NCBI GenBank assembly: GCA_964543815.1
Contig: CAZIZG010000005.1
Coordinates: forward strand, 9,424-73,423
Length of the DNA: 64,000 nucleotides
Source of the DNA: an uncultured Bdellovibrionales bacterium
Lineage (GTDB): Bacteria; Patescibacteriota; Minisyncoccia; Moranbacterales; UBA1568
Direction: 5' to 3'
Shown: in pieces, positions 1 to 64,000 of the stretch
Layout of the letters: each line of letters opens with the position of its first letter
How positions within the stretch are numbered: the first letter of the stretch is position 1
Program-made: the position numbers and the translations under genes
Notes under the pieces: model-generated
Seen by the model: the letters and a program-made list of their open reading frames with translations, nothing else
What the model was told of the DNA's origin: nothing
Databases searched by the model: none

Positions 1-1725
1 GTGTCATATTTCTTTTTTATGCCTCAGTGGAAGTACAAAATACAGGTGTTATCCGAGAGTACGGGACAGGAGGAGTTTCATCCGGTGACGGAGGCGCTCT
101 TATATGACCGGGGATACCGGACCAAAGAATCGCGGGAGGAATTTTTGGCCCCCAATTTTGATCGGGATATTCATGACCCGTTTCTTTTTCTCGATATGGA
201 GAAAATCGTGGCACGACTCGGTGATGCACGTAAGAATCTAGAAACCGTAGGTGTTTTTGGTGACTTTGATGCTGATGGCGTGACCTCGTCCGTCATCATG
301 CGGGAGGCACTCCAGGCTATCGGAGTTCCGGTTGAAGTCTATATTCCCGAAAAGGTCAATGAGGGCCATGGCTTTAATTTGCTCGCGGTAGATTTTTTTG
401 AGAGTAAGGGTATCAAACTTGTTTTGACGCTTGATTGTGGCATCATGAATCATGAGGTGATTGCTGAAGCGAAGCGGCGTGGTATTGCTACCATTGTCAT
501 CGATCACCATCACGTGCCGGAGGTGATGCCTGATGCTTATGCGATCGTCAACCCCAAGGTACCAACCGAAACCTATCCCTTTCGGGAACTCTGCGGAGCC
601 GGAACGAGCTTCAAGGTGGCCCAGGCTTTGTATCAGCGTTACCTGCCGAAAGAAGTGGATCAGCTCAAATGGTTGCTGGATGTGGTGGCCACTGGTACGG
701 TGGCCGATGTCATGCCACTTATCGGCGAGAACCGCTGTATCGTGAAGTACGGTCTCATAGTGCTTTCTAAAACACGACGCATTGGGTTTCAAGAGATGTT
801 TGCTGTGGGGCGCATCAAGATTGATGAACAGAATTTACCTGATGCCCGGATGATAGGATTTCAAATCGCACCACGAATCAATGCGGCGTCACGAATGGCT
901 CATGCCATGCTGGCTCACCGTCTCCTCATGGAGCGCAATCAGGCAGAAGCTCGAGTGCTGGCACTTGAGCTTGATGACTGTAACGTCAGGCGTCAGAAAG
1001 TGAGTACCGAAGTAACTGATCAGGTGCGCAAAATCGCCCTTGAAAAATTTTTCGATAAAAAATTTATTTTTGCGGCTGATGAACATTTCCCCTATGGAGT
1101 AGTGGGTCTCATCGCTGGTCGGATTGCGAACGAATTCCATAAACCAACCTGTGTCATGACGCGAGGTGAAGTGACGAGCACCGGGTCGTTTCGGAGTATT
1201 CCCGAACTCAATATTATTGAAACCCTTGAGGAGTGCGGCGATATGCTTGAGAAATTTGGTGGTCATGCCCAGGCAGCTGGTATGACTATCCGAAATGACC
1301 GGATGGAGGAATTTTATGAAAAATTTAATGCTTTGGTAGAGAAGAAACTCGTAGATGTGGTGACGGAACCGGAGCAGTGGATCGACCTCGTGGTGAGGCC
1401 CGAGCATCTCACTTCCAAACTGGCGCGGGATCTGCGTGCCTTTGCTCCTTTTGGCGAGGGAAATCCGGAGCCAGTTTTTGCTCTCATGAACATGGTGGTA
1501 CGTGAGGCGCGATTGGTAGGAAATGGCTCCAAACACTGGAAGCTCTCTTTGGTAGAGCAAGGAGGTATCAAGTGTTTCGATGCTATTGGCTTCTCATTTG
1601 GTCAGGCCTTCCCGGACTTGAAGGAGAATGACGTGCTCGATGTGGCCTGTACCCTTGATGAAAATACCTGGAATGGATCGACCTCGCTTCAGCTCAAGCT
1701 GGTCGACATCAAGCGGAAAGATTGA
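1..1725 (+). CDS. recJ: Single-stranded-DNA-specific exonuclease RecJ (DHH/DHHA1 family). It begins with GTG at the window edge, so the 5' end may be truncated.
   Basis: 574-aa ORF with DHH-family motifs (DFDADGVTS, IVIDHHH) and a C-terminal OB-like region typical of RecJ. Confidence 0.85.
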   Translation: MSYFFFMPQWKYKIQVLSESTGQEEFHPVTEALLYDRGYRTKESREEFLAPNFDRDIHDPFLFLDMEKIVARLGDARKNLETVGVFGDFDADGVTSSVIMREALQAIGVPVEVYIPEKVNEGHGFNLLAVDFFESKGIKLVLTLDCGIMNHEVIAEAKRRGIATIVIDHHHVPEVMPDAYAIVNPKVPTETYPFRELCGAGTSFKVAQALYQRYLPKEVDQLKWLLDVVATGTVADVMPLIGENRCIVKYGLIVLSKTRRIGFQEMFAVGRIKIDEQNLPDARMIGFQIAPRINAASRMAHAMLAHRLLMERNQAEARVLALELDDCNVRRQKVSTEVTDQVRKIALEKFFDKKFIFAADEHFPYGVVGLIAGRIANEFHKPTCVMTRGEVTSTGSFRSIPELNIIETLEECGDMLEKFGGHAQAAGMTIRNDRMEEFYEKFNALVEKKLVDVVTEPEQWIDLVVRPEHLTSKLARDLRAFAPFGEGNPEPVFALMNMVVREARLVGNGSKHWKLSLVEQGGIKCFDAIGFSFGQAFPDLKENDVLDVACTLDENTWNGSTSLQLKLVDIKRKD

Positions 1726-1747
1726 TTTTCTGATACAATAGGGTTAT

Positions 1748-2176
1748 ATGGAAAAAATTGTTATGTACAGCGATGGGGGGTCACGAGGAAATCCGGGACC
1801 GGCGGCAACAGGTGTCTATATTGAGACGCTTGATGTAGCATTTGGTGAATTCCTTGGGACAAAAACTAATAACGAAGCCGAGTACAGCGCTATCATCGCA
1901 GGGCTTAAAAAGATTAAGGCGCTCATCGGCAAGGAGAAAGCCAAGAAAACGAAGGTAGAGTGTCGGATGGACTCGGAACTGGCTTGTAAGCAGCTCAATC
2001 ACGTGTATAAGATAGAGAACGAAAAACTCCAACCTCTTTTTTTTCAGGTCTGGAATCTCATGCTCGATTTTTCGGAAGTACAGTTCGTGCATGTCAGGCG
2101 GGAACTCAATACTCGGGCTGACGCTGAAGCCAACAAAGCCATGGATCTCGCCGCCAAACAAACACCACTTCTCTAA
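1748..2176 (+). CDS. rnhA: Ribonuclease HI
   Basis: 142 aa; N-terminal SDGGSRGNPGPAA motif and conserved acidic residues typical of type-1 RNase H. Confidence 0.85.
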   Translation: MEKIVMYSDGGSRGNPGPAATGVYIETLDVAFGEFLGTKTNNEAEYSAIIAGLKKIKALIGKEKAKKTKVECRMDSELACKQLNHVYKIENEKLQPLFFQVWNLMLDFSEVQFVHVRRELNTRADAEANKAMDLAAKQTPLL

Positions 2177-2179
2177 ACT

Positions 2180-3181
2180 ATGTTTACTAAGAAAAAAATC
2201 ATTATCGCCATCCTCGTCATCGTTGCCATAGTCGGCGGGTATTATTTTTTTACACGGCGTGATACGGCGGTGGCAGTGCAAACGGAAACAGTGAAGCGGG
2301 GTGACGTATCGGAAACAGTGAGCGTGACCGGAGAGCTCGTGCCTGAGGAATATGCTGATTTATCGTTTGCTAGCGCCGGGACGATTGATGCGGTTATGGT
2401 AGCGGTTGGCGACAGCGTGACGGAGGGCGATCGAATAGTTTCGCTTGATCGTGAGGTGCTCTTTTCTCAGTTGAAAGAGGCTCGCGTCGTTGCCAGAGTG
2501 GCAGAGCAGACGGAACAGTTGCTTCGTCGAGGACGGACCAATTACGCCCCTGAGGAATTGATGGCCAAGAAACTGCTGTCTGAGCAAGCTCGGGAGAACG
2601 TCCGTACCCTTGAAGCCCAGATGAAAGAAAATGTTTTGATATCGCCGATGACTGGACAGATTTCCAAGTTTGATACTCGAGTGGGCGAGGTAGTAACACT
2701 CGGCAAGGTAATCGCTCGTGTCATCAAACCAGGGAGTTATCTTCTCGAATCACGGGTGCCGGAATCGGATATCGCCAAGATACAAATTGGGATGAAAGCG
2801 CGAATTACCTTCGATGCACTCACGAATGAAGACGTGTTTGAGGGTGCCGTAGAGAGTATTGATCCAGCGGCAACGGTTGTTCAGGATGTGGTGTCCTATA
2901 AGGTAAAGTTTCGCCTGTCTCATTCTGATGAGCGTCTGAAAGAAGGCATGACAGGAAACATTGATGTGGAGACGGCTGAGCGTCAGAACGTGCTCTGGGT
3001 ACCTTATCGAGCCCTTACCAAAGAAGGATCGAAGACCTACGCCGAGGTAAAGCGTGGGCCAACCAACTTTGAAAAAGTGGAAGTAACGACTGGCTTGGAA
3101 GGTGATGAGGGAACCATCGAGGTAAAGACCGGGCTGAAAGAAGGGGATGAGGTGACTATTGGTGCGACCCAGAAAAAATGA
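2180..3181 (+). CDS. HlyD/MacA-family periplasmic adaptor subunit of a tripartite efflux pump
   Basis: 333 aa with an N-terminal TM anchor, coiled-coil region and lipoyl/beta-barrel pattern; immediately upstream of a MacB-type ATPase and permeases. Confidence 0.75.
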   Translation: MFTKKKIIIAILVIVAIVGGYYFFTRRDTAVAVQTETVKRGDVSETVSVTGELVPEEYADLSFASAGTIDAVMVAVGDSVTEGDRIVSLDREVLFSQLKEARVVARVAEQTEQLLRRGRTNYAPEELMAKKLLSEQARENVRTLEAQMKENVLISPMTGQISKFDTRVGEVVTLGKVIARVIKPGSYLLESRVPESDIAKIQIGMKARITFDALTNEDVFEGAVESIDPAATVVQDVVSYKVKFRLSHSDERLKEGMTGNIDVETAERQNVLWVPYRALTKEGSKTYAEVKRGPTNFEKVEVTTGLEGDEGTIEVKTGLKEGDEVTIGATQKK

Positions 3182-3900
3182 GTTTGATTGCTGTCAACAA
3201 CTTAGAAAAGGTCTACTCGAATGAAGGAGTAGAAACGAGGGCTCTTTTTGGAGCGAACTTTTCTATTGAAAAGGGAGAGTTTATCGCTATCATGGGACCG
3301 TCGGGATCGGGCAAGTCGACCTTGATGCAGGTTTTAGGGCTCCTTGATAGGGCTACTGGAGGTAGTTACAAGCTTGGCGGTAAGGATGTGGCTCAATTTA
3401 CTGATGATGAATTGGCACGTCTGCGCAACAAAGAGGTAGGGTTTATTTTTCAGGCATTCAACCTTCTTCCCAAGACCAGCGTGGCAGAAAATGTTGAATT
3501 GCCTCTTCTGTACGATGATACCCCTGATTCTTCCAATGAAAAACGGATTGAAGAAGCATTGTTGGCGGTAGGTATGTCTCATCGAGCGACGTATCTTTCG
3601 AACCAGCTTTCTGGTGGCGAAAAGCAGCGAGTGGCTATCGCTCGTGCCCTGGTCAATAATCCGGAGATTATTTTTGCTGATGAACCAACTGGAAACCTGG
3701 ATTCCAAATCAGGATTGCAGGTGATGGCTATTTTGCAAAAACTCAATGATGAGGGAAAAACTATTATCCTCGTGACGCATGAGACATCAACGGCCGAGCA
3801 CGCTAAACGTATTTTGCGTATGGTTGATGGTCAGATTGTAGGCGATGAAGTGGTGCCCAGACGACGTTTGGCCTCTGCTGAAACTGAACTGCTCAAGTAG
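3178..3900 (+). CDS. ABC transporter ATP-binding protein (MacB/LolD-like)
   Basis: Walker [10 protein letters not shown], signature [15 protein letters not shown] and Walker [13 protein letters not shown]; start overlaps the upstream stop by 4 nt. Confidence 0.9.
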
Positions 3901-3924
3901 CAAGCGTTTGTATTACTCTACGGT

Positions 3925-5166
3925 ATGAAATTTTCTGACCCGATGAAGATAACCTATCGGTCGCTTGCCGCCTCGAAACTCCGGTTTCTTTTGACAGTGC
4001 TCGGTGTGGTGATCGGAGTGGCCGCTGTCATCATGGTGATGGCCATCGGGGCGAGTGCTCAGAAGCTGGTGTTGTCACAGATTGAAAATGTTGGCTCCAA
4101 TCTCGTCGCTATTCTTCCTGGAGCTTCAGAGGAAAAAGGACCGCCGGCTTCAGCACTCGGTATTGTCACAACCACTCTCAAAAATGATGATTTACGTGCG
4201 CTCCGGGAACGACGCAATGTTCCACATCTTTCGGCAGTAACTGGTTATGTCAGTGGTTCGGCTACCGTAGAATCAAGCGTGGCCTCGTTTGAAGCGAGTT
4301 TCCAGGGAGTATCGCCAGAGATGATTGAAGTAGAAAATATTAAGGTAGAACAGGGGCGGTTTTTCTTTCCAGAAGAAGAGAGTGATCTGTCTCGGGTGGT
4401 GGTGCTGGGAGCGAGTCGGGCGGACGATCTCTTTCCTGGACGTAATCCGATTGGAGAAATTGTGAAGATTAAAAAGAATCCATTTAAAGTAGTAGGGGTA
4501 CTTGAGGAGCGCGGATCAGCCGCTTTTTCCAATCCCGACACCCTCATTTTTGTTCCCCTTGAGACCGCTCAGAAGATACTACTTGGTATTGACTATCTGA
4601 ACTTTGCTCGTGGGAAAGTGGATACTCCTGATAATATCGAACGGACCATGGCTGATATGACGCTACTCCTTCGGAAACGTCATGATCTCAAGGAGAATGA
4701 GGAATCTGATTTTTCTGTCCGCAGTACCAAGGCAGCACTCGGTATTCTCACGAGTATTACTGATGTGCTCAAGTATTTTCTGATTGCTATTGCCTCCATT
4801 TCTCTTTTGGTAGGAGGGATTGGTATTATGAACTCCATGCTTATTTCGGTGTCGCAACGGATTCGAGAAATCGGTTTGCGGAAAGCTGTGGGAGGGAGAC
4901 CGGTCCATATCATGACGCAGTTTCTCATCGAATCGTCTTTTGTGACACTCATCGGTGGGGTTATCGGAATTCTGTTTGGTGTTCTCATCGCCTACGTAGC
5001 CGCGCTTATCATTCCGAGTCTAGGATATGATTGGCAGTTCTTGGTACCGCTCTCATCGATTGTCATTGGATTTTCCGTTTCACTCGTTATTGGAATTACG
5101 TTTGGTCTTTACCCGGCTTTCAAAGCTTCTCGAGTCAGTCCGATGGAAGCACTCCGTTATGAATAA
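3925..5166 (+). CDS. ABC transporter permease, MacB/FtsX family (first copy)
   Basis: 413 aa with an N-terminal TM helix, large periplasmic domain and C-terminal FtsX-like 3-TM bundle (GIMNSMLISVSQRIREIGLRKAVG). Confidence 0.8.
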   Translation: MKFSDPMKITYRSLAASKLRFLLTVLGVVIGVAAVIMVMAIGASAQKLVLSQIENVGSNLVAILPGASEEKGPPASALGIVTTTLKNDDLRALRERRNVPHLSAVTGYVSGSATVESSVASFEASFQGVSPEMIEVENIKVEQGRFFFPEEESDLSRVVVLGASRADDLFPGRNPIGEIVKIKKNPFKVVGVLEERGSAAFSNPDTLIFVPLETAQKILLGIDYLNFARGKVDTPDNIERTMADMTLLLRKRHDLKENEESDFSVRSTKAALGILTSITDVLKYFLIAIASISLLVGGIGIMNSMLISVSQRIREIGLRKAVGGRPVHIMTQFLIESSFVTLIGGVIGILFGVLIAYVAALIIPSLGYDWQFLVPLSSIVIGFSVSLVIGITFGLYPAFKASRVSPMEALRYE

Positions 5167-6415
5167 AAAACACTTCATCCCATTTTTCTTTGCGATTCAG
5201 ACGATTCGTACTCACAAAGCACGAACAGCTTTGGCGCTCCTGGGAGTAGTGATTGGTGTCTTTGCGGTAGTAGTAGTGACGAGTCTCGGCGAGGGAGTTA
5301 AAGGTTTTATTTTGGGACAGGTAGAAAGTTTCGGGAGCGATCTTATCCAGGTGGAAGTCAAAATTCCCAACACAACCGCCATGTCGAGTGAGAACTCAAC
5401 TGGTCGAGCCCAAGGGACTCAGATTACGACGCTTACTGTCAAAGATGGTGAAGCTATTGAAAAACTTCCTAATGTGGCAGCGGTCTACGCTGGCACTATC
5501 GGACAGGAGCGGGCCACGTATGACGCAACCGGGAAGCGTATCTCACTTTTTGGAACCGGAGCGGATGTGGCTGAAGTAGACAGTAATTTGAAACTTGAGA
5601 GCGGGCGCTTCTTTACGAGTGAAGAGGACAGGAGTCTCGCTCAAGTGGCGGTGCTCGGGAGTGATATCAAAGAAACGTTTTTTGGATCGAGTGAAGCGGT
5701 CGGGCAGTATATTACTCTCAAAGGGGAGAAATATCGAGTTATTGGTGTTTTGGCATCTCGGGGAGCGGTGGCCTTTCTTAATTTCGATACCTTTACCTAT
5801 GTGCCAGTTCAGACGCTACAAAAAAAGTTGCTGGGAGTGGACTACGTGCAGTTTATTTCTGTTAAAATGGAAAATCCGAATCAAGAGGCTGAAACGGTAG
5901 CTGATATCGTAGCTCTGCTTCGAAAGCGTCACGATATTGATAATCCCGACAAAGATGATTTTTCGGTTACCTCAACCAAGGAAGCGCAAAAAACTTTCAG
6001 CGATATCTTGGGATCACTTTCGATACTGCTCCTCGCTCTCACCTCCATCTCACTCGTAGTTGGTGGGGTTGGTATCATGAACGTCATGTACGTATCGGTT
6101 TCTGAACGTACTTCGGAGATTGGGCTGCGTAAAGCAGTAGGGGCAACATCAGGCAGTATTTTGCAACAGTTTTTGTTTGAGGCACTCATCATCACGCTGG
6201 TCGGAGGACTTATCGGGATTCTGTTTGGGACACTCCTGACACTGCTCCTTGGTGTTGTTTTTGCCTCGTTTGGCTTTGCTTTGCCACTCTCGTTTTCTGG
6301 ACAGTCATTTCTCTTGGGAGTGGGGTTTTCGACCGCAGTGGGGATTATTTTTGGTCTGGCGCCGGCCTATCGGGCAGCCTCACTTACTCCGATGGAAGCC
6401 CTCCGTAAGGATTGA
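5159..6415 (+). CDS. ABC transporter permease, MacB/FtsX family (second copy)
   Basis: Same architecture as the first copy (GIMNVMYVSVSERTSEIGLRKAVG); the ATG at 5159 overlaps the upstream stop, so the six-frame ORF start at 5027 is rejected. Confidence 0.8.
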   Translation: MNKKHFIPFFFAIQTIRTHKARTALALLGVVIGVFAVVVVTSLGEGVKGFILGQVESFGSDLIQVEVKIPNTTAMSSENSTGRAQGTQITTLTVKDGEAIEKLPNVAAVYAGTIGQERATYDATGKRISLFGTGADVAEVDSNLKLESGRFFTSEEDRSLAQVAVLGSDIKETFFGSSEAVGQYITLKGEKYRVIGVLASRGAVAFLNFDTFTYVPVQTLQKKLLGVDYVQFISVKMENPNQEAETVADIVALLRKRHDIDNPDKDDFSVTSTKEAQKTFSDILGSLSILLLALTSISLVVGGVGIMNVMYVSVSERTSEIGLRKAVGATSGSILQQFLFEALIITLVGGLIGILFGTLLTLLLGVVFASFGFALPLSFSGQSFLLGVGFSTAVGIIFGLAPAYRAASLTPMEALRKD

Positions 6416-6504
6416 CAGTATAGTAAAAAAATGCTATACTATTTTGTCCAGTTTGGACATGTTTTTTATTCCGTCATTGTGACGGAATCAACCAGGAGTC
6501 CTTC

Positions 6505-6864
6505 ATGAACGTACGTGCTTTGGTGGCTGCGGTTGCAGTCACGGTCTCGTTTTCCAGCACAGCTGAAACCATCCTCCTTACCAAGGAGGGCGGTGCGCTC
6601 GACACGCCTACCGTGGCGACGCTCCTCATCGAGTTTCGTCCCAAGCCGGGTGTGAAGGACGAAGCGGCTAAGAAGCTGTTTGAAACAGCTCTCTACGCTT
6701 CTTACGACGAGCCGGGTCAGTTCACTGGCGGCGAGGATTTGCCGCGGTGCGTTCGAACCAAGGCAGCTGCCAACGGCTATGGCACATGGGTGCGCCGAGT
6801 GGTGACAAAAGCCAAGGTGCCGGTGTGGGTCACCAGAATCACCTACAACTGCATCAAGAAATGA
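6505..6864 (+). CDS. Hypothetical small secreted protein in a GC-rich segment
   Basis: 119 aa with an N-terminal signal-peptide-like segment; AGGAG Shine-Dalgarno 6 nt upstream; sampled GC about 55-65% against flanks in the 40s. Confidence 0.55.
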   Translation: MNVRALVAAVAVTVSFSSTAETILLTKEGGALDTPTVATLLIEFRPKPGVKDEAAKKLFETALYASYDEPGQFTGGEDLPRCVRTKAAANGYGTWVRRVVTKAKVPVWVTRITYNCIKK

Positions 6865-6908
6865 GACTTCAGAGGTCGTAATCAGCCGGCCACTCAGGTC
6901 AGTCAATA

Positions 6909-6955
6909 AAAGGGTCACTACCATTGGCCGTGACCCTTCTTCATTTTATTTTTGA
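6909..6955. terminator. Bidirectional rho-independent terminator between convergent genes
   Basis: AAAGGGTCAC / GTGACCCTT stem with 11-nt loop; T-run follows on the plus strand and an A-run precedes it (T-run on the minus strand). Confidence 0.55.
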
Positions 6956-9060
6956 TACATCTTGCGGATATCATCAATCGAGAGAGTGGCGCTCTCGGGT
7001 ATATCATTGAGGGTATCGGCGCTCTCCGCTCTATAGGTGGTGATGCGATTCTTTTTCATTTTTTTCGCTTTACTTTCGGGAATCTCTCGTCCGGTTTTTT
7101 TGTCGATGTAGATGGTTTTGCTACTCATCGAATCAAGAGGGCTCGCCAGATGCTTGTCGGACTCTTCTTTGTAGGCGGTAAAGCCGGTTTCGGGATATTG
7201 CTTCAGGGCGGTATTCATGAAATCACGCCAGATGGGAGCGGCAACGAAGATGCCATCAGCTCCGGCATGCATCGGGTGATTATTATTGTTGCCAGCCCAG
7301 ACGGCGACGGCGATGGATGGGGTGTAACCAACGGTCCAGGCGTCGCGGAAATTTTGCGTGGTACCAGTCTTGGCAGCAACTTGTACGCCAGCTGGAAAAG
7401 CGAGCGGACTCTTTGGTCCAAAGATGGGCGTGCGGGCGGCATTGTCCGAGAGGATGGAGCTAATTTTTCTGGCTACTTCTGGATCAAGGACCTGCTTCGA
7501 TTCTAGGAGTTCACGTTTTGCAACTTCGTGACCGTTTCGATCGATGAGGCGGGTGATGGTGGTAGTGGGATGGTTTTTTCCTTCTTGTCCAAAGACGGAA
7601 AAGGCGTTGGCCATATCAAGCGGTCGGACCTCAGCGCCGCCCAAGACGAGTGAAAGGCCATAACGTTTGGGTTCGGTGAGGGTGGTGATACCGAGGTCGG
7701 TTGCGAGTTTGATAGTATCCGCGACACCAGCCAGGGCGAGCGTTTGGACAGCTGGAATATTGAGAGATTGGGCGAGTGCCTGGCGCATGGTCAAGCGTCC
7801 ATGAAATTTTCCGTCGTAGTTTTGGGGGATATAGTCACGACCAGAACCATCGGGACCGAAGTTGGTGAGGGTATCAATGAGAGGTGTTTCTGGTTGAAAG
7901 CCCTTGGTAAAGGCTGTGGCGTAGGCAAATGGTTTGAAGGCAGATCCTGGTTGACGTTTTTCCAACGTAACATTGACATTGCCGTCGATACTTTGGTCAA
8001 AGTAGTCACGCGAACCAACCATGGCAAGAACATCGCCGTTTTTGGCATCGATGGCCACGAGGGCAGCATTACTGGCTCCATGGCTTAGGTTACGCTTCCC
8101 ACCTTCTTGCACGGCTTGTTCAGCGGCTCTCTGAAGATTGAGATCAAGGGTGGTGATGATATGAAGCCCTTTGGTCTGCAGTTCAGATTCGGAATACTGT
8201 TTCTTTAGTTCATCAATGACTGCAAAGACAAAATGGGGGGCGATAATGGAGGTTGTTCTGGGAATAATTTTGGCAAGAGTATCGCCTTCTTCAGCGGTAT
8301 GCCAGTCGTTTCGTGAAATGAAGCCGAGGGTATACATGCGTTCAAGGATATTTTGTTGCCTGGCTCTCAATTCCTCCTGATTGATGCTATAGGGTGAGAA
8401 ATACGTAGGAGCATTGGGAAGAGCAGCGAGCAGCGCACTTTCATCGAGGGAGAGTTCCTTGGCTGATTTCTGAAAAAACATGTGAGCAGCGGATTCGATG
8501 CCATAGGTGTTAGTGCCATAGGGAACCGTATTGAGATACAAATCAAGTACCTCATCCTTGTGAAGTGTGGCATCAATCTTGATAGCGAGAAGCGCTTCGC
8601 GCACTTTACGTTCGAGGGTACGTTCGTTATTTAGGAACAATGCGCGAGCGAGCTGCTGAGTGATAGTGGAGCCACCCTGTTCAATACGGCCACTCATGAC
8701 ATTGGCTCGAAGAGCGCGCAGAATAGAGAGAGGGTCGATGCCATGATGGGTGTAGAAACTAGCATCCTCGGAGGCGATAGTGGCGAGACGGACGGATTCT
8801 GGGATAGCGTCATGGTCCACCAGGATACGGTTTTCCTCGTCGTAGAGTCGATAGAGCTCGGTTTGTCCAGTCCGGTCGTAGAGGATAGTCGGGAGATGGA
8901 AGGGAAAGTTCCGAATCTGACTGATATCCGGTGTTCCGTAACGATAAATAAGGAAGAGGCCGATGATAATGCCGAGTATGGCGAGTAAGGCAAAAAAGAC
9001 CACTTCGGAAAGAATGGTCAGAAGTGGGCTTTTGAACTTAAAATGAGAGAGATTGAACAT
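6946..9060 (-). CDS. Class A penicillin-binding protein (bifunctional transglycosylase/transpeptidase, PBP1A-type)
   Basis: 704 aa with an N-terminal TM anchor, GT51 motifs (EDASFYTHHGID, GGSTITQQLAR) and transpeptidase motifs SAFKPF, SLN, KTGTT. Confidence 0.9.
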   Translation of the reverse strand: MFNLSHFKFKSPLLTILSEVVFFALLAILGIIIGLFLIYRYGTPDISQIRNFPFHLPTILYDRTGQTELYRLYDEENRILVDHDAIPESVRLATIASEDASFYTHHGIDPLSILRALRANVMSGRIEQGGSTITQQLARALFLNNERTLERKVREALLAIKIDATLHKDEVLDLYLNTVPYGTNTYGIESAAHMFFQKSAKELSLDESALLAALPNAPTYFSPYSINQEELRARQQNILERMYTLGFISRNDWHTAEEGDTLAKIIPRTTSIIAPHFVFAVIDELKKQYSESELQTKGLHIITTLDLNLQRAAEQAVQEGGKRNLSHGASNAALVAIDAKNGDVLAMVGSRDYFDQSIDGNVNVTLEKRQPGSAFKPFAYATAFTKGFQPETPLIDTLTNFGPDGSGRDYIPQNYDGKFHGRLTMRQALAQSLNIPAVQTLALAGVADTIKLATDLGITTLTEPKRYGLSLVLGGAEVRPLDMANAFSVFGQEGKNHPTTTITRLIDRNGHEVAKRELLESKQVLDPEVARKISSILSDNAARTPIFGPKSPLAFPAGVQVAAKTGTTQNFRDAWTVGYTPSIAVAVWAGNNNNHPMHAGADGIFVAAPIWRDFMNTALKQYPETGFTAYKEESDKHLASPLDSMSSKTIYIDKKTGREIPESKAKKMKKNRITTYRAESADTLNDIPESATLSIDDIRKMYQK

Positions 9061-9148
9061 GACGACACTTAGACTGAATTGAGGGTATTATGATACAGTA
9101 GAAGCATCCCAAGCTTCTGTCAACAAAAATCACTTTTCAAGTATTCTT

Positions 9149-9655
9149 ATGAAAATTCCAGTTCGTAAGTCGCTTTATTTTTTTCTTCGCTTCTTTAGTT
9201 TTCCGGTAGTGTGGGAGACATCAGTTGGGGCAGTGGTTTTCCGGATGGTGGACGGGAAGCGGCAGTATCTTCTCCTTCATTATCCGAGCGGTCACTATGA
9301 TTTTGCCAAAGGTCATGTGGAGGCGGGAGAAACTGAGGAAATGACGCTCAGGCGGGAAACAGAGGAGGAGACCGGTATCACGGATCTCGAAGTATTTCCT
9401 CACCGGGTGAGTATTCGCTATTTCTATGTGGCCAAGGGAACGGAGCGGGAGAAGCGGATCAAGCAGGTAGCGGGGCTGTGGATTTTCAAGGAAGTACACT
9501 TCTATCCAGCTCTGACCAAAACGGAAGGAGTGACCATTTCGCATGAACATCAGGGCTATGCTTGGGAGCCTTTTGAGGTAGCCAAGAAACGGGTCACCTT
9601 TGATAACGCCAAGCGGGTACTTCGTGAGACGGAGAAGTATCTTCAAGGGATATGA
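9149..9655 (+). CDS. NUDIX hydrolase
   Basis: NUDIX box GHVEAGETEEMTLRRETEEETGI. The true start may be downstream of 9149 because the N-terminal 30 aa look non-native. Confidence 0.75.
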   Translation: MKIPVRKSLYFFLRFFSFPVVWETSVGAVVFRMVDGKRQYLLLHYPSGHYDFAKGHVEAGETEEMTLRRETEEETGITDLEVFPHRVSIRYFYVAKGTEREKRIKQVAGLWIFKEVHFYPALTKTEGVTISHEHQGYAWEPFEVAKKRVTFDNAKRVLRETEKYLQGI

Positions 9656-9662
9656 AATAAAG

Positions 9663-9702
9663 AAGCCGTGCGGTAGAGTGATCTGATGCACGGCTTTTTT
9701 TG
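9663..9702 (+). terminator. Rho-independent terminator after the NUDIX gene
   Basis: AAGCCGTGC / GCACGGCTT stem followed by a T7 run. Confidence 0.6.
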
Positions 9703-9717
9703 CGGCGGTCGTGGCCG

Positions 9718-10040
9718 CTAGTAGGACATAGCGCGGAAATGTTCCTTGTCGTCTTCCGCCCGGCGCTTTCGCCACTGCTCCAATTCACCTTCGGTGACCC
9801 CGAGATTTTTCAGGGTATCCGTTCGGGCAGCTTCCTCTTCGGGATTGAGATCCATGAAGAGGTAGCTGGCAGTGCCCCATCCGGCGTGGCCAGAGCGGAG
9901 TGCCTCGACCGTACGGGAGAAAAACTGAACATTGTATGTGGGTTGCGGCACGACGTATCCCTTCGTGTTGTGGAGGTACTGGTAGCTATTGGTCTGAAAG
10001 GCGTGATTTCAGCCAATTTTATATTATACATCTAAAATAT
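9718..10040 (-). pseudogene. GC-rich C-terminal gene remnant with no start codon (possible relic of an acquired gene)
   Basis: An open frame of about 107 codons ending at TAG (9718-9720) with no in-frame ATG and an upstream in-frame stop; GC-rich codon usage unlike neighbours. The six-frame track reports only the GTG-initiated 77-aa part. Confidence 0.3.
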
Positions 10041-10123
10041 GAAAAAGTCAATAGTTGGACGACATTGGAATTCAGGGGAAAATACTTGATTTTTTAATGG
10101 AATCGGGGTATACTCCGTTTCCT

Positions 10124-11836
10124 ATGCTGACTCTCAAAAACATTCGAAAAATCTACGGAATTCACCGCGTCCTCGAAAAGGTCTCCTTTTCCATTGGTGA
10201 AGGGCAGAAAGTAGCCCTGGTTGGTCAGAATGGTGTTGGTAAATCGACTCTTCTCAAGATTGCCGCTGGTCTCGAGACTTTTGAAAAAGGTGAGCGTATC
10301 GTGCCAAACCGATGTCTTTTGGGCTATCTCCCGCAGGAAGTGGGGGCGCTTCCGGATGAGACCCTCATTGCCTATCTGCGTCGGATGGCAGGTCTCGCTG
10401 AATTGGAGAAGGAGATGAAACGCCTGGAGAAGCACCTCGATGAAGAGGCAATTCTCGCAGAGTTTGAAGCGGCAGAGCATGACTATACCCGTCTCGGTGG
10501 GTATGACTTTGAGCGAAAGGCTCGGAGTATATTGGAGGGTTTGTTCCTTGATCACGTGGGACTCAATCGTCCGTTATCAGAATTGTCCGGAGGAGAAAAA
10601 CGGAAGGCAGCGCTCGCGGGCGTGCTTTTACGTGGAGTCGATATTTTGTTTCTTGATGAACCGACGAATAACCTTGATCTCCCGGCTCTTCTCTGGCTTG
10701 AAAACTATCTCAAACGTTCGAAAGCAACCTGTCTCATTGCTTCGCATGATCGGCGTTTTCTCGATCATGTGGTGAAAAAAGTCGTGGAGATTGATTGGTT
10801 CAAGCGTGAGGCCATCATGTATACCGGTGGCTGGAGTGAGTACGCCGAGATGAAGGCCCATGCTTTTCGTCGTCATAAAGAACAGTACCGGATGCAAGAA
10901 GCGGAACGAGAACGCCTTTTGGAATCTATGGCTGAGAAAAAAGAATGGGTGATTCGTGTTCAGGAAAAAGCTGCGCCAGACAACGATAAATTTACTTCGA
11001 ACTACAAAAAAGAACGAGCCACTCGCAAGTTCGATGCTTCTGCGAAAGCGCTTGAGGGCCGACAGAGGCGCCTGGATGATATCGAACGGCCGCTGGAACG
11101 GCCGCCGCTGGATATCATTCTCCAAACAGAGAAGAATGATGAAAGTAGTATCGTGGTACAGGATCTCATTTTTGGATATCCCGAGGATGAAGGGAAAAAA
11201 ACGTACAGAGGTGGTCCGGTGAACCTCAATATTCCACTGGGCAGCCGCATTGCTATCTTGGGAAACAACGGGGTTGGTAAATCAACGCTGCTTCAAACAC
11301 TGACCGGTAGTCTCGTTCCTTTGTCGGGTACGGTTACCTGTGGAGCACAGGTGAAATTTGGGTATCTAATGCAAGAACATGAAAATATCATTCAGTCTGA
11401 AACGCCACGTCAGCTTTTCAAGAAACGTTTGCCCGATTTCGATGCCTTCGAGGTTTCACTTATGCTCTCGGAATATCAGTTTCCACCGGATACATTGGAT
11501 AGCAAAATAGTTTATTTGAGTCCTGGTGAGCGAGTGCGGCTCATCTTGGCACTGCTCTCGATGCTACATGCAAACGTTTTGGTCCTCGATGAACCGACCA
11601 ACCATCTTGATTTGGAAGCCATCGAAGCTCTCGAAGAATCGCTCGCGGTTTATCCTGGGACACTTCTTTTGGTAACACACGACCGACTCTTTCTCGAACG
11701 CGTAGAACTGCCAGAAAAATACGTGCTTGAGGCTGGCACACTCACGCGAGTTATGGACTATGCGGCGTATGAAGCAGCTGCTTTGCCTCAGGTGAAGCGA
11801 GTACTCAAGCGCTTGGAAGAAAAACACGGAAAATAA
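10124..11836 (+). CDS. ABC-F family ATPase (two tandem ABC domains, no TM domain)
   Basis: Two Walker A motifs (GQNGVGKST and GNNGVGKST), two signature motifs (LSGGEKRK, LSPGERVR) and an interdomain linker. Start chosen at MLTLKNIRKIYGI, just downstream of a GGGGTATACT -10 element. Confidence 0.85.
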   Translation: MLTLKNIRKIYGIHRVLEKVSFSIGEGQKVALVGQNGVGKSTLLKIAAGLETFEKGERIVPNRCLLGYLPQEVGALPDETLIAYLRRMAGLAELEKEMKRLEKHLDEEAILAEFEAAEHDYTRLGGYDFERKARSILEGLFLDHVGLNRPLSELSGGEKRKAALAGVLLRGVDILFLDEPTNNLDLPALLWLENYLKRSKATCLIASHDRRFLDHVVKKVVEIDWFKREAIMYTGGWSEYAEMKAHAFRRHKEQYRMQEAERERLLESMAEKKEWVIRVQEKAAPDNDKFTSNYKKERATRKFDASAKALEGRQRRLDDIERPLERPPLDIILQTEKNDESSIVVQDLIFGYPEDEGKKTYRGGPVNLNIPLGSRIAILGNNGVGKSTLLQTLTGSLVPLSGTVTCGAQVKFGYLMQEHENIIQSETPRQLFKKRLPDFDAFEVSLMLSEYQFPPDTLDSKIVYLSPGERVRLILALLSMLHANVLVLDEPTNHLDLEAIEALEESLAVYPGTLLLVTHDRLFLERVELPEKYVLEAGTLTRVMDYAAYEAAALPQVKRVLKRLEEKHGK

Positions 11837-11939
11837 AAGAAAAAACTCCAAAATGATTCGTAGCTATTTGGGGTGAAATTTTCTTTTTCCAGGAATCGAC
11901 TTGGGGTATACTATAGATACTTGACGCTCATCGTTTTTT

Positions 11940-12615
11940 TTGTCTTTGACACTGAGAATTTTGAACCACAAATTCCTTCTCGTTATTGCTCTCATAATCT
12001 TCCTTGTGATGGGAGGTCTAGTTTTGCTATGGCAAAAAAAACAGAGTACTGAAACTCCTGAGGTTAAAAAGACTGAGGAACAGCAGTCGGAGCCTACCCT
12101 CACAGAAAAGTACCCGCAACATATCGAGGCTATCCAGGGGAGTGATGAAGTCTGGTATAACATTCCAGAACTCGGTGTGCGGATGAGGCTGAATAGGGGA
12201 TTCGCTGAAGATTTGGTGTATGTTTATTCAAAGTCAGAGGTGAGGGCAACCGAGGATCAAAAAAATACGTTATTCCGTTTGAGGAGAGAGTCGATTTTTC
12301 CACATATTCACTTCAGAAGATTGAACCAGCTTGTGTTCCTGGTACTCGATCGATTGGCGAAATTATCAGAGAGCCCGGAAATATTAAGGACTGGCCGGCA
12401 GCAGATTATTATAATCTCTATCGTCAGTTTCCGAATACTTTTCTTGTATTTGGGATTCCAGCTAGTCAAGACAATCCCAATACTCCCTTGTGCTTGTTAG
12501 GTGCCGACAGTAAATGGTCTTCATCTCAAATTTCAAATGATGAGATACAAAAGAGGGAGGAGCTAATGGATAGACAATCATCAGTTTTGGCGAAGTCCTT
12601 TTCTTTGATGGAGGA
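11940..12615 (+). pseudogene. Membrane-anchored hypothetical protein gene interrupted by a -1 frame change at an A7 run (12259-12265); either a homopolymer indel or a slippery site.
   Basis: The N-terminal frame (TTG/ATG start, TM helix) runs into a nonsense-like tail. A coherent about 115-aa continuation (VIPFEERVDFSTYSLQKIEPACVPGTRSIGEII...SVLAKSFSLMEEVR) lies in the -1 frame and ends at TAA 12613-12615. Confidence 0.5.
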
Positions 12616-12741
12616 AGTTCGATAAGTGTCGGCAATCTCGCCAATTTATGGTGGCAAGCCCCAAGGAATAGAACGGCCATTTTTTTATACTAAAATGGCT
12701 TTTGTTTGCCTCTTTTCTGACTTTCGGGTATACTCGAAGGC

Positions 12742-14430
12742 ATGAAACAACAGGTCAAGATTCGTTATCAGTTCGCTCTCGTGCTCCTTTTGGGGCTTGT
12801 GTGCGGCGTTATTTCTTATCCTCAGGTGGTGAAGCACATCCCGCCTGTTTTCACCGTGTTTGATGCTCTCAAAGTGAACAAGGGTCTCGATTTGCAGGGG
12901 GGTATTCATTTGGAATACAAAGCGGATGTTTCGCAGATTGAGAGTGCCAAGGTGAATGATGCTCTGACCGCTGCTGAGGCAGTGATTGAGCGCCGCGTCA
13001 ATGCCTTTGGTGTTGGAGAGCCACTAGTACAACTGTCTCGTTCCGGGAGTGAACATCGCATCATCGTTGAATTACCAGGAATCAAAGATATCGAGCAGGC
13101 AAAAAAGATGATTAAAGAGACGCCGTTTTTGGAGTTTCGTGAATCCTCTGATGGTACGGTGAGTCCTGAGGATCAAAGCCAGCTTGATAGTATGAATCAA
13201 TCAAACAAGGCCAAGGCCGAAGGAATATTGGCCCGGGTTAAAAACGGCGAAGATTTCTCGGCATTGGCGAGTGAATTCAGTCAAGATCCTGGCTCGAAAG
13301 ACAAGGGTGGCGATCTTGATTTTGTGAAGAGTGGTACGTTTGTACCTGAGTTCGATCAAACGCTTTTTGATACAAATTTGCCATCTGGGGCAGTCTCTCC
13401 TCATCTGGTGGAGAGTCAGTTTGGTTGGCACATCATCAAAAAAATTGAAGAGCGTGGGTCAGGCGATGAGCGCGAAGTTCACGGTGCTCACATTCTCTTC
13501 CGGAAGTATGCCGCTACTGATTTCCCGAAGCTTGCCTTTAAGGCCACCGGTCTTTCTGGTAAGAATTTGAAAAATGCCTATGTTGACTACCAAAGTCAGG
13601 GAGTAGGGTCGCCGCAGATTGCGCTCCAGTTCGATGATGAGGGCACCAGGTTGTTTGCGGAAATTACCAAGCGAAACATTGGCAAGCCGGTAGCGATTTT
13701 CCTTGATGACGAAATCATTAGTCAGCCGACGGTCCAAAATGAAATCGTGGCTGGTCAGGCGGTTATCACGGGAAACTTTACCATGAAAGAAGCCAATGAT
13801 TTGGTGAAACGTCTCAATGAAGGAGCGCTTCCGGTACCGATTACCCTCGTGGGTCAACAGAGTGTGGATGCTTCTCTTGGTGAGAGCGCCTTGCAGAAGA
13901 GTCTCTTTGCTGGTCTGGTTGGTCTCGCGGCAGTGGCAGTTTTCATGGTCTTCTACTACCGTCTTCTTGGAGTGGTGGCGGTGTTTGCTCTTCTTCTTTA
14001 TACGGCAATGCTTCTTACCCTCTTTAAGCTTTCCGTTTTTACACCTTTTGCTATTACCGTGACGCTCTCGGGTATCGCTGGTTTCATCCTTTCGATTGGT
14101 ATCGCGGTTGATGCGAACGTTCTCATCTTTGAACGTACACGAGAAGAACTTTCTTATGGTAAGGGAGTGATTCGTTCTATTACAGAAGGATTTCGCCGCG
14201 CTTGGCCGAGTATTCGTGATGGCCACGTCTCTACCCTCATCACCACAGTCATCCTTATTGGACTCGGGACAGGATTTGTCAAAGGATTTGCAGTGATACT
14301 GGCTCTTGGTGTGCTTCTCTCGCTCTTTACCGCAGTGGTTTTGGTTCGTATCACGACGACATTCCTCGCTGGCGATTGGATGGAACGTCATGCCTGGCTT
14401 CTCGTCTCTCCTAAGAAACCACTCGAATAG
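12742..14430 (+). CDS. secD: Protein translocase subunit SecD with an embedded PpiC/parvulin-type peptidyl-prolyl isomerase domain
   Basis: Canonical SecD N-terminus and P1 motifs (LDLQGGIHL, RRVNAFGVGEPLVQ, VELPGIKD) and six C-terminal TMs. A parvulin signature (KDKGGDLDFVKSGTFVPEFDQTLF...SQFGWHIIKK) sits inside the periplasmic P1 domain. Confidence 0.9.
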   Translation: MKQQVKIRYQFALVLLLGLVCGVISYPQVVKHIPPVFTVFDALKVNKGLDLQGGIHLEYKADVSQIESAKVNDALTAAEAVIERRVNAFGVGEPLVQLSRSGSEHRIIVELPGIKDIEQAKKMIKETPFLEFRESSDGTVSPEDQSQLDSMNQSNKAKAEGILARVKNGEDFSALASEFSQDPGSKDKGGDLDFVKSGTFVPEFDQTLFDTNLPSGAVSPHLVESQFGWHIIKKIEERGSGDEREVHGAHILFRKYAATDFPKLAFKATGLSGKNLKNAYVDYQSQGVGSPQIALQFDDEGTRLFAEITKRNIGKPVAIFLDDEIISQPTVQNEIVAGQAVITGNFTMKEANDLVKRLNEGALPVPITLVGQQSVDASLGESALQKSLFAGLVGLAAVAVFMVFYYRLLGVVAVFALLLYTAMLLTLFKLSVFTPFAITVTLSGIAGFILSIGIAVDANVLIFERTREELSYGKGVIRSITEGFRRAWPSIRDGHVSTLITTVILIGLGTGFVKGFAVILALGVLLSLFTAVVLVRITTTFLAGDWMERHAWLLVSPKKPLE

Positions 14431-14447
14431 TTTCTCTCGATATACTT

Positions 14448-15344
14448 ATGCTCAAAATCATTCAGAAAAGAAAATACGCCTATATCCTCTCCGGCCTACT
14501 GACGCTCGCGAGTGTAGCAGTATTAATCGTCTGGGGTTTGAAGCCGGGAATTGATTTCAAAGGTGGGACGCTCATGGAGGTTCAGTTTTCGGTAGAGCCC
14601 GTGCCGACGGTACAGACGATTGAATCAACGCTGGCTGATTTGTCTCTCAAGAGTCTGACGGTGCAGCCGACGGAAAATCGCGGTATGCTCCTTCGTTATC
14701 TCGCTTCTGATGAAGTTGCCAATAATCAGGTGCTTGCCAAGCTGACGAGTCTCGATACCGATATTAAACAGCTTCGGACAGACTTTATCGGTGGTTCTGT
14801 TTCAGACCAAATCAAACGCAATGCCTTTACGGGTGTTATTCTTTCGATTATCGGTATCGCACTCTATATCGCCTGGGCCTTCCGGCGGGTATCGGGTGTT
14901 GTTACATCCTGGGAATACGGTCTCGGAGCGGTCATTGCGCTGGCTCATGATATCATCATCGTGATCGGTATCTTCGTACTTCTTGGTCACTACTATGATA
15001 TCGAGATTGGTATCCCTTTCATCGCAGCACTGCTGACTATCTTGGGGTACTCGGTCAATGACACCATCGTTGTATACGATCGGGTACGGGAGAACCTCAT
15101 GCGTTCCAGTCGCAAGGAAGATTTTGAAAATATCGTCAATCGTTCGCTCAACGAGACGCTGGGACGCTCTATCAACACCTCGATGACGGTTATCATTACG
15201 CTTGTGGCCATTGTGCTATTCGGTGGCGAGAGCATCAAATATTTCGGTGTAGCACTCCTTTCTGGTGTGGTGTTTGGTACGTACTCGTCCATTTATATTG
15301 CCTCGGCCCTCTTGGTATCACGCTATAAGATGAAGACTGAATAA
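14448..15344 (+). CDS. secF: Protein translocase subunit SecF
   Basis: 298 aa with SecF topology and motifs (IDFKGGT, six TMs), immediately downstream of secD. Confidence 0.9.
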   Translation: MLKIIQKRKYAYILSGLLTLASVAVLIVWGLKPGIDFKGGTLMEVQFSVEPVPTVQTIESTLADLSLKSLTVQPTENRGMLLRYLASDEVANNQVLAKLTSLDTDIKQLRTDFIGGSVSDQIKRNAFTGVILSIIGIALYIAWAFRRVSGVVTSWEYGLGAVIALAHDIIIVIGIFVLLGHYYDIEIGIPFIAALLTILGYSVNDTIVVYDRVRENLMRSSRKEDFENIVNRSLNETLGRSINTSMTVIITLVAIVLFGGESIKYFGVALLSGVVFGTYSSIYIASALLVSRYKMKTE

Positions 15345-15354
15345 TGACAAAACT

Positions 15355-15648
15355 ATGAAATGGAATCCATTCAAAAAAGATGATGCGGCAGAGAAAAATG
15401 ATGAGCTCCCTCATATCCCAGGTATGCCGGACATGAAGGATATGAATATGCTCCAGCGTTTCGCTATGAAGCGCCTCATGAATATGAGCCCGGCCGAACG
15501 CGAAAAAACTCTCCGGAAGGCCATGACGCCTAAAAATATTGAGAAGCACAAGGATGAAATCCTGGCCTCACTTGAAGCGATGCGCAAAGCGGGACAAATG
15601 TCTGATGATCAATACCGTCTCGCCAAGGCCCGGTTTGGACTCAAGTAG
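15355..15648 (+). CDS. Hypothetical small Met/Lys-rich protein
   Basis: 97-aa ORF tightly packed between secF and tyrS; no recognisable motifs. Confidence 0.4.
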   Translation: MKWNPFKKDDAAEKNDELPHIPGMPDMKDMNMLQRFAMKRLMNMSPAEREKTLRKAMTPKNIEKHKDEILASLEAMRKAGQMSDDQYRLAKARFGLK

Positions 15649-15667
15649 ATTCTTTTTCTATATATCT

Positions 15668-16858
15668 ATGGAAAACAAAGAACAACTCATCGATGAAATT
15701 CTCTCTCGGGGAGTGGCTGAAGTGATTGACCGTGATCATTTGAGGCAACGCCTCCTTGAGGGGAAACCACTTCGTATCAAACTCGGTATCGATCCAACCA
15801 GTCCCAATATTCATATTGGACGAGCCGTGGTACTTCTCAAGATGCGGGACTTGCAGCGATTGGGGCATAAGATTGTCCTTATCGTCGGTGATTTTACGGG
15901 GGTGATTGGTGATACGTCTGACAAGGAGAGTGAGCGGCCGATGCTCACCACCGATGCTATCGAGGCCAACATGAAAAACTATACTGAGCAAATGGGCAAG
16001 CTCATTGATTTAGAGCAGGCTGAGGTGCACTACAATTCTACCTGGCTTGAGAAACTTGGCTATGAGGAGATTGGGACGCAGGCTAATGTTTTTTCTTTGG
16101 CCGAATTTATTTCCCGGGAGAACATTCGCAAGCGGCTTGATGAAGGGAAGCGGGTGTCGCTCCGAGAGGTGCTCTATCCACTCATGCAGGGGTTTGACAG
16201 TATCGCGATTAACGCTGATGTAGAGCTCGGGGGTAGCGATCAACGCTTCAACCTGCTCGCTGGTCGGCGTCTTCAAGAGGCCAATGGGCAACCAGCGCAG
16301 GATATTCTCATGACCAATCTCATCCTCGGGACGGATGGTCGCAAGATGAGTTCGAGCTGGGGCAACACTATCAACTTAACCGATGTGCCCAATGAGATGT
16401 TTGGCAAGGTGATGAGTGTGCCAGATAATCTAATAACAGAGTATTTCGTGCACTGCACTCGGGTACCAATGGCTGAGATTGGAAAGATGGCTGAGGATAT
16501 GGTGACCGGTGGCAACCCGCGTGATGCCAAAGTACGTTTGGCTAAGGAAATGGTCCGTCTCTATCATGGTGACGTCGAAGCAGACAAGGCGGAACAGTAT
16601 TTTATTGATACCTTTTCAAAGGGGGCTGTACCAGAAGAGGTGCGGACAGTGTCGGTCGTTTCTGGTACAAAATTGATAGACATGCTTGCTGAGGCGGGGT
16701 TGGCGGAAAGTAAGGCTGATGCTCGTCGCAAGGCAGAGCAGGGCGGTGTTTCAATTGATGGTGACAAGCTTGCTTTTGATACTATCCTTGAAAAGGAAAA
16801 ATTTGATGGCAAAGTGCTGAAGGTCGGAAAAAAAGATTTTGTTAAGATTGTTTTTTAG
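15668..16858 (+). CDS. tyrS: Tyrosine--tRNA ligase
   Basis: Class I HIGH-like PNIHIGR, KMSSS (KMSKS), TyrRS-specific IVGDFTGVIGDTSDKESER and a C-terminal S4-like RNA-binding domain. Start at ATG 15668 (MENKEQL) rather than the ORF-track start. Confidence 0.85.
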   Translation: MENKEQLIDEILSRGVAEVIDRDHLRQRLLEGKPLRIKLGIDPTSPNIHIGRAVVLLKMRDLQRLGHKIVLIVGDFTGVIGDTSDKESERPMLTTDAIEANMKNYTEQMGKLIDLEQAEVHYNSTWLEKLGYEEIGTQANVFSLAEFISRENIRKRLDEGKRVSLREVLYPLMQGFDSIAINADVELGGSDQRFNLLAGRRLQEANGQPAQDILMTNLILGTDGRKMSSSWGNTINLTDVPNEMFGKVMSVPDNLITEYFVHCTRVPMAEIGKMAEDMVTGGNPRDAKVRLAKEMVRLYHGDVEADKAEQYFIDTFSKGAVPEEVRTVSVVSGTKLIDMLAEAGLAESKADARRKAEQGGVSIDGDKLAFDTILEKEKFDGKVLKVGKKDFVKIVF

Positions 16859-16890
16859 TCAAAAACTGAAAAATTGAGTAGAATGGAATC

Positions 16891-17928
16891 ATGAAAGAAC
16901 GGATTGAAAAAATTGGACAGGCAGGCGAAGCAGCACTGGCGGCGGTCAAGACCATGGCCGAGCTGGAGACATGGGAGATTACGTATCTTGGTCGCAAGAG
17001 CGAGCTCAATACTCTCCTCAAGGGGCTACGTGACTTGTCTCCGGAAGATAAGAAGGTTATCGGACCGCTCGGAAACAGTACCAAGCAAAGATTGATTGCT
17101 TCGTTTGATGCTAAGAAAAAGGATCTGCTTGAGCAGAGTATCGATTGGCAGGCTGTCGGGGTGGATATCACTGCTCCGGGTTTGGCGGTACGCGCTGGTC
17201 ACCTCCATCCCATTACTCGTCTCGAGCATGAGATTGAGGATATTTTTGCTTCCATGGGTTTTGCTATTGCTGATGGACCGGAAGTGGAATTGGAAGCTTA
17301 TAACTTTGATGCACTCAACTTTCCCAAGGATCATCCATCGCGGGATATGCAGGATACGTTCTGGGTTAAGCCCGAAAAGAAATCTCATGATCGGTATTTG
17401 CCTCGCACTCACACTTCGGGAGTCCAAGTGAGGTATATGGAGACGCATACGCCACCACTTCGGGTTATTGTGCCGGGACGAGTGTTTCGTAACGAAGCGA
17501 CGGATGCCTCACATGAGCACACCTTCCATCAGTTTGAGTGTCTCATGGTGGATGTGGAGGGAGAGGTTACTGTGGCAACGTTTAAGTTTGTGGCTGAGGA
17601 ATTCTTCAGTAAGTTTTTTGGAGAGAAAGTGAGCGTTCGGTTACGGCCAAGTTTTTTTCCTTTTACCGAGCCGTCTTTCGAATTTGATATCAGCTGTATC
17701 CTTTGTGAGGGGAAGGGTTGTGCCACTTGCAAGCAAAGTGGTTGGCTTGAAATTGGTGGCGCTGGCATGGTCAATCAGCGGGTGTTTGAAGCAGCTGGTT
17801 ACAAGCGGGGTGTTTACCAAGGCTTTGCTTGGGGCTTTGGTATGACGAGACTCGCCATGATGAAATATAAAATTACCGATATTCGTCTTCTTATGAGTGG
17901 CGACCTCCGATTTATTCGCCAATTCTAG
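16891..17928 (+). CDS. pheS: Phenylalanine--tRNA ligase alpha subunit
   Basis: Class II motifs including FRNEATDASHEHTFHQFE, FPFTEPSFEFD and GWLEIGGAGMV. Confidence 0.95.
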   Translation: MKERIEKIGQAGEAALAAVKTMAELETWEITYLGRKSELNTLLKGLRDLSPEDKKVIGPLGNSTKQRLIASFDAKKKDLLEQSIDWQAVGVDITAPGLAVRAGHLHPITRLEHEIEDIFASMGFAIADGPEVELEAYNFDALNFPKDHPSRDMQDTFWVKPEKKSHDRYLPRTHTSGVQVRYMETHTPPLRVIVPGRVFRNEATDASHEHTFHQFECLMVDVEGEVTVATFKFVAEEFFSKFFGEKVSVRLRPSFFPFTEPSFEFDISCILCEGKGCATCKQSGWLEIGGAGMVNQRVFEAAGYKRGVYQGFAWGFGMTRLAMMKYKITDIRLLMSGDLRFIRQF

Positions 17929-17938
17929 GTAGTACTCT

Positions 17939-20332
17939 ATGAAATACAGTTATCGTTTTCTCAAAGAATTGTCTGGGACCAAAAAAAGTCCTGAACAGTT
18001 GGCGCGTCTTCTCATGACCCATGCTTTCGAAGTGGAGGGCATCGAGAAATTCGCGCATGGTATTGATGGGGTAGTTATCGGCCAAGTTGTTAGTCTGGCA
18101 CAGCATCCCGATGCGGACAAGCTTCGGGTGGCTCAGGTAGAAGTCGGAAAAAAAGATATTCGTACGATTGTTTGTGGCGCGCCGAACATCGCTGAGGGAC
18201 AGAAAGTAGCCGTGGCTTTGCCCGGATCGACCTTGCCTGGGGGTGTCCATATTCAAGAAACAGCGCTTCGGGGCGTTGTGTCGCAGGGGATGATTTGTGG
18301 TGCCGATGAACTTGGGCTGTCACAGGAACACGAGTGTATTTTGGTTTTGCCTGAAGATGCTCCTATTGGCGCTTCGTTTGTGAAGTATGTTTCTCTCGAT
18401 GACAGCATTATTGAGGTCAAGATTTTACCGGATCGTGGCTCAGATGCTCTCGCGTATCAGGGCTTGGCTCGAGAGATTGCCGCACTTGACGGTCACGCGC
18501 CGCATTTCGGAGAGAAAGTCATGAAACCCGTTCGTTTTCCTTCATATAATAAGGCAGCCAAAGTGGCCATCGTTGACAAGAAGGGTTGCCCTCGCTATGG
18601 AGCACTCATGCTCCGTGATGTGACGGTAGATGAATCACCGCTCTGGCTCAAGGTCCGGCTTATCGTGTCAGGTCTACGCCCAATCAACAATATCGTCGAT
18701 GCAACGAACTATCTCATGCTTCTTACTGGTCAACCCATGCATGCTTTTGATGCTGACAAGATTACAGGTGCGATTTCTGTGCGTCGAGCCAAGAGGAATG
18801 AAAAACTTGTACTCTTGACTGGTGAGACCAAGAAGCTTACGTCGGATGATTTAGTTATTGCCGACAGTAAACGAGCTTTAGCTCTGGCCGGGGTGATGGG
18901 CGGACAGTTTTCTGCTGTTACGAGTGAAACTAAGAATATTTTTTTGGAAGTAGCTAATTTTGAAGGGTCGTCTATCCGTCGTACGAAAAATCGTCATAAC
19001 CTGCCGACTGACGCGAGCTATCGATTTGAGCGCAATATTGATCCAAATCTGGTGGGTGATGCTCTAAGAGAGGCAGCGGCGCTCGTGCCTCTGCTTACCA
19101 ATGGGAAGATTGTGGGCATGCGTGATGTGATTGCGAAGAAAGTGATGCCAACCAAAATCACCCTGTCGCTTGATCGGGTCGAACATGTACTCGGAGTGAA
19201 ACTGCCGCTTTTTGAAGTAGTGCAGCACTTGGCACTCCTCGGACTTAAGGTGAAGAAAGTAACTAACGAACGCAAACTCCTGGTGACTGTTCCAACGAGG
19301 CGTCCTGATTTGCGCGACGAATGGGATTTAATTGAAGAAATTGGCCGGATGCATGGGTATGATCGTATCGAGGCAGCGGCACCGCTTCTGCCGCTTCAGG
19401 CACGACAGCTTGTTTTGGAAAAGTCATTCGAACGAGCTTCCAAGGAATATCTGGCAGGCGCTGGGTTTGATGAGCTCATGACCTATTCGTTTTATGGCGA
19501 ACGAGAGATTGCAGCTGCTCGTTTACCGTTGTCTCATCATGTAGAACTCGAAAATCCACTTAGCCCAGATCAGAAGTACTTGAGAATGTCACTGGTCCCA
19601 CTTCACTTACGTAAGGCAGCGGAAAATTTGCGCCACCTTGAATGTTTTGATTGTTTCGAATGGGGGAAGGTGTTCTCAAAGCACCAGAAAACGAAACGTC
19701 CGGTAGAAGTGAGCACGATTTCGTTTATTACGGCATTAGCAAAAAAGAGCGAACGTGGTGAAGCGTTTTTTGCCCTGAAGGGGAAAGTGGCGGCCTATCT
19801 TGAGGCGTTACACATCGATCAAGCCAAGCTATCTCTCTCGCTTCCGGCAGAATACCCTGAGGTGCCGGTGCTTTCCATGCTTCATCCCACTCGCAGTGCC
19901 TGTTTTGTGGCGGATGGGAAGGTCATAGGTGTCTTGGGTGAGCTCCATCCTCAGGTGGCACATGCCTTTGGTTTGGAATCACGGGTAGCTATAGGTGGAT
20001 TTATTGCCTCAGAGCTACTGGCTCTGCAAAATCATGAAACGACTTTTGAGTCACTCCAAAAATTTCCGTATGCGCTCCGCGATATTTCACTTGTGTTTCC
20101 GCGAGAGATGACAGTTGGTCGGATAGAACGTCTACTCTTTGAAGCGGGTGCGCCGCTTTTGAAGCAGGCCAAGCTGTTTGATATCTACGAAAAAGATACG
20201 GAAAAAAGCTTTGCTTTTCATTTGGCTTTTGGGGCTGATGACCGAACACTTTCGAGTGAAGAGATGGATGAATCTTTTGATCGTATTGTCTCTCGTGCTA
20301 CTCGGGATGGTGGTCGTTTGCGTCTCTCATGA
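17939..20332 (+). CDS. pheT: Phenylalanine--tRNA ligase beta subunit
   Basis: 797 aa with N-terminal tRNA-binding fold, B3/B4 and B5 regions and C-terminal FDX-ACB domain; adjacent to pheS. Confidence 0.9.
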   Translation: MKYSYRFLKELSGTKKSPEQLARLLMTHAFEVEGIEKFAHGIDGVVIGQVVSLAQHPDADKLRVAQVEVGKKDIRTIVCGAPNIAEGQKVAVALPGSTLPGGVHIQETALRGVVSQGMICGADELGLSQEHECILVLPEDAPIGASFVKYVSLDDSIIEVKILPDRGSDALAYQGLAREIAALDGHAPHFGEKVMKPVRFPSYNKAAKVAIVDKKGCPRYGALMLRDVTVDESPLWLKVRLIVSGLRPINNIVDATNYLMLLTGQPMHAFDADKITGAISVRRAKRNEKLVLLTGETKKLTSDDLVIADSKRALALAGVMGGQFSAVTSETKNIFLEVANFEGSSIRRTKNRHNLPTDASYRFERNIDPNLVGDALREAAALVPLLTNGKIVGMRDVIAKKVMPTKITLSLDRVEHVLGVKLPLFEVVQHLALLGLKVKKVTNERKLLVTVPTRRPDLRDEWDLIEEIGRMHGYDRIEAAAPLLPLQARQLVLEKSFERASKEYLAGAGFDELMTYSFYGEREIAAARLPLSHHVELENPLSPDQKYLRMSLVPLHLRKAAENLRHLECFDCFEWGKVFSKHQKTKRPVEVSTISFITALAKKSERGEAFFALKGKVAAYLEALHIDQAKLSLSLPAEYPEVPVLSMLHPTRSACFVADGKVIGVLGELHPQVAHAFGLESRVAIGGFIASELLALQNHETTFESLQKFPYALRDISLVFPREMTVGRIERLLFEAGAPLLKQAKLFDIYEKDTEKSFAFHLAFGADDRTLSSEEMDESFDRIVSRATRDGGRLRLS

Positions 20333-21309
20333 ATACTATGACGATACGACGTCTCTCATCGTATCTTGTTTTAGGGACTCTTTTCTTGGGCACGGTATAT
20401 TTGTGGCATACGGTAATACTGCCTTGTGAGCAACCACTCGAGTATTCCCTGGGGGCTATTGATGGTCGATTTGGTTTGAACGTAGCAGATATTTTACGGG
20501 AGGCAGCGGCTGCCGAGCAACTTTGGGAGCAGGCTGCCGGTAAAGAATTGTTCCGTTATGTTCCTGATGCGGCGTTTAAGATTCATTTTATCTTTGATGA
20601 TCGGCAAGCGCAGACCCTTGAGGGGCATAAACTGGAATCTTCCCTCAAAGACGTTGAAGATTCTCAGGAGACGATTGATCGTAAGCAGCGAGAAATTCTT
20701 GGGGTCTATCAAGCTGAGAGTGCTCTGTATGAGCGTGATATTATTGCCTATAAGCGACAATTAGATGCTTATAATGAGGAAGTGGAAAAATGGAATCGAA
20801 GCGGAGGGGCGCCATCTGAAGAGTATGATCGATTAGAGCGGGTATCAAAGGAGTTGTCACGATCGCTTCAGGCACTAGAGGCTAAGCGACAAAAGGTCAA
20901 TCGACTTGCTCAATCAGTCAATGCTTTTTCCAAGCAAAAAGTAGCACTTGTTGAGGAGTATAATGCTCAAGTGGAGCAATTTGTGGGTCGGTATGGTACG
21001 CCGGGAGAATTTGATCAGGGAGAGTACGTTGGTCAGGAGATAAATATCTATCAGTACGAGGATTTTCCTCATTTGCGGGCGGTACTGACCCATGAGTTCG
21101 GGCATGCTCTTGGTCTCGTCCATGGGGCCAATCCTCAGTCGGTTATGTATCACCTCATGAAGGACCAGGATCTTAATCCGCTCACGCTGTCTGATGAGGA
21201 CCAGGCTATGCTCTCCACTCAGTGTGGTCAGACGATTTGGGATGTTATACCCGAGAGACTAAATCTTCTCAGAGAAAGGGTATTTTCGAAAGCTATGGAT
21301 GTGGAGTAA
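20329..21309 (+). CDS. Membrane-anchored matrixin-like zinc metalloprotease with a long coiled-coil insertion
   Basis: N-terminal TM; HEFGHALGLVHGANPQSVMY matches HExxHxxGxxH plus Met-turn; about 130 aa of heptad-like charged sequence precedes the active-site helix. Confidence 0.65.
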   Translation: MNTMTIRRLSSYLVLGTLFLGTVYLWHTVILPCEQPLEYSLGAIDGRFGLNVADILREAAAAEQLWEQAAGKELFRYVPDAAFKIHFIFDDRQAQTLEGHKLESSLKDVEDSQETIDRKQREILGVYQAESALYERDIIAYKRQLDAYNEEVEKWNRSGGAPSEEYDRLERVSKELSRSLQALEAKRQKVNRLAQSVNAFSKQKVALVEEYNAQVEQFVGRYGTPGEFDQGEYVGQEINIYQYEDFPHLRAVLTHEFGHALGLVHGANPQSVMYHLMKDQDLNPLTLSDEDQAMLSTQCGQTIWDVIPERLNLLRERVFSKAMDVE

Positions 21310-21318
21310 AGTAAAGAT

Positions 21319-22434
21319 ATGAAAATCGCTTTGGTACATGATTATCTGGTGCAGTACGGCGGAGCGGAGCGAGTGCTTCAGGCTTTTACGGAACTTTTTC
21401 CTTACGCGCCGATTTATACGCTTATTCATGATGATGAAGCAATGCGGGGTCAGTTTTCTGACAAACGCATTTACACTTCATTTTTGCAAAAGATGCCGTT
21501 TTCTCGTAAGCGTCACCGGTTTTTCCCGCCGCTTATGCCACTCGCTATCGAGGAATTTGACTTCAGTCAGTATGATATCGTGTTGTCGGACTCGTCGAGT
21601 TATGCCAAGGGTATTATCACTCGGCCTGAGACACTTCATATCTGCTACATGCATACACCGATGCGCTATGCCTGGGATGATTGCCAGAAATATACTCAGG
21701 ATTTTGGTTTTCCGAACGTGATTAAAAAATTGGTGCCGTTTTTTATGAGTCCGATTCGGCTATGGGACAAGGCGAGTGCTGATCGGGTGGATCGCTATCT
21801 TGCCAATTCTCAATTTGTGAGTAAACGTATTCAAAAATATTATCACAAAGATGCGACAGTGATTCATCCGCCCGTCAATGTAGAGAATTTTTATGTTGCC
21901 AAACCAGAGGAACGAAAGCCGTATTTTCTCATGGTGGGGCGACTGATTGCCTACAAACGTCATGACATTGCCATCGAGGCGTTCAATCGTCTTGGTTTGC
22001 CCCTCAAAATTATTGGTCGGGGACCAGAAATGAAGCGGTTACAGAAGTTAGCTGGACCAACCGTAGAATTTCTTGGGCGAGTGCCAGAGGAGGAATTGCC
22101 TCGGTACTATGCTGAGTGTCGGGGATTTGTTTTTCCTCAGGAGGAGGATTTTGGGATCGTGGCGATTGAAGCCATGGCTTCCGGCCGACCGTTGATTGCT
22201 TATCGTGGCGGTGATATTGTTGAGCATATGATAGAGGGTCAGATGGGAGTGTATTTTGACGAACAGACTTCCGATGCCATTGTCGATGCGGTTGCTCGAT
22301 TTGATGAACATCAGTACCATCCTGATTTTATTCGCCAGCAGGCCCTCCGTTTTGACAAAGAGCAGTTTAAAGCTACAATAAAAAACCACGTTGAACAGGC
22401 ACTTCAAGAGCACTTAGCCAAGAGAAATTCATAA
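21319..22434 (+). CDS. Glycosyltransferase family 4
   Basis: GT-B/GT4 C-terminal EX7E-type region (GFVFPQEEDFGIVAIEAMASGRP). Confidence 0.8.
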   Translation: MKIALVHDYLVQYGGAERVLQAFTELFPYAPIYTLIHDDEAMRGQFSDKRIYTSFLQKMPFSRKRHRFFPPLMPLAIEEFDFSQYDIVLSDSSSYAKGIITRPETLHICYMHTPMRYAWDDCQKYTQDFGFPNVIKKLVPFFMSPIRLWDKASADRVDRYLANSQFVSKRIQKYYHKDATVIHPPVNVENFYVAKPEERKPYFLMVGRLIAYKRHDIAIEAFNRLGLPLKIIGRGPEMKRLQKLAGPTVEFLGRVPEEELPRYYAECRGFVFPQEEDFGIVAIEAMASGRPLIAYRGGDIVEHMIEGQMGVYFDEQTSDAIVDAVARFDEHQYHPDFIRQQALRFDKEQFKATIKNHVEQALQEHLAKRNS

Positions 22435-22445
22435 TTGACAGGCCT

Positions 22446-23057
22446 ATGGAACTTCGAGAATTACTGGCAGTTTTACGCGGACACAGAAATCAGTACTTAG
22501 GGATTATTCTGGTATTTGTCTTTGTCGCGTGGGTATGGCAGAAGGAACAACCTGTCTCCTACCAGGCTACCCTCCTCATGAATATTGGTCGGGCCGGTGC
22601 GAGTGAAACGACAGACTATACGTATGATAGTTTCTATCGCCTTCAGGCCGATGAGCGGTTCGCTGATACGGTGGTGCGATGGCTCTCTACTCCAAGGGTT
22701 GTTGAAGATATCTATAAGGAGGCTCAGTTGAATAGTGCCTCGCTTGGTATCAAAGATCTCAGCAGAGCTTTTACGGCTGGTCGGCTATCCTCCCAGGTTA
22801 TTTCTGTTCAGTATCGGAGTGAAAATGAGAAACGACTAGAAAATCTCGCTCAGGCTGCAGTTACGGTACTCAATCGTTATACGGATACACTCAACACCAA
22901 CGAACGTGAAAAGAGCTGGTTTGTTATCATTGGGAGCGACCCAGTCATTCGTGATGGAAGGGTCAGTCTTGGCCTGGCACTCATGGTTGGTTTCCTGGTC
23001 GGACTCTTTGTTGGTTTTTGGGTGGTACTCTTCAAACATTACTTTTCTAGGAACTGA
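22446..23057 (+). CDS. Wzz/polysaccharide co-polymerase-like protein (paralog 1 of 3)
   Basis: 203 aa with TM helices at both ends flanking a periplasmic alpha/beta region; similar to the proteins at 45636 and 60811; sits between two GT4 genes. Confidence 0.5.
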   Translation: MELRELLAVLRGHRNQYLGIILVFVFVAWVWQKEQPVSYQATLLMNIGRAGASETTDYTYDSFYRLQADERFADTVVRWLSTPRVVEDIYKEAQLNSASLGIKDLSRAFTAGRLSSQVISVQYRSENEKRLENLAQAAVTVLNRYTDTLNTNEREKSWFVIIGSDPVIRDGRVSLGLALMVGFLVGLFVGFWVVLFKHYFSRN

Positions 23058-23062
23058 CTGAC

Positions 23063-24214
23063 ATGCGCATAGGGATAGATATACGGTGTCTTGCGGAGGG
23101 AAAGCGCACAGGAGTCGAAGAATATACCATAGCTCTGCTCCGAGAGCTGTTTGAGCATGACCAGGAAAATGAGTACATACTTTTCTTTAACGCCTGGCGA
23201 CGTACTACCCCAGACTTTACTTGGGTGACACGCTCTCCGAGAGTAACGCTTCGCACGTTTCATTTTCCTAATAAGCTCCTCAATCTTTCTTTGTGGTATT
23301 TTGGCTGGCCCAAGCTCGATCGTTTGATTGGGGGAACGGATATTTTTTTTCTACCAAACCTCAATTTTGCTGCCGTCTCACGTCACACGAAACTCGTGGT
23401 AACGGCTCACGATCTTTCTTTTGAACTGTTTCCGGAAACATTCTCATGGAAGCAGCGTTTTTGGCACTACCTCATCGATTTCCGTCGTCTTACCAGGCAG
23501 GCACATCGGGTGATTGCTGTCTCATGTTCAACGAAGCAGGATTTGATAGCTGAGTATAGGGTGCCAGAGAAAAAGATTGTGATTATTAAAAGTGGTATTG
23601 ATGCTCGCTTTATACCCATGAATCGGAATGATGCCGAACTCATTCGTATCAAAGAACGATATAGGTTACCATATCGCTTCATTTTGTATCTTGGAACCTT
23701 TGAGCCACGCAAAAATATTTTAGCCCTGGTGCGAGCGTATGAGGCGCTCATGCGAACAGGTGGACCGGCCCTGGAGAAGTATGAGCTCGTGCTGGCTGGT
23801 GCGCCTGGATGGAAGTTCCAGGAGCTTCTGGAAGCTTGCCAGTCTTCGCTCTATCACGAAAAAATCCACTTGACAGGTTTTATTGCTGATCAGGACAAGG
23901 TAGGATTATATAATTTGGCGAGTGTTTTTGTCTACCCTTCGTTTTATGAAGGTTTCGGTTTTCCGCCACTTGAAGCCATGGCGTGCGGTATTCCGGCTAT
24001 CACCTCTCATTCCTCTTCGTTGCCGGAAGTGGTTGGCAAAGCGGGTATAACCATTGATCCGTACCAGCCGGATGAACTGTATCAAGCGCTCAAAAGCGTT
24101 TTGGAACAGCCGGAATTGGTACGTGCTCTTGAACAATCTGGACCGAAGCAGGCAGCGCAATTTTCTTGGACCAAGGCGGCTCATGACACACTGGCGCTTT
24201 TTCGTGGCCTCTGA
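23063..24214 (+). CDS. Glycosyltransferase family 4
   Basis: GT4 signature region FVYPSFYEGFGFPPLEAMACGIPAI. Confidence 0.8.
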   Translation: MRIGIDIRCLAEGKRTGVEEYTIALLRELFEHDQENEYILFFNAWRRTTPDFTWVTRSPRVTLRTFHFPNKLLNLSLWYFGWPKLDRLIGGTDIFFLPNLNFAAVSRHTKLVVTAHDLSFELFPETFSWKQRFWHYLIDFRRLTRQAHRVIAVSCSTKQDLIAEYRVPEKKIVIIKSGIDARFIPMNRNDAELIRIKERYRLPYRFILYLGTFEPRKNILALVRAYEALMRTGGPALEKYELVLAGAPGWKFQELLEACQSSLYHEKIHLTGFIADQDKVGLYNLASVFVYPSFYEGFGFPPLEAMACGIPAITSHSSSLPEVVGKAGITIDPYQPDELYQALKSVLEQPELVRALEQSGPKQAAQFSWTKAAHDTLALFRGL

Positions 24215-24309
24215 TTTCCGGGAATACGCCTTGGCTTCTTTGCTTGCCAAATTTAAGGGAAAAACGGTACTATGGAGATACTAATTTGCTTTGTTGTGAA
24301 AGAAATATT

Positions 24310-24972
24310 ATGAACGGATTGATGAAAATTGGCGGAGCAGCCATTTTGGTTATCGGAGCATTTTTTCTTTTCAAATACGGGTTTAGCTCTGATTCTGATG
24401 CGACTGGGTCAATTAATAGTGCGCTTACTGACGTGACAGAGCAGGACTGGGTGAAGGGAAGCGCTGATGCGCCGGTGACGCTCGTTGAATATACGGACTT
24501 TCAGTGCCCGGCTTGCGGCGCCTATTACCCGATAGTAAAACAACTCATAGATGAAAAGAGTGATCAGTTACGATTGGTTGTTAGACAGTATCCGCTCATT
24601 CAAATCCACAAAAATGCTTTGACGGGCGCCAGGGCCTCCGAAGCCGCTGGCAAACAAGGGAAGTTTTGGGAGATGTATGACCTCCTTTTTACTAATCAGG
24701 CAGAGTGGTCCAATGCTGACGATCCGATGAAGAGCATCATTCCTTCTTATGCCGGCCGGATTGGTCTCGATATCGAGCGGTTTCGTAAGGATATGACTGA
24801 CCAGGCCATTGATGACAAGATTACCCATGATCGCAAGACGGGGGACGATCTCAAGATTACGGGGACACCAAGTTTTTTCCTCAATGGCAAGCAGGTTGAA
24901 TTGAAAAATATTCGGAGCTTTGATGATTTCAAAAAAATCGTTGAAAAGGCGATTGCTGACAGTCAAAAGTAA
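24310..24972 (+). CDS. DsbA-like thiol:disulfide oxidoreductase, membrane-anchored
   Basis: N-terminal TM then a thioredoxin fold with CPAC active site (FQCPACGAYYP). ATG 24310 chosen over the ORF-track start. Confidence 0.7.
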   Translation: MNGLMKIGGAAILVIGAFFLFKYGFSSDSDATGSINSALTDVTEQDWVKGSADAPVTLVEYTDFQCPACGAYYPIVKQLIDEKSDQLRLVVRQYPLIQIHKNALTGARASEAAGKQGKFWEMYDLLFTNQAEWSNADDPMKSIIPSYAGRIGLDIERFRKDMTDQAIDDKITHDRKTGDDLKITGTPSFFLNGKQVELKNIRSFDDFKKIVEKAIADSQK

Positions 24973-25064
24973 GTACCTTGTCAGGTTTTTCGCTCACGAT
25001 ATACTGGAAAGGCACAGATTTGTGCCAGTTTATAGCTAAATCGTGACTGGCTAAAAATAAAAAT

Positions 25065-26438
25065 ATGGGGCTGCGGGATAAAAAAAGGAAATCGATATCG
25101 TCAGTTTTGTTGGCGAGCTTGTCTTTTGTGATGTTGGCTGGAGCAGCTTTGTTTGTCACCGCTCATACGCAGTCTTGGGTGCCGGTTTCATTGGCTAAAG
25201 GGGATGACAACGGGGATGATGGTGATGACGACGGAGGCGATGATGGTGATAGCAAGGATGATAAAGAGAAGGAGAGCGAAAAAAAGAAATCAGAGGCTGA
25301 CAAGAAAGCCAAAGAGGAGGCAAAGAAGAAGGCTGAACGAGAGTCTGAAGCTGCCAAAAAGTCGGCTGAACAAATGCGGAAGTCTTCAGGAAGTGGAAAC
25401 GAGGCGGAAAACGAATCTGACGATATCAATGATGATCATGGTATCGAGGTTGAGGATGAGGACGAGAATGAGAGTGGCGATGATAACGGAATGTTTAAGG
25501 ATCGCACCAAGACTCTTTCTAAACTTGATGAAGAGTTAGCGAAAGCTGAAAAGGAAATTCTTGAGAAGCAGGCCGAGGGTGTTGATGTAACAGCCGCTCT
25601 TGCTCGATTGGCTGAGGCCAAGGCGAAAGCTGGTACAGTCGGCGCTGCTTTTGACGCCAATGACTTGGCAGCAGTGAAGGATCTTGGCCAAGAAGTGAAG
25701 AAACTTGCTCATTTTGCCAGTCACGACGATCTTCATGATGCCAAAAAGGTCGCGGAGAATGTAGCGCGTGTAGCGAAGCGCATCGCTCAAACAACCGGAA
25801 AAATATCGCTTCTTGAAGCGGTCGGAGGTGATGGTTCAGCATTTAAGGCTTCCTTGGCAACGCTCGAGACGGAATACGCCGGGCTCAAAGAAACCGTCAC
25901 AGCCGGGAGTTATGATGTGGTAGCTATGGAAGCTTCACTTCGTACCCTTGAGCGCAAGGTGAAGGCTGTTAAGAGTAGTGTTGAAGCCGCTATCTATGCC
26001 CTGGGTGGTACTGATAGTAAATACGATGATGATTATGAGGATGAGTCTCATGACGTGGCGGAGCATTTAAATGATGTGGCGGAGATCGAGGATGATCATG
26101 TCGGCTTGGTTATCCATGGCATTGCCGAGGATCACAAGAGTTCTGCCAAAAAGGTTGGAGAGGTGGTTACTAAGATTGACAATCGTAACCCGGTACTGCA
26201 GACACTTCTTGGTTCGAGCAGTAGTGATTTGAACGAGCTTGAGCAGGAGATTGCTGCTAATAAGTCACGGGTTGAGATGTTGACTCAGGCAGCGAACTCC
26301 GTGTCAGACCCGGATGTTCAGACAATGCTGTTTGACCAGATAGAGACCCTCAAAGAACAGACTGCCAAGCTCGAAACATTTGTAGAAGGTCAGCGTGACC
26401 GCCTCAGCGTCCTTGGTTGGTTCTTTAAGTTGTTCTAA
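25065..26438 (+). CDS. Hypothetical membrane-anchored, highly charged (D/E/K-rich) coiled-coil surface protein
   Basis: 457 aa with an N-terminal hydrophobic anchor, a poly-acidic DDNGDDGDDDGGDDGD tract, a KE-rich low-complexity region and alpha-helical heptad-like repeats. Confidence 0.5.
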   Translation: MGLRDKKRKSISSVLLASLSFVMLAGAALFVTAHTQSWVPVSLAKGDDNGDDGDDDGGDDGDSKDDKEKESEKKKSEADKKAKEEAKKKAERESEAAKKSAEQMRKSSGSGNEAENESDDINDDHGIEVEDEDENESGDDNGMFKDRTKTLSKLDEELAKAEKEILEKQAEGVDVTAALARLAEAKAKAGTVGAAFDANDLAAVKDLGQEVKKLAHFASHDDLHDAKKVAENVARVAKRIAQTTGKISLLEAVGGDGSAFKASLATLETEYAGLKETVTAGSYDVVAMEASLRTLERKVKAVKSSVEAAIYALGGTDSKYDDDYEDESHDVAEHLNDVAEIEDDHVGLVIHGIAEDHKSSAKKVGEVVTKIDNRNPVLQTLLGSSSSDLNELEQEIAANKSRVEMLTQAANSVSDPDVQTMLFDQIETLKEQTAKLETFVEGQRDRLSVLGWFFKLF

Positions 26439-26452
26439 AGGAAGTCTGCTAA

Positions 26453-26486
26453 AAAAGAAAAGAGAGCTCGAGCTCTCTTTTCTTTT
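26453..26486. terminator. 34-bp perfect palindrome (AAAAGAAAAGAGAGCTCGAGCTCTCTTTTCTTTT), probable bidirectional terminator
   Basis: Perfect 15-bp arms around a CTCGAG centre with T-run/A-run arms; lies 15 nt after the stop of the upstream gene. Confidence 0.55.
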
Positions 26487-26551
26487 CGTACAGTCGTTTT
26501 CATGGTAAAATTTGTTTACATTGAAGTGGTAACCCGCCATTTTTTGTTTCT

Positions 26552-26977
26552 ATGGATAGAAAATCAGAGCTGATATCTTGGATATTTTTTGTGGTATCAG
26601 CTTTCGTAATTGTGACTCTTTTTTCAAAATTTTATATATTAAGAGATTATACTTTGCGAAGTGAGGTTGCGTGTAATCCCCAATCGGAAGTTTGTTTTAT
26701 TCGGTCTTGCTCTGAAGACTGTGAGGAAGAAGCTAGCCCCGAATATTATAAGATTCGAATGATTCATGCTAGTGATGTGCCGTTATGTGATCCACATGTG
26801 GAGGAGTGCGCTCAAATCGATTGTAAGTCAGTGATTTCATGTGAAGAGCAATATTGCACTGAAGAATCTGTTCCGGAAGGCGAATCTTGTAGCGCAATTG
26901 AAAACTTTTTGATTGAGGAATCAGAGGGTGATACGGAGGAAGTGATGGAAATAAATGATAATCCCGAAGAAGAATAG
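26552..26977 (+). CDS. Hypothetical Cys-rich small membrane protein with an acidic C-terminal tail
   Basis: 141 aa with an N-terminal TM helix, 15 cysteines in the extracytoplasmic part and a C-terminal EESEGDTEEVMEINDNPEEE; the stop lies 4 nt before the next start. Confidence 0.5.
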   Translation: MDRKSELISWIFFVVSAFVIVTLFSKFYILRDYTLRSEVACNPQSEVCFIRSCSEDCEEEASPEYYKIRMIHASDVPLCDPHVEECAQIDCKSVISCEEQYCTEESVPEGESCSAIENFLIEESEGDTEEVMEINDNPEEE

Positions 26978-26981
26978 TGTT

Positions 26982-28277
26982 ATGAGGGTGTTGTTTATTT
27001 CTGAAGAATTAGGAGCTGCTGAACTGGCTCTAAAGCTTAAGAGTGAAGGAAATGATGTTAAGCTTTATATCCACCTTGATGAGTTGAGGGATTGTTTGAA
27101 TGGTCTAATCGAAAAGACTGATCACTGGAAAAATGAGCTAAATTGGGTTGGGAAGGATGGACTTATTGTTTTTGATGATGTTGGCTATGGTATTGAACAA
27201 GATCAATTACGAAAAGATGGTTATAGAGTGGTTGGTGGTAGTGCGGCTGGCGATAGAATAGAAGAAGACAGGGAATATGGCCAGACTATTCTTCGTCAGT
27301 GTGGTATTCAGACCCTTCCTTGTCATAATTTTGAAAATGCGGATGAAGCCATCGTTTTCGTCAAAGACCACATGAATGATTTGTGGGTTGTGAAGAAGAA
27401 TGGTGGTCATATTAGTCACTATTGCTATGTTCCTGATGATAAGAGTGCTAATCGTGACACGATTGGTTTACTTGAACGATACTCTGCACTTGGCTTCAAA
27501 AATATTAATCTTCAGAAGAAAGCTCAAGGGGTTGAAATTGGTATTGGTAGGTATTTCAATGGAAATGATTGGGTCGGGCCAATTGAAATAAATATCGAGC
27601 ACAAAGGGCTGTTTCCTGGTGATGTTGGTCCGAAAACGCCTGAGATGGGGACATTAATTTGGTATGAAAAAGATGAAAATAGCCGACTCTTTATTGAAAC
27701 CCTGGGTAAGATGAAGGAATATCTTCACTCGATTGATTTTAGGGGTGATATAGACTTGAGCTGCTTTGTCTCGGAGCAGGAAATTTGGCCGTTAGAATTT
27801 ACGGCGCGTTTTGGGAATCCCGCGACTGCTTTACAGATCGAGTTGCAAAATTCTCCGTGGACCGAATTTCTCTCAGCGTTGGCTGATGGAGTCTCGTATG
27901 ATCTGGATTGCAAGGAGGGTGTTGGTGTTGTCGTGACATTGGCTGTGCCGCCTTTTCCGTACTATTTTACCCAGCCTTCCTCTGAAAGTTCGGTCGGTTT
28001 TCCCGTTGTTTTCTCAGACACATTATCACGGGAAGATATGCAGCACTATTATTTCGAAGAGATAAACAGAATTGATAGTTTTGGTTATTCAGTGGCTGGT
28101 GCCAGGGGATGTGTTATGCATGTTGGTGCAGTAGGAGAAAACATCAAAAAAGCAAGGGATTTGGTGTATGAGCGCATTGGCAAGGTTCATATTCCTAAGA
28201 TGTTCTATCGAGATGATATTGGCTTGGATTTTGAAAAGCGAGGAAGAGAATTATTGAAAAAATGGAATTGGATTTGA
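26982..28277 (+). CDS. Divergent PurD-like (phosphoribosylamine-glycine ligase family) ATP-grasp ligase
   Basis: EFTARFGNPATA aligns with PurD EFNCRFGDPETQ and the C-terminal RDDIG matches PurD; the canonical N-terminal GGREHAL and KADGLAAGKGV motifs are not conserved. Confidence 0.55.
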   Translation: MRVLFISEELGAAELALKLKSEGNDVKLYIHLDELRDCLNGLIEKTDHWKNELNWVGKDGLIVFDDVGYGIEQDQLRKDGYRVVGGSAAGDRIEEDREYGQTILRQCGIQTLPCHNFENADEAIVFVKDHMNDLWVVKKNGGHISHYCYVPDDKSANRDTIGLLERYSALGFKNINLQKKAQGVEIGIGRYFNGNDWVGPIEINIEHKGLFPGDVGPKTPEMGTLIWYEKDENSRLFIETLGKMKEYLHSIDFRGDIDLSCFVSEQEIWPLEFTARFGNPATALQIELQNSPWTEFLSALADGVSYDLDCKEGVGVVVTLAVPPFPYYFTQPSSESSVGFPVVFSDTLSREDMQHYYFEEINRIDSFGYSVAGARGCVMHVGAVGENIKKARDLVYERIGKVHIPKMFYRDDIGLDFEKRGRELLKKWNWI

Positions 28278-28298
28278 ATATTTTTTGACTAAATATTT

Positions 28299-29237
28299 AT
28301 GTTAGAAAATTGGCTTCTCGTGGCATTCATTGCGCCGATGCTGTGGTCTTTAGTCAATTTGATTGATGTGTATTTTGTGAATGATGTCTATCGGGATGAA
28401 TATGATGGAGCAATTATTTCTGGCCTTTTTCCGATATTGCCTTGGACTCTGGTATTGTTTGGAGTCGTAGCCTTTAATTTTCCAGATACTGGATGGATGT
28501 GGTTTCTCACGGGAGGGGCACTTTTTCTGTTCGCAAACTTTTTTTACTTTAAAAGTCTTTTCCGAAATAATGACGCGGCATTGGTACAGATTTTTTGGAA
28601 CTTAACCGTCCCATTTACCTTGTTGTTTTCCTGGTTTTTTTTTCAAGAGAGTCTAAATCTTAAAGAGTATATTGGTATTGCTATTGTTTTAATCGGAGTA
28701 ATATACCTTTCGCTACAGGAGAAGGGGGATGAGTGGAAAATAAAGGATGTGTTAAAAAATATTATCCCAGCTTCTGTTTTGCTTGCTTCTAGTCTCGTTT
28801 GCACGAACTATGCCTATGAATCATCAGAGGTGCATTTTTTTGATGGGTATCTGGTGTTCGCCTCTGGTATGGTTCTAGGTGCTCTCGCACTTAATCTTTT
28901 TGATAAAACAAGTCTTAAAAATCGCTTTTCTCAAATTACCGTACTGACTAAGAAATATTTTCTGGTATTTTTTGCAGCTGAGCTTTTGGCTCTTGTAGGA
29001 ACAATCACCTCTCAAAGGGCTCTAGATCTTAGTCCTTCAGCGTCCTTTGTTGCCACTATTGAAAGCCTAAGCCCAGTTTTCGTTATGTTTTTCAGTCTCG
29101 TTATTGTGGTTTTGGGAAGAACATTGATTCGTGATTTTTCTGTGAGTGAATCTTTATACAACGCCCAATTTAGAGCTTTGAAAAAAAAATTTTTTGCAGT
29201 CACTACTATTGCTATTGGGATTTTTCTAGTGAGCTAG
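28299..29237 (+). CDS. DMT-superfamily (EamA-like) transporter
   Basis: 312 aa, about 10 TMs in two internal repeats, each ending in EamA-like IGIAIVLIGVIYLS / IAIGIFLVS motifs. Confidence 0.6.
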   Translation: MLENWLLVAFIAPMLWSLVNLIDVYFVNDVYRDEYDGAIISGLFPILPWTLVLFGVVAFNFPDTGWMWFLTGGALFLFANFFYFKSLFRNNDAALVQIFWNLTVPFTLLFSWFFFQESLNLKEYIGIAIVLIGVIYLSLQEKGDEWKIKDVLKNIIPASVLLASSLVCTNYAYESSEVHFFDGYLVFASGMVLGALALNLFDKTSLKNRFSQITVLTKKYFLVFFAAELLALVGTITSQRALDLSPSASFVATIESLSPVFVMFFSLVIVVLGRTLIRDFSVSESLYNAQFRALKKKFFAVTTIAIGIFLVS

Positions 29238-29296
29238 ACATTTCTCCTGTGCTACAATGTAAGCATTGTTAGGGGATTTCTATTAAAAAAGTACCT

Positions 29297-30952
29297 ATGT
29301 TTTGTACAGATATACCAAGTCCAATTGCGCTGATTTTTTCGAGTTCAACGCCCCAGTTGTTGTATTATTCTCACCTCCCCGCTGTTTTTTCAGCAGTTCT
29401 TGTTGGGTTGCTTATTTATTCAAAAAATAAGACTTTACAAGCAAAGTTGTTACTAACGTTGGTTCTATTGTTCTCGCTTTGGAATTTCATTGATCTTGTG
29501 AATTGGACAAATGTTGATAGTCGAAGGATTATGCTGACTTGGTCGATAATGAATTTTGTCGCTATTTTAATTGCAGTAACCACGCTTTATTTTTCGTACG
29601 CTTTTTTGGAAAAAAAGGATGTATCATGGAAAATAAAGTATATTGTGGCTACCCTGATTCTCCCGTACCTCATTCTTCTTCCGACATCAATGAATATTTC
29701 CGTGTTTGACCTGTCTCTTTGTGAGGCAGAGGAGGGTATACTAACTCTATATTTTTACTTCTTGCAAGGGGTATTTTTATTGTGGACGCCATCCTACTTG
29801 ATATATCGGTATATCAATACGCCAAGCCAAAAAAAAGCCGAGGTCTCATTTCTCGCTCTCGGAGTTCTATTTTTTCTTATGTTATTTTTTGGGGGAACCT
29901 TTGTAGCATCGTATAGCGGTGTTTGGGAGTATGAGCAGTATGGACTTTTCGGCATGATTTTATTCCTTGGACTGCTGACAGTGCTTGTTGTTCGTTATCA
30001 AGCCTTCAATGTTCGAATGATTGGAGCGCAGGCATTAGTGCTTGCGTTGGTGCTTTTGATTGGGTCACAGTACTTTTTTACGGTAGATGCCACTAATTTA
30101 ATTTTAATTTCAATTACTCTTCTACTCACCTTTGTTTTTGGTATCATTCTCATTCGCTCGGTCAAAGAGGAGGTGCGGAGAAAAGAAGAGTTACAGGTTT
30201 TGACCCAGGAGCTGGCGCAGGCCAATCAGGAACTTAAGCGGTTGGATGCGGCTAAGAGCGAATTTATCTCCATTGCTTCGCACCAGCTGCGGACGCCACT
30301 GACCGCTATTAAGGGCTATATTTCGCTTGTGCTTGAGGGCTCCTACGGCAAGGTAATTCCATCGGTGCAGGATGTTTTGAACAAAGTATATCTCGTCAAC
30401 AATCGTATGGGTCAACTGGTTGAGGACTTGCTGAGTATTTCTCGGATTGAATCCGGTCGGGTCCAGTATAATTTTGTTGAGGCGCAACTTGAGCCGATGG
30501 TGGCAGACATCGTGGATATGTTCGCGCTCATGGCTAAGGACAAAAAATTATCTCTCAAAATAAAGTTGCCCAAGAAGTCACTTCCAAAGTTGACGCTTGA
30601 TGTCAACAAAATGCGAGAGGTGGTTTCTAATCTTATCGATAACGCTCTCAAATATACCAAAGAGGGCGGTGTGACGGTCGAGGTAGATGAGGAGCCTGGT
30701 TTTGCGGTTGTTAGGGTGAGGGATACCGGTATTGGGGTTGACCCGAGAGATACTGATCGTCTCTTCGAAAAGTTTACTCGGAGTACAGAAACGATGAAGC
30801 TTGATGTCTCCGGAACAGGACTCGGTCTCTATGTTGGCAAAAATTTTGTTCAGGCTCATGGCGGGACACTTGCCGTCGAGTCTGAGGGAGCCGGCAAAGG
30901 GGCCTGCTTCATTATTCGGCTGCCACTGAAGTCTGCTGTTCAGAAAGGTTGA
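29297..30952 (+). CDS. Sensor histidine kinase with a large polytopic N-terminal membrane domain
   Basis: About 290 aa of TM helices, a coiled-coil linker, HisKA H-box IASHQLRTPLTAIKGY and HATPase_c N/G boxes (IDNALKYT, GTGLGLYV). Confidence 0.85.
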   Translation: MFCTDIPSPIALIFSSSTPQLLYYSHLPAVFSAVLVGLLIYSKNKTLQAKLLLTLVLLFSLWNFIDLVNWTNVDSRRIMLTWSIMNFVAILIAVTTLYFSYAFLEKKDVSWKIKYIVATLILPYLILLPTSMNISVFDLSLCEAEEGILTLYFYFLQGVFLLWTPSYLIYRYINTPSQKKAEVSFLALGVLFFLMLFFGGTFVASYSGVWEYEQYGLFGMILFLGLLTVLVVRYQAFNVRMIGAQALVLALVLLIGSQYFFTVDATNLILISITLLLTFVFGIILIRSVKEEVRRKEELQVLTQELAQANQELKRLDAAKSEFISIASHQLRTPLTAIKGYISLVLEGSYGKVIPSVQDVLNKVYLVNNRMGQLVEDLLSISRIESGRVQYNFVEAQLEPMVADIVDMFALMAKDKKLSLKIKLPKKSLPKLTLDVNKMREVVSNLIDNALKYTKEGGVTVEVDEEPGFAVVRVRDTGIGVDPRDTDRLFEKFTRSTETMKLDVSGTGLGLYVGKNFVQAHGGTLAVESEGAGKGACFIIRLPLKSAVQKG

Positions 30953-31006
30953 TGGTGAGCTACTTTTCTGGTACCGTGGAAATGATATATAACCAAATTC
31001 AAGTCT

Positions 31007-31819
31007 ATGTCGAGAATTTTGTTGGTAGAGGATGACCCGTTTATTGCTGAAATATACAAGAAAAAATTAGAGAGTTCCGGTTTTGAGCTCGTGAACGTGA
31101 CTTCCGGCCGAGCTGTTCTTAAAGAAGTGAAAGAAAAAAATTTTGATCTCATTTTGCTTGATTTGGTGTTGCCCGAAATGAGTGGCACTGAGGTGCTAAG
31201 TGAACTTCGACACAACAAAGAGTATGACCCGAATCTCAAGATAGTAGTTTTCAGTAATTTGAGTAGTAGCGAAGATCGAGAACAGGTTTTGCGACTTGGT
31301 GCCAATGGTTTTATCTCCAAGACGGAATTTTCACCATCGGAAGTGGTGGGGGAAATTGAGCGTTTTTTGCGGCAATTCAGAGAACAGGACAAGAATTCCG
31401 CTGCAGAGGCCCAGGTACCAGAAGAAAAAAAGACGCTTGGTAAAAAAATCCTTCTCATTGAGGATGAAGCTGTTTTTGTTGAGATGTTCAGTAAGCGGTT
31501 GCGCAGTGAAGGGTACGAGGTGACCACGGAGCAAAACGGAGAGGCTGGTCTCAAGACCGCTCTTTCACAATCATTTGACCTCATTATTACGGATGTTATG
31601 ATGCCCAACATGGATGGGCGAGAATTTATCGGAAAACTCAAGGAGGAGGAGGCGGGTAAAAATGTTCCTATTTTTCTCCTCTCAGCTTCTGTGTCAATCG
31701 AGGATGAAAGCGTCAGGACGTTAACGGATGCGGGGATTGTTACCAAAGCCTTTCTCAAAACAGAAATTACTCCCAGTGAGCTGACCTATGCGGTCAATGA
31801 TTATTTTTCTGGTAAATAG
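31007..31819 (+). CDS. Response regulator with two tandem receiver domains and no output domain
   Basis: REC1 (ILLVEDD...LILLDLVLPEMSG...K) and REC2 (ILLIEDE...LIITDVMMPNMDG...K), each with a phospho-acceptor Asp; no HTH. Confidence 0.85.
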   Translation: MSRILLVEDDPFIAEIYKKKLESSGFELVNVTSGRAVLKEVKEKNFDLILLDLVLPEMSGTEVLSELRHNKEYDPNLKIVVFSNLSSSEDREQVLRLGANGFISKTEFSPSEVVGEIERFLRQFREQDKNSAAEAQVPEEKKTLGKKILLIEDEAVFVEMFSKRLRSEGYEVTTEQNGEAGLKTALSQSFDLIITDVMMPNMDGREFIGKLKEEEAGKNVPIFLLSASVSIEDESVRTLTDAGIVTKAFLKTEITPSELTYAVNDYFSGK

Positions 31820-31843
31820 AACGATTTTTTAACGGATGAGAGT

Positions 31844-33169
31844 ATGGAACGAATACTGATACAAGAAGCGGTCAATCAAGTTGGTACCGAGGTGAAGCTT
31901 TCTGGTTGGATTAGCGTCCGTCGGGATCATGGTAAACTCATCTTTTTTGAGTTGCGAGACCGAAGTGGTCGAGTGCAACTCGTGATTACCCCGGAGAAAT
32001 CTGAAGTTATTGAGGTGGCCAAGGATGTCCGTTCTGAGTATGCGGTGATGGTGACCGGATTAGTGAAGGAACGACCAGTGAAGAAGGGACAAGAAGTTAA
32101 GCAATCAACCGATCAGATTGAGGTAGAGGTGACGGGGTTGTCTGTTCTCAGTAAGCCCGTGGAAGATTTGCCTGTTGATGTTTCTCAGTCGGAAATGAAT
32201 TTGCAGCTTGAAACCCTCCTCAACTATCGGACGGCGACACTCCGTAACTCCAAGGTTCAGGCTATTTTTGATGTATATGACGCTCTTCTTGCTGGCTATG
32301 CTCTCTTTATGCGAAGCGAAGGGTTTCGAGAAATCAAGACTCCTAAAATTCTCTCGGCTGCTACAGAAGGCGGAGCCAATTTTTTCAAAATCAAGTATTT
32401 TGATCGAGATGCTTACCTGGCCCAGAGCCCCCAGTTTTATAAGCAGGCAGGTATGAGCGCTTTCGAGCGCGTGTTTGAAGTCGGGTCTGTTTTTCGAGCT
32501 GAACCGAGTTATACCACTCGTCACGTGACTGAGTTCACTGGCTTGGATGCGGAGATGGGATTTATTGAGAGCATGGAGGATGTCATGATGATGCTCGAGA
32601 GGACCATTCATTCTGTTTTGAAGCATATCGGAGCGACGTGTCAGTCATCACTCGCTCTCTATGGGGCAGTTATTCCTGAGCCGGTTGCTATTCCGCGTAT
32701 CCGGCTCTCTGAAGCGTTCGAAATTTTGAAAAGAGAGTATGGCAAGGTTCTGGAAGAAGGGGATATTGATGGTGAAGGTGAGCGGATGATTGGAGAGTAT
32801 GTAAAGAAGAAATACAATTCTGACTTTGTATTTTTGACGCATTATCCGACGGCTACCCGCGCTTTCTACAGTTTACCCAGTCCAGAAAATCCCAAAGTGT
32901 GCGAATCGTATGACTTGGTATTCCGGGGAGTGGAAATTGCCTCGGGTGCCCAGCGTGTCCATGACTATGATCAATTGAAGAGTATTATCGAAGGCCGAGG
33001 ATTAGACCCAGAATCTTTCAAAGATTACCTTGATATTTTCAAGTATGGTGCTCCGCCGCATGGCGGCTGGGGATTGGGGAGTGAGCGTATTGTTCAGAAG
33101 TTGCTCGGTCTCGCTTCCATCAAAGAGGCTATCCTCTATCCACGGGATGTGAAGCGTCTGACGCCGTAG
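31844..33169 (+). CDS. aspS: Aspartate--tRNA ligase (short archaeal/type-2 form; possibly non-discriminating)
   Basis: 441 aa with an N-terminal OB anticodon-binding domain; class II motifs FRAEPS, QSPQFYKQ and GLGSERIV. Confidence 0.8.
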   Translation: MERILIQEAVNQVGTEVKLSGWISVRRDHGKLIFFELRDRSGRVQLVITPEKSEVIEVAKDVRSEYAVMVTGLVKERPVKKGQEVKQSTDQIEVEVTGLSVLSKPVEDLPVDVSQSEMNLQLETLLNYRTATLRNSKVQAIFDVYDALLAGYALFMRSEGFREIKTPKILSAATEGGANFFKIKYFDRDAYLAQSPQFYKQAGMSAFERVFEVGSVFRAEPSYTTRHVTEFTGLDAEMGFIESMEDVMMMLERTIHSVLKHIGATCQSSLALYGAVIPEPVAIPRIRLSEAFEILKREYGKVLEEGDIDGEGERMIGEYVKKKYNSDFVFLTHYPTATRAFYSLPSPENPKVCESYDLVFRGVEIASGAQRVHDYDQLKSIIEGRGLDPESFKDYLDIFKYGAPPHGGWGLGSERIVQKLLGLASIKEAILYPRDVKRLTP

Positions 33170-33192
33170 GTTTTGCCAAAAGCAAAAGAGAG

Positions 33193-33222
33193 AAACCTGC
33201 CTAGAAGGCAGGTTTTTATTTC
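33193..33222 (+). terminator. Rho-independent terminator after aspS
   Basis: AAACCTGCC / GGCAGGTTT stem, 5-nt loop, followed by TTTATTT. Confidence 0.65.
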
Positions 33223-33300
33223 AAGGCTGGAAAAATTCTTGGGGATGGGATAGAATGGGGAATGTCCCATTTTTGAGCCCGTTTGGGGAATTTTTCGGCT

Positions 33301-34395
33301 ATGTCGAGTCTTGAGCGTTTTATCAAAAACTTCCAAAAAGGCCTTATTGATAGGTTTTTTAGTCATTTGTCCCAGGATATAGGGATTGATTTGGGGACGG
33401 CTAATACTCTCGTCTATGTCCGGGGGAAGGGCATAGTGATCAATGAACCATCAGTAGTGGCTGTCAATCAGCGTACCGGGCAAATTTTGGCTATTGGGCG
33501 CGAAGCCAAGAAGATGGTTGGGAAAACCCCAGGCCATATCGTCGCCACCCGACCACTGGTGGATGGTGTTATTAGTGATTTCGAGGTGACGGAACAAATG
33601 CTTCGTTATTTTATTAACCGGGTTAATCAGGATAATTTTTCTTTTCTTCGGCGACCCCGGGTCCTTATCGGTATTCCTTCTGGTGTAACAGAGGTGGAAA
33701 AGCGAGCGGTTATTGAGGCTGCCATGAATGCCGGAGCACGACAGGCTTTTCTTATTGATGAGCCGATGGCTGCAGCTATTGGCGCGCGACTTCCGGTAAC
33801 GGATGCTGCTGGTAATATGGTGGTGGATATCGGGGGTGGCACAACTGAAATCGCCGTTATTTCACTTGGCGGTGTGGTCATTTCCCGTAGCTTGCGTATT
33901 GCTGGTGACGAAATGAATGAGGACATCGTGCGCTACAGTCGAGATGAGTTCAATATTCTCATAGGAGAGCGGACAGCAGAAGAAGCGAAGATCACTATCG
34001 GGAGCGCGTATCCGCAGCGTGAGCGCCTGACATTTCCCCTTCGCGGTCGTGATTTGGTTTCGGGTTTACCCAAGGAAGTGTTGGCATCGGATGAGCATAT
34101 TCGAGAGGCGCTGTCGCGATCCATCCGTATCATCGTGAATAATATCAAGACTATTGTGGAGGAAACTCCACCGGAATTGTTGGCTGATGTGATGCAGCGC
34201 GGTATTATTCTCGCGGGTGGAGGGAGTCTTATTCGCGGGATGGATAAGCTCATCGCTAACCAGACGGGTATCCCAGTACGTATGATGGAGGATCCGCTCA
34301 CTGCGGTGGTTCGAGGCACTGGTATTGTGCTTGACGATATGGAGAGTCTCAAAGAGGTTCTTATCGAAGAGGAGCCAAACAAGCCCTTGGGCTAG
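33301..34395 (+). CDS. mreB: Rod shape-determining protein MreB
   Basis: Actin-fold motifs IGIDLGTANTLVYV and DIGGGTTEIAV; followed by mreC and mreD. Confidence 0.9.
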   Translation: MSSLERFIKNFQKGLIDRFFSHLSQDIGIDLGTANTLVYVRGKGIVINEPSVVAVNQRTGQILAIGREAKKMVGKTPGHIVATRPLVDGVISDFEVTEQMLRYFINRVNQDNFSFLRRPRVLIGIPSGVTEVEKRAVIEAAMNAGARQAFLIDEPMAAAIGARLPVTDAAGNMVVDIGGGTTEIAVISLGGVVISRSLRIAGDEMNEDIVRYSRDEFNILIGERTAEEAKITIGSAYPQRERLTFPLRGRDLVSGLPKEVLASDEHIREALSRSIRIIVNNIKTIVEETPPELLADVMQRGIILAGGGSLIRGMDKLIANQTGIPVRMMEDPLTAVVRGTGIVLDDMESLKEVLIEEEPNKPLG

Positions 34396-34418
34396 TAATT
34401 GGTAATGATTGTTTTAAA

Positions 34419-35243
34419 ATGGCGCTCCGACAGAAATTTACACAGACAAAGTTCTTTCGAGCCCTGATGGCAGTGGCTATTCTCTTGTTGTGTATTTTTT
34501 TTCCGCCTCGTTTTGTATTGGAGCCACTTCGAACTGTCCTCGCAACCGTTGCTTGGCCCTTACAGGTTGTATTGGCACCTCTGGCGTTTGAGGTCAAAGA
34601 TACTCTCTATTTTCTCGGTTCAATAGGTGAACTGAAAAATGAAAATGAGCGATTGATGCGTGAAAATATTCGATTGCAGGCCGAAAATGTCAAATGGCAA
34701 TCGGTCGCATCGGAGAATGATGCCCTTCGTACGGAAATCGGACTTTTGCCGAAAGAAAAATATGAATTGGAAGCGACAGAGGTAATTGGACGCGATGCCG
34801 CCGGACTTGGGAATTGGCTGACCGTCGATCGGGGGAGTTTTCAGGGAGTTGAGCGGGGGATGCCGGTCATTGTTTCAGGAGGCGTTCTTGTGGGGAGAGT
34901 GGCTGAGGTTTTTCCGCATAGTGCTCGGGTGATGCTTCTCTCTCATCCAGATAGCTTAGTGAGTGGGGTAACTACCGAGGGGAACGCTCAGGGTATTGCG
35001 AAGGGGGAATATGGCCTGGGAATTCTTTTTGATATGGTCCTTCAGGATTCGACACTTCATGCTTCGGACCGGGTTCTCACGTCGGGTCTCGGTGGGGACT
35101 TTCCAAAAAATCTGTTGATTGGGACGCTTCAGGAGCCTAAACCGTCAACTGACCATCTGTACCAACGGGCTTCGATTGTTTCTCCAGTAAATTTTCAATC
35201 GTTGCAGTACGTTTTCATTATCAAACATGTTTTTTCATCATGA
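34419..35243 (+). CDS. mreC: Rod shape-determining protein MreC
   Basis: N-terminal TM, coiled-coil region and C-terminal beta domain (VVSGGVLVGRV); operon position. Confidence 0.75.
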   Translation: MALRQKFTQTKFFRALMAVAILLLCIFFPPRFVLEPLRTVLATVAWPLQVVLAPLAFEVKDTLYFLGSIGELKNENERLMRENIRLQAENVKWQSVASENDALRTEIGLLPKEKYELEATEVIGRDAAGLGNWLTVDRGSFQGVERGMPVIVSGGVLVGRVAEVFPHSARVMLLSHPDSLVSGVTTEGNAQGIAKGEYGLGILFDMVLQDSTLHASDRVLTSGLGGDFPKNLLIGTLQEPKPSTDHLYQRASIVSPVNFQSLQYVFIIKHVFSS

Positions 35244-35782
35244 AGGTCTTTTTTCTCCGCAGTGCATTTTTTATACTTCTCGTTTTTCTCCAGATTTCTT
35301 TTTTTGGTATCATTTTCCCTTGGTTCCATGCCCCATTATTTTTGATAGGTGTTGTTGTTGCTATGACGCTTGTGCGGAGTTTTCCCGATGTGCTTTTTAT
35401 CGTGCTTCCGGTTACGCTTCTCTTTGATGTTGCTTCGAGTGGTACGATTACCTGGTTCTCCGTTTTTGCAATCCTGACATCTTATGTGACGAGTTTTCTT
35501 TTGAGGCGGCTTATGATTGATCATCGAGGGATGGGGCTGGTGCTGTATGCTCTTGAGTCGTACGGAGCAACACTGCTGTACCAAGGAGTTTTCTTTGCTC
35601 TGCTCTATCGTCAGACAATAGTTGATCATACCGTAATGATTTCAAATTTGCCCTCTGTTGATAGTCTGCTGTTCGCTCTTGTTTCGTTCATCCCTGTTTT
35701 TTTTCTGACATACGTCATAGTACGACGGTTCGAGGATTTCATTGAGGTGCTCAATCAGAAGCAGTTCCGCGGTATTCGCTAA
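35240..35782 (+). CDS. mreD: Rod shape-determining protein MreD
   Basis: 180-aa polytopic membrane protein overlapping the mreC stop and preceding PBP2. Confidence 0.6.
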   Translation: MKVFFLRSAFFILLVFLQISFFGIIFPWFHAPLFLIGVVVAMTLVRSFPDVLFIVLPVTLLFDVASSGTITWFSVFAILTSYVTSFLLRRLMIDHRGMGLVLYALESYGATLLYQGVFFALLYRQTIVDHTVMISNLPSVDSLLFALVSFIPVFFLTYVIVRRFEDFIEVLNQKQFRGIR

Positions 35783-35786
35783 TCGT

Positions 35787-37673
35787 ATGGGAATATTTGT
35801 CCGTAAAGGCATATTTTTACACAACAAAGGCGGTATTGAAATTGATGATGCCGTATTGACCATGACCGAGAAGGATGCTGTCAAAATGGAATGGCCGCTC
35901 AATCGTTCCCTTTCTCTTTGGTTCTTCTTTGTAATGGGGCTATTTCTTGCGGTATTGGGAGGCCGAGTTTTCTATCTCAGTATTATTAAGGGCGAGGAGT
36001 ATAGCTCCATAGCGCTTCGTAATAGTTTGCGGGCTATTATTATTCCGGCGCCTCGCGGCATTATGTATGATACGTTTGGTAAACCTCTGGTACAGAATAC
36101 CCCCAGTATGGATGCGGTCTTGATCCCAGCTGATATGCCAACTGATGGGGAGGCACTTAGCATGTTAAAGCGCTTGATAGCCGATACCTTTTCCCTTGAT
36201 GGAGCAGTTATAGATGATGTTTTTGACCGTATTGATCGGCGTTCGACCCTACCACTTCTTCTCAAGGAACGTATCAGTCAGGAAGAAACGCTTTTGTACC
36301 TGAGTCGCAGCCGAGATTTGGTTGGAATCAACTTGTATAAAACAACCAAACGTAATTACATCGACAGCCTTATTTTTTCCCATGTCTTGGGATACGAAGG
36401 AAAAGTACGTAAGGAAGAACTTGTCACACATCCGGATTATTTGTTTACCGACTCTATTGGAAAGCAGGGCATAGAGAAAAGTTATGAGGAGTATCTGCGA
36501 GGCAAACACGGTTTTGAGCGGGTCGAGGTAGATGCTTTTGGTAAGGTCAAAAAGGAACTTGGCATAGTAGAACCGACGCCAGGTCAGGATCTCATACTCA
36601 ACATCGATGCTGATTTACAGAAGAAGCTTTTTGATAGTTTACAAGCCCTCCTTGAAAAAAATGACTTGAAACGAGCAGCGGCTGTGGCGCTCGACCCCCG
36701 GAATGGGGCCGTGCGGGCACTGGTGAGTTTGCCGAGTTTTGATAATAATTTGTTTGCTTCTGGCATTTCAACTGAGGCCTATCGAGCGCTCGCATCAGAT
36801 CCAGCCGAGCCACTTTTTAATCGAGTAGTATCAGGAGAATATCCTCCCGGTTCAACTATTAAACCAGTACTTGCCAGTGCGGCCCTTGCTGAGGGAGTCA
36901 TTGATGAACGTACGCAGATAGAGAGTCGTGGCGGGATTAGCGTGGGCAAATTCTTTTTTGGTGATTGGAAGGTTCATGGCTTTACTGATATCAGGCGGGC
37001 CATTGCGGTCTCGAGCGACGTGTTCTTTTATTCGGTAGGAGGTGGATATGGCAATACGCTCGGACTGGGTATGGATCGAATGAAGAAATACGAAGAATTA
37101 TTTGGATATGGATCCAAAACAGGAATTGATCTTGGTGGTGAAGCCAGTGGTCTTATCCCGGATTCGGCCTGGAAACTCAAGAAAATTGGCGAGCGATGGT
37201 ATGTCGGCGATGACTATCATGCGGCTATTGGTCAGGGTTTTGTCACCGCGACACCACTTCAGATTCTCAACTCTATCGCGGCTATTGCCAATGGAGGAAC
37301 GTTATATACACCACGTATCGTTGGTCAGATTCGTTCGTTTGATGGTAAAGTGACAGTGCTGCCACCAAAGATACTTCGTGCGGGTTTCATTGATTCAGAT
37401 ATTCTTCGTATCGTACGAGAGGGTATGCGTGAGACAGTGACAGAAGGGACGGCTCAGCCGCTTCGCGACCTTCCAGTAGCAGTGGCTGGCAAGACGGGAA
37501 CAGCTCAGTTTGGGACCGGAAAAAATACTCACGGTTGGTTTGTTTCTTTTGCGCCGTTTGAGGCACCAGAACTTTCTATGATTGTCCTAGTGGAGGGACA
37601 AGGTGAAGAGGGCTACAATGCGGTACCGGTAACCAAAGATGTCTATGAGTGGTACTTTACGCGGAATAAATAG
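35787..37673 (+). CDS. mrdA: Penicillin-binding protein 2 (elongation transpeptidase)
   Basis: N-terminal TM, PBP dimerisation domain, transpeptidase motifs STIKP, SSD and KTGTAQ. Start chosen at ATG 35787, just after the mreD stop. Confidence 0.85.
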   Translation: MGIFVRKGIFLHNKGGIEIDDAVLTMTEKDAVKMEWPLNRSLSLWFFFVMGLFLAVLGGRVFYLSIIKGEEYSSIALRNSLRAIIIPAPRGIMYDTFGKPLVQNTPSMDAVLIPADMPTDGEALSMLKRLIADTFSLDGAVIDDVFDRIDRRSTLPLLLKERISQEETLLYLSRSRDLVGINLYKTTKRNYIDSLIFSHVLGYEGKVRKEELVTHPDYLFTDSIGKQGIEKSYEEYLRGKHGFERVEVDAFGKVKKELGIVEPTPGQDLILNIDADLQKKLFDSLQALLEKNDLKRAAAVALDPRNGAVRALVSLPSFDNNLFASGISTEAYRALASDPAEPLFNRVVSGEYPPGSTIKPVLASAALAEGVIDERTQIESRGGISVGKFFFGDWKVHGFTDIRRAIAVSSDVFFYSVGGGYGNTLGLGMDRMKKYEELFGYGSKTGIDLGGEASGLIPDSAWKLKKIGERWYVGDDYHAAIGQGFVTATPLQILNSIAAIANGGTLYTPRIVGQIRSFDGKVTVLPPKILRAGFIDSDILRIVREGMRETVTEGTAQPLRDLPVAVAGKTGTAQFGTGKNTHGWFVSFAPFEAPELSMIVLVEGQGEEGYNAVPVTKDVYEWYFTRNK

Positions 37674-37705
37674 CATATTAATGGCTTTATAAAGCCATTA
37701 ATATG
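37674..37705. repeat. 32-bp perfect palindrome (CATATTAATGGCTTTATAAAGCCATTAATATG) abutting the greA promoter
   Basis: Perfect 15-bp arms with no downstream T-run; it ends 4 nt before the -35 TTGACA of the greA promoter. Confidence 0.55.
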
Positions 37706-37709
37706 AGCA

Positions 37710-37737
37710 TTGACAATCTTTAGAATTTTGGTAGTAT
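37710..37737 (+). promoter_or_regulatory. Sigma70-type promoter for greA
   Basis: TTGACA, 16-nt spacer, TAGTAT. Confidence 0.55.
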
Positions 37738-37805
37738 TGAGGAACTCTTAAACCAATTTTTCTTCTTTCCTTGGGGAGGAAGTTTTCTTTTGTAATAGCA
37801 CTATC

Positions 37806-38261
37806 ATGGCAAAAATTTTTACCGAGGAGGGTCTCAAAAAACTGAACGCTGAGCTCGAAGAGCGCAAGACGAAAATTCGTCATGAGATAGCGGAGGCCAT
37901 CAAGGAGGCCAAGGAGCAAGGTGATCTCTCTGAAAATGCCGAGTACTCAGAGGCCAAGCACAATCAAAACGAGAATGAATCTCGCATTGCTGAACTCGAA
38001 GGGATGCTCAAGGATTCTGTGGTGGCTGAGAAGCATAAAGGCACTTCAACAGTAGGAATGGGATCGAAACTAACGGTCAAAGTTCATGGTAAAGAGTTTC
38101 ATTTTGAAATTGTCGGTTCGAACGAAGTTGACCCATCCGCCGGTAAGATTTCCAATGAATCTCCGCTTGGCCAGGCTTTCTTGGGTAAAGGGAAGGGCGA
38201 CAAAGTTGAGGTGACTACTCCGGCTGCCACCGTCAAGTACGAAATTCTTTCTGTAAACTAA
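37806..38261 (+). CDS. greA: Transcription elongation factor GreA
   Basis: 151 aa with an N-terminal coiled coil carrying conserved acidic tip residues and a C-terminal FKBP-like domain. Confidence 0.9.
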   Translation: MAKIFTEEGLKKLNAELEERKTKIRHEIAEAIKEAKEQGDLSENAEYSEAKHNQNENESRIAELEGMLKDSVVAEKHKGTSTVGMGSKLTVKVHGKEFHFEIVGSNEVDPSAGKISNESPLGQAFLGKGKGDKVEVTTPAATVKYEILSVN

Positions 38262-38279
38262 CTCTTCCGTTGGAATCCT

Positions 38280-38319
38280 GACGTCTCACCGATTTCACTG
38301 GTGAGACGTCTTGCTTTTT
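38280..38319 (+). terminator. Rho-independent terminator after greA
   Basis: GACGTCTCACC / GGTGAGACGTC stem, 9-nt loop, then TTGCTTTTTG. Confidence 0.7.
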
Positions 38320-38347
38320 GCTTTAGAGGAGGCTACAATGGGTCCAT

Positions 38348-39805
38348 ATGCGTGAAGATATTCTCTCAACTAAACTCGAGAAACTCGAGAAGATTACTAC
38401 GGCCTGCGGGACCGCTTATCCTGATACGGTGACACGAACCCATACCAATAGTGAAGTACTCGAACAGTTCGAAGCACTGAGTGGTACTGATATTCAGGTT
38501 TCCGTCGTCGGGCGAATTAAATCCCTACGTGTGATGGGAAAAATCGCCTTTTGCCATTTAGAAGATGGAACCGGAAAAATGCAGGCATTTTTTTCGTTGG
38601 AAGGATCGGGCGAGGAATCGTTTCAGCTATTTAAAAGCGTAGTTGATCTCGGTGACTTCATTGGTGTAACCGGAACTGTTTTTCTTACCAAGCAGAATGA
38701 AAAGAGTGTCCGCGTGGAACGCTGGCAGATGCTCACAAAGTCGCTTCGCCCAATCCCGACAGAATTTTACGGGTTGAAGGACGAAGAGGAGCTGCTCCGT
38801 CGTCGCTATCTCGATCTTCTTATGAATGAGGAGACGCGGGAGCTTTTTGTAAAAAAGAATGCTTTCTGGCAGACAGTACGACGAGTGCTCTCTGAAAAAC
38901 AGTTTCTTGAGGTTCAGACACCGGTACTTGAACATATTCCTGGTGGCGCTGAAGCGGAGCCGTTTATCACTCACCATAATGCGCTCGATCAGGATTTTTA
39001 CCTTCGTATCTCGCTTGAACTAGCGCTGAAGCGTCTCCTCGTTGGAGGCTATGAGCGGGTGTTTGAAATTGGTCGAGTGTTTCGTAACGAGGGAATCGAT
39101 CGGGAACACTTGCAGGAGTTTGATCACATGGAGTTCTACGCTGCCTATATGAATATGGAGCAGGGCATGGAGCTCGTGGAGCGCCTCTACAAGGATATCG
39201 TCCGAGCTGTGGTTGGAGACCGTATGATGACAGAGCATGAGGGTGAGACAATCAATTGGGACGTTACTTTTCCGCGCGTAGATTATTTTATCGAGTTTCA
39301 GAAAGAAACCGGTATCGATTTGGCTGGTGAAGTGAGTGTTACGGATTTACAGAAGAAGGCTGACGAACTTCATATCAAGTACGAAAAGAACTATGGCAAG
39401 GGCCGTATGATTGATACCCTGTATAAAAAAACAGTTCGTCAGAAACTCATTCAGCCGTGTTTTCTCGTCGGTCATCCGATTGAGGTGTCGCCACTCGCTA
39501 AAACTGACCCGAAGAATCCGCGTCGGACGCTCCGGTTTCAGCCTATCGCCGGACGAAGTGAGCTCGGAAATGGCTTTGCAGAATTGAATGACGCCATCGA
39601 TCAGCGAGCTCGTTTTGAGGAGCAGATGAAACTACGTGATGCCGGAGATAAAGAAGGAATGATGCTTGATGAAGACTTCATTCAGGCGCTTGAATACGGT
39701 ATGCCACCAGCTTGTGGGTTTGGAATGAGCGAACGACTGTTTGCTATCCTTATGAATCGCTCGATTCGAGAAACCGTTATCTTCCCTCCACTTAAGACGA
39801 AATAG
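38348..39805 (+). CDS. lysS: Lysine--tRNA ligase (class II)
   Basis: 485 aa with an N-terminal OB domain; class II motifs FRNEGID, EFDHMEFY and GFGMSERL. Confidence 0.9.
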   Translation: MREDILSTKLEKLEKITTACGTAYPDTVTRTHTNSEVLEQFEALSGTDIQVSVVGRIKSLRVMGKIAFCHLEDGTGKMQAFFSLEGSGEESFQLFKSVVDLGDFIGVTGTVFLTKQNEKSVRVERWQMLTKSLRPIPTEFYGLKDEEELLRRRYLDLLMNEETRELFVKKNAFWQTVRRVLSEKQFLEVQTPVLEHIPGGAEAEPFITHHNALDQDFYLRISLELALKRLLVGGYERVFEIGRVFRNEGIDREHLQEFDHMEFYAAYMNMEQGMELVERLYKDIVRAVVGDRMMTEHEGETINWDVTFPRVDYFIEFQKETGIDLAGEVSVTDLQKKADELHIKYEKNYGKGRMIDTLYKKTVRQKLIQPCFLVGHPIEVSPLAKTDPKNPRRTLRFQPIAGRSELGNGFAELNDAIDQRARFEEQMKLRDAGDKEGMMLDEDFIQALEYGMPPACGFGMSERLFAILMNRSIRETVIFPPLKTK

Positions 39806-39807
39806 GT

Positions 39808-40239
39808 ATGCACCCCTCTATTGTTTTTGCTCTGTGCGTTGCTGTGGTCGCTTCCCTTTATCAAGTGTTTCAACGTCAAGCTTCGGGTGTGAATCCCTAC
39901 ATCGTCGGTATTATGGTCAGTGCCGTGGCTATCATGTTTGGTATCGTGGCTATGCTTTCTGGGGGGAAGATAAGTGCTGATGATATCACGCAGGCCAAAT
40001 CAACCTGGATTTTTCTCGTACTGATTGGATTGTGTGCCTTTGGTATCGATTTCTTTACCTCCAAGGCGTACACTGCCGGCGGCAGCGTTTCGGTTATTGG
40101 GCCGATCATCATCTGTGGTGTGGTGCTACTCACGGCTATTTTTGGAGCCATCTTTTTTAAGGAGCCATTGACCCTGCTCAGGGGATTTGGGATTGCCCTT
40201 ATGATTGGCGGGATGTTTCTTGTCTCTGGCAACAGATGA
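39808..40239 (+). CDS. Small DMT/EamA-like half-transporter membrane protein
   Basis: 143 aa, 4-5 TMs, C-terminal GFGIALMIGGMFLVS; start 3 nt after the lysS stop. Confidence 0.5.
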   Translation: MHPSIVFALCVAVVASLYQVFQRQASGVNPYIVGIMVSAVAIMFGIVAMLSGGKISADDITQAKSTWIFLVLIGLCAFGIDFFTSKAYTAGGSVSVIGPIIICGVVLLTAIFGAIFFKEPLTLLRGFGIALMIGGMFLVSGNR

Positions 40240-40264
40240 TGGTAGCGTAGGTGAGAGACGTTTC

Positions 40265-40338
40265 GGATGATTAGCTCAGTTGGTTAGAGCACAGCATTCA
40301 CATTGCTGGGGTCACTGGTTCGAATCCAGTATCATCCA
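40265..40338 (+). tRNA. tRNA-Val (anticodon CAC)
   Basis: Manual cloverleaf fold: acceptor GGATGAT/ATCATCC, D-arm GCTC/GAGC, anticodon stem CAGCA/TGCTG with loop TTCACAT, T-arm ACTGG/CCAGT with loop TTCGAAT, discriminator A; CCA not encoded. Confidence 0.8.
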
Positions 40339-40360
40339 CTCAAATATTACCAGTTTTCTT

Positions 40361-41683
40361 ATGCTCGATATCCAATTTATCCGCAGTAACGTCGAGGCTG
40401 TCAAAGCAGCGGTGACTGCTAAAAACCTTTCTCTTGATGTTGATGCCTTGCTTGCTAAGGATCAGGAGCGCATTGCTCTCCTTCAGGAAATCGAAGAATT
40501 GAAGTCGCTTAAAAATGATATTAACGACCTGATTCAAAATGCGAAGACACCCGAGGAACGATCCGAGGTGATTGAAAAGGGAAAAGAAATCAAACAGAAG
40601 ACTGAGGAGAAAGAACCGTTGTTTGCTAAGGTCAAAGCAGAGTTCGATGGACTCATGGCTCAGGTGCCTAATATCATTTCTCCTGATACTCCGATTGGCA
40701 AAAGTGATGCGGAGAATGTTGAGATTGGGAAGTATGGTGAGATTGCCTCATTTGATTTCACGCCACGTACTCATATCGAGCTGGGTCAGATGCTTGATAT
40801 TCTTGATTTGGAACGAGGCACTAAAGTGTCGGGGTATCGGGGGTACTATTTGAAAAATGAAGGCACGCTCCTCGTCATGGGGCTCATGATGTATGCAGTA
40901 CAGAAGATGGTACAGAAGGGATTCTCACCCATGATTCCGCCGACCCTGGTCAAAAGCTTTCCGCTCTTTGGGAGTGGCTACTTTAAGGGTTTGGAATACG
41001 ATGGAGGCATTGATGAAATTTATCAGGTGGCTACTTCTGACAAGGAAGCGGACGGGAGTCTCTCAAAAGAATCAAAATTTTTGGTTGGAACGGCCGAACC
41101 ATCGCTCCTTGCCTATTATTCAGGTGAGGTGCTCGATGGGGCGACATTACCGTTGCGGTTGGCTGGGTATAGTCAGTGTTATCGCAGTGAAATTGGGAGT
41201 TATGGTAAGGACACCAAGGGTATGTATCGGGTCCATGAGTTTATGAAGGTAGAACAGGTGGTACTCTGTCCAGCTGATATCACACTCGCCAACCAATTGC
41301 AGGATGAGATGATTGCTGTCTCAGAAGAGATGCACCGAGAACTTGGGCTTCCATATCGTAAGATTCAGATTTGTAGTGGTGATATGAGCGCCGGTAAGTA
41401 CCGCGCCTTTGACCTTGAGGCTTGGATGCCGGGCATGAATCGCTACGGTGAAACAGGATCGGCCAGTAACTTTCTCGATTGGCAGGCGCGTCGTCTCAAC
41501 GTTAAGTATAAAGATGACAATGGCGAGAAGAAACATGTCTATATGCTCAACAATACAGCCCTCCCGAGCCCACGTATTTTTATAGCCATCCTTGAAAACT
41601 ACCAGCAGACTGATGGCTCAGTGGTGGTACCGGAGGTACTTCGGCCATTCGTTGGGAAAGATATCATTCGACCAAAGGTGTAG
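40361..41683 (+). CDS. serS: Serine--tRNA ligase
   Basis: N-terminal coiled-coil arm; class II motifs including YSQCYRSEIGSYGKDTKGMYRVHEF and GETGSASN. The start was moved to ATG 40361 because the ORF-track start overlaps tRNA-Val. Confidence 0.9.
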   Translation: MLDIQFIRSNVEAVKAAVTAKNLSLDVDALLAKDQERIALLQEIEELKSLKNDINDLIQNAKTPEERSEVIEKGKEIKQKTEEKEPLFAKVKAEFDGLMAQVPNIISPDTPIGKSDAENVEIGKYGEIASFDFTPRTHIELGQMLDILDLERGTKVSGYRGYYLKNEGTLLVMGLMMYAVQKMVQKGFSPMIPPTLVKSFPLFGSGYFKGLEYDGGIDEIYQVATSDKEADGSLSKESKFLVGTAEPSLLAYYSGEVLDGATLPLRLAGYSQCYRSEIGSYGKDTKGMYRVHEFMKVEQVVLCPADITLANQLQDEMIAVSEEMHRELGLPYRKIQICSGDMSAGKYRAFDLEAWMPGMNRYGETGSASNFLDWQARRLNVKYKDDNGEKKHVYMLNNTALPSPRIFIAILENYQQTDGSVVVPEVLRPFVGKDIIRPKV

Positions 41684-41712
41684 TCAGTGGTTGGGAAGTG
41701 ACAAAAAGAAAG

Positions 41713-41750
41713 ACGGGCCGCTCGCGTGTTTGCGAGGGCCCGTTTTGTTG
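41713..41750. terminator. GC-rich hairpin terminator between convergent serS and the minus-strand gene
   Basis: ACGGGCCGCTCGC / GCGAGGGCCCGT imperfect stem followed by TTTTGTTG. Confidence 0.55.
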
Positions 41751-41763
41751 ACGAAAAGTGTAT

Positions 41764-42225
41764 TTAGAGACGCAGAAGCTCTTCAGCGTAGCTTAGAACA
41801 CCGTTGAATGTTTCTGGGTCGTTCATGTGACCGAGTATTCGGCCCTCTTGTCGCATGGTGTTGGCCCCGGGGATGTAGAGCGCCCGATGCTGAACGGGGA
41901 AGTAGTGGCAGAATCGATCAAAGTCCGCTAAGCTGCCAACAACGCCATCGCTGGCGCGATCCCCACTTCTATTCAAGTACGAGGGATTGTCCGAGAAGAT
42001 GAGGTGTCGCCTCTGGCCGATGCTGTACCCAATCACGTGGGTGTGGATTCTCTCGGGGGGACCGCGTCGCGTACCGTTGTTATAGAGGCGAAAGATGTCC
42101 TCCATGTGTCGCGCCGGGATCACGATGACGGTTCCATTGTTTCGGTCGTAGTACCACAGACTCTTCGGAATGAAGAGCCAGATATACAAGCGCCAAACCA
42201 TTTGTTTGAAAAGGTTCATGTCCAC
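41764..42225 (-). CDS. Hypothetical protein, moderately GC-rich with SD, adjacent to tRNA-Lys
   Basis: 153-aa ORF with AAGGAG upstream of the ATG; GC and codon usage are elevated relative to serS; no recognisable motif. Confidence 0.45.
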   Translation of the reverse strand: MDMNLFKQMVWRLYIWLFIPKSLWYYDRNNGTVIVIPARHMEDIFRLYNNGTRRGPPERIHTHVIGYSIGQRRHLIFSDNPSYLNRSGDRASDGVVGSLADFDRFCHYFPVQHRALYIPGANTMRQEGRILGHMNDPETFNGVLSYAEELLRL

Positions 42226-42342
42226 GATACACTCCTTGCCTGCCTCGCACCAGTCTCTTCTCAGTGCACCTGTTGCTAGAGATAGAGTAGAATTGAGGAC
42301 TTATTAGCGTTTGTATATAATCACAGAATTTGTTTTTTGTCA

Positions 42343-42367
42343 ATAATAAAAACTCCCAAATGGGAGT
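42343..42367 (-). terminator. Rho-independent terminator for tRNA-Lys
   Basis: On the minus strand: ACTCCC-ATTT-GGGAGT hairpin followed by TTTTATTATT, starting 13 nt after the tRNA 3' end. Confidence 0.6.
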
Positions 42368-42380
42368 CTTATCTCATTAG

Positions 42381-42453
42381 TGGGTGCGGGGGGAATCGAA
42401 CCCTCGACCGTTGGCTTAAAAGGCCACTGCTCTACCGACTGAGCTACGCACCC
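42381..42453 (-). tRNA. tRNA-Lys (anticodon UUU)
   Basis: Manual fold of the reverse complement: acceptor GGGTGCG/CGCACCC, D-arm GCTC/GAGC, anticodon loop CTTTTAA, T-loop TTCGATT. The T-stem GAGGG/CCCCC has one A-C mismatch; CCA not encoded. Confidence 0.75.
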
Positions 42454-42474
42454 GATTTGGATATAACAGTGTGT

Positions 42475-42503
42475 AGTCTAATGAATTTCTTCATATTCGT
42501 CAA
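42475..42503 (-). promoter_or_regulatory. Sigma70-type promoter driving tRNA-Lys
   Basis: Minus-strand TTGACG, 17-nt spacer, TAGACT, placing the TSS about 15 nt upstream of the tRNA 5' end. Confidence 0.6.
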
Positions 42504-42574
42504 TCTCACTGACCTATCATTTCTTTTCTGTGACTAGCCTTTCTGTTATACTGAGGAGGAAATTACATATCAAT

Positions 42575-43762
42575 ATGGTCAAAAAAATACTGCTGCTTGC
42601 AGGGCTTTCGGTGATGTTATCTGGGTGTACGATTCAACTTCCGATTCCAGTAACGGGTCCAGATTCTGCCTTGACTGGCAATACGATAAAAAAGGGAAGT
42701 CTCTGGAAGACGAGTGACTCTGGTCAATCTTTTGAATTGAAATCGACCATTGATGAAAAAACAAGTATTACCAAAGCAGATATTCTTTCTGTCGCTTTTC
42801 ATCCCAAGACGCCTGGGACGATATATGTCAGCTCGATAGAGAATGGTATTTTTAAAACCGAGAATGGAGGGGAACAGTGGATGCCAATTGCGTTTCCGCC
42901 AAAGAAAATATACAGCTTTATCCTCGACAAAAATAATCCCGATACTCGTATGTTCGCATCGGGCGTAGTGGGGGATTGGGGTAAAATTTTTCGGACTGAT
43001 GATGGTGGAGAGAAATGGGACCCGGTGTACACAGAGCCTGGTCAGCAGGTGCCAGTGACAGCCCTTTCGCAACATCCGGCGGATATGAATGTTATCTTTG
43101 CTGGAACCTATACGGGAACTGTTATTAAAAGTGTCGATAGTGGAGATACTTGGAAAAATGTAGGTAGCAAGATCGATGGTATCGTGGCGGATATAGTTTT
43201 TGACGCCAAAAAACAATTTGTCACATATCTCCTTACTTTCAATCAGAAAGTATATTATTCTCCGGATGGCGGGGTGTCATGGATTGACTGGGAGGAAGAG
43301 AAGCAGAAAGAGGTGACTGCCCTTCAAAAGGAAGCGAGCGATGTGGCAGCCCGCGGAGATGCTAAGAGGGCAGAAGTATTACTTAAGTCAGCCCAAGCGT
43401 TGATGGAGCGTAATCAGAAAGATAAGATGCCGCCGAATATTGTATCTGTGGCAGCTGACCCTGTGGAGACCGGTGTTTTGTATGCCGGAACAAATGCCGG
43501 TATTTTCAGGAGTCCCGATTATGGAAAATACTGGTATGAACTCAATATCATTGAAAGTGCTAAAAAATTCCCCATTCGATCAATAGCTATCAGTCCAGGG
43601 GATTCAAATGAGATTGTTTTTGTTTCAGGGAAGGCTTTTTATAGATCAACTGATAAGGGCGCGACTTGGTCAGTGACCGGATTAGAGGTTGATAGGAATG
43701 CTTCTTTTGTTTCTTATGATCCCTTTGACACTAAGTCGCTGTTTGTTGGGCTTCGGAAGTAA
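42575..43762 (+). CDS. BNR/Asp-box repeat beta-propeller lipoprotein (sialidase-fold, non-catalytic or glycan-binding)
   Basis: Lipobox LSGC and seven S-x-D-x-G-x-x-W Asp-box repeats (SDSGQSF, TENGGEQW, TDDGGEKW, SVDSGDTW, SPDGGVSW, SPDYGKYW, STDKGATW). Confidence 0.7.
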   Translation: MVKKILLLAGLSVMLSGCTIQLPIPVTGPDSALTGNTIKKGSLWKTSDSGQSFELKSTIDEKTSITKADILSVAFHPKTPGTIYVSSIENGIFKTENGGEQWMPIAFPPKKIYSFILDKNNPDTRMFASGVVGDWGKIFRTDDGGEKWDPVYTEPGQQVPVTALSQHPADMNVIFAGTYTGTVIKSVDSGDTWKNVGSKIDGIVADIVFDAKKQFVTYLLTFNQKVYYSPDGGVSWIDWEEEKQKEVTALQKEASDVAARGDAKRAEVLLKSAQALMERNQKDKMPPNIVSVAADPVETGVLYAGTNAGIFRSPDYGKYWYELNIIESAKKFPIRSIAISPGDSNEIVFVSGKAFYRSTDKGATWSVTGLEVDRNASFVSYDPFDTKSLFVGLRK

Positions 43763-43793
43763 TAAACTATACTCGTAAAACCGTTTAACCTCT

Positions 43794-44351
43794 ATGGTCA
43801 AGGAACTGATACAGGACAAGAAGGAAAATTTTGATAGTGCTGTTGTGCACTTCAGTGAAGAAGCCGCCAAGATTCGTACCGGTCGAGCTCATCCGGGGTT
43901 AGTGGAGAATCTTTCGGTTGACTACTACGGTACCCGTACGCCGCTTCGTCAAATTGCGAGTATCAGTATTCCGGAAGCTCGTCAGATTCTCATTTCACCT
44001 TGGGATAAAGGGAGTCTGGTGCTGATTGAGGCGGCTATCCGAGAGTCAGATTTGGGATTAGCTCCCGGCAATGATGGTGTGGCACTTCGGATTACGCTTC
44101 CGGCACTAACGGAGGAAACTCGCAAGAACCTGGTCAAGACGCTTAATCAGAAGGCTGAGGAGGCCCGGATTGCGGTCCGCAACATTCGTGAAGAAATTTG
44201 GAAGGATATCCAGGACTTTGAAAAGTCCGGCGACATTTCTGAAGATGATAAGTTTGCTGGTAAAGAAGAATTGCAGAAAGTGGTTGATGAGTATAACCAA
44301 AAACTAGAAGTGTTGCGCAAGAAAAAAGAAGAAGAGGTAATGACTGTTTAA
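43794..44351 (+). CDS. frr: Ribosome recycling factor
   Basis: 185 aa with the typical RRF three-helix bundle and conserved region (PRLLG-like RTGRAHPGLVENLSVDYYG). Confidence 0.9.
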   Translation: MVKELIQDKKENFDSAVVHFSEEAAKIRTGRAHPGLVENLSVDYYGTRTPLRQIASISIPEARQILISPWDKGSLVLIEAAIRESDLGLAPGNDGVALRITLPALTEETRKNLVKTLNQKAEEARIAVRNIREEIWKDIQDFEKSGDISEDDKFAGKEELQKVVDEYNQKLEVLRKKKEEEVMTV

Positions 44352-44361
44352 TATTGAAACT

Positions 44362-45507
44362 ATGCTGACGCTCCTGACATTTGTTATTCTCCTGGGTATC
44401 CTCGTGTTTGTTCATGAGTTGGGACATTTCCTAACTGCCAAAAGAAATGGTATCGCTGTAGACGAGTTTGGCTTCGGGTTTCCACCGAGACTACTCGGAG
44501 TGGTAAAAAACGAGACTGGGCGGTATCAGCTGGTATGGGGGAATAAGGAGATGCCGACTGGAGAGACCGTGTACTCACTTAACTGGATTCCGCTAGGCGG
44601 GTTTGTGAAGATTGTGGGTGAAGATGGTCACGATACGAATAATCCAACGAGCTTTGCTGGTAAATCAGCTTGGACGCGGATTAAGGTGCTCGGGGCGGGG
44701 GTGGCCATGAACTTCCTCTTAGCCTGGGTCCTGTTCTCCGTTGTGTTCATGCTGGGACTGCCTCAACCGATTGATTCAAGTGAACATGGCAAATATCCTG
44801 ATGCTAAGATTCAAATTCTTTCGGTTGGGAAAGGTACACCGGCTGAAGCGATGGGACTCAGTATGGGGGATGCCATTGTTTCCCTCAATGGTCAACCGGT
44901 GGAGAGTCTGGAGCAGATTGCTGAGGGTATTGCTTCCCATAAGGGCGAGAGTATAACAATTGGCGTTGATCGATTTGGTCAGATACTTACTCTCTCTGGT
45001 ACGCCACGTCTTGATTATCCAGTGAGTGAGGGTGCTCTCGGGATTTCTTTTTCTGAGACGGCCGTGGTTTCGTACCCGTGGTATGAGGCAATCTATCAGG
45101 GAGCACTCAGTACGTATCATATTACCGTCGCTATTCTCGAGGCGTTTGGGAAAATGATTGCCTCTCTCTGGAGTGCTGAGAAGACCCCTCTTGATGTTAC
45201 TGGTCCGGTTGGGATTGTGTATCTTACTAAACAGATGAGTGATCTCGGGTTGCCGTATCTCCTCCAGTTTGCGGCTCTCCTTTCCATCAATCTCGGCATC
45301 ATTAATATTCTGCCCATCCCGGCACTCGACGGTGGCCGCATCCTCTTTATTCTTATTGAGCGTCTCAAGGGGAGTCCCGTCAGTCGACAAGTCGAAGGTA
45401 TCATTCACCAAGTAGGGTTTATCGCCCTTCTACTCCTCATGCTTTTTGTCACCATTCGGGATTTTTCCCAGTTTCAGATTCTTGATAAGTTGACCCGTCT
45501 CTTCTAG
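44362..45507 (+). CDS. rseP: RIP site-2 metalloprotease RseP (M50 family) with PDZ domain
   Basis: HELGHFLTAK in TM1, a central PDZ domain (GTPAEAMGLSMGDAIVSLNG) and C-terminal LDGG motif (PIPALDGGRILF). Confidence 0.85.
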   Translation: MLTLLTFVILLGILVFVHELGHFLTAKRNGIAVDEFGFGFPPRLLGVVKNETGRYQLVWGNKEMPTGETVYSLNWIPLGGFVKIVGEDGHDTNNPTSFAGKSAWTRIKVLGAGVAMNFLLAWVLFSVVFMLGLPQPIDSSEHGKYPDAKIQILSVGKGTPAEAMGLSMGDAIVSLNGQPVESLEQIAEGIASHKGESITIGVDRFGQILTLSGTPRLDYPVSEGALGISFSETAVVSYPWYEAIYQGALSTYHITVAILEAFGKMIASLWSAEKTPLDVTGPVGIVYLTKQMSDLGLPYLLQFAALLSINLGIINILPIPALDGGRILFILIERLKGSPVSRQVEGIIHQVGFIALLLLMLFVTIRDFSQFQILDKLTRLF

Positions 45508-45578
45508 CGATAAAAAAGCTTTAGAAAAGCCTCAATCCGTACTCATGCGGGAGGGGCTTTTCTTCTTTCTTGGCTCTA

Positions 45579-45607
45579 TTGACATTTCCTGTATTTTTTG
45601 GTAATAT
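45579..45607 (+). promoter_or_regulatory. Sigma70-type promoter for the downstream Wzz-like gene
   Basis: TTGACA, 17-nt spacer, TAATAT; preceded by an imperfect hairpin with T-rich tail at about 45521-45572 that probably terminates rseP. Confidence 0.55.
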
Positions 45608-45635
45608 ATAAGGTCTATAAATAGTATCAACATTT

Positions 45636-46301
45636 ATGGGAAATCAGAATCTTTTCGTGTTGCTTCGCTCGAAATTTGGTACCCTGGTCATCTGGGGATT
45701 GCTTTTCGGCGCCTTGGCATTCTTCGGTCTTCTTATGACCGAAAAGCCATTTCAGACCAAGATGGATTTCTTGGTAGTGCAGGCTAATGCGACCAATCAG
45801 GATTTCTATACCCAGTTTAAATCCTCTGAGTATCTGGGCAAGATTTTGTCTGAGGCGGTGTACAGCGATCGCTTTATTGATGCCCTTGTTGAAACTGGCA
45901 AGGTAAATAAAGAATTCCTGCCTTTTGATAAACAGCAACGCCTCGCTACTTGGAGCAAGATGGTCCAGGTTGATAAGAACCTTGAACTCGGTATCATCAG
46001 TGTGACTGTCAAAGGTGATCGTGAACGCGATGTTGCTCGAATCATGGATGGTATCGCCGAGGTACTGACGACGCGCAATTCCCTCTTCCGTGGTGGTGAT
46101 GAAAAGAGCGTGGAGATCCGAATTCTTTCCGGCCCCATTCTTGAGCAGAATCCTGGGATGGCCAAGACACTGAAAGTGGTGCTCGTTGCCTTCCTCGCTG
46201 GACTGTTTGTTTCAGCCTTTGTCATCATCGTGAAAGCTGAATCCAAAACGAAGCCAGTCATTCGTCCGGATGGTCTTCATTTGAACGATACCATAGTCTA
46301 A
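45636..46301 (+). CDS. Wzz/polysaccharide co-polymerase-like protein (paralog 2 of 3)
   Basis: 221 aa with TM helices at both ends; the periplasmic region resembles the proteins at 22446 and 60811 (QANATNQDFYTQFKSSEYLGKIL). Confidence 0.45.
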   Translation: MGNQNLFVLLRSKFGTLVIWGLLFGALAFFGLLMTEKPFQTKMDFLVVQANATNQDFYTQFKSSEYLGKILSEAVYSDRFIDALVETGKVNKEFLPFDKQQRLATWSKMVQVDKNLELGIISVTVKGDRERDVARIMDGIAEVLTTRNSLFRGGDEKSVEIRILSGPILEQNPGMAKTLKVVLVAFLAGLFVSAFVIIVKAESKTKPVIRPDGLHLNDTIV

Positions 46302-46454
46302 GTAATTCCTTGATACTTGTGGCTTTCTGGTCATAAGTATCCTGGGAAGAGAGCGGTGTAGCGTTATCGTCATCACTGCTTTCTTCCTAGGATAGATTCG
46401 AAAGTGTAGTTTAACAATCAGTCTATCAGTTTTCAACTTCAACCTGGAGGTCGT

Positions 46455-47582
46455 ATGACCATGTTTCATAAGCTTTTGCTTCTGATCGTGTACGCGGCCT
46501 TCGCTGGTTGTGCCACGAATCCGCGTTTTGCCACTGAACTGCCCGCGAGTCATATCTCGGGTCAGAAGGTGTGTGAAGTGCCACAGCATTGGGAGGCGCT
46601 GGCGCTGAAAGGCGTCAATATGAAGTCGCTTACCAAGGCGAATGTGATTCAAGTGAGGATTCCGCCACAATGGGTGGGGGATGCGCTCGGGTGGTTTGTC
46701 GAGAGCGAGGAAGCTCGTACACTCGAACACTATCCGCGTATGACATGGCAAGCGCTGGTGGTAAATCAGCGTGGCGAGAAACAGATGTTTCCCGCCGTCA
46801 TGAAGAACCCGCTCGTTTCACCGATACTGACGATCATCATTGCAGACCCGGCATTTTCGATGGGGGATGAAGTGAACGTGTATGTGCCATCGGGCGCCTA
46901 CACCAAGCTTCTGACTACCACCGGTGATATGCTGCGTCTACCGATGAGTATGGACTGCCTTGGATTGGTTGATGCCGAATTCGTTCGGTCATTTCCGTCC
47001 AAGGCTCGAGTGCTGCCGGCAGGTGAAAGTCTGCTTGCGGGTATTCGGAAGGACTTCTCTGAGCCATCACTGCAAAGCGATGGCACGGTCTATTCCATCA
47101 GTCCGTTGGCGCTCACTCCGCAAGTGGTGGGTGACCTCCGTCAGGTGACACAGGGTGAGCGTATCGCTGAACGTGGTTTGCCGATTGCCTTTCCTCCAGG
47201 ATTGGGCACGGCAATTTCGCTCACTGTTGCTCTCGCGAGCACTGGTGACGATAAGTACGTCGGACCTTTCGGGGAACGGCTGTACTCACCACCTGAGGTG
47301 AATGCTGCGCTCGCTCGATATCTGCGCGTTTACAACTCGCTTAAGAATGACCTGGAATGGCGTCTGGGGATACCTCCTTCGGATGCTGTTGCTCCTCACC
47401 TGACCTTTGACGGACGCAAGTCCGGCTGGGAAATCGGTGAAGAGATGGTCTTTCGAGTGAGGGCCATGTGGGAAGTGCTCGATCAGTTGAAAGAGCGCTT
47501 TCTGTCTCGCACCAAGGAGAAAGGTGCACCTGCAATGAAAGAAGCAACTCAGACCGGGCTGCTTCCGAGCAGCTCACCTTAA
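46455..47582 (+). CDS. Hypothetical lipoprotein (island gene 1)
   Basis: Signal peptide with lipobox-like AAFAGC; GGAGG SD 6 nt upstream; GC-rich codon usage; no catalytic motifs recognised. Confidence 0.5.
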   Translation: MTMFHKLLLLIVYAAFAGCATNPRFATELPASHISGQKVCEVPQHWEALALKGVNMKSLTKANVIQVRIPPQWVGDALGWFVESEEARTLEHYPRMTWQALVVNQRGEKQMFPAVMKNPLVSPILTIIIADPAFSMGDEVNVYVPSGAYTKLLTTTGDMLRLPMSMDCLGLVDAEFVRSFPSKARVLPAGESLLAGIRKDFSEPSLQSDGTVYSISPLALTPQVVGDLRQVTQGERIAERGLPIAFPPGLGTAISLTVALASTGDDKYVGPFGERLYSPPEVNAALARYLRVYNSLKNDLEWRLGIPPSDAVAPHLTFDGRKSGWEIGEEMVFRVRAMWEVLDQLKERFLSRTKEKGAPAMKEATQTGLLPSSSP

Positions 47583-47602
47583 ACCCTTTGGAAGGAGTTC
47601 CC

Positions 47603-49120
47603 ATGAAATGGCTTCCCTCTCTCCTGCTGCTCCTCGGAGCGGCGGGTGCGTGGGCTGGTCAACCACCAGACCACAGGATCGAGCCAGGTGAAACGCTTGG
47701 CAAGATCGCGCAGAAGTACGGTTACGACTACAAGGTGCTTGGCGCCTTCAATGGTCTGACCAATCCGAACAAGATCCAGGCAGGAGCGATGATCCGGTTT
47801 CCGGCTCGTGGTGCCTCGCCTGCGATCAAGTCAGAACTTTCGTGCATTACGCTCGGTGCTGCTCCCTTCAACCCGGAGCACGTACTGAAGCGGACGCTCG
47901 AGGGTATCGACCTGCTTCAGACGCTGACCCCTCAACAACGGGAGTTGGCCAAGAACAAGGTTCTGCTCGGCGAGGTCGCAACGAGGAACGAATTGGTGGG
48001 GCAGCAAATCTTCACGGAAATGTTGTACCAATCCAAGTTCGGCAAGAAGCAAGTGGTGCACGTGTTCGGCAAGCCGATTTGCAGCCCGGAACAAGGGGGG
48101 CAGCCGGAGGTGATGAACACGTATGACCTGGGTGAGGGGGTATTTCTCTCCATCCCACGTCGGTGCGGCAACCCGTCAGTTTTCACCAAGCCGGTGAAGC
48201 CGACAACTCCGCCCCCGCCACCTCCTCCGCCACCAGCTACCACTCCCGATCCGACTCCTCCGGTGACATCACAACCCGATGAACCCGTAGAAGTTGAGCG
48301 GGTGGCACGTGACTACGATTGGGACGCGGGTCTCTTCGTAGGTGGCGACAAGGACGTGCGCTTTGCCGGTGGTGAAGGTGCTGGTTACCCGGTCATCAAG
48401 TATTACGACTGGGGACGCTACGCCCTCGGTGGTGGTGGTTCGTTTAGCCTCTGGAACGGCGGTACGCCTGATGGGTACCGCTACCGGGGTGAAACGGCTG
48501 CCTTTGGTCTGGCTCAGAAGTTTTCGTTCACAGGCGGTCGTGATCTGGGAGTCAAGTTCCCGATGTACGGTGACCTGTGGACGAGGGGTCATGACGCGAG
48601 TGGCAAGTACCAGCAGAAGACGCATGCCAGCATGCTCTGCGCTTCAGTGAGTTATACCGATGCTTCCCGTGAAAAGGAAGGCAAGACGGTGGCTCCCGAG
48701 TGGCAGCTGTGGGCATCGTTCTGCGACCCGTTCTCGCAGACCAAGTCGCACAGTTACGACGGCAAGCCTCTCGATGCGGCGACGATTCCCAACGTGAAGT
48801 ACGTGGCGGGCGTCGGCGGTCGGGTGATTCTGTCGAAGAATCTGGGCGACAGCGGTCTCGCGGCGAAGTTGCAACCGTTTGTGGAAGTGGGTGTCAATCA
48901 GACGGCGCCTAACCCACTCTCTGGACACGCCTACATCGGCCTGCGAACGGTCAACAAGGTGTGGGGTTGTGGAATCGGCGTGCACTACGCTGAGACCGGC
49001 AGTCTCCCCGGAGCTACCTGTACGTACGACCTCGGTCGTGACGTCAAGCTCCGGATCCAGAAGGAACGGTGGGATGCAATGATTCGGAGCCTCGAAGCTC
49101 TGGGTGTTGCTACCGACTGA
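47603..49120 (+). CDS. Secreted LysM-domain protein with poly-proline linker and a C-terminal Gly/Tyr/Trp-rich beta-rich domain (island gene 2)
   Basis: Signal peptide MKWLPSLLLLLGAAGAWA; LysM motif HRIEPGETLGKIAQKYGYDYKVLGAFNGLTNPNKIQAGAMIRFP; PTTPPPPPPPPPATTPDPTPP linker; GGAAGGAG SD. Start at 47603 rather than the ORF-track start. Confidence 0.65.
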   Translation: MKWLPSLLLLLGAAGAWAGQPPDHRIEPGETLGKIAQKYGYDYKVLGAFNGLTNPNKIQAGAMIRFPARGASPAIKSELSCITLGAAPFNPEHVLKRTLEGIDLLQTLTPQQRELAKNKVLLGEVATRNELVGQQIFTEMLYQSKFGKKQVVHVFGKPICSPEQGGQPEVMNTYDLGEGVFLSIPRRCGNPSVFTKPVKPTTPPPPPPPPPATTPDPTPPVTSQPDEPVEVERVARDYDWDAGLFVGGDKDVRFAGGEGAGYPVIKYYDWGRYALGGGGSFSLWNGGTPDGYRYRGETAAFGLAQKFSFTGGRDLGVKFPMYGDLWTRGHDASGKYQQKTHASMLCASVSYTDASREKEGKTVAPEWQLWASFCDPFSQTKSHSYDGKPLDAATIPNVKYVAGVGGRVILSKNLGDSGLAAKLQPFVEVGVNQTAPNPLSGHAYIGLRTVNKVWGCGIGVHYAETGSLPGATCTYDLGRDVKLRIQKERWDAMIRSLEALGVATD

Positions 49121-49262
49121 TAGACACTCCTCTCTCATGTAAAGTCCGAGACAGAATAAGTCTCAAGGCGAGCCTCTCAAGGGGCCGCCTCATAAAAAGT
49201 GTACGCTCTGACGTACTGGCTCATGGAGAGTAGGAAAACAGTCGCGACATCGTTCGCACAAT

Positions 49263-49306
49263 CAGGGCAGGAAGTTCATCCGAACGACCTGCCCTTGATC
49301 TTTTTA
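49263..49306 (+). terminator. Rho-independent terminator after the LysM gene
   Basis: AGGGCAGG / CCTGCCCT stem with 16-nt loop, followed by TTGATCTTTTTATA. Confidence 0.6.
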
Positions 49307-49332
49307 TACCTCCATAAAGCCATAATTTAGAT

Positions 49333-49361
49333 ATTGACAAAACAGGGAAAAGGGTGTATAC
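49333..49361 (+). promoter_or_regulatory. Near-consensus sigma70 promoter for island gene 3
   Basis: TTGACA, 17-nt spacer, TATACT; about 125-nt structured leader before the ATG at 49492. Confidence 0.65.
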
Positions 49362-49491
49362 TGAGTCGTTCAGTGGAAATCTCGTATGAGGTATCTCCTG
49401 AACGGTTTCGAATGTGCCTGAACATCCCAACCTCGGTTGGGTCGATGTGTCAGGCACATCTCATCACCCAACCACGTGCAAGGAGCACACC

Positions 49492-50103
49492 ATGTCGAAG
49501 AAGTTCGTTCTCATCGCTCTGACCGCCATCGCGGCCATCACCACCAATGCCTGGTCCGCTGGTGACCCCCTGAAGGGTGTCGCTGGCTACGATTCGGCAG
49601 GTGGCAGCAGCATCACGCTCACGGCCTCGGCGGTGAAGGACAAGTCCTACACCATCACCATCGCCGGCATGATCGGCGTCACGCCCGACGCGCTGAATGG
49701 CCTGACGCCCTACGCCAAGGTCATGGACGTCCCCCTGAAGAAGGAGGTCGGCCTGTACAAGCTGCCCGAAGGAACCAAGGTGTACGCCATGGGCCTGGGC
49801 CGTGACTGGGGCGACATGAGCGAGGAATTGGCCAAGATCGAGCTGGCCAAGGCCAAGGCCGAAGCCACGCTGGGCGCCGACGGCAAGCTCACCTTCACCT
49901 TCACCAAGGGCGAGGAACGCTGCCGGACGGTCAATTGGGTGGCGGTGCTGCCGGGCGGCGAGCAGCGCGCCTGGGGTGGTCATCCCGGCGCCTGGGTTGC
50001 CAAGAACGTGAACGATTCGCCGCGCACCGCCTGGTGCTTCCAAGGCGACAAGGTCGTCCAGATGGACCAGGCCACCAAGGTGGCGCTGGCCGGCAAGAAG
50101 TAG
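49492..50103 (+). CDS. Hypothetical secreted protein, very GC-rich (island gene 3)
   Basis: 203 aa with signal peptide ending AWSAG; AAGGAG SD 6 nt upstream; strongly GC3-biased codons; the long antisense ORF here is a GC artefact. Confidence 0.55.
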   Translation: MSKKFVLIALTAIAAITTNAWSAGDPLKGVAGYDSAGGSSITLTASAVKDKSYTITIAGMIGVTPDALNGLTPYAKVMDVPLKKEVGLYKLPEGTKVYAMGLGRDWGDMSEELAKIELAKAKAEATLGADGKLTFTFTKGEERCRTVNWVAVLPGGEQRAWGGHPGAWVAKNVNDSPRTAWCFQGDKVVQMDQATKVALAGKK

Positions 50104-50146
50104 CCAAGGCGGCCACAGCAGCTCCGCGTCAGTGACGCGGTTCCAA

Positions 50147-50190
50147 AGGAGTTTCAAAGTACACTGTACTGCGAAACTCCTCTTTTTTTA
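50147..50190 (+). terminator. Rho-independent terminator closing the GC-rich island
   Basis: AGGAGTTTC / GAAACTCCT stem with an internally palindromic loop, followed by a T8 run. Confidence 0.7.
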
Positions 50191-50235
50191 TTCAAAAATA
50201 TCCCCAGGCTACTCTTTTCATCTTGCTTCTTTCCT

Positions 50236-50275
50236 AATTCCTCACTTTCTTACGACCGTGAAAAAGTGAGGAATT
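50236..50275. repeat. Hairpin element A (AATTCCTCACTTT-N14-AAAGTGAGGAATT), 3' of the PaaX-like gene
   Basis: Perfect 13-bp inverted repeat with loop CTTACGACCGTGAA; about 90% identical to the reverse complement of element B. Confidence 0.6.
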
Positions 50276-50278
50276 TAT

Positions 50279-50827
50279 TTATTTGAGTTTGAATAACTTT
50301 TTTAACACCGCTTCGTTGTTTATATATTCGGCCGTAATAATGCGGACAAATGGTTCTGCTTGATAGAGTTTTACGAGAGATGTTATCTCCTTTTCACACG
50401 GGAAGGGAAAGATAAACACACTGTGTTGAAGTTCGTGAAATCCTACCGCTTTGAGATGAGAACGGAAGATATCACGGAATTTTCTGTGTTTTTCCGGGAT
50501 ATCGAAGAGTACTAATCGCCACAAGCTATCCCAATGCTTTGGATTCTTTATCTTTATACCTAAAAGTTGGCCAAGAGTCGCGCGTCGTCTGCCCTCGGTG
50601 GTGAGGTGTAGCGAAACTGATCCATCAGAGTGTTTTTTCTCAAAAATGAGTTGGTGCGAATAAAGTGAACGAACAGTCCTGGTTAGATTTGAGTGGTTGA
50701 TTTTCCGCCATTCTTTGCTGGCTAGGCTGAGTATTCGGAAGCTTTGTTTTGGAGAAGAAGAGCAGCTCAGAGCTATTCCGCTGAGAAGGAGTAAGAGGAC
50801 TTTTTCTTGTGCTGTTCCAGGTTTCAT
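50279..50827 (-). CDS. Short PaaX-family-like transcriptional regulator (wHTH N-terminus plus Cas2-like PaaX_C C-terminus)
   Basis: The C-terminal WRLVLFDIPEKHRKFRDIFRSHLKAVGFHELQHSVFIFPFP fits the PaaX_C/Cas2-like pattern. Start chosen at MKPGTAQ (50827) because the ORF-track N-terminal extension runs through hairpin element B. Confidence 0.55.
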   Translation of the reverse strand: MKPGTAQEKVLLLLLSGIALSCSSSPKQSFRILSLASKEWRKINHSNLTRTVRSLYSHQLIFEKKHSDGSVSLHLTTEGRRRATLGQLLGIKIKNPKHWDSLWRLVLFDIPEKHRKFRDIFRSHLKAVGFHELQHSVFIFPFPCEKEITSLVKLYQAEPFVRIITAEYINNEAVLKKLFKLK

Positions 50828-50837
50828 AATTCTTGCT

Positions 50838-50873
50838 TTCCTCATTTTTTCACGGTCGTGAGAAAATGAGGAA
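50838..50873. repeat. Hairpin element B (TTCCTCATTTT-N14-AAAATGAGGAA), 5' of the PaaX-like gene
   Basis: 11-bp inverted repeat with loop TTCACGGTCGTGAG, the reverse complement of the element A loop (one mismatch). Confidence 0.6.
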
Positions 50874-50903
50874 TTAAAGAAGGAGAAAAGTAGCAACGAA
50901 GAA

Positions 50904-52283
50904 TTATTTTTTTTCTGAATTTTTTTGGTCGGAGAGGGCAAGGAGAGCACCAAAGGCGGTGAAGAACAACCATTGGACTGGCGTGTTTTTGAAAATGTTG
51001 TCCGTTAACGCCGAGAGTTCGAGGGTGACGAAGAAAACAAAGAGGATACCAAAGGCAATCTGGAGGGCGCTGCCCCGACGACTGCTTCGGTAACGGCGAA
51101 TGAGTAGTGTAGCGATAGATCCAAGGTAGGTGATGAGTGCCACGACACCAATGACGCCACCTTCGACATAAAATTTTACCAGATCATTATGGGGATCATT
51201 GGGACCGTGATTGGTACCACGGACACTCTCGGAAATTCTGGGAAAGGTATCCATGCCGGCACCGAGGAGTACTCGATTGTCCTGACGGGTAGCGACGGTA
51301 ACATCGTTCCAGAGAGTCTGACGCCAGACAATCGAGCTATCGGGATCAGGATGAAAGCTTTCAGAAACACGTGATTGGAAACTCGGCGAAAAGACAAAGA
51401 GGACGAAAGGAAACAGAAAAAGAGGAAAGAGGAGTAGTCGGTATCGGAAGAGTGCTACGAGAAAAACAAAGAGAAAGAGGGCGACCCAGGCGACCCGGGC
51501 GAAAGTAAGGAGGAGCATGGTGGCAAAAATACCGAGGATAGCGAGCATGAGGATGCGCTTCAGGCCGCTTTCGGCGAAGAGAACGAGGTACATCACCCCA
51601 AAGACAATCATGGCAAAGAGGTAGAGTGAATAGACGTTCGGGTGACTAAAGGTACCAAAGATGCGGAGAATCGAGACATTTTCATCCGAGAGGCCAATAT
51701 GAAACACAAACTGGTAGAGGCCAAAGAGAATCGGGAGGATGCTCGAGATAAAAAAGGCTTGGAGGAGGTATTGAAAATCACGGGTAGTCCGGATAGTAGC
51801 ATAGGCGAGAAAGCCGAGAGCAAACAAATCAAAGACGCGGAGGAGCTCCTGGAGCGTCACTCGAGGATAGAGGGAGTAGAGGAGGGTGAGTCCACCCCAG
51901 AGAAAAATGACTAAAAAAGGGAAGTTGAGAGGAAAGCGTGGGAGAGTGGCACGCTTCAAGATGAGTACGAGTATTCCAAGGAAGGCAATGCCGACGCCGA
52001 CTAGCTGTGAAAGGGTGAGAGTGATGTCGTAGAGAGTGATACTCACGTACTGTGATGAGTAGTCGAGGGACATACGTACGATGACGAGGAGAAAAAGGAG
52101 GAGGAGTGGGGATTGAAACAAGAGAACAAGCGAAAGTATCCCCACGACAAAAAGTGGCGCGATGAAAAGCGAAAGGTGGAGCACCAGTGAGAGCGCGAGA
52201 CCTACCAGGAGCACAGTTCCGAGTGCTCCAATGAGGAACGGGTGACGAAGGACGGCAAAGGGGTTGTCAGTAGGATTTGTCAT
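50904..52283 (-). CDS. O-antigen ligase/polymerase-family (Wzy_C-like) polytopic membrane protein
   Basis: 459 aa, about 12 TMs with a large extracytoplasmic loop carrying conserved His/Arg (GTNHGPNDPHNDLVKFYVEGG), in a polysaccharide gene neighbourhood. Confidence 0.5.
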   Translation of the reverse strand: MTNPTDNPFAVLRHPFLIGALGTVLLVGLALSLVLHLSLFIAPLFVVGILSLVLLFQSPLLLLFLLVIVRMSLDYSSQYVSITLYDITLTLSQLVGVGIAFLGILVLILKRATLPRFPLNFPFLVIFLWGGLTLLYSLYPRVTLQELLRVFDLFALGFLAYATIRTTRDFQYLLQAFFISSILPILFGLYQFVFHIGLSDENVSILRIFGTFSHPNVYSLYLFAMIVFGVMYLVLFAESGLKRILMLAILGIFATMLLLTFARVAWVALFLFVFLVALFRYRLLLFPLFLFPFVLFVFSPSFQSRVSESFHPDPDSSIVWRQTLWNDVTVATRQDNRVLLGAGMDTFPRISESVRGTNHGPNDPHNDLVKFYVEGGVIGVVALITYLGSIATLLIRRYRSSRRGSALQIAFGILFVFFVTLELSALTDNIFKNTPVQWLFFTAFGALLALSDQKNSEKK

Positions 52284-52291
52284 GATTTCAC

Positions 52292-52945
52292 TTACTGGTG
52301 TTTATCCCAAATGACTGTAAAGGTCATTGGTAGGCCACAGAAACGGTTTTTGATAAGCGTGTAGTTACTGATACCAACTTCAGAAAAAAGACGTCTCAAG
52401 TCAGATTCTGAGAGGAGAGACATATAGTCACCAGCTGCCCAGGATTTGCCAATCCAGGTGACGAAACGATCAAAATTTTTTTTGGAGAGGAGGAGGTGGA
52501 GGAGTGGTATGCGGGTATGGAGTTCAACCGGGAAGTGACGGTTGGGGGTGGTGAGGTAGCCACGGCCACTGATTCGGACGAGCTCCGAAAGGAAGCGCCG
52601 TTGATCATCAAAGTTTCCGACGTGTTCGATAACAGCATTGGAATAGGCGATAGCAAAAGTATCATCCGGAAAGGTTAGGGCTCGGCCATCGCCCGAGAGA
52701 CTGGTGACGAGGGGGTAGCGCTCTTTGAAGGCGGTAAAATCTCCGAGGCCAACGACGGTAATTTTTTCTGGATGCGGATAAAATTTTTCTAAGTAGTTAT
52801 CGGTATCGGAATATTCGGTAGTGTTGACTCCAACATCAACAATAGTCTCCTCTGGTTTTGGGGAGATGAGAGTGAGAAACTGGGTAAATTTTTTCTTCCG
52901 GCTCTCGGCGGAGATAGAGTAGGCGATTCTTTCAATGATAGACAC
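52292..52945 (-). CDS. Class I SAM-dependent methyltransferase
   Basis: Motif I-like IVDVGVN and an acidic motif II/III arrangement of about 217 aa; co-directional with and 8 nt from the ligase-like gene. Confidence 0.55.
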   Translation of the reverse strand: MSIIERIAYSISAESRKKKFTQFLTLISPKPEETIVDVGVNTTEYSDTDNYLEKFYPHPEKITVVGLGDFTAFKERYPLVTSLSGDGRALTFPDDTFAIAYSNAVIEHVGNFDDQRRFLSELVRISGRGYLTTPNRHFPVELHTRIPLLHLLLSKKNFDRFVTWIGKSWAAGDYMSLLSESDLRRLFSEVGISNYTLIKNRFCGLPMTFTVIWDKHQ

Positions 52946-53020
52946 AGTGTTGTTCTTAGGTCTTTTTTTACCTATAATGCCATTATAACGGGTATTCTAG
53001 AGAGAGCAAAGCTTGTAAAT

Positions 53021-54247
53021 ATGCGTGTTCTCCTTATCGACAAATATCATCGGCAGTATGCTGGTCCGCAGCGGTTGTATTTTGATACAGCCAAACTGTT
53101 AGAGTCACAGGGTCACGAAGTGGCTTTTTTTGCTATGGCCCATCCCAAGAATGAAGAGACAGTTTGGAGTCGTTTCTTTGTTGATCAGGTAGACTACGAA
53201 GAAGCGAATCAGCTGTCGTTTTGGGATAAGGTAAAAGTGGCCCGAAACATTATTTGGAATCCTCAGGCCAAGAAAAATCTGGAAGCGCTCATTGATGAAT
53301 TTAAGCCTGATGTGGCACATTTGTTTGTGACGTATCATCAGTTGTCACCGTCGATTATTTGGGCCCTCAAGGGTCGGGGAATTCCCATGGTGATGACGCT
53401 CTGTGACTATAAGCTTGCCTCGCCCAATTACAGTTTGTTTGTTCGTGGTCAAATCTGGGAGCATGCCTCTGGTTTTCGTTGTCTCGCTGATCGCTGCGTT
53501 AAGGATTCTTATGGAAAGAGTCTCGTTTGTGTGTTAGAGCAATGGTTCCATAGGATTATCGGTACCTATGGCAAGGTTGATGCTTACATTGGACTCAGCC
53601 AGTTCCTCATCGATACCTATAAACGCCTTGGGTTTCCCTATTTGATAATGCTCTTACCACAGCCATTAGTGCCCTTGCCTGACGTCAATGCCCCGCTCCC
53701 TGAAAAAATGAGTAAAAATTTTCTCTATTTTGGTCGGCTGTCGGCTGAAAAGGGGATAGCTACTCTCATTCAATCCTTTAGCGAACTGAATGATGGTGAG
53801 ACTCTTTCTATCATTGGATTTGGTCCGGAAGAAGAGCGTTTGAAGCGATTAGTCTCAGAGCTTGGGCTAGAGAATAAAGTTTCGTTCTTGGGTCCGGTGT
53901 ACGGCGATGATTTGAAAGAGCGATTATCGTTTGCCCGAGCGGTCGTGGTACCATCGGAGTGGTATGAGAATACGCCCTATGCTCTGCTTGAAACGTTGGC
54001 CTCCGGGACACCAGTGATAGCCGCTCGTGTAGGATCACTCCCTGAGCGCGTACGCGACAACTACAATGGACTCCTTTTTACCCCGGGTGATGCTCATGAT
54101 TTGGCTGAGAAAATGAAACAAATTTTGACCTTGGACACACCATCGCTTCAGAAATGCGCCAGAGAGAGTGTTCTTCCGCTGGATCAAAAAAGCTACCTGG
54201 CAGTCCTTATAGACCTCTATTCTTCCCTTATCAAAGCCAAAAAGTAG
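53021..54247 (+). CDS. Glycosyltransferase family 4
   Basis: GT4 C-terminal domain (VVVPSEWYENTPYALLETLASGTPVIAARVGSLPE). Confidence 0.8.
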   Translation: MRVLLIDKYHRQYAGPQRLYFDTAKLLESQGHEVAFFAMAHPKNEETVWSRFFVDQVDYEEANQLSFWDKVKVARNIIWNPQAKKNLEALIDEFKPDVAHLFVTYHQLSPSIIWALKGRGIPMVMTLCDYKLASPNYSLFVRGQIWEHASGFRCLADRCVKDSYGKSLVCVLEQWFHRIIGTYGKVDAYIGLSQFLIDTYKRLGFPYLIMLLPQPLVPLPDVNAPLPEKMSKNFLYFGRLSAEKGIATLIQSFSELNDGETLSIIGFGPEEERLKRLVSELGLENKVSFLGPVYGDDLKERLSFARAVVVPSEWYENTPYALLETLASGTPVIAARVGSLPERVRDNYNGLLFTPGDAHDLAEKMKQILTLDTPSLQKCARESVLPLDQKSYLAVLIDLYSSLIKAKK

Positions 54248-54261
54248 CTTATTTCCAGCTC

Positions 54262-54290
54262 TTGACAAAACTGAAAAAATAGTGTAATAT
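54262..54290 (+). promoter_or_regulatory. Sigma70-type promoter for the epimerase gene
   Basis: TTGACA, 17-nt spacer (AAACTGAAAAAATAGTG), TAATAT. Confidence 0.6.
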
Positions 54291-54323
54291 GACCCGTTAA
54301 CAGTAATTCGGGTGATATTTCCT

Positions 54324-55325
54324 ATGGGAAAGAAATGTCTGGTACTGGGTGGGGACGGATTCCTCGGCAGTCACTTGGTTGACGATCTCTTGGCACGCGG
54401 CTATGACGTGCGGGTGTTTGATCGTTTCCGTAAAGGACATATCAAAAACTTGAATCACGTAAAGGGGAAAATCGAGATTCACAAGGGAGACTTTTTGAAC
54501 AAGCGACACCTTTCTCGGGCACTTCAGGGTGTGGAGTATGTTTTTCACTTCGTGTCACTGAGTACGCCAGCTTCTACTGCCAATGACCCGCAGCGGGAAA
54601 TCAAACTGAACCTCGAGGGGACGCTTCAGCTTCTTGATTTGTGTGTGAAATATGGCGTGAAGAAAGTAATCTATCCTTCCTCAGGTGGAGCAGTATATGG
54701 GAATGCCCTCGATGAGGTGGCAGATGAAACAACTCAGCCTCGCCCGATGTCGCCGTATGCGGTGACTAAGCTCGCTATCGAAGAGCATTTACACTACTAT
54801 CGCCGCCAGCACAACTTACCGTTTGTTATTTACCGTATCGCCAATCCCTACGGTGAACGTCAGGATCCGAATGGTATTCAAGGAGCTATCCCGATTTTCA
54901 TGAAGCACATGATGAAAAATGAGCTGCTTGAGCTCTATGGGAATACCGTTCGCGACTACGTATATGTCAAGGATGTGACCGGCTTTATTGCTGAGAACTT
55001 TGCCATAAAGCACAAGAATTCAACCTATAATGTTGGGAGTGGTCGCGGAGTGGCTCTCTTTGAGTTGGTGCTCATGTTGGCCAAAACAACGCAGTCGATG
55101 CCTCGTATCAAACGTTTGGAAAAACGTCCGTTTGACGTCCAAAAAATCGTACTTGATATTAGTCGCTCCAGTGAAGAATTTGGCTTCTATCCGATTACCA
55201 GTCTTGAGGTTGGTCTTGAAAAGACCTATGCTTTTCTCAAACAAAAATATGCCCACGAAGCCGTGGTGCGTACCTCATGGTTTGACATGAATGTTGCAAA
55301 GTTCATAAAATGGGACCGAGTCTAA
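54324..55325 (+). CDS. NAD-dependent epimerase/dehydratase (UDP-sugar 4-epimerase-like SDR)
   Basis: Rossmann GGDGFLGSHL and catalytic YAVTK (YxxxK); about 330 aa. Confidence 0.85.
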   Translation: MGKKCLVLGGDGFLGSHLVDDLLARGYDVRVFDRFRKGHIKNLNHVKGKIEIHKGDFLNKRHLSRALQGVEYVFHFVSLSTPASTANDPQREIKLNLEGTLQLLDLCVKYGVKKVIYPSSGGAVYGNALDEVADETTQPRPMSPYAVTKLAIEEHLHYYRRQHNLPFVIYRIANPYGERQDPNGIQGAIPIFMKHMMKNELLELYGNTVRDYVYVKDVTGFIAENFAIKHKNSTYNVGSGRGVALFELVLMLAKTTQSMPRIKRLEKRPFDVQKIVLDISRSSEEFGFYPITSLEVGLEKTYAFLKQKYAHEAVVRTSWFDMNVAKFIKWDRV

Positions 55326-55397
55326 GACCCATCCTCATGTTTTACTGAAAACGTCAGTTTTTAGTAGAGTTGTTTGACAATCACAGTGGAGATCCTT

Positions 55398-55886
55398 ATG
55401 TTGCGAATTTTTTTTCGTGCTTGCATCGCGTTCATGAGTGCGTTCGCTATCCTGCTGGCGGGAAGCGTGATCCTAAGCTACGCTCATGCCGCCGAGTCCA
55501 AGGGCTTTTCGGCTACCTATGTGGCCAAGGACGCTCATTTGGCGCAGGTCTATCTCTTTGTGGAGTATTACTCCGCTGGGAGGACAGCGACGAGTCCGGC
55601 GGCTAAGAAACTGGCCAGGGAATTGAATCGGGCGCTCAGTACTTCATTTCAACCAATCATGGGAGGCGGCAGGGGTGCTGTGCGGGCACACTGCAACATC
55701 GTTCTCCGTGATTGGAAAGACGGGGAAGGTGATCCGAACTTCCAGGTTCGTTGTGAGACATCGGCAGGTGGAACTGAAGTGGCGCCATTCGTTTCGATGG
55801 ACCTGCCGGAAACGGTCGCAGACGTGATGAAGCTCGTCAACGCTTTGATGATTGAGCACAGGCGTCGTATCGCACATCCCGGCTAA
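55398..55886 (+). CDS. Hypothetical secreted protein in a moderately GC-rich insert
   Basis: Signal peptide MLRIFFRACIAFMSAFAILLAGSVILSYAHA; GGAGA SD-like sequence 6 nt upstream; GC above neighbours; the TTG-started ORF-track extension is rejected. Confidence 0.45.
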   Translation: MLRIFFRACIAFMSAFAILLAGSVILSYAHAAESKGFSATYVAKDAHLAQVYLFVEYYSAGRTATSPAAKKLARELNRALSTSFQPIMGGGRGAVRAHCNIVLRDWKDGEGDPNFQVRCETSAGGTEVAPFVSMDLPETVADVMKLVNALMIEHRRRIAHPG

Positions 55887-55986
55887 GTCTCGCATGGCGT
55901 ATGCAGCCACGGTAATACCGCTCGGCTGTTTTTTATTTTCTGAAGGTATCCTCTATACTGAGAGAGGCATTACTTCAAAAAAATGT

Positions 55987-56400
55987 ATGAGTTTCTTTTC
56001 TTCAAAAAATCTTATTTTATTTCTTCGATGGTGTTCCGGAGGAATTTTTGTAGTAGCTGGTGTTGTTGAGTTATGTGGTTTTTCCGGGTACGTTTCACCT
56101 ATGGAAATTTTTGGTCCGGGCATATCACGCAGTGTGGTAACCCTTTCGGCACTGATAGAAATAATGAGTACAATACCAATTTTGTTAGGAAGGTTAACGG
56201 GATTATTTTTTATTTTGGTGACAGCTCTCGTTGTCTATAAGGGTATGGCCCTCGGATATAGTTTTTATCGAGAGCTGGGAGGAACTCCAGGCTGGGTCCT
56301 CTGGCTTCAGGCAATGGTTATGATTCAGGGCGTTGTATATTTAGGTATCAGCCTGTTTCAGGCACAACAACGGCGTAAGCAGATAGAAGAAGGATTCTAA
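55987..56400 (+). CDS. Small 4-TM membrane protein (DoxX-like)
   Basis: About 137 aa with four hydrophobic helices; start ATG 55987. Confidence 0.4.
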   Translation: MSFFSSKNLILFLRWCSGGIFVVAGVVELCGFSGYVSPMEIFGPGISRSVVTLSALIEIMSTIPILLGRLTGLFFILVTALVVYKGMALGYSFYRELGGTPGWVLWLQAMVMIQGVVYLGISLFQAQQRRKQIEEGF

Positions 56401-58502
56401 ATTTTTTGAAGGGTAATGCGGGCATCAAGCACACGGAAACGCTCAGCTTCTTTGAATGCGAGGAGAGGATTGATATCGAGCTCGACTATTTCTGGGAAAT
56501 CTTCAATGAGGAGTGAGAGGCGCCCTATAGCATCTTTCAGTGCTTCAAGGTCGATGCCAGTTTGACCGCGAGCCCCGGTGAGAAGAGGAAGGCTTTTGAG
56601 CTCCTCAATCATTTCGCGAGCATCTTCTTCTTGGAGTGGAGCGAAACGAAAGGCTACATCCTTGAAAACTTCAACAAAAATACCACCTAGCCCCACCATG
56701 AGGAGAGCACCGAGACCTGGTTCGCGCTTCATGCCAAGAATAATCTCTCGGCCACCGGATTCTGCCATTTCAACCATGAGCGCTCCTTCGAGGATTGCCT
56801 CTGGTGCGCGCTCTTTGACACGAGCCAGAAGGAGGTCGTACTTTTCTCCGACTTCTTCAGGGGCGATATCAAGGAGTACCCCACCAACATCAGATTTGTG
56901 GGTGATTTGTGGAGAAATAATCTTGAGAGCGATTTTTCCAGTAAAGTGTTTGGCTGCTACCTCGGCCTCTTCGCGATTGTGGGCAGAGGCACTTTCCAGA
57001 AAACGGAATCCATAAGCAGAAAGAATGTCCCAAACCTCCGTTTCGTAGAGAGCAGAGCGCCCTTCTTTAGTGGCTCTTGTTATTACTCGTGCTGCACTTT
57101 CTTTGTCGATATCGTTAAAGTGAAAGGATGTCGCAAGGTTCTGTTCTCGCCATGATGCCACTTGAGCTAATGCTGCCAACCCCTGGGCTCCGGCCTCTGG
57201 ATAGATGAGGGTAGCAACTTGATTTTTTTGAAGGACACTAAGGCCTGAAGCAAGGGCAGTTTTGCCAGCGAGGACGGCCACGATGGGTTTGGAGCTGTGG
57301 TTTTTCGTATCTGCTATCGCTTCTGCTGTTTCCTTGGCCTGGGTCATTGCCTGGGGGGTGATAATGGTAAGGATCATATCAACCTGAGAATCAGCCGAGA
57401 GTGCTTCTAATGCGAGTTTGTAGCGATCGGCTAGGGCGTCACCGAGGACGTCGACGGGATTGTGACGTGATGCTGCCGCGGGTAAGGCACTAAGTTTTTC
57501 AATGGTTTCGGGCGAGAGAGTGGCGATTTTGAGACCATGTTTTTCAGCGGCATCTGTAGCGAGGACACCGAGCCCACCGGCATTGGTAATAATGCCAATA
57601 TTTTTTCCTTGAGGAAGGGGATTTTGTGAAAATACAGCAAGGAGATCAGAGAGGGATTCGAGTGACTCTGCTCGGATGATGCGAGCCTGGCGGAAAAGCG
57701 CCTGATAGGCAGCATCGCTTCCAGCGAGGGCGCCAGTATGAGAACTCGAAGCGGCCGTGCCTGAAGTAGTGGTGCCTGATTTGAGAGCGATGAGGGGTTT
57801 AGGTGTTGGGCGTGCGAGAATAGCTCGGCCCGTTTCGATAATATGCTTAGCATCAGTCAGCCCTTCGGTATAAAAGCTAATGACGGACGTTTCCTCGTCA
57901 GCAGCAAAATATCGAAGGAGTTCGTTTTCACCAACTACCGCCTTGTTGCCATCGCTGACAAAGGATGAAAAACCCAGTGTATCACCAGTGAGATCGAGGA
58001 GGGCAGTACAGAGGGCCCCGCTTTGTGAAAAGAAGGCAATGTGGCCAGCTACTGGGAGACCAGAGGCAAATGAGGCATTGAGTCCGAGCTTAGGATGGAG
58101 AAAGCCGAGACAGTTGGGACCAAGGAGGGCGATATTATATTCTTCAGCGATATCTTTAATCTCTTGTTCAAGCGCCGAACCTTTTTCGCCTGTTTCTTTA
58201 AACCCTGAGGAAATAATGATAGCAGCCGGTATATTTTTTTCACCGGCAGCCCGGAGTGCTTCTGGTACGGCTGCAGCTGGAATAATAATAATCGCCAAAT
58301 CAACTTCGTGGGGGATGTTGGTAATACTCGGAAAACAAGGGAGGTTAAAAAGAGTATCTGTTTTTGGATTTACCGGGTAGACGGTGCCGCTATAGCCGTG
58401 AGTGAGTAAATTATGAGTGAGGTTCCAGCCGACACTCCCTTCTTTGGTGGAGGCGCCAACGACAGCGATAGAGCGGGGCGAAAAAAGACTTGAGAGTTGC
58501 AT
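56397..58502 (-). CDS. Acetate--CoA ligase (ADP-forming), fused alpha/beta (NDP-forming acyl-CoA synthetase)
   Basis: 701 aa with an N-terminal CoA-binding domain (RSIAVVGAS), a succinyl-CoA-synthetase-like ligase domain with phospho-His loop, and a C-terminal ATP-grasp domain. Confidence 0.85.
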   Translation of the reverse strand: MQLSSLFSPRSIAVVGASTKEGSVGWNLTHNLLTHGYSGTVYPVNPKTDTLFNLPCFPSITNIPHEVDLAIIIIPAAAVPEALRAAGEKNIPAAIIISSGFKETGEKGSALEQEIKDIAEEYNIALLGPNCLGFLHPKLGLNASFASGLPVAGHIAFFSQSGALCTALLDLTGDTLGFSSFVSDGNKAVVGENELLRYFAADEETSVISFYTEGLTDAKHIIETGRAILARPTPKPLIALKSGTTTSGTAASSSHTGALAGSDAAYQALFRQARIIRAESLESLSDLLAVFSQNPLPQGKNIGIITNAGGLGVLATDAAEKHGLKIATLSPETIEKLSALPAAASRHNPVDVLGDALADRYKLALEALSADSQVDMILTIITPQAMTQAKETAEAIADTKNHSSKPIVAVLAGKTALASGLSVLQKNQVATLIYPEAGAQGLAALAQVASWREQNLATSFHFNDIDKESAARVITRATKEGRSALYETEVWDILSAYGFRFLESASAHNREEAEVAAKHFTGKIALKIISPQITHKSDVGGVLLDIAPEEVGEKYDLLLARVKERAPEAILEGALMVEMAESGGREIILGMKREPGLGALLMVGLGGIFVEVFKDVAFRFAPLQEEDAREMIEELKSLPLLTGARGQTGIDLEALKDAIGRLSLLIEDFPEIVELDINPLLAFKEAERFRVLDARITLQKI

Positions 58503-58569
58503 AGAAAAGTGTATAAAGAATGGTTTTTTAGAGCCAGAAACCCCTTTAGTTTACCGCACAATTGTACCC

Positions 58570-58598
58570 TTGACAAAAAGGCAAAAATTTGATAAGAT
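58570..58598 (+). promoter_or_regulatory. Sigma70-type promoter; transcript is leaderless or has a very short leader
   Basis: TTGACA, 17-nt spacer, TAAGAT, overlapping the ATG at 58597. Confidence 0.5.
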
Positions 58599-59586
58599 GG
58601 AGGGTCTAAAAATTCATGATTTTATTCGTATGCAGGCTCGTAATTTTTGGCTTTCTCGAGAGGTTATTCTCGGTTTTGCACTGACCGTGCTTATTGCTGT
58701 TCCGGTTATGGTGTTTGGTGGTAGCAAACAGGTCTATGTAGATAAAGATGCCAAGGGATCCGAAGAAGGAACTTCGAATCATCCCTATCACAGCATTGGC
58801 AAAGCGCTCAAACATACTGATGGGAGTGCTGAAATTCATATTGCCAAAGGGACATACAAGGAAAATATTACTCTTCCCAAAGGAGTAAAGCTTTTTGGGA
58901 AGAAAAGCGACATTGGTGATGTCGTGATTAAATCTGACAATGGTGACAAACCGGCTGTTACGATGAAGCATCAGACGGAACTCAACTTTCTAACAGTTGA
59001 AGGTGGTCGTCACGGTGTTCGTGTTTTGGAGGATGCCAAGGTGAAAATCTACAAGGTCAATATCAAGAAGAGTAACCGAGATGGTATTCATATTGATGCC
59101 GCACCACGTGATAAGAAACACCGTGCACTTATCGATAACGTTGAAATAGAAAATAATGATCGGACCGGTATCTATTCTGAAAAACGTGACATTGTTGTTA
59201 TCAACAGTAACATCCATAACAATGGGAGTGATGGTCTCGATTTAGCGGCGGGTATGGAGGCCTGGTTTGAAAACAATCGTATCAATAACAATGGCGGCAG
59301 TGGTATCAAGGTAGTACTTGATGGCGCTTCTGTCTGGACCAAATCAAACAGTATTCGCAACAACAAGCGCGAGGGTGTTGAGGTCAATGCTTATGGCGCG
59401 GCCGGTAATTTCGGTCTGAAGAAGGCTTCTCTCATCGGGAATGGCCGTTACGGTGTGGCTCGTGTTGCTCGTACAGCAAGTGGCTTCAAATCATTTGGTG
59501 GTATCATCTTAGGTACCGGGGTCAATGACAATCGTCTTGAATCAAACGCTATCGGCAGCACTTCTCCGGTTTTGCGTGGCTTCTAA
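58597..59586 (+). CDS. Membrane-anchored right-handed parallel beta-helix (PbH1) repeat protein
   Basis: N-terminal TM followed by repeated NNG/NNxxxG beta-helix turns (NNDRTGI, NNGSDGL, NNGGSGI, NNKREGV). The start may instead be the downstream Met (58630). Confidence 0.6.
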   Translation: MEGLKIHDFIRMQARNFWLSREVILGFALTVLIAVPVMVFGGSKQVYVDKDAKGSEEGTSNHPYHSIGKALKHTDGSAEIHIAKGTYKENITLPKGVKLFGKKSDIGDVVIKSDNGDKPAVTMKHQTELNFLTVEGGRHGVRVLEDAKVKIYKVNIKKSNRDGIHIDAAPRDKKHRALIDNVEIENNDRTGIYSEKRDIVVINSNIHNNGSDGLDLAAGMEAWFENNRINNNGGSGIKVVLDGASVWTKSNSIRNNKREGVEVNAYGAAGNFGLKKASLIGNGRYGVARVARTASGFKSFGGIILGTGVNDNRLESNAIGSTSPVLRGF

Positions 59587-59639
59587 ATGAGGGGTCCTGT
59601 TAAAGAGTAGTTTCCTTCGTTCTCTAATCAACTCCACGT

Positions 59640-60803
59640 ATGAAAATCGCTTTCATCGGACAGAAGGGGATTCCAGCTGTTGCTGGCGGCGTGGAGAAAC
59701 ACGTCGAAAAATTAGCGACCAGGCTGGTGCTTCAGGGTCATGAAGTGACGGTGTATGTGCGTTCGCATTATACGCCCACTTCCCTTCATGAGTTTGAAGG
59801 AGTGAAACTCGTCCACGTGCCGAGTATTCATACGAAACACCTGGACGCTCTCTCTCATGCATTCTTCGCGACGGTTCATGCTTTGCTCATGCCGTATGAC
59901 GTCATTCACTATCAGTCCATTGGGCCGAGTATCCTTTCGATTTTGCCAAGGCTATTTAAACCCAAAGCTCGAGTGGTGGCCACCTTTCACAGTCGTGACT
60001 ATACTCACAAGAAGTGGGGATGGTTTGCGCGAATCTGTCTGCATATAGCTGAATACATAGCCTGTACTGTGCCAGAGCGGACGATTGTTTCCAGTGAAAC
60101 ACTCATCGAATATACCAAAGAATCGTACCATCGAGACGTGACATTTATTCCGAGCGGAGCAGAGGTGGCTTACGAAAAAAATACCGCCGTACTCACCGAA
60201 TTAGGACTTCGACCGAAGCGCTATATCCTTGCTGTCCATCGTTTGGTGCCACACAAAGGTACACATTATCTGATTAAGGCTTTTAAGGAACTGGAGGATA
60301 CCAATCGTCTTCCAAACAATTTTAAATTGGTTATTGTTGGGACACATGCTGATACTGAAGAGTATGAAAAGTTTCTGAAACACCTGGCCGATGGTCGTTC
60401 CAATATCATCATGGCGGGTGAACGAACCGGCGTAGCTATGGAATCGCTCTATTCCCATGCTTACCTCTATGTGCAGCCCTCTGAACAAGAGGGATTGTCA
60501 CTTGCTTTGCTCGAAGCGATGGGACACGGTCTTTTGCCACTCGTAAGTGATATCGAACCACATAAAGAGGCCGTGGCGAATACAGGAGTTTATTTTCCGG
60601 TGAAAGATATCGAGGGACTGAAGCGAGAACTTGCTTATCTGGTGAATCGAAGTGACGAAGTATCAGCTCTCGGGCGAGTAGCTCAGGAGCGAGTGCGCGA
60701 GCACTATAGTTGGGATGCGGTAGCCAAGAAAACCGTCGATGTCTATCGCGATGTCATGGGTGGCGTACCGAAAGAATATTCGGCTCATGTCCATCACAAA
60801 TAA
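59640..60803 (+). CDS. Glycosyltransferase family 4
   Basis: GT4 signature EGLSLALLEAMGHGLLPLVSD. Confidence 0.8.
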   Translation: MKIAFIGQKGIPAVAGGVEKHVEKLATRLVLQGHEVTVYVRSHYTPTSLHEFEGVKLVHVPSIHTKHLDALSHAFFATVHALLMPYDVIHYQSIGPSILSILPRLFKPKARVVATFHSRDYTHKKWGWFARICLHIAEYIACTVPERTIVSSETLIEYTKESYHRDVTFIPSGAEVAYEKNTAVLTELGLRPKRYILAVHRLVPHKGTHYLIKAFKELEDTNRLPNNFKLVIVGTHADTEEYEKFLKHLADGRSNIIMAGERTGVAMESLYSHAYLYVQPSEQEGLSLALLEAMGHGLLPLVSDIEPHKEAVANTGVYFPVKDIEGLKRELAYLVNRSDEVSALGRVAQERVREHYSWDAVAKKTVDVYRDVMGGVPKEYSAHVHHK

Positions 60804-60810
60804 ATCTATG

Positions 60811-61839
60811 CCGATGTCTGTCCGCAATTATTTTCAGGAATTCCGTGCTGACTGGCAGCGCTCATTTTTTGTAGCGCTTTTTTTCGTGACAATTGCGGCG
60901 CTTTTGTTTTGGCTCGATACGTTCCATGTTTATCAGTCTGATATTCGAATTCTAGTTATTGGTAAGGTGCCGACCGTGGCGACTGATCAGGTGGTAGAAA
61001 ACTTTGCTGAACTATCACGCAATCTCTCATTCTATGAGCAAGTTTTGGCAGGAAACGACTTGATTGATGATGACTTTGATGGATATTCCAAAGATGAACG
61101 CAAAAAACTGTGGAATGAAACAGTGACCGTTACCCGCAGCGACAAGAGTGGCGTGCTCGTGGTAAGTGCGCGTCAAGATAGTCCGGAAAAGGCAACGCGA
61201 CTGGCTGAAGCAACTGTGCAAACACTCTTTGCTACTGCTTCGTTTTACTATAATATCAAGACGGATATTGATCTTCGAATCGTTGATGAGTCAATTGTCA
61301 AAACGACTATCAATAATCCAATCGCATATGTGACCCTGAGTATTTTTAGTGCCGGGGTGGTAACAATTACTTTTTTTGGAATTCTTTCAGTGATCCCGTT
61401 CTTTTTTGGTCGGCGAACAAAGAGGGAGGTTCCAGAATTTCCCATTGGTGCCAGTGTGCCGTTTATCGACCCACAGAAATTCGTCCCGGAGCGCCCGACT
61501 TTGTCTTTTGAATCATCACACCAGGAGCAACAGACATTTGAAGAAATTGAAGAAAATCCTTCCTCTCCAACACCATCAAATGAGCGGATGTTACCAGGTA
61601 TGGATGCAACCGAACTCCCATTTCAGTTTGAGGCATCGTTTCCTGATGAAGAAGTGATTGATGCGAAACCTGAATTTGATGATTTGCCAGTAACGAATGG
61701 GCTGATCATGGATACTGTGGCGGCGTCAGAAGTGACTTCCGTGGAGTCGGTTACTCCTGAGATTGAAGTAAAAAAAGGAGAGCCAACTATCGAAGAATAT
61801 AAACGACGTTTGAATGAATTGTTAGCTGGCGGTAAATAA
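60811..61839 (+). CDS. Wzz/polysaccharide co-polymerase-like protein with a disordered C-terminal extension (paralog 3 of 3)
   Basis: N-terminal TM, periplasmic region similar to the paralogs, a second TM, then an acidic/proline-rich tail. Start at ATG 60811 after the upstream stop. Confidence 0.45.
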   Translation, partial: PMSVRNYFQEFRADWQRSFFVALFFVTIAALLFWLDTFHVYQSDIRILVIGKVPTVATDQVVENFAELSRNLSFYEQVLAGNDLIDDDFDGYSKDERKKLWNETVTVTRSDKSGVLVVSARQDSPEKATRLAEATVQTLFATASFYYNIKTDIDLRIVDESIVKTTINNPIAYVTLSIFSAGVVTITFFGILSVIPFFFGRRTKREVPEFPIGASVPFIDPQKFVPERPTLSFESSHQEQQTFEEIEENPSSPTPSNERMLPGMDATELPFQFEASFPDEEVIDAKPEFDDLPVTNGLIMDTVAASEVTSVESVTPEIEVKKGEPTIEEYKRRLNELLAGGK

Positions 61840-61850
61840 ATCAACTTCTT

Positions 61851-63224
61851 ATGAAGGAACGCTCATCAACATTTTGGTTTGCCTTCGTTACCCTCTCGCT
61901 TATCTTTTTGGCAGGCTGGTTTGTGTTTTGGCAGGTACGCACTGGCGGTTGGGACAGCCTGAAGCGTCTTTTAGGTTGGTTGCCAGTGACGCAAGAGACA
62001 AAGACTGATCTTGATACCGTTATTTCTTTGGCTAACTCATTGCTTGATACTGACGGTGAAGAAAAGGTGTTTCTTATTCTGTTTCAAAATAACTTGGAAC
62101 TTCGCCCTGGAGGGGGATTTATTGGGAGTTTCGGTATTTTAAAGGTACGTGATGGACATATTACTCATTTCATGGTGCACGATACAGGTAATTTCGACGG
62201 ACGAATTCCGGATGCAGTAGCGCCACCATACCCCATGAAAGAAACACTCAAGATTCCGTCTTGGAAATTGCGTGACTCAAACTATTCTCCCGATTTTTCG
62301 GAAAATGCCAAATGGGCAGTGGATTTCTATCACATGGGAAAGGGTGAAGAGCAGTTTGATGGTGTCATTGGTGTTACGGCCAATGTCCTCACTTCTTTTT
62401 TGCGAGTAACTGGACCAGTGGAACTCGAAGGCTATCCTGGGACATATGGTGCCGACAATGCCATTCTTGATTTGGAATACCAGGTTGAGCAAGGATACCT
62501 CAAACAGAATATCGATTTTGGTGAGCGTAAATCCGTCATGGGCATCCTCGGATTAGAAATTTTGAAGCGCGTGAAAGAATTGTCGCTCCCGAAAAAGTAT
62601 GAATTATTCCAGGTGATGCTTGATGATTTGCGGCGCAAGGATGTACAGCTCTCTTTTAAGGATCAGAATTTGCAAGATGACGTCGTAGCTGCTCATTGGG
62701 ATGGCCGTCTCGATGCTGATTGGAAAAACGATTACCTTTTACTCGTTGATGCGAACCTGAATTCATTCAAGAGTGACTATTTTGTGAAGCGGTCGTATCA
62801 GTACACGATTGATCTCTCAAAGGAAACTCCTGAGGCGACGCTTTCAGTTACCTATAAGCACACAGCCCCTAAGAAAGACTGGTTTACCAAGGACTATCAG
62901 TCATATTTGCGTGTCTATGTTCCAAGGGGGAGTTATCTCGTGGATGTGACGAATGCAGCGACCAAGCCAGTTTTTGGCGAATTTCTGAATAAGAAATATT
63001 TTGGTACTCTTATTCAGGTACCGCTTGGGAGTGAAAAAACAGTGACGTTCCATTATACCCTTCCTAAAGATATTGAACGAACCTGGTATGATTTGAAGGT
63101 AGAGAAGCAACCAGGATTGAACGATGTGCCAGTTTCAACCACTGTCATCGGAACTGATGGCACCAAGATGGAAAAATCTTTCACGTTGAACCAAAATACG
63201 GTGTGGAGTGAGATCAAACAATAG
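61851..63224 (+). CDS. Hypothetical membrane-anchored extracytoplasmic protein (possibly DUF4012-like)
   Basis: 457 aa with an N-terminal TM and the motif LELRPGGGFIGSFGILKV; immediately downstream of the polysaccharide locus. Confidence 0.45.
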   Translation: MKERSSTFWFAFVTLSLIFLAGWFVFWQVRTGGWDSLKRLLGWLPVTQETKTDLDTVISLANSLLDTDGEEKVFLILFQNNLELRPGGGFIGSFGILKVRDGHITHFMVHDTGNFDGRIPDAVAPPYPMKETLKIPSWKLRDSNYSPDFSENAKWAVDFYHMGKGEEQFDGVIGVTANVLTSFLRVTGPVELEGYPGTYGADNAILDLEYQVEQGYLKQNIDFGERKSVMGILGLEILKRVKELSLPKKYELFQVMLDDLRRKDVQLSFKDQNLQDDVVAAHWDGRLDADWKNDYLLLVDANLNSFKSDYFVKRSYQYTIDLSKETPEATLSVTYKHTAPKKDWFTKDYQSYLRVYVPRGSYLVDVTNAATKPVFGEFLNKKYFGTLIQVPLGSEKTVTFHYTLPKDIERTWYDLKVEKQPGLNDVPVSTTVIGTDGTKMEKSFTLNQNTVWSEIKQ

Positions 63225-63391
63225 ACCTGTTTCGAAGTCCTGCAAGGGCGCTTCGGGGCAGTAGCCAAGGGGTATCGATGCATGTGCACGTTGGTGCGAT
63301 GCCCCTTCACTACTGCCTTTTTCTTTGGCAGCGTACCTTAATCATCGCCTCAACAGAGGCTCGCTCATTGCACAAACACGGAGGAAGAACC

Positions 63392-64000
63392 ATGTTCGAT
63401 GCCACTTTGTGGTTGGGATGCTATGCCGTCGGGACTCTGTTCCTGATGGTCGAAACGCTGACCATTTCTGGGATTGCCTCTTATGAGGTCAGGGATTTGC
63501 GCGAGGACTTTGCTCGAGTGGATTCGTTCCTCGTACCACGAGTGATTGCCGCTGCTCGACCATGGCGTCACGTGTTGCGCATTGCTCCACTGGTATTGAT
63601 CAACGTCCTGTGGGGCTACTTCTTGGTCTTTGGCCTAGGGCTCGAAGCTGATGAGCGGCTCATCGGGGCGCTCGGAGGAATTCTGGCGCTGGAATGGCTC
63701 GTCATGGCTGTGGTGCGGAGAATCAACGCTCGCAAGTATCGGGAAGATATCGAGGAGTGCAAGCTCTTGGCTCATCCGGATAACCTGCGAGTTATCGGTT
63801 GTCTTCAGGACCGATCGCCACCGGATGCCTACAACTTCAATCCGGACGAACTAGGACCTGGGCGTTCATTCCGGGCTGGACACGTCGTGCGTGGTGGTCG
63901 ACTCATCACGGTCGTGACGGAGACTGATCGGGTCATGCTCTTCTTACCGCTGGCTTTCTATGGTCCCCGCCCAGTCGAAGAGACCGATGCGCCGGTGGTG
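63392..64000 (+). CDS. Hypothetical GC-rich membrane protein, 3'-partial at the window end (missing from the ORF track)
   Basis: Stop-free frame from ATG 63392 to the window end (at least 203 aa) with two N-terminal TM helices; GGAGGAAG SD 5 nt upstream; GC-rich codons unlike the preceding gene. Confidence 0.4.
   Translation, partial: MFDATLWLGCYAVGTLFLMVETLTISGIASYEVRDLREDFARVDSFLVPRVIAAARPWRHVLRIAPLVLINVLWGYFLVFGLGLEADERLIGALGGILALEWLVMAVVRRINARKYREDIEECKLLAHPDNLRVIGCLQDRSPPDAYNFNPDELGPGRSFRAGHVVRGGRLITVVTETDRVMLFLPLAFYGPRPVEETDAPVV

Follow-up and report, generated by a model that had tools for sequence, protein, structure and literature searches.

A gene cassette in a surface-glycan locus

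The window, that is, the whole 64,000-nucleotide stretch of DNA that we analysed, contains a small cassette made up, in order, of genes for a Wzz-like protein, a lipoprotein (gene A), a protein with a LysM domain and a predicted barrel (gene B), and at least one small secreted protein (gene C), near genes for Wzy_C and GT4 proteins. The first cassette gene (45636..46301, + strand) encodes a Wzz-like chain-length-determinant protein of 221 aa, which matches TIGR01006 with E=1.3e-10, below the curated cut-off. This gene lies directly 5' of the lipoprotein and LysM-barrel genes in six related loci (L001, L003, L009, L011, L012 and L013); in L014 the Wzz-like match is weak and is located further upstream. 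Gene A (46455..47582, + strand; 375 aa) carries the lipobox AFAG followed by C19, with G18 and C19 invariant in 38 homologues, and it adjoins gene B in every locus compared. We considered gene A as a Wza/OPX-like export protein, a role that is unsupported: its AF2 model has a pLDDT of 74.6, Foldseek against the PDB gave no match with E <0.1, and there was no Pfam match.

Gene B occupies 47603..49120 on the + strand and encodes 505 aa plus a stop codon; its exact protein is present on at least 10 public contigs. Downstream, a consensus scan found a sigma-70-like promoter match (TTGACA-17-TATACT, 11/12; 49334..49362, + strand) 5' of gene C (49492..50103, + strand; 203 aa). Gene C has a GC3 of 0.88, which may reflect high expression, is present in one to three copies in relatives, and has homologues 3' of gene B in L001, L003, L008 and L012; searches of Pfam and the PDB gave no match to it. 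On the opposite strand lies the gene for a Wzy_C membrane protein resembling O-antigen ligases and polymerases (50904..52283, - strand; PF04932, E=2.8e-13), which adjoins the cassette in L001, L003, L011, L012 and L014. The conserved cassette stands at the head of a Wzy_C/GT4 surface-glycan locus.

Conservation and origin of the cassette

In relatives at 68, 60, 47, 42 and 30% identity, the cassette genes are again flanked by frr-RseP and Wzy_C. The gene order repeats in L001, L003, L009, L011, L012, L013 and L014, and contigs long enough to show it have Wzy_C and GT4 close by; the cassette was found at the matching locus in all six of the related genomes with readable frr/RseP or Wzy_C flanks. 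A scan of the genome collection with a 16-sequence alignment returned only three loci. Two of these carry "Bdellovibrionales" titles, a label that we judged to be wrong because the best named matches of PheS (89, 83 and 73% identity) are to Candidatus Moranbacteria. The gene B family is tiny, and the members whose neighbourhood was examined are all CPR-like.

An earlier note on this DNA had placed gene B in a foreign, host-derived island. Base composition bears out one part of that description: GC is 0.55-0.65 in the three island genes vs approximately 0.47 in the flanks, and GC3 is 0.58-0.88. The other features looked for in an island, patchy presence and mobility genes or a tRNA at the border, were absent. 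Specifically, the genes seen beside the cassette include no integrase and nothing else linked to mobility, and housekeeping genes separate it from the nearest tRNA, 3 kb upstream. Relatives as distant as 30-42% identity have the cassette at this site and retain its high GC, and its divergence rises and falls with that of the flanking frr, RseP and Wzy genes across Moranbacteria. Because gene B belongs to a small conserved gene set, we conclude that it is not foreign DNA; the proposal of a horizontally acquired or host-derived island, in any detectable sense, is largely refuted.

Modules of the gene B protein

A Shine-Dalgarno-like AAGGAG (47592..47597, + strand) stands 5 nt 5' of the gene B ATG. 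As read from the sequence, the protein begins with a Sec-type signal peptide (aa 1-19; 47603..47659, + strand) ending in an A-W-A cleavage motif, so that the N-terminus is MKWLPSLLLLLGAAGAWA up to the cleavage site and GQ after it; a hydrophobic N-terminus is present in most of 119 family members. The open reading frame and signal peptide described in the earlier note are thus borne out, as is its LysM peptidoglycan-binding domain (aa 24-67; 47672..47803, + strand). In the full-length protein the LysM domain matches PF01476 with E=1e-9 and 38.7 bits, against a gathering score of 20.9, over model positions 1-43 of 43. It also matches LysM chains in the PDB at E=6e-8 (4uz2, E=5.9e-8) and is modelled by AF2 with a pLDDT of 83-89. 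This domain would bind the cell's own peptidoglycan.

The linker had been thought to follow the LysM domain directly. Instead, a conserved alpha/beta domain of approximately 120 aa (aa ~78-198; 47834..48196, + strand; alignment A1) separates the two; AF2 gives it two helices and six strands with a pLDDT of 75-94. Searched alone, this middle domain had no significant sequence match in Pfam or the PDB, returning only noise (GA module, 0.0036; IsdH linker, 0.17), and it is a novel, uncharacterised domain. It holds the top conserved feature of the family, a Cys188-Gly-Asn190 motif (48164..48172, + strand). Among 119 diverse members, 109 have Cys188 and 108 have Asn190, and the Cys-x-Asn motif is invariant in alignment A1; no partner for Cys188 is conserved among the 119. 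A lone, near-invariant Cys-x-Asn probably marks the middle domain as having a chemical role. B. subtilis YkuD combines LysM with a YkuD L,D-transpeptidase domain, and we considered gene B as such an enzyme. This candidate was rejected: there was no PF03734 match, no His is conserved, and the Asn lies at Cys+2, a different place from that in the YkuD active-site motif.

The proline-rich linker itself was correctly recognized. It spans aa 199-236 (48197..48310, + strand), includes the proline run TTPPPPPPPPPATTPDPTPP, and is predicted to be disordered (pLDDT <50); most family members have a Pro-rich segment at the equivalent position. At approximately 38 aa, this spacer would reach roughly 10 nm if extended. 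Beyond it lies the predicted barrel (aa 239-476; 48317..49030, + strand), followed by an amphipathic, highly charged helix in the AF2 model (aa 477-499; 49031..49099, + strand) in which E488, R489, W490, M493 and E498 are invariant in alignment A2. The conserved, helical tail after the barrel is 29 aa long, and its last residue is Asp.

A predicted outer-membrane-type barrel

The barrel fold comes from one AF2 model, built from 32 sequences, in which aa 239-476 form 12 strands of 10-23 residues joined by loops of 2-14 aa, with pLDDT mostly >90. Foldseek against the PDB matched this model, with probability 1.0, to 12-stranded outer-membrane barrels: Hbp (3aeh, E=1.2e-6), EspP, BrkA, NalP, AIDA-I and invasin (4e1t, E=3.4e-4). 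All 30 of the matches with E<=1e-3 are outer-membrane barrels, and against BFVD the matches were autotransporter beta-domains (E=2e-6). TM-scores against real barrels are modest (0.37-0.53, target-normalised, the highest being BrkA at 0.53), with rmsd of 7-10 A, and sequence identity to autotransporter beta-domains is 9-14%.

Profile searches gave sub-threshold signals. The Pfam family OMP_b-brl (PF13505) was matched below its 28.7-bit gathering score in 2 of 22 members, the window protein having no match. On the full-length proteins, P0032 scored 1.1e-4 (22.8 bits) and the second member 17.5 bits; on the barrel domain alone the best match had E=1.3e-5, below the cut-off. A profile of the barrel domain had no match among PDB sequences at E up to 10.

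In the C-terminal ~270 aa, Gly accounts for 16% and W+Y+F for 13% of residues, a richness in glycine and aromatics that had been pointed out before, together with an alternating hydrophobic pattern. The alternation is confirmed across the family: period-2 hydrophobicity in the strands is 4.99, vs 1.72+-0.65 in shuffled sequences, a value reached by none of 1000 shuffles. The polar and Gly face of the strands holds the conserved residues, with K306, K318, R407 and H461 polar or charged in 100% of members and Gly invariant, and the hydrophobic face is variable across the family. This is the pattern expected of a conserved lumen and a lipid-facing exterior. We therefore read aa 239-476 as an OMP-type 12-stranded barrel, predicted in silico, whose lumen is probably lined with Gly and charged residues and plugged or capped by the C-terminal helix.

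The same topology could be read as that of a soluble protein. The Tubby-like fold has a single C-terminal helix after its 12 antiparallel strands, which is the topology of the AF2 model, and a Tubby-, LURP-one- or scramblase-like barrel closed around its helix would make gene B a wall-bound binder of, for example, a glycan or lipid ligand. It would dispense with a membrane and so fit a monoderm CPR cell. However, Tubby, LOR and scramblase structures are absent from the best 50 Foldseek matches in the PDB, where every match at E<=1e-3 is an outer-membrane barrel, and even with E allowed to reach 10 the Tub, LOR and Scramblase Pfam models were unmatched. Where a soluble barrel would have a hydrophobic core helix, that of gene B is amphipathic and charged, and conservation on the Gly and charged face beside a variable hydrophobic face is the opposite of what a hydrophobic-core barrel would give. 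We consider a soluble barrel quite improbable.

Comparison with hydrolases and known barrel proteins

For the C-terminal region the earlier note had offered either a beta-sandwich or barrel or a hydrolase-like domain, and had proposed to decide by Foldseek between an outer-membrane barrel and a peptidase or amidase fold. It was outer-membrane barrels that were matched. Foldseek and sequence searches of Pfam, NCBIfam and the PDB found no peptidase, amidase or other wall-hydrolase fold in gene B, and in the sequence searches the full protein matched over LysM alone. LysM domains are common in wall hydrolases, and there is a weak NCBIfam match to an M23 hydrolase, confined to the LysM region. Taken with the conserved position, the neighbouring housekeeping genes and the tiny CPR-like family described above, these results make a wall-remodelling enzyme or adhesin on a recently acquired host-derived island a very remote prospect, in spite of the atypical GC. 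The proposed combination of a wall-binding module with a second module does hold, as LysM plus a predicted barrel. Since the LysM domain was found and the C-terminus is folded, not disordered, in the AF2 model, the core observation of a LysM domain with a structured C-terminus stands.

The best structural matches could point to another function, in which the C-terminal barrel would export the rest of the protein. Under type V self-export, LysM and the middle domain would pass through the pore, the Pro-rich segment would stay in the lumen, and LysM would bind the glycans of another cell; this agrees with the earlier idea of attachment to a host wall, which is possible. The order of signal peptide, passenger, linker and 12-stranded barrel is that of type Va proteins, and autotransporter beta-domains are the top Foldseek matches in both the PDB and BFVD. 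The beta-domains of Hbp, EspP, BrkA, NalP and AIDA-I have a 12-stranded barrel with a helix in the lumen, as gene B probably does. In the classical autotransporters, however, that helix is N-terminal to the barrel, while in gene B it is C-terminal; the gene B barrel is followed by its 29-residue tail instead of being terminal, and ends in Asp without the terminal aromatic. The gene B linker is Pro-rich and disordered, where type Va proteins have an alpha-helix. Neither PF03797 (Autotransporter) nor PF11924 (IAT_beta) was matched by the window protein or, with E allowed to rise to 10, by 22 barrel domains. Finally, self-export depends on BAM, a periplasm and an outer membrane, all of them reported to be missing from CPR (bioRxiv 10.1101/2021.05.31.446380; PMC6744442). 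We think it improbable that gene B works in this way.

The inverse autotransporters intimin and invasin (type Ve) have a signal peptide, a periplasmic LysM, a 12-stranded barrel and then a segment that re-enters the pore, a layout that gene B is predicted to share. Gene B differs from them in lacking an Ig-like or lectin passenger, only its 29 residues following the barrel, and in the 120-aa domain and Pro-rich spacer inserted between LysM and barrel.

Two families of wall tethers resemble gene B in layout. E. coli OmpA and OmpA-like tethers combine, in one chain, a small transmembrane barrel and a peptidoglycan-binding domain joined by a proline-rich hinge, and the presumed role is the same, a non-covalent tether from wall to outer layer. 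The order is reversed in gene B, where the peptidoglycan binder is N-terminal; the binder is LysM in place of OmpA_C (PF00691), and 12 strands are predicted in place of 8. Unlike OmpA, gene B also has the Cys-x-Asn domain and the C-terminal helix, and it occurs in a clade reported to be without an outer membrane. OmpM, SlpA and Omp-alpha-beta of diderm Terrabacteria have the gene B order, with an N-terminal wall binder, an extended spacer and a C-terminal barrel. OmpM is built from SLH domains, a coiled coil and a larger trimeric porin barrel, however, and gene B has neither SLH nor coiled coil, nor any sequence similarity to it. Searches of Pfam and NCBIfam found neither OmpA_C (PF00691) nor SLH (PF00395) in gene B. 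As the tether architecture is present without these domains, gene B would be analogous to the OmpA and OmpM tethers and a member of neither family.

The envelope of CPR bacteria

A barrel of this type is at odds with what is reported of the clade. CPR have been described as being without an outer membrane, with TonB and PilQ absent and with microscopy suggesting no Gram-negative envelope (PMC6744442). An OmpM-type tether is typical of the superclade that contains CPR, and porins together with the OmpM system are reported to have been lost in CPR (PMC10160955; bioRxiv 10.1101/2021.05.31.446380), the OmpM system in both Chloroflexi and CPR (bioRxiv 10.1101/2021.05.31.446380). With no outer membrane or porins reported, there is no known layer in which the gene B barrel could sit and no known BamA to insert it. 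No outer-membrane biogenesis genes were seen in the window or in the flanks read around related loci, which extend up to 10 kb in either direction and total approximately 100 kb. In the literature on CPR beta-barrels, porins and LysM in Moranbacteria, we found nothing describing the gene B family.

One way around this difficulty is that the barrel is meant for another cell. LysM would keep gene B anchored in the wall while the barrel inserted itself into the membrane of a host cell, giving the epibiont an adhesin or a route for taking in host metabolites. Patescibacteria are inferred to live as episymbionts that have minimal biosynthesis and no outer membrane of their own (PMC10160955; bioRxiv 10.1101/2021.05.31.446380; PMC6744442), and a compact, BamA-independent, 12-stranded barrel with short loops would then need another membrane. 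The ~10 nm spacer would carry the barrel past the wall. Genes B and C also evolve faster than their flanks, as expected of surface-exposed proteins; in L001, for example, identity is 60% for B and 58% for C vs 85% for PheS and 84% for frr. Against a host-directed role, the envelope-glycan locus around gene B is strictly syntenic and has housekeeping genes on its flanks, pili, secretion systems and toxins are not neighbours, and the modelled lumen seems plugged or narrow, with its conserved residues facing inward. We regard insertion into a host membrane as unlikely.

A proposed peptidoglycan-tethered barrel

The reading that we favour, with a probability of roughly 45%, is that gene B is a Sec-exported, peptidoglycan-tethered barrel of OMP type in Candidatus Moranbacteria that anchors or perforates an outer envelope layer. 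The open reading frame, LysM domain, family conservation, synteny and taxonomy on which it builds are direct observations, and the barrel fold is an in silico prediction; from these we infer peptidoglycan binding, the location of the barrel, its role as tether or channel, and the plug. LysM would hold the N-terminus in the wall, the Pro-rich spacer would extend outward, and the barrel would be seated in a hydrophobic outer layer. So placed, gene B could tether that layer to the wall, give gated passage through it, or both, and it would act together with the other products of the cassette, the Wzz-like protein, lipoprotein A and secreted protein C. By analogy, such a mechanism would follow the logic of OmpA, of OmpM and SlpA, and of the LysM-barrel part of intimin.

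A broader proposal, which we put forward as doubtful, is that some Patescibacteria, namely Moranbacteria and relatives bearing the cassette, possess an outer layer that is toga-like or contains lipid and that was either kept from an ancestral diderm envelope or reinvented. The LysM-spacer-barrel protein would tether this layer to peptidoglycan, and the layer would be assembled without a canonical BamA; the rest of it would be built by the lipoprotein next to gene B, the presumably abundant small secreted protein and the products of the Wzz/Wzy glycan genes.

The CPR/Patescibacteria make up a large share of bacterial diversity, and to our knowledge what is known of their envelope comes solely from a handful of images and from genes that are absent. 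In current models, CPR have lost their outer membrane along with its porins and tethers. Here we describe a conserved family that resembles a peptidoglycan-tethered outer-membrane barrel and that is present, within a surface-glycan gene set, in every related locus examined. Its existence implies one of three things: an outer hydrophobic layer has gone unrecognised in some CPR; an OMP-type barrel has been put to a new use, such as insertion into a host membrane; or a new soluble fold is being misread by AlphaFold and Foldseek. Any of these outcomes would be informative, and gene B is a well-defined protein on which proteomics, cryo-ET labelling and in-vitro folding studies can focus.

Gene structure and N-terminal modules

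The open reading frame of gene B, the LysM-barrel protein gene at 47603-49120 (+), is real and encodes 505 aa. An AAGGAG sequence at 47592-47597 (+) precedes its ATG at 47603; a longer frame opening with GTG at 47468 would run into the upstream gene and is probably not the one in use. The product starts with MKWLPSLLLLLGAAGAWA, followed by GQ, which is readable as a Sec signal peptide. A LysM domain occupies aa 24-67 (full-length Pfam match, E = 1e-9; 38.7 bits, cut-off 20.9) and matches LysM chains in a PDB sequence search at E = 6e-8. Within aa 199-236, modelled by AlphaFold2 as disordered, lies the proline-rich run TTPPPPPPPPPATTPDPTPP, and the last ~270 residues are 16% Gly and 13% aromatic. 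An earlier note, made from the sequence alone, had named the signal peptide, LysM domain, linker and C-terminal region, and they hold; its domain order, however, put the LysM domain directly before the linker, where a folded domain of ~120 aa intervenes. Most elements of that description were thus correct, but it was not complete, since it missed the middle domain.

This conserved domain (aa ~78-198) comprises two helices and six strands in the AlphaFold2 model, at pLDDT 75-94, and has no significant relative in Pfam or PDB searches. Just ahead of the linker, Cys188-x-Asn190 (window 48164-48172) is the most conserved feature across the family: the cysteine is present in 109 and the asparagine in 108 of 119 diverse members (~91%), and the motif is retained even where the remaining middle domain is replaced. 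Among the same 119 members there is no conserved partner Cys or His. Conservation of a lone cysteine suggests chemistry: the residue might form a covalent link, hold a ligand or take part in self-processing.

The predicted C-terminal barrel

All structural evidence on gene B is computational. The AlphaFold2 model, built from a family alignment of 32 sequences (A1), has a mean pLDDT of 84. It places 12 strands, each 10-23 residues long and mostly at pLDDT >90, in residues 239-476, with connecting loops of 2-14 residues; residues 477-499 then make up a helix. When this model was searched against the PDB with Foldseek, 30 matches were obtained at E <= 1e-3, and all 30 are outer-membrane barrels. 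Twelve-stranded autotransporter beta-domains head the list (Hbp, 3aeh, E = 1.2e-6), with EspP, BrkA (TM-score 0.53 normalised to the target), NalP and AIDA-I among the further matches and the invasin beta-domain 4e1t at E = 3.4e-4. A BFVD search gave the same picture. A PDB sequence search with the barrel profile returned no match, and Pfam OMP_b-brl was matched by 2 of 22 family barrels, below its cut-off; such sequence evidence for the barrel is thin, yet it points in the same direction as the structure matches. The earlier note's pairing of a wall-binding module with a beta-barrel is upheld, the barrel by the 12 strands and the Foldseek matches; its hydrolase-like alternative is not: a hydrolase, peptidase or amidase fold was absent from every search.

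A further line of evidence is the arrangement of residues along the strands. Period-2 hydrophobicity in the family is 4.99, compared with 1.72+-0.65 for shuffled sequences, and was reached in 0 of 1000 shuffles. Family-wide, the conserved residues, invariant glycines among them, sit on the polar face and the hydrophobic face is variable; K306, K318, R407 and H461 are polar or charged in 100% of members. This is the pattern expected if the exterior faces lipid and the lumen is functional. The domain could instead be a soluble, Tubby-like barrel that has been misread as an outer-membrane protein (OMP), but the pattern is opposite to that of a barrel with a hydrophobic core, and we regard this as improbable. 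The helix at the C-terminus, amphipathic and charged (E488, R489, W490, M493 and E498 are invariant in the close subfamily), would plug or cap the lumen, like the pore helix of autotransporters. We conclude that gene B probably encodes a LysM domain joined to an OMP-like barrel fold.

Source genome

The window is a bacterial chromosome rich in housekeeping genes (RecJ, MacAB-like pump, PBP1a, SecDF, TyrRS, PheST, MreBC, PBP2, GreA, class II aminoacyl-tRNA synthetases of Asp/Lys/Asn type, SerRS, frr and RseP). Its PheS has its best named matches (89, 83 and 73% identity) in Candidatus Moranbacteria/Moraniibacteriota, Patescibacteria, and two members of the gene B family are also named Candidatus Moranbacteria. 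Records of two GTDB representative MAGs (CAZATJ01 and CAZTBI01) are titled "uncultured Bdellovibrionales"; yet their loci are syntenic with the window, where PheS points to Candidatus Moranbacteria. We regard this as a labelling conflict, probably a taxonomic mislabel in public records.

Elsewhere in the window, SecD (12742-14430) has a PPIase (Rotamase) domain inserted between its P1 subdomains. tRNA genes lie at 40265-40338 (+) and 42381-42453 (-); the former runs across the TTG given as the start of the SerRS ORF (40280), so the true start must be further downstream. The segment 26000-31000, with genes for a divergent GARS-like ATP-grasp protein, an EamA transporter and a histidine kinase, has low GC (0.38-0.42) and strong positive GC skew, an outlier in the direction opposite to the high-GC cassette.

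The cassette and its surroundings

Composition at 46.4-50.1 kb is atypical: lipoprotein gene A (46455-47582, +), gene B and gene C (49492-50103, +) have GC of 0.55, 0.59 and 0.65, against ~0.47 (genome ~47%), and GC3 of 0.58, 0.67 and 0.88. Part of this stems from the protein sequences, in which an abundance of Gly, Ala, Pro and Arg pushes up GC at the first and second codon positions; selection on codons for high expression may account for the remainder. The foreign, host-derived island of the earlier note is not supported. In relatives, the cassette (a Wzz-like gene at 45636-46301 (+), then A, B and C) occupies the same position between frr-RseP and Wzy_C (50904-52283, -), with gene B identities of 68, 60, 47, 42 and 30%, and the syntenic copies keep its high GC. 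Its divergence follows that of the flanks: in two related loci, L001 and L003, identity to the window is 84% and 69% for frr, 79% and 67% for RseP, and 60% and 42% for gene B. Even distant members (profile E down to ~1e-4) retain the gene order, from Wzz-like through lipoprotein and LysM-barrel to small secreted protein(s), near Wzy_C, GT4, MurJ, DUF4012 or beta-helix genes. Neither an integrase nor any further mobility gene was seen at the locus. A cell-wall enzyme carried on a foreign island, which the odd composition might have favored, is accordingly a reading to which we give almost no weight.

The sole locally variable insert is a PaaX_M/Cas2-like gene (50279-50953, -, GC 0.41) between gene C and Wzy_C, overlapping the Wzy_C start; it is found in the near-identical contigs L004-L006 and missing at that position in L001, L003 and L011.

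Gene C encodes a secreted protein of 203 aa with no known domain, has its own near-consensus promoter, TTGACA-17-TATACT (feature span 49334-50103), and is present in 1-3 copies in relatives; its product may be a surface protein made at a very high level. A 235-aa antisense ORF (49450-50157, -), which arises from the high GC of gene C, is annotated in its place in one public assembly (L005), an annotation artefact. The model of lipoprotein A is moderate (pLDDT 74.6) and has no structural neighbour, so it does not help to decide between readings. The cassette opens a surface-glycan locus of ~17 kb (45636-63224; 45.6-63.2 kb), which continues with Wzy_C, a methyltransferase, GT4, an NAD-dependent epimerase, an acetyl-CoA-synthetase-like ligase, a pectate-lyase-like beta-helix protein, GT4 and DUF4012.

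Possible function and relation to known designs

The reading we favour for the gene B product is a peptidoglycan-tethered, OMP-type barrel. Its LysM domain would grip the wall, the 38-residue proline spacer (~10 nm if extended) would project outward, and the barrel would be embedded in a hydrophobic outer layer, which the protein would tether, perforate, or both, acting in concert with lipoprotein A, secreted protein C and the Wzz-like protein, all conserved alongside it. We put the probability of this reading, with the barrel in an outer layer of the cell's own, at roughly 0.45. What speaks against it is the clade: according to published work, CPR bacteria have no outer membrane, TonB, PilQ, porins or OmpM system (PMC6744442; bioRxiv 10.1101/2021.05.31.446380; PMC10160955), and no outer-membrane biogenesis genes were seen in any flank examined. 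Insertion into the membrane of a host is a clearly less likely site. Display of the LysM domain on the surface in a type V-like manner would fit the autotransporter domains among the structure matches, but gene B has no PF03797 match, its linker is not helical and its barrel is not at the C-terminal end, and we consider this doubtful. The remaining probability falls to something other than these five readings.

The tethered-barrel design is shared with OmpA, with OmpM/SlpA and with the LysM-barrel part of intimin. Gene B nevertheless fails the membership tests for all three: it has no OmpA_C, SLH or PF11924 match, respectively, and no passenger. A barrel-domain profile run against 1.84 billion representative proteins found 154 at E <= 1e-3 and 68 at E <= 1e-30. 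Almost without exception they measure 450-700 aa, with the barrel C-terminal, and most begin with a signal peptide and a LysM-like segment. The family is small, metagenome-only and unannotated, and we found no published description of it in the literature. In gene B a known design takes a new form, within a clade not expected to have it.

Follow-up and report, generated by a model that had tools for sequence, protein, structure and literature searches.

Among described systems, the closest to the locus analysed here, a short gene bracketed by two palindromes within a window of 64,000 nt (i.e., the whole stretch of DNA under study), is PaaX, known from E. coli W (PDB 8a39) and as Rv0674 (PDB 3kfw), and recognised by TIGR02277 and by the domains PF07848, PF20803 and PF08223. 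The site bound by PaaX is a 39-bp inverted repeat, TGATTC-N27-GAATCA, and PaaX is a repressor of its own promoter (PMC9493321). The product of the bracketed gene, which we call mini-PaaX, has PF20803 in common with PaaX, behind a winged-helix-like N-domain and in the same order, its predicted structure can be aligned to 8a39 across 143 columns, and the combination of a long inverted repeat with repression of its own gene is the behaviour that we infer for it. Mini-PaaX differs from PaaX in being only 182 aa long and in having no PaaX_C effector domain, and because of the latter it would have no phenylacetyl-CoA sensing. In addition, its site is fully symmetric, spacer included, varies in its arms from one protein lineage to the next and recurs right after the stop codon, and there were no paa catabolic genes within 10 kb on either side.

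A second precedent is that of REP sequences and their RAYT proteins (IS200/IS605-type Y1 HUH, PF01797), where a single-copy, vertically inherited gene likewise has its own palindromic repeat on both sides; the inverted copies in the window, the specificity of the repeat to lineage and paralogue, and the dispersed intergenic solo copies in related genomes are all shared. Mini-PaaX is nevertheless unrelated to RAYTs, being built of a winged-helix-like domain and a Cas2-like fold, with neither HUH nor catalytic-tyrosine motifs, its repeats are perfectly symmetric and lack the conserved asymmetric tetranucleotide, and the palindromes appear to number a few per genome rather than tens to hundreds, with only the two that flank the gene in the window. 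Cas2 (PF09827, TIGR01573) is the third relevant comparison. The C-terminal half of mini-PaaX has the Cas2 beta-alpha-beta-beta-alpha-beta fold and carries a beta-1/alpha-1 motif (WRxVxFDIPE..R..R..L...GF..LQxSVF), Cas2 chains were its best Foldseek matches, and it, too, is associated with partly palindromic repeats of ~36 bp. In contrast to Cas2, however, it is fused to a DNA-binding domain and scores below both curated cut-offs (20.6 vs 23.8 for PF09827, 24.3 vs 24.5 for TIGR01573), its locus has no cas1, no other cas genes within 10 kb on either side and no CRISPR array, and the repeat is present just twice in the 64 kb, the copies being 600 bp apart, separated by a gene instead of a spacer and more alike in inverted than in direct orientation.

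In Tus/TerB, RTP/TerI-II and ParB/parS, the gene also adjoins its own binding site or sites and is autoregulated, a handful of further sites are placed irrespective of promoters, and paralogue-specific sites occur in multi-replicon bacteria. These proteins, however, have no homology to mini-PaaX, which is without a partner ATPase or CTPase, and its symmetric palindromes would not give a polar fork trap. The locus also departs from transposons with terminal inverted repeats and from MITEs, as its palindromes are not at the ends of the indel that contains them and have no abutting target-site duplication, its protein has no transposase domain, and paralogues within a single genome have diverged and differ in their palindromes. 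Unlike a Hin/hix invertible segment, it has no recombinase gene inside, and its gene had one and the same orientation relative to Wzy_C in all of L001 to L006, contigs of the species and its relatives.

Mini-PaaX is a truncated PaaX homologue, in which a winged-helix-like N-domain is followed by the Cas2-like PF20803 and there is no PaaX_C ligand domain. The initial annotation had assigned its C-terminus to a PaaX_C/Cas2-like fold, and the Cas2 likeness held up; the domain itself, however, is PaaX_M (PF20803, the central Cas2-like domain of PaaX), matched at E 1.5e-21 with 76.7 bits against a cut-off of 24, and there was no match to PaaX_C (PF08223) in a protein that ends at aa 182. The score against the PaaX equivalog TIGR02277 was 28.9 bits, where the cut-off is 264.55, and the N-domain had no Pfam match at E <= 0.01, PF07848 included, with weak profile matches to the winged-helix proteins QsrR and F93. 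An AlphaFold model (pLDDT 81) consists of helices and a beta-hairpin wing, then the beta-alpha-beta-beta-alpha-beta fold, and was matched in Foldseek by E. coli PaaX 8a39 and Rv0674 after the Cas2 chains. The Cas2 models of PADLOC matched at aa 97-150 only, and a phmmer search of the Cas2-like half against PDB sequences gave no match. No transposase or recombinase domain was detected in the protein, HUH/Y1 (PF01797) included, its only matches being PF20803 and the sub-threshold ones to Cas2. An alternative in-frame ATG at 50845, inside palindrome B, would give a 188-aa form (P0001). Within 10 kb on either side, the neighbours are glycosyltransferases, a methyltransferase, Wzy_C, a LysM protein, RRF and others; Wzy_C is co-directional with mini-PaaX and the GC-rich gene on its other side is convergent (Table 1).

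Table 1. Features of the mini-PaaX locus, numbered from the first nucleotide of the window.
Feature	Position	Strand	Size	Description
Intrinsic terminator of convergent GC-rich gene 49414-50103	50147-50189	+		Stem 50147-50181 followed by a T-run; outside the module
T7 run	50183-50189			Reads as A7 on the gene strand; marks the right edge of the indel block
Module (indel block)	50190-50906		717 nt	Palindromes A and B with the gene between them, and an outer flank at either end
Palindrome A	50236-50275			AATTCCTCACTTTCTTACGACCGTGAAAAAGTGAGGAATT; downstream copy in gene orientation; begins 3-5 nt past the stop codon
Mini-PaaX gene	50279-50827	minus	182 aa	Winged-helix-like N-domain aa 1-88; PaaX_M aa 97-171
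Palindrome B	50838-50873			TTCCTCATTTTTTCACGGTCGTGAGAAAATGAGGAA; upstream copy in gene orientation; ends 10 nt ahead of the ATG
T8 run	50907-50914			Reads as A8 on the gene strand; marks the left edge of the indel block, inside the last Wzy_C codons

The two bracketing elements were recovered exactly where the initial annotation had placed them, as were the perfect 13-bp outer arms of palindrome A (AATTCCTCACTTT / AAAGTGAGGAATT). The 14-nt sequence that had been read as the loop between these arms proved to be mostly self-complementary itself, and element A is therefore a near-perfect palindrome of 36-40 bp with the centre ACGACCGT. Palindrome B has 16 paired bp per arm (+ strand), and weaker self-complementarity around it reaches 50830-50881. 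The proposal that A and B are mutually inverted was borne out: 33 of the 36 positions in the core of A (50238-50273) agree with the reverse complement of B, compared with 29/36 in direct orientation (82% over 38 nt), the three differences include a compensatory pair (C8:G29 vs T8:A29), and a C.A mismatch at pair 12/25 is common to both. Based on the compensatory pair and the common mismatch, the inversion is real in the window. A degenerate 36-nt pattern had two matches in the 64 kb, A and B (0.00 expected from 100 shuffles), and a scan of the window for palindromes and half-sites found no copy besides these, as had been noted at the outset. An extended inverted repeat of 51 nt can be drawn (50223-50273 / 50838-50888), and since its 15 added bases match at 10/15 only and are pyrimidine-rich, it was not relied on.

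Relatives of mini-PaaX were found at no fewer than 548 loci (i.e., at least that many) in the species-representative genomes of Patescibacteria (383 clusters at E <= 1e-30), and the family appears to be restricted to that group. A link to defence or to phages was looked for, and what emerged were the partial Cas2 matches in PADLOC, nothing meaningful among the PHROGs profiles, and one relative only in 2.9 million viral contigs. In the homologue loci first examined, every gene had palindromes on both sides, and the upstream and downstream palindromes matched in 38 of the 50 evaluable loci, matching being agreement of the two copies at >=20/28 positions, with many loci at 28/28. Across 58 loci (879 kb) there were almost always exactly two palindromes, flanking the gene, and ~6 extra copies, while 76 of 143 long loop-less palindromes in 1.18 Mb were within 220 nt of a family gene. 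The centre is conserved across the family as CG-RY-CG or GC-N4-GC; the arms vary with the protein lineage and among paralogues of one genome, where the proteins are divergent and the palindromes different, e.g., in L053, two paralogues 4 kb apart have palindromes whose arms differ. In many loci, the window among them, 8-20 nt separate the upstream palindrome from the ATG, and the range for the family is 8 to >130 nt. The identity and orientation of the neighbouring genes look like background, and the suggestion that divergent neighbours are controlled from these sites found no support, since the neighbours in the window are co-directional and convergent.

The two copies of a locus could also be compared with each other, and 25 compensated double changes were counted against 44 single changes; a rough calculation from the observed divergence gives an expectation of ~1-2 compensated changes if mirrored positions varied independently. 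This excess points to a constraint on intrastrand pairing, or a mechanism acting through it, and quasi-palindrome template switching could be its source without selection. Mutual inversion of the copies, or an asymmetric crossover core, was considered as a conserved family feature and rejected, with the two copies inverted in 11 cases, direct in 7 and symmetric in 19.

The history of the module was read from relatives in which the orthologous site behind Wzy_C is in one of three states, full, solo-palindrome or empty, and these states show how solitary palindromes can arise in CPR genomes. The module is present in the window and in the contigs L004 and L005, and it is absent from L208, where Wzy_C is 94% identical, and from L204, L205 and L207; in L209, one palindrome is left, which is of the same lineage and has homologous outer flanks. 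An apparent breakpoint at the downstream palindrome between L005 and L006 was discounted, as these loci are identical and the difference was one of gene calling. In comparison with L208, both palindromes are inside the indel block, whose borders at 50190 and 50906 are 46 and 33 nt outside palindromes A and B, respectively. No direct repeat or target-site duplication abuts the palindromes, where the initial annotation had advised looking for one; the T7 and T8 runs form a direct repeat at the indel borders, which could be a deletion microhomology or a duplicated target. Mini-PaaX has co-diverged with Wzy_C (71% with 72%, 66% with 67%), repeated loss is therefore the more parsimonious history, and all the events reconstructed at this site were losses, not insertions. 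The early idea of a small mobile cassette is supported in part, by the discrete indel and by the solo palindrome at the same site in a relative; the indel, however, does not end at the palindromes, and the missing duplication, the missing transposase domain and the repeated loss all speak against it. That the cassette had been placed at the edge of a GC-rich island proved coincidental: GC-rich genes adjoin Wzy_C whether or not a relative has the module, which also disposes of the notion that the module brought the island, and the terminator next to palindrome A is kept in both kinds of relative.

The reading most consistent with this evidence is that the palindromes are a predicted operator pair bound by the encoded regulator. 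We give a probability of about one half to the palindromes being binding sites of mini-PaaX, forming a PaaX-type inverted-repeat operator that would give autoregulation, in a self-contained and dispensable module. On the precedent of PaaX and its 39-bp operator, mini-PaaX would bind as a dimer, with the two winged helices reading the outer arms of 13-16 bp and the Cas2-like dimer placed over the CG-RY-CG centre. The proximal arm of palindrome B holds GAGGA (50839-50843, minus strand), probably the Shine-Dalgarno sequence, and because palindrome B abuts the ribosome-binding site and the ATG, its occupation, or its folding as a hairpin in a transcript reading through from Wzy_C, would shut off the expression of mini-PaaX. 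Palindrome A would be a second site, which could close a loop of ~600 bp or stop transcription that arrives from the opposite direction. The gene and both sites would constitute a unit of ~0.7 kb that is inherited vertically and repeatedly lost, and recombination between the two palindromes could leave a single solo copy.

There are several observations against the operator reading. There is no obvious regulatory reason for the downstream site to hug the stop codon, and the compensated changes point to an intrastrand pairing that simple binding of a dimer would not call for. In a consensus scan, palindrome B had no sigma-70-like promoter next to it. The mutual information between protein columns and arm bases was not concentrated in the N-domain (mean 2.69, compared with 2.56 for the C-domain), a measure that is uninformative here because it is dominated by phylogeny and entropy. 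Lastly, the solo copies described below are distributed like the background, as the operators of a promoter regulon should not be.

The window is from an ultra-small bacterium of the Patescibacteria (CPR), a group to which much of bacterial diversity belongs and whose tiny genomes have few recognisable regulators, and to our knowledge almost nothing is known about how their genes are controlled. In the literature searched, we found no description of the gene-plus-two-palindromes unit, which recurs across hundreds of CPR species, and no paper linking PaaX-like or Cas2-like proteins to CPR or to these palindromes. The family is a widespread and so far undescribed one of short PaaX-like proteins with predicted DNA sites, and, as each protein can be read beside its own predicted site, it provides a ready-made table of protein-to-site specificity. 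If the proteins are regulators, they would be an entry point to transcription control in CPR, and a natural library of orthogonal repressor/operator pairs.

The main rival of the operator reading is a repeat-plus-guardian-gene system of the REP/RAYT kind, a tentative proposal to which we give a little under half the credence of an even bet. Here, the Cas2-fold protein would keep or spread its own repeat, recognising it as a hairpin or cruciform, possibly cutting it, and homogenising the copies, so that the two copies flanking the gene would be masters and the solo copies their progeny. It would account for a single-copy, vertically inherited gene with its own repeat on both sides, for a repeat specific to each protein lineage and paralogue, for copies within a genome that are near-identical and symmetric, with their compensated changes in excess, and for D109, which is invariant across the family and aligns with the beta-1 aspartate of Cas2 (by position arithmetic on the profile match). 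For the palindrome type CATAATT...AATTATG, 96 of the 133 sites in metagenome contigs were without an adjoining family gene, and 50 of these 96 had >=900 nt of contig on both sides; one contig of 788 kb had three palindrome sites over 170 kb. The solo copies are intergenic and without promoter preference, with co-directional, convergent and divergent gaps represented by 37, 14 and 10, against a background of 61, 20 and 19% by length. Since these classes equal the background, a promoter-operator regulon is not expected, and solo sites as promoter operators were rejected on that ground and because the neighbouring genes are unrelated to each other; solo sites as the remains of decayed genes were likewise rejected, with no family fragment within 800 nt in 93/96. 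The early suggestion of REP-like elements does not describe the window, where the two copies are both at the gene, and would fit relatives with this other palindrome type, in which most copies are solo and intergenic.

Against a REP/RAYT-like system stand the absence of an HUH/Y1 or other known transposase or recombinase domain, symmetric elements with no asymmetric cleavage motif, and the low number of copies, ~6 extra in the 879 kb of flanks and none extra in the 64-kb window. In addition, the events reconstructed at the Wzy_C site were losses, and the nuclease activity of Cas2 is weak and dispensable in its own system. The more far-reaching version, i.e., a large Patescibacteria-specific Cas2-fold family in which each protein maintains and occasionally spreads its own private palindromic repeat, an analogue of REP/RAYT on another fold, we regard as a shade more speculative still. 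Should palindrome maintenance or spread prove true, the REP/RAYT principle would have been invented a second time, independently and on the Cas2 fold, which would bear on the origin of Cas2's association with palindromic repeats; such private repeats and their guardians would then make up a new class among domesticated selfish elements or, alternatively, be free-standing relatives of the partnership between Cas2 and palindromic repeats in CRISPR adaptation.

The same solo copies suggest boundary elements, whereby protein-bound palindromes would stand between transcription units as roadblocks or insulators that work in either orientation, and the protein's own gene would be insulated on both sides. 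Their symmetry fits an orientation-independent block, and they occur in every intergenic class, including between long convergent genes. In co-directional gaps they are nearer to the upstream stop (median 74 nt) than to the next start (median 139 nt), and at L106, L110, L112 and L174 palindromes punctuate successive genes near family genes. This is pure inference, however, without parallel in the PaaX family, the palindromes are too sparse for a general terminator system, the convergent gene beside palindrome A already has a canonical terminator, and the module is dispensable in close relatives, all of which make it an improbable explanation.

A role at the level of RNA, with the 5' hairpin masking the ribosome-binding site, the 3' hairpin stabilising or marking the transcript, or the two forming a 5'-3' panhandle, and with the Cas2-like protein as an RNA-binding protein or RNase, is in our view more doubtful again. 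Palindromes A and B both fold strongly as RNA (-19.9 to -28.2 kcal/mol over all four strands, z -5.3 to -7.0 vs shuffles), the GAGGA within palindrome B is 10 nt ahead of the ATG, the match of A to the reverse complement of B would permit a long 5'-3' duplex, and some relatives of Cas2 and VapD are RNases (Foldseek matches 3exc and 3ui3). Palindrome B, however, folds better as antisense than as sense (-28.2 vs -21.7 kcal/mol), and the mismatches in the family palindromes carry no clear strand signature, with the 50 G.T vs 36 A.C on the sense strand being set aside as not decisive for RNA. The distance to the ATG and the relative orientation of the copies are not conserved, either strand may be transcribed where solo copies are between convergent genes, and an Rfam scan of 49800-51300 gave no family match, with sub-threshold matches to generic (miRNA-like) hairpins only.

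It is very improbable that the palindromes are recombination sites (hix, lox or pdif-like) of an invertible or excisable segment. Their symmetric arms around a 2-bp asymmetric core (AC vs GT), inverted about the gene, would suit such sites, the upstream centre is GACC and the downstream one GGTC in the window, L004, L019, L024 and L053, and relatives have a cleanly excised module or a solo site; the protein, however, has no recombinase domain, the two copies are in many cases symmetric or direct across the family (counts above), the gene keeps one orientation relative to Wzy_C, and the indel borders are 33-46 nt outside the palindromes.

Least probable of all are generic hairpins, REP elements or terminators unrelated to a gene that they bracket by chance: such a bracket, for which the initial annotation had named many dispersed copies with no gene association as the sign, is contradicted by its recurrence in most of ~50 independent loci of varied neighbourhoods with protein-lineage-specific arms, by the gain or loss of both palindromes along with the gene, and by the lack of a terminator-type T-run after either hairpin in gene orientation, which had been remarked on early and was upheld by a consensus scan that found no terminator at either. 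A T-rich stretch follows only palindrome A, on the + strand, whose gene has its own terminator (Table 1). Long palindromes and terminators are common in the intergenic regions of such genomes, and two that are unrelated to A and B occur elsewhere in the window, at 26453-26486 and 37674-37705.

The gene for a 182-aa protein, mini-PaaX, lies in the window between two palindromes, A and B, and we put at about 0.5 the probability that, as predicted from sequence comparison, protein and palindromes form a cognate protein-site pair. The initial annotation had placed hairpins here correctly, but its stem with a free 14-nt loop did not survive, the centre being itself near-perfectly palindromic (repeat scan of the window). 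Folded as single strands, all four versions of A and B reach -19.9 to -28.2 kcal/mol (z -5.3 to -7.0). A and the reverse complement of B agree at 33/36 positions, vs 29/36 in direct comparison, as the mutual inversion first described for them would have it; of their three differences one is compensatory (C8:G29 vs T8:A29), and a C.A mismatch at pair 12/25 is common to both. A degenerate 36-nt pattern matched only A and B in the 64 kb (shuffles expect 0.00) and a palindrome and half-site scan found no further relatives in the window, bearing out the earlier statement that it holds no other copy. Sequence reading and a terminator scan also agreed with that annotation in finding no T-run after either palindrome in the gene orientation, and a consensus scan found no sigma-70-like promoter near them. 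As candidate intrinsic terminators, and as TIR/TSD transposon ends, A and B were tried and rejected. B stands 10 nt from the ATG of mini-PaaX, with GAGGA in its proximal arm, and A follows the stop codon by 3-5 nt. On the gene strand a similar purine-rich stretch follows both palindromes, as it would if "palindrome plus 5' end of gene" had been duplicated in tandem and had then diverged; lying in low-complexity sequence, this likeness may also be chance.

Features of the module, its surroundings and related loci (L-numbers are fetched loci of relatives)
Feature	Locus	Coordinates	Strand	Sequence or remark
Element A, palindrome	window	50236-50275		AATTCCTCACTTTCTTACGACCGTGAAAAAGTGAGGAATT (direct sequence reading)
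Element B, palindrome	window	50838-50873		TTCCTCATTTTTTCACGGTCGTGAGAAAATGAGGAA (direct sequence reading)
mini-PaaX gene	window	50279-50827	minus	182 aa
In-frame ATG inside B	window	50843-50845		start of 188-aa form
Purine-rich stretch after A	window	50221-50244	gene strand	AGGAAAGAAGCAAGATGAAAA
Purine-rich stretch after B	window	50828-50844	gene strand	AGCAAGAATTATGAAA
717-nt block	window	50190-50906		relative to L208
T7 border	window	50183-50189		
T8 border	window	50907-50914		
GC-rich block	window	46000-50100		0.54-0.59 vs about 0.47
Hairpin downstream of convergent gene	window	50114-50130		CCGCGTCAGTGACGCGG
Canonical terminator with T7 run	window	50147-50189		downstream of convergent gene, after the hairpin
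34-nt perfect palindrome	window	26453-26486		AAAAGAAAAGAGAGCTCGAGCTCTCTTTTCTTTT
32-nt perfect palindrome	window	37674-37705		CATATTAATGGCTTTATAAAGCCATTAATATG
Solo palindrome, 40 nt, near-perfect	L206	4388-4427		AAGTCTTACTATTTAAGCAATTGCACAAATAGTAAGACTT; GC-N4-GC centre, GCAATTGC
Third palindrome copy	L008	6314-6343		between TrmB-family gene and ruvA
Viral-contig relative	L203	5001-5432		partial match, aa 38-179
Tandem repeat, ~eight 16-nt units	L018	9466-9580		GGAAAAAAGATATGAT; upstream of family gene
Solo palindromes in ~70-nt repeat	L018	9590-9670, 15095-15170		AAAAAGCCAAAGAGCCAAAAAGCCAAAACAAAAAACGGC + palindrome

The domain, fold and Foldseek results together indicate that mini-PaaX is a PaaX homologue reduced to its putative DNA-binding and dimerisation parts. 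Pfam matched aa 97-171 to PF20803 (PaaX_M, the central Cas2-like domain of PaaX; E 1.5e-21), and since neither Pfam nor NCBIfam searches found a PaaX_C domain, the "PaaX_C" originally reported was a mislabel of PaaX_M. In the AlphaFold model (pLDDT 81), N-terminal helices and a beta-hairpin wing precede a beta-alpha-beta-beta-alpha-beta domain; Foldseek matched the model to Cas2 chains, to Rv0674 and, over 143 aligned columns, to E. coli PaaX 8a39, and a profile search gave weak matches of aa 18-92 to winged-helix proteins. Unlike PaaX proper, mini-PaaX has no effector domain and no paa genes nearby, and its NCBIfam PaaX score of 28.9 bits is far under the cut-off of 264.55; unlike Cas2, it scores sub-threshold in Pfam and NCBIfam (24.3 vs a cut-off of 24.5) and has neither cas1 nor an array beside it; and unlike RAYT, it has no HUH domain. 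The ATG inside B is the gene callers' start for a 188-aa form, P0001 (MRKARIMKPG...); the family alignment favours the 182-aa start.

The source contig is from Patescibacteria (Moraniibacteriota-like) and is present in several assemblies. Searches found 34 close homologues of mini-PaaX, and at least 548 relatives in species-representative genomes, where the matches listed are essentially all from Patescibacteria MAGs and include several genomes with two or three paralogues; among 1.84 billion cluster representatives, a profile search matched 383 clusters with E<=1e-30 and 3100 with E<=1e-10. Only one relative, L203, was found in 2.9 million IMG/VR viral contigs. Several of the family-bearing MAG records (L009, L013, L019, L054, L071, L086, L087, L055) are titled "uncultured Bdellovibrionales" or "Micavibrio sp.", which by gene content and family distribution look like mis-assignments. 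In each of the first five homologue loci a palindrome stood at both sides of the gene, two of them in wholly different gene neighbourhoods, and 58 loci (879 kb) almost always held exactly two copies, both at the gene. Of 143 long loop-less palindromes in 1.18 Mb, 76 lie <=220 nt from a family gene. Relative to gene orientation, the upstream copy is 8-136 nt from the ATG and the downstream copy -6 to ~100 nt past the stop; in 38 of the 50 loci where agreement could be evaluated, both copies agree at >=20 of 28 central positions, many at 28/28. The centre is kept across the family (CG-RY-CG, GCGATCGC, GCTATAGC, GCGATAGC and similar), arm sequence is specific to the lineage and differs between same-genome paralogues, and at L053 a distance of 4 kb separates two family genes with distinct palindrome pairs. 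A subfamily of 54-58% identity (L007, L008) neighbours ruvA/ruvB/ruvC, yebC and a TrmB-family gene, with the L008 palindrome occurring in three copies.

Tracing homologues of the neighbouring Wzy_C gene to their contigs located the corresponding site in relatives, with the synteny GT4 – methyltransferase – Wzy_C – (terminator) – GC-rich convergent genes conserved. The full state, i.e., palindrome–gene–palindrome, occurs in the window, L004 and L005 (Wzy_C identity to the window 72% and 67%), and the empty state in L208 (94%), L204 (71%), L205 (66%) and L207 (59%). L209 (74%) lacks the gene and carries one palindrome of the window lineage, TTCCTCTTATTCTCACGGCCGCGAGAATAAGAGGAA, between outer flanks homologous to the window's. 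L206 (56%) also has a solo palindrome, a different one that matches neither family paralogue fetched from its genome (L024, L035) and may be the remnant of a diverged module. Relative to L208, the window holds a 717-nt block bordered by T runs, with nearly identical flanks beyond. Mini-PaaX and Wzy_C diverged in step between the window and L004/L005 (71% with 72%, 66% with 67%), so that an ancestral module with repeated losses is the parsimonious history; one route of loss would be deletion between A/T runs, another palindrome-palindrome recombination, leaving a solo copy. This comparison ties both palindromes to the gene, marks the unit as dispensable and reveals one origin of solo palindromes; an insertion at the Wzy_C site is not shown by the states found (window, L004, L005, L204-L209). 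The initial annotation had noted the module's place at the edge of the GC-rich block, whose products are a protein of 375 aa, a LysM protein and a secreted-looking one of 229 aa. In every relative examined (L005, L204-L209), with or without the module, Wzy_C is followed by homologous GC-rich genes; the "island" is therefore unrelated to the module, and is an old conserved compositional anomaly of these low-GC genomes rather than a recent arrival. The hairpin and terminator downstream of the convergent gene are kept in sequence or architecture in L004, L005, L204, L205, L208 and L209.

A search of metagenome contigs for a palindrome type common to four species, CATAATT-N3-CG-N2-CG-N3-AATTATG, found it at 114 loci, nearly all matches being genuine, longer, intergenic palindromes. 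Only 32 of these loci have a family gene; 37 sites adjoin one and 96 do not, and of the latter 50 have >=900 nt at both sides and 93 have no family fragment within 800 nt. One 788-kb contig has three sites over 170 kb, one at a family gene. Gaps holding solo sites are co-directional, convergent and divergent in 37, 14 and 10 cases (background by length 61/20/19%), and the genes beside them are mutually unrelated. In L018, two solo palindromes share a ~70-nt repeat, so some solo copies are parts of larger duplicated units; a tandem repeat lies upstream of the family gene there.

The palindrome symmetry is actively kept. Mirrored positions co-vary over 102 distinct sites, with 354 double-sided changes vs 137 in shuffles, a count reached by 0/500 of them, and slid controls collapse. 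When the two copies within a locus are compared, 25 compensated double changes stand beside 44 single ones; by a rough estimate from the divergence seen, about 1-2 compensated ones would be expected if mirrored positions varied independently. The two copies share one protein, so dimer binding as the only target of selection does not account for the compensated changes. What is left is either a role for intrastrand pairing, in a hairpin or cruciform, or symmetrisation of the sites by quasi-palindrome template switching, an established mutational process.

PaaX itself recognises TGATTC-N27-GAATCA and is a repressor of its own promoter (PMC9493321). In a cognate pair, a PaaX-type dimer would bind the long palindrome that accompanies its gene. 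Autorepression would come from the upstream copy, which lies at the ribosome-binding site and ATG, and the downstream copy might be a second site for a loop or roadblock. Against such a pair stand the unexplained copy hugging the stop codon, solo sites that ignore promoters, and the pairing signature of compensated changes. The main rival, which we consider rather unlikely, is a REP/RAYT-like system built on the Cas2 fold; it would account for the flanking, paralogue specificity, dispersal and homogeneity of the palindromes, but the protein has no catalytic domain, copy numbers are not high and no insertion was observed. Lesser candidates include protein-dependent boundary elements, and successive genes near family genes are indeed sometimes punctuated by palindromes (L106, L110, L112/L018, L174). 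RNA-level hairpins are another lesser reading, and sense-strand mismatches (G.T 50 vs A.C 36) give no clear sign of pairing acting in RNA. An invertible segment, for which the inversion of A and B might speak, is likewise minor; mutual inversion as a family feature is ruled out by the relative orientations (11 inverted, 7 direct, 19 symmetric). A chance bracket is also a lesser option. No published description of the family or of the bracket architecture was found in the literature searched, and we rate the novelty as that of a variant of the autoregulated PaaX-type repressor or, alternatively, of the REP/RAYT principle, noteworthy for the breadth of the family in CPR and its built-in protein-to-site pairing.

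Two further palindromes, both perfect, occur in the window. That of 34 nt, 15 nt past the stop of ORF 25065-26438, looks like a bidirectional intrinsic terminator by its A-tract, stem and T-tract, and its centre, GCTCGAGC, resembles some family palindrome centres (e.g., L066). That of 32 nt, immediately 3' of ORF 35742-37673, has no T-run and no sequence relationship with A and B.
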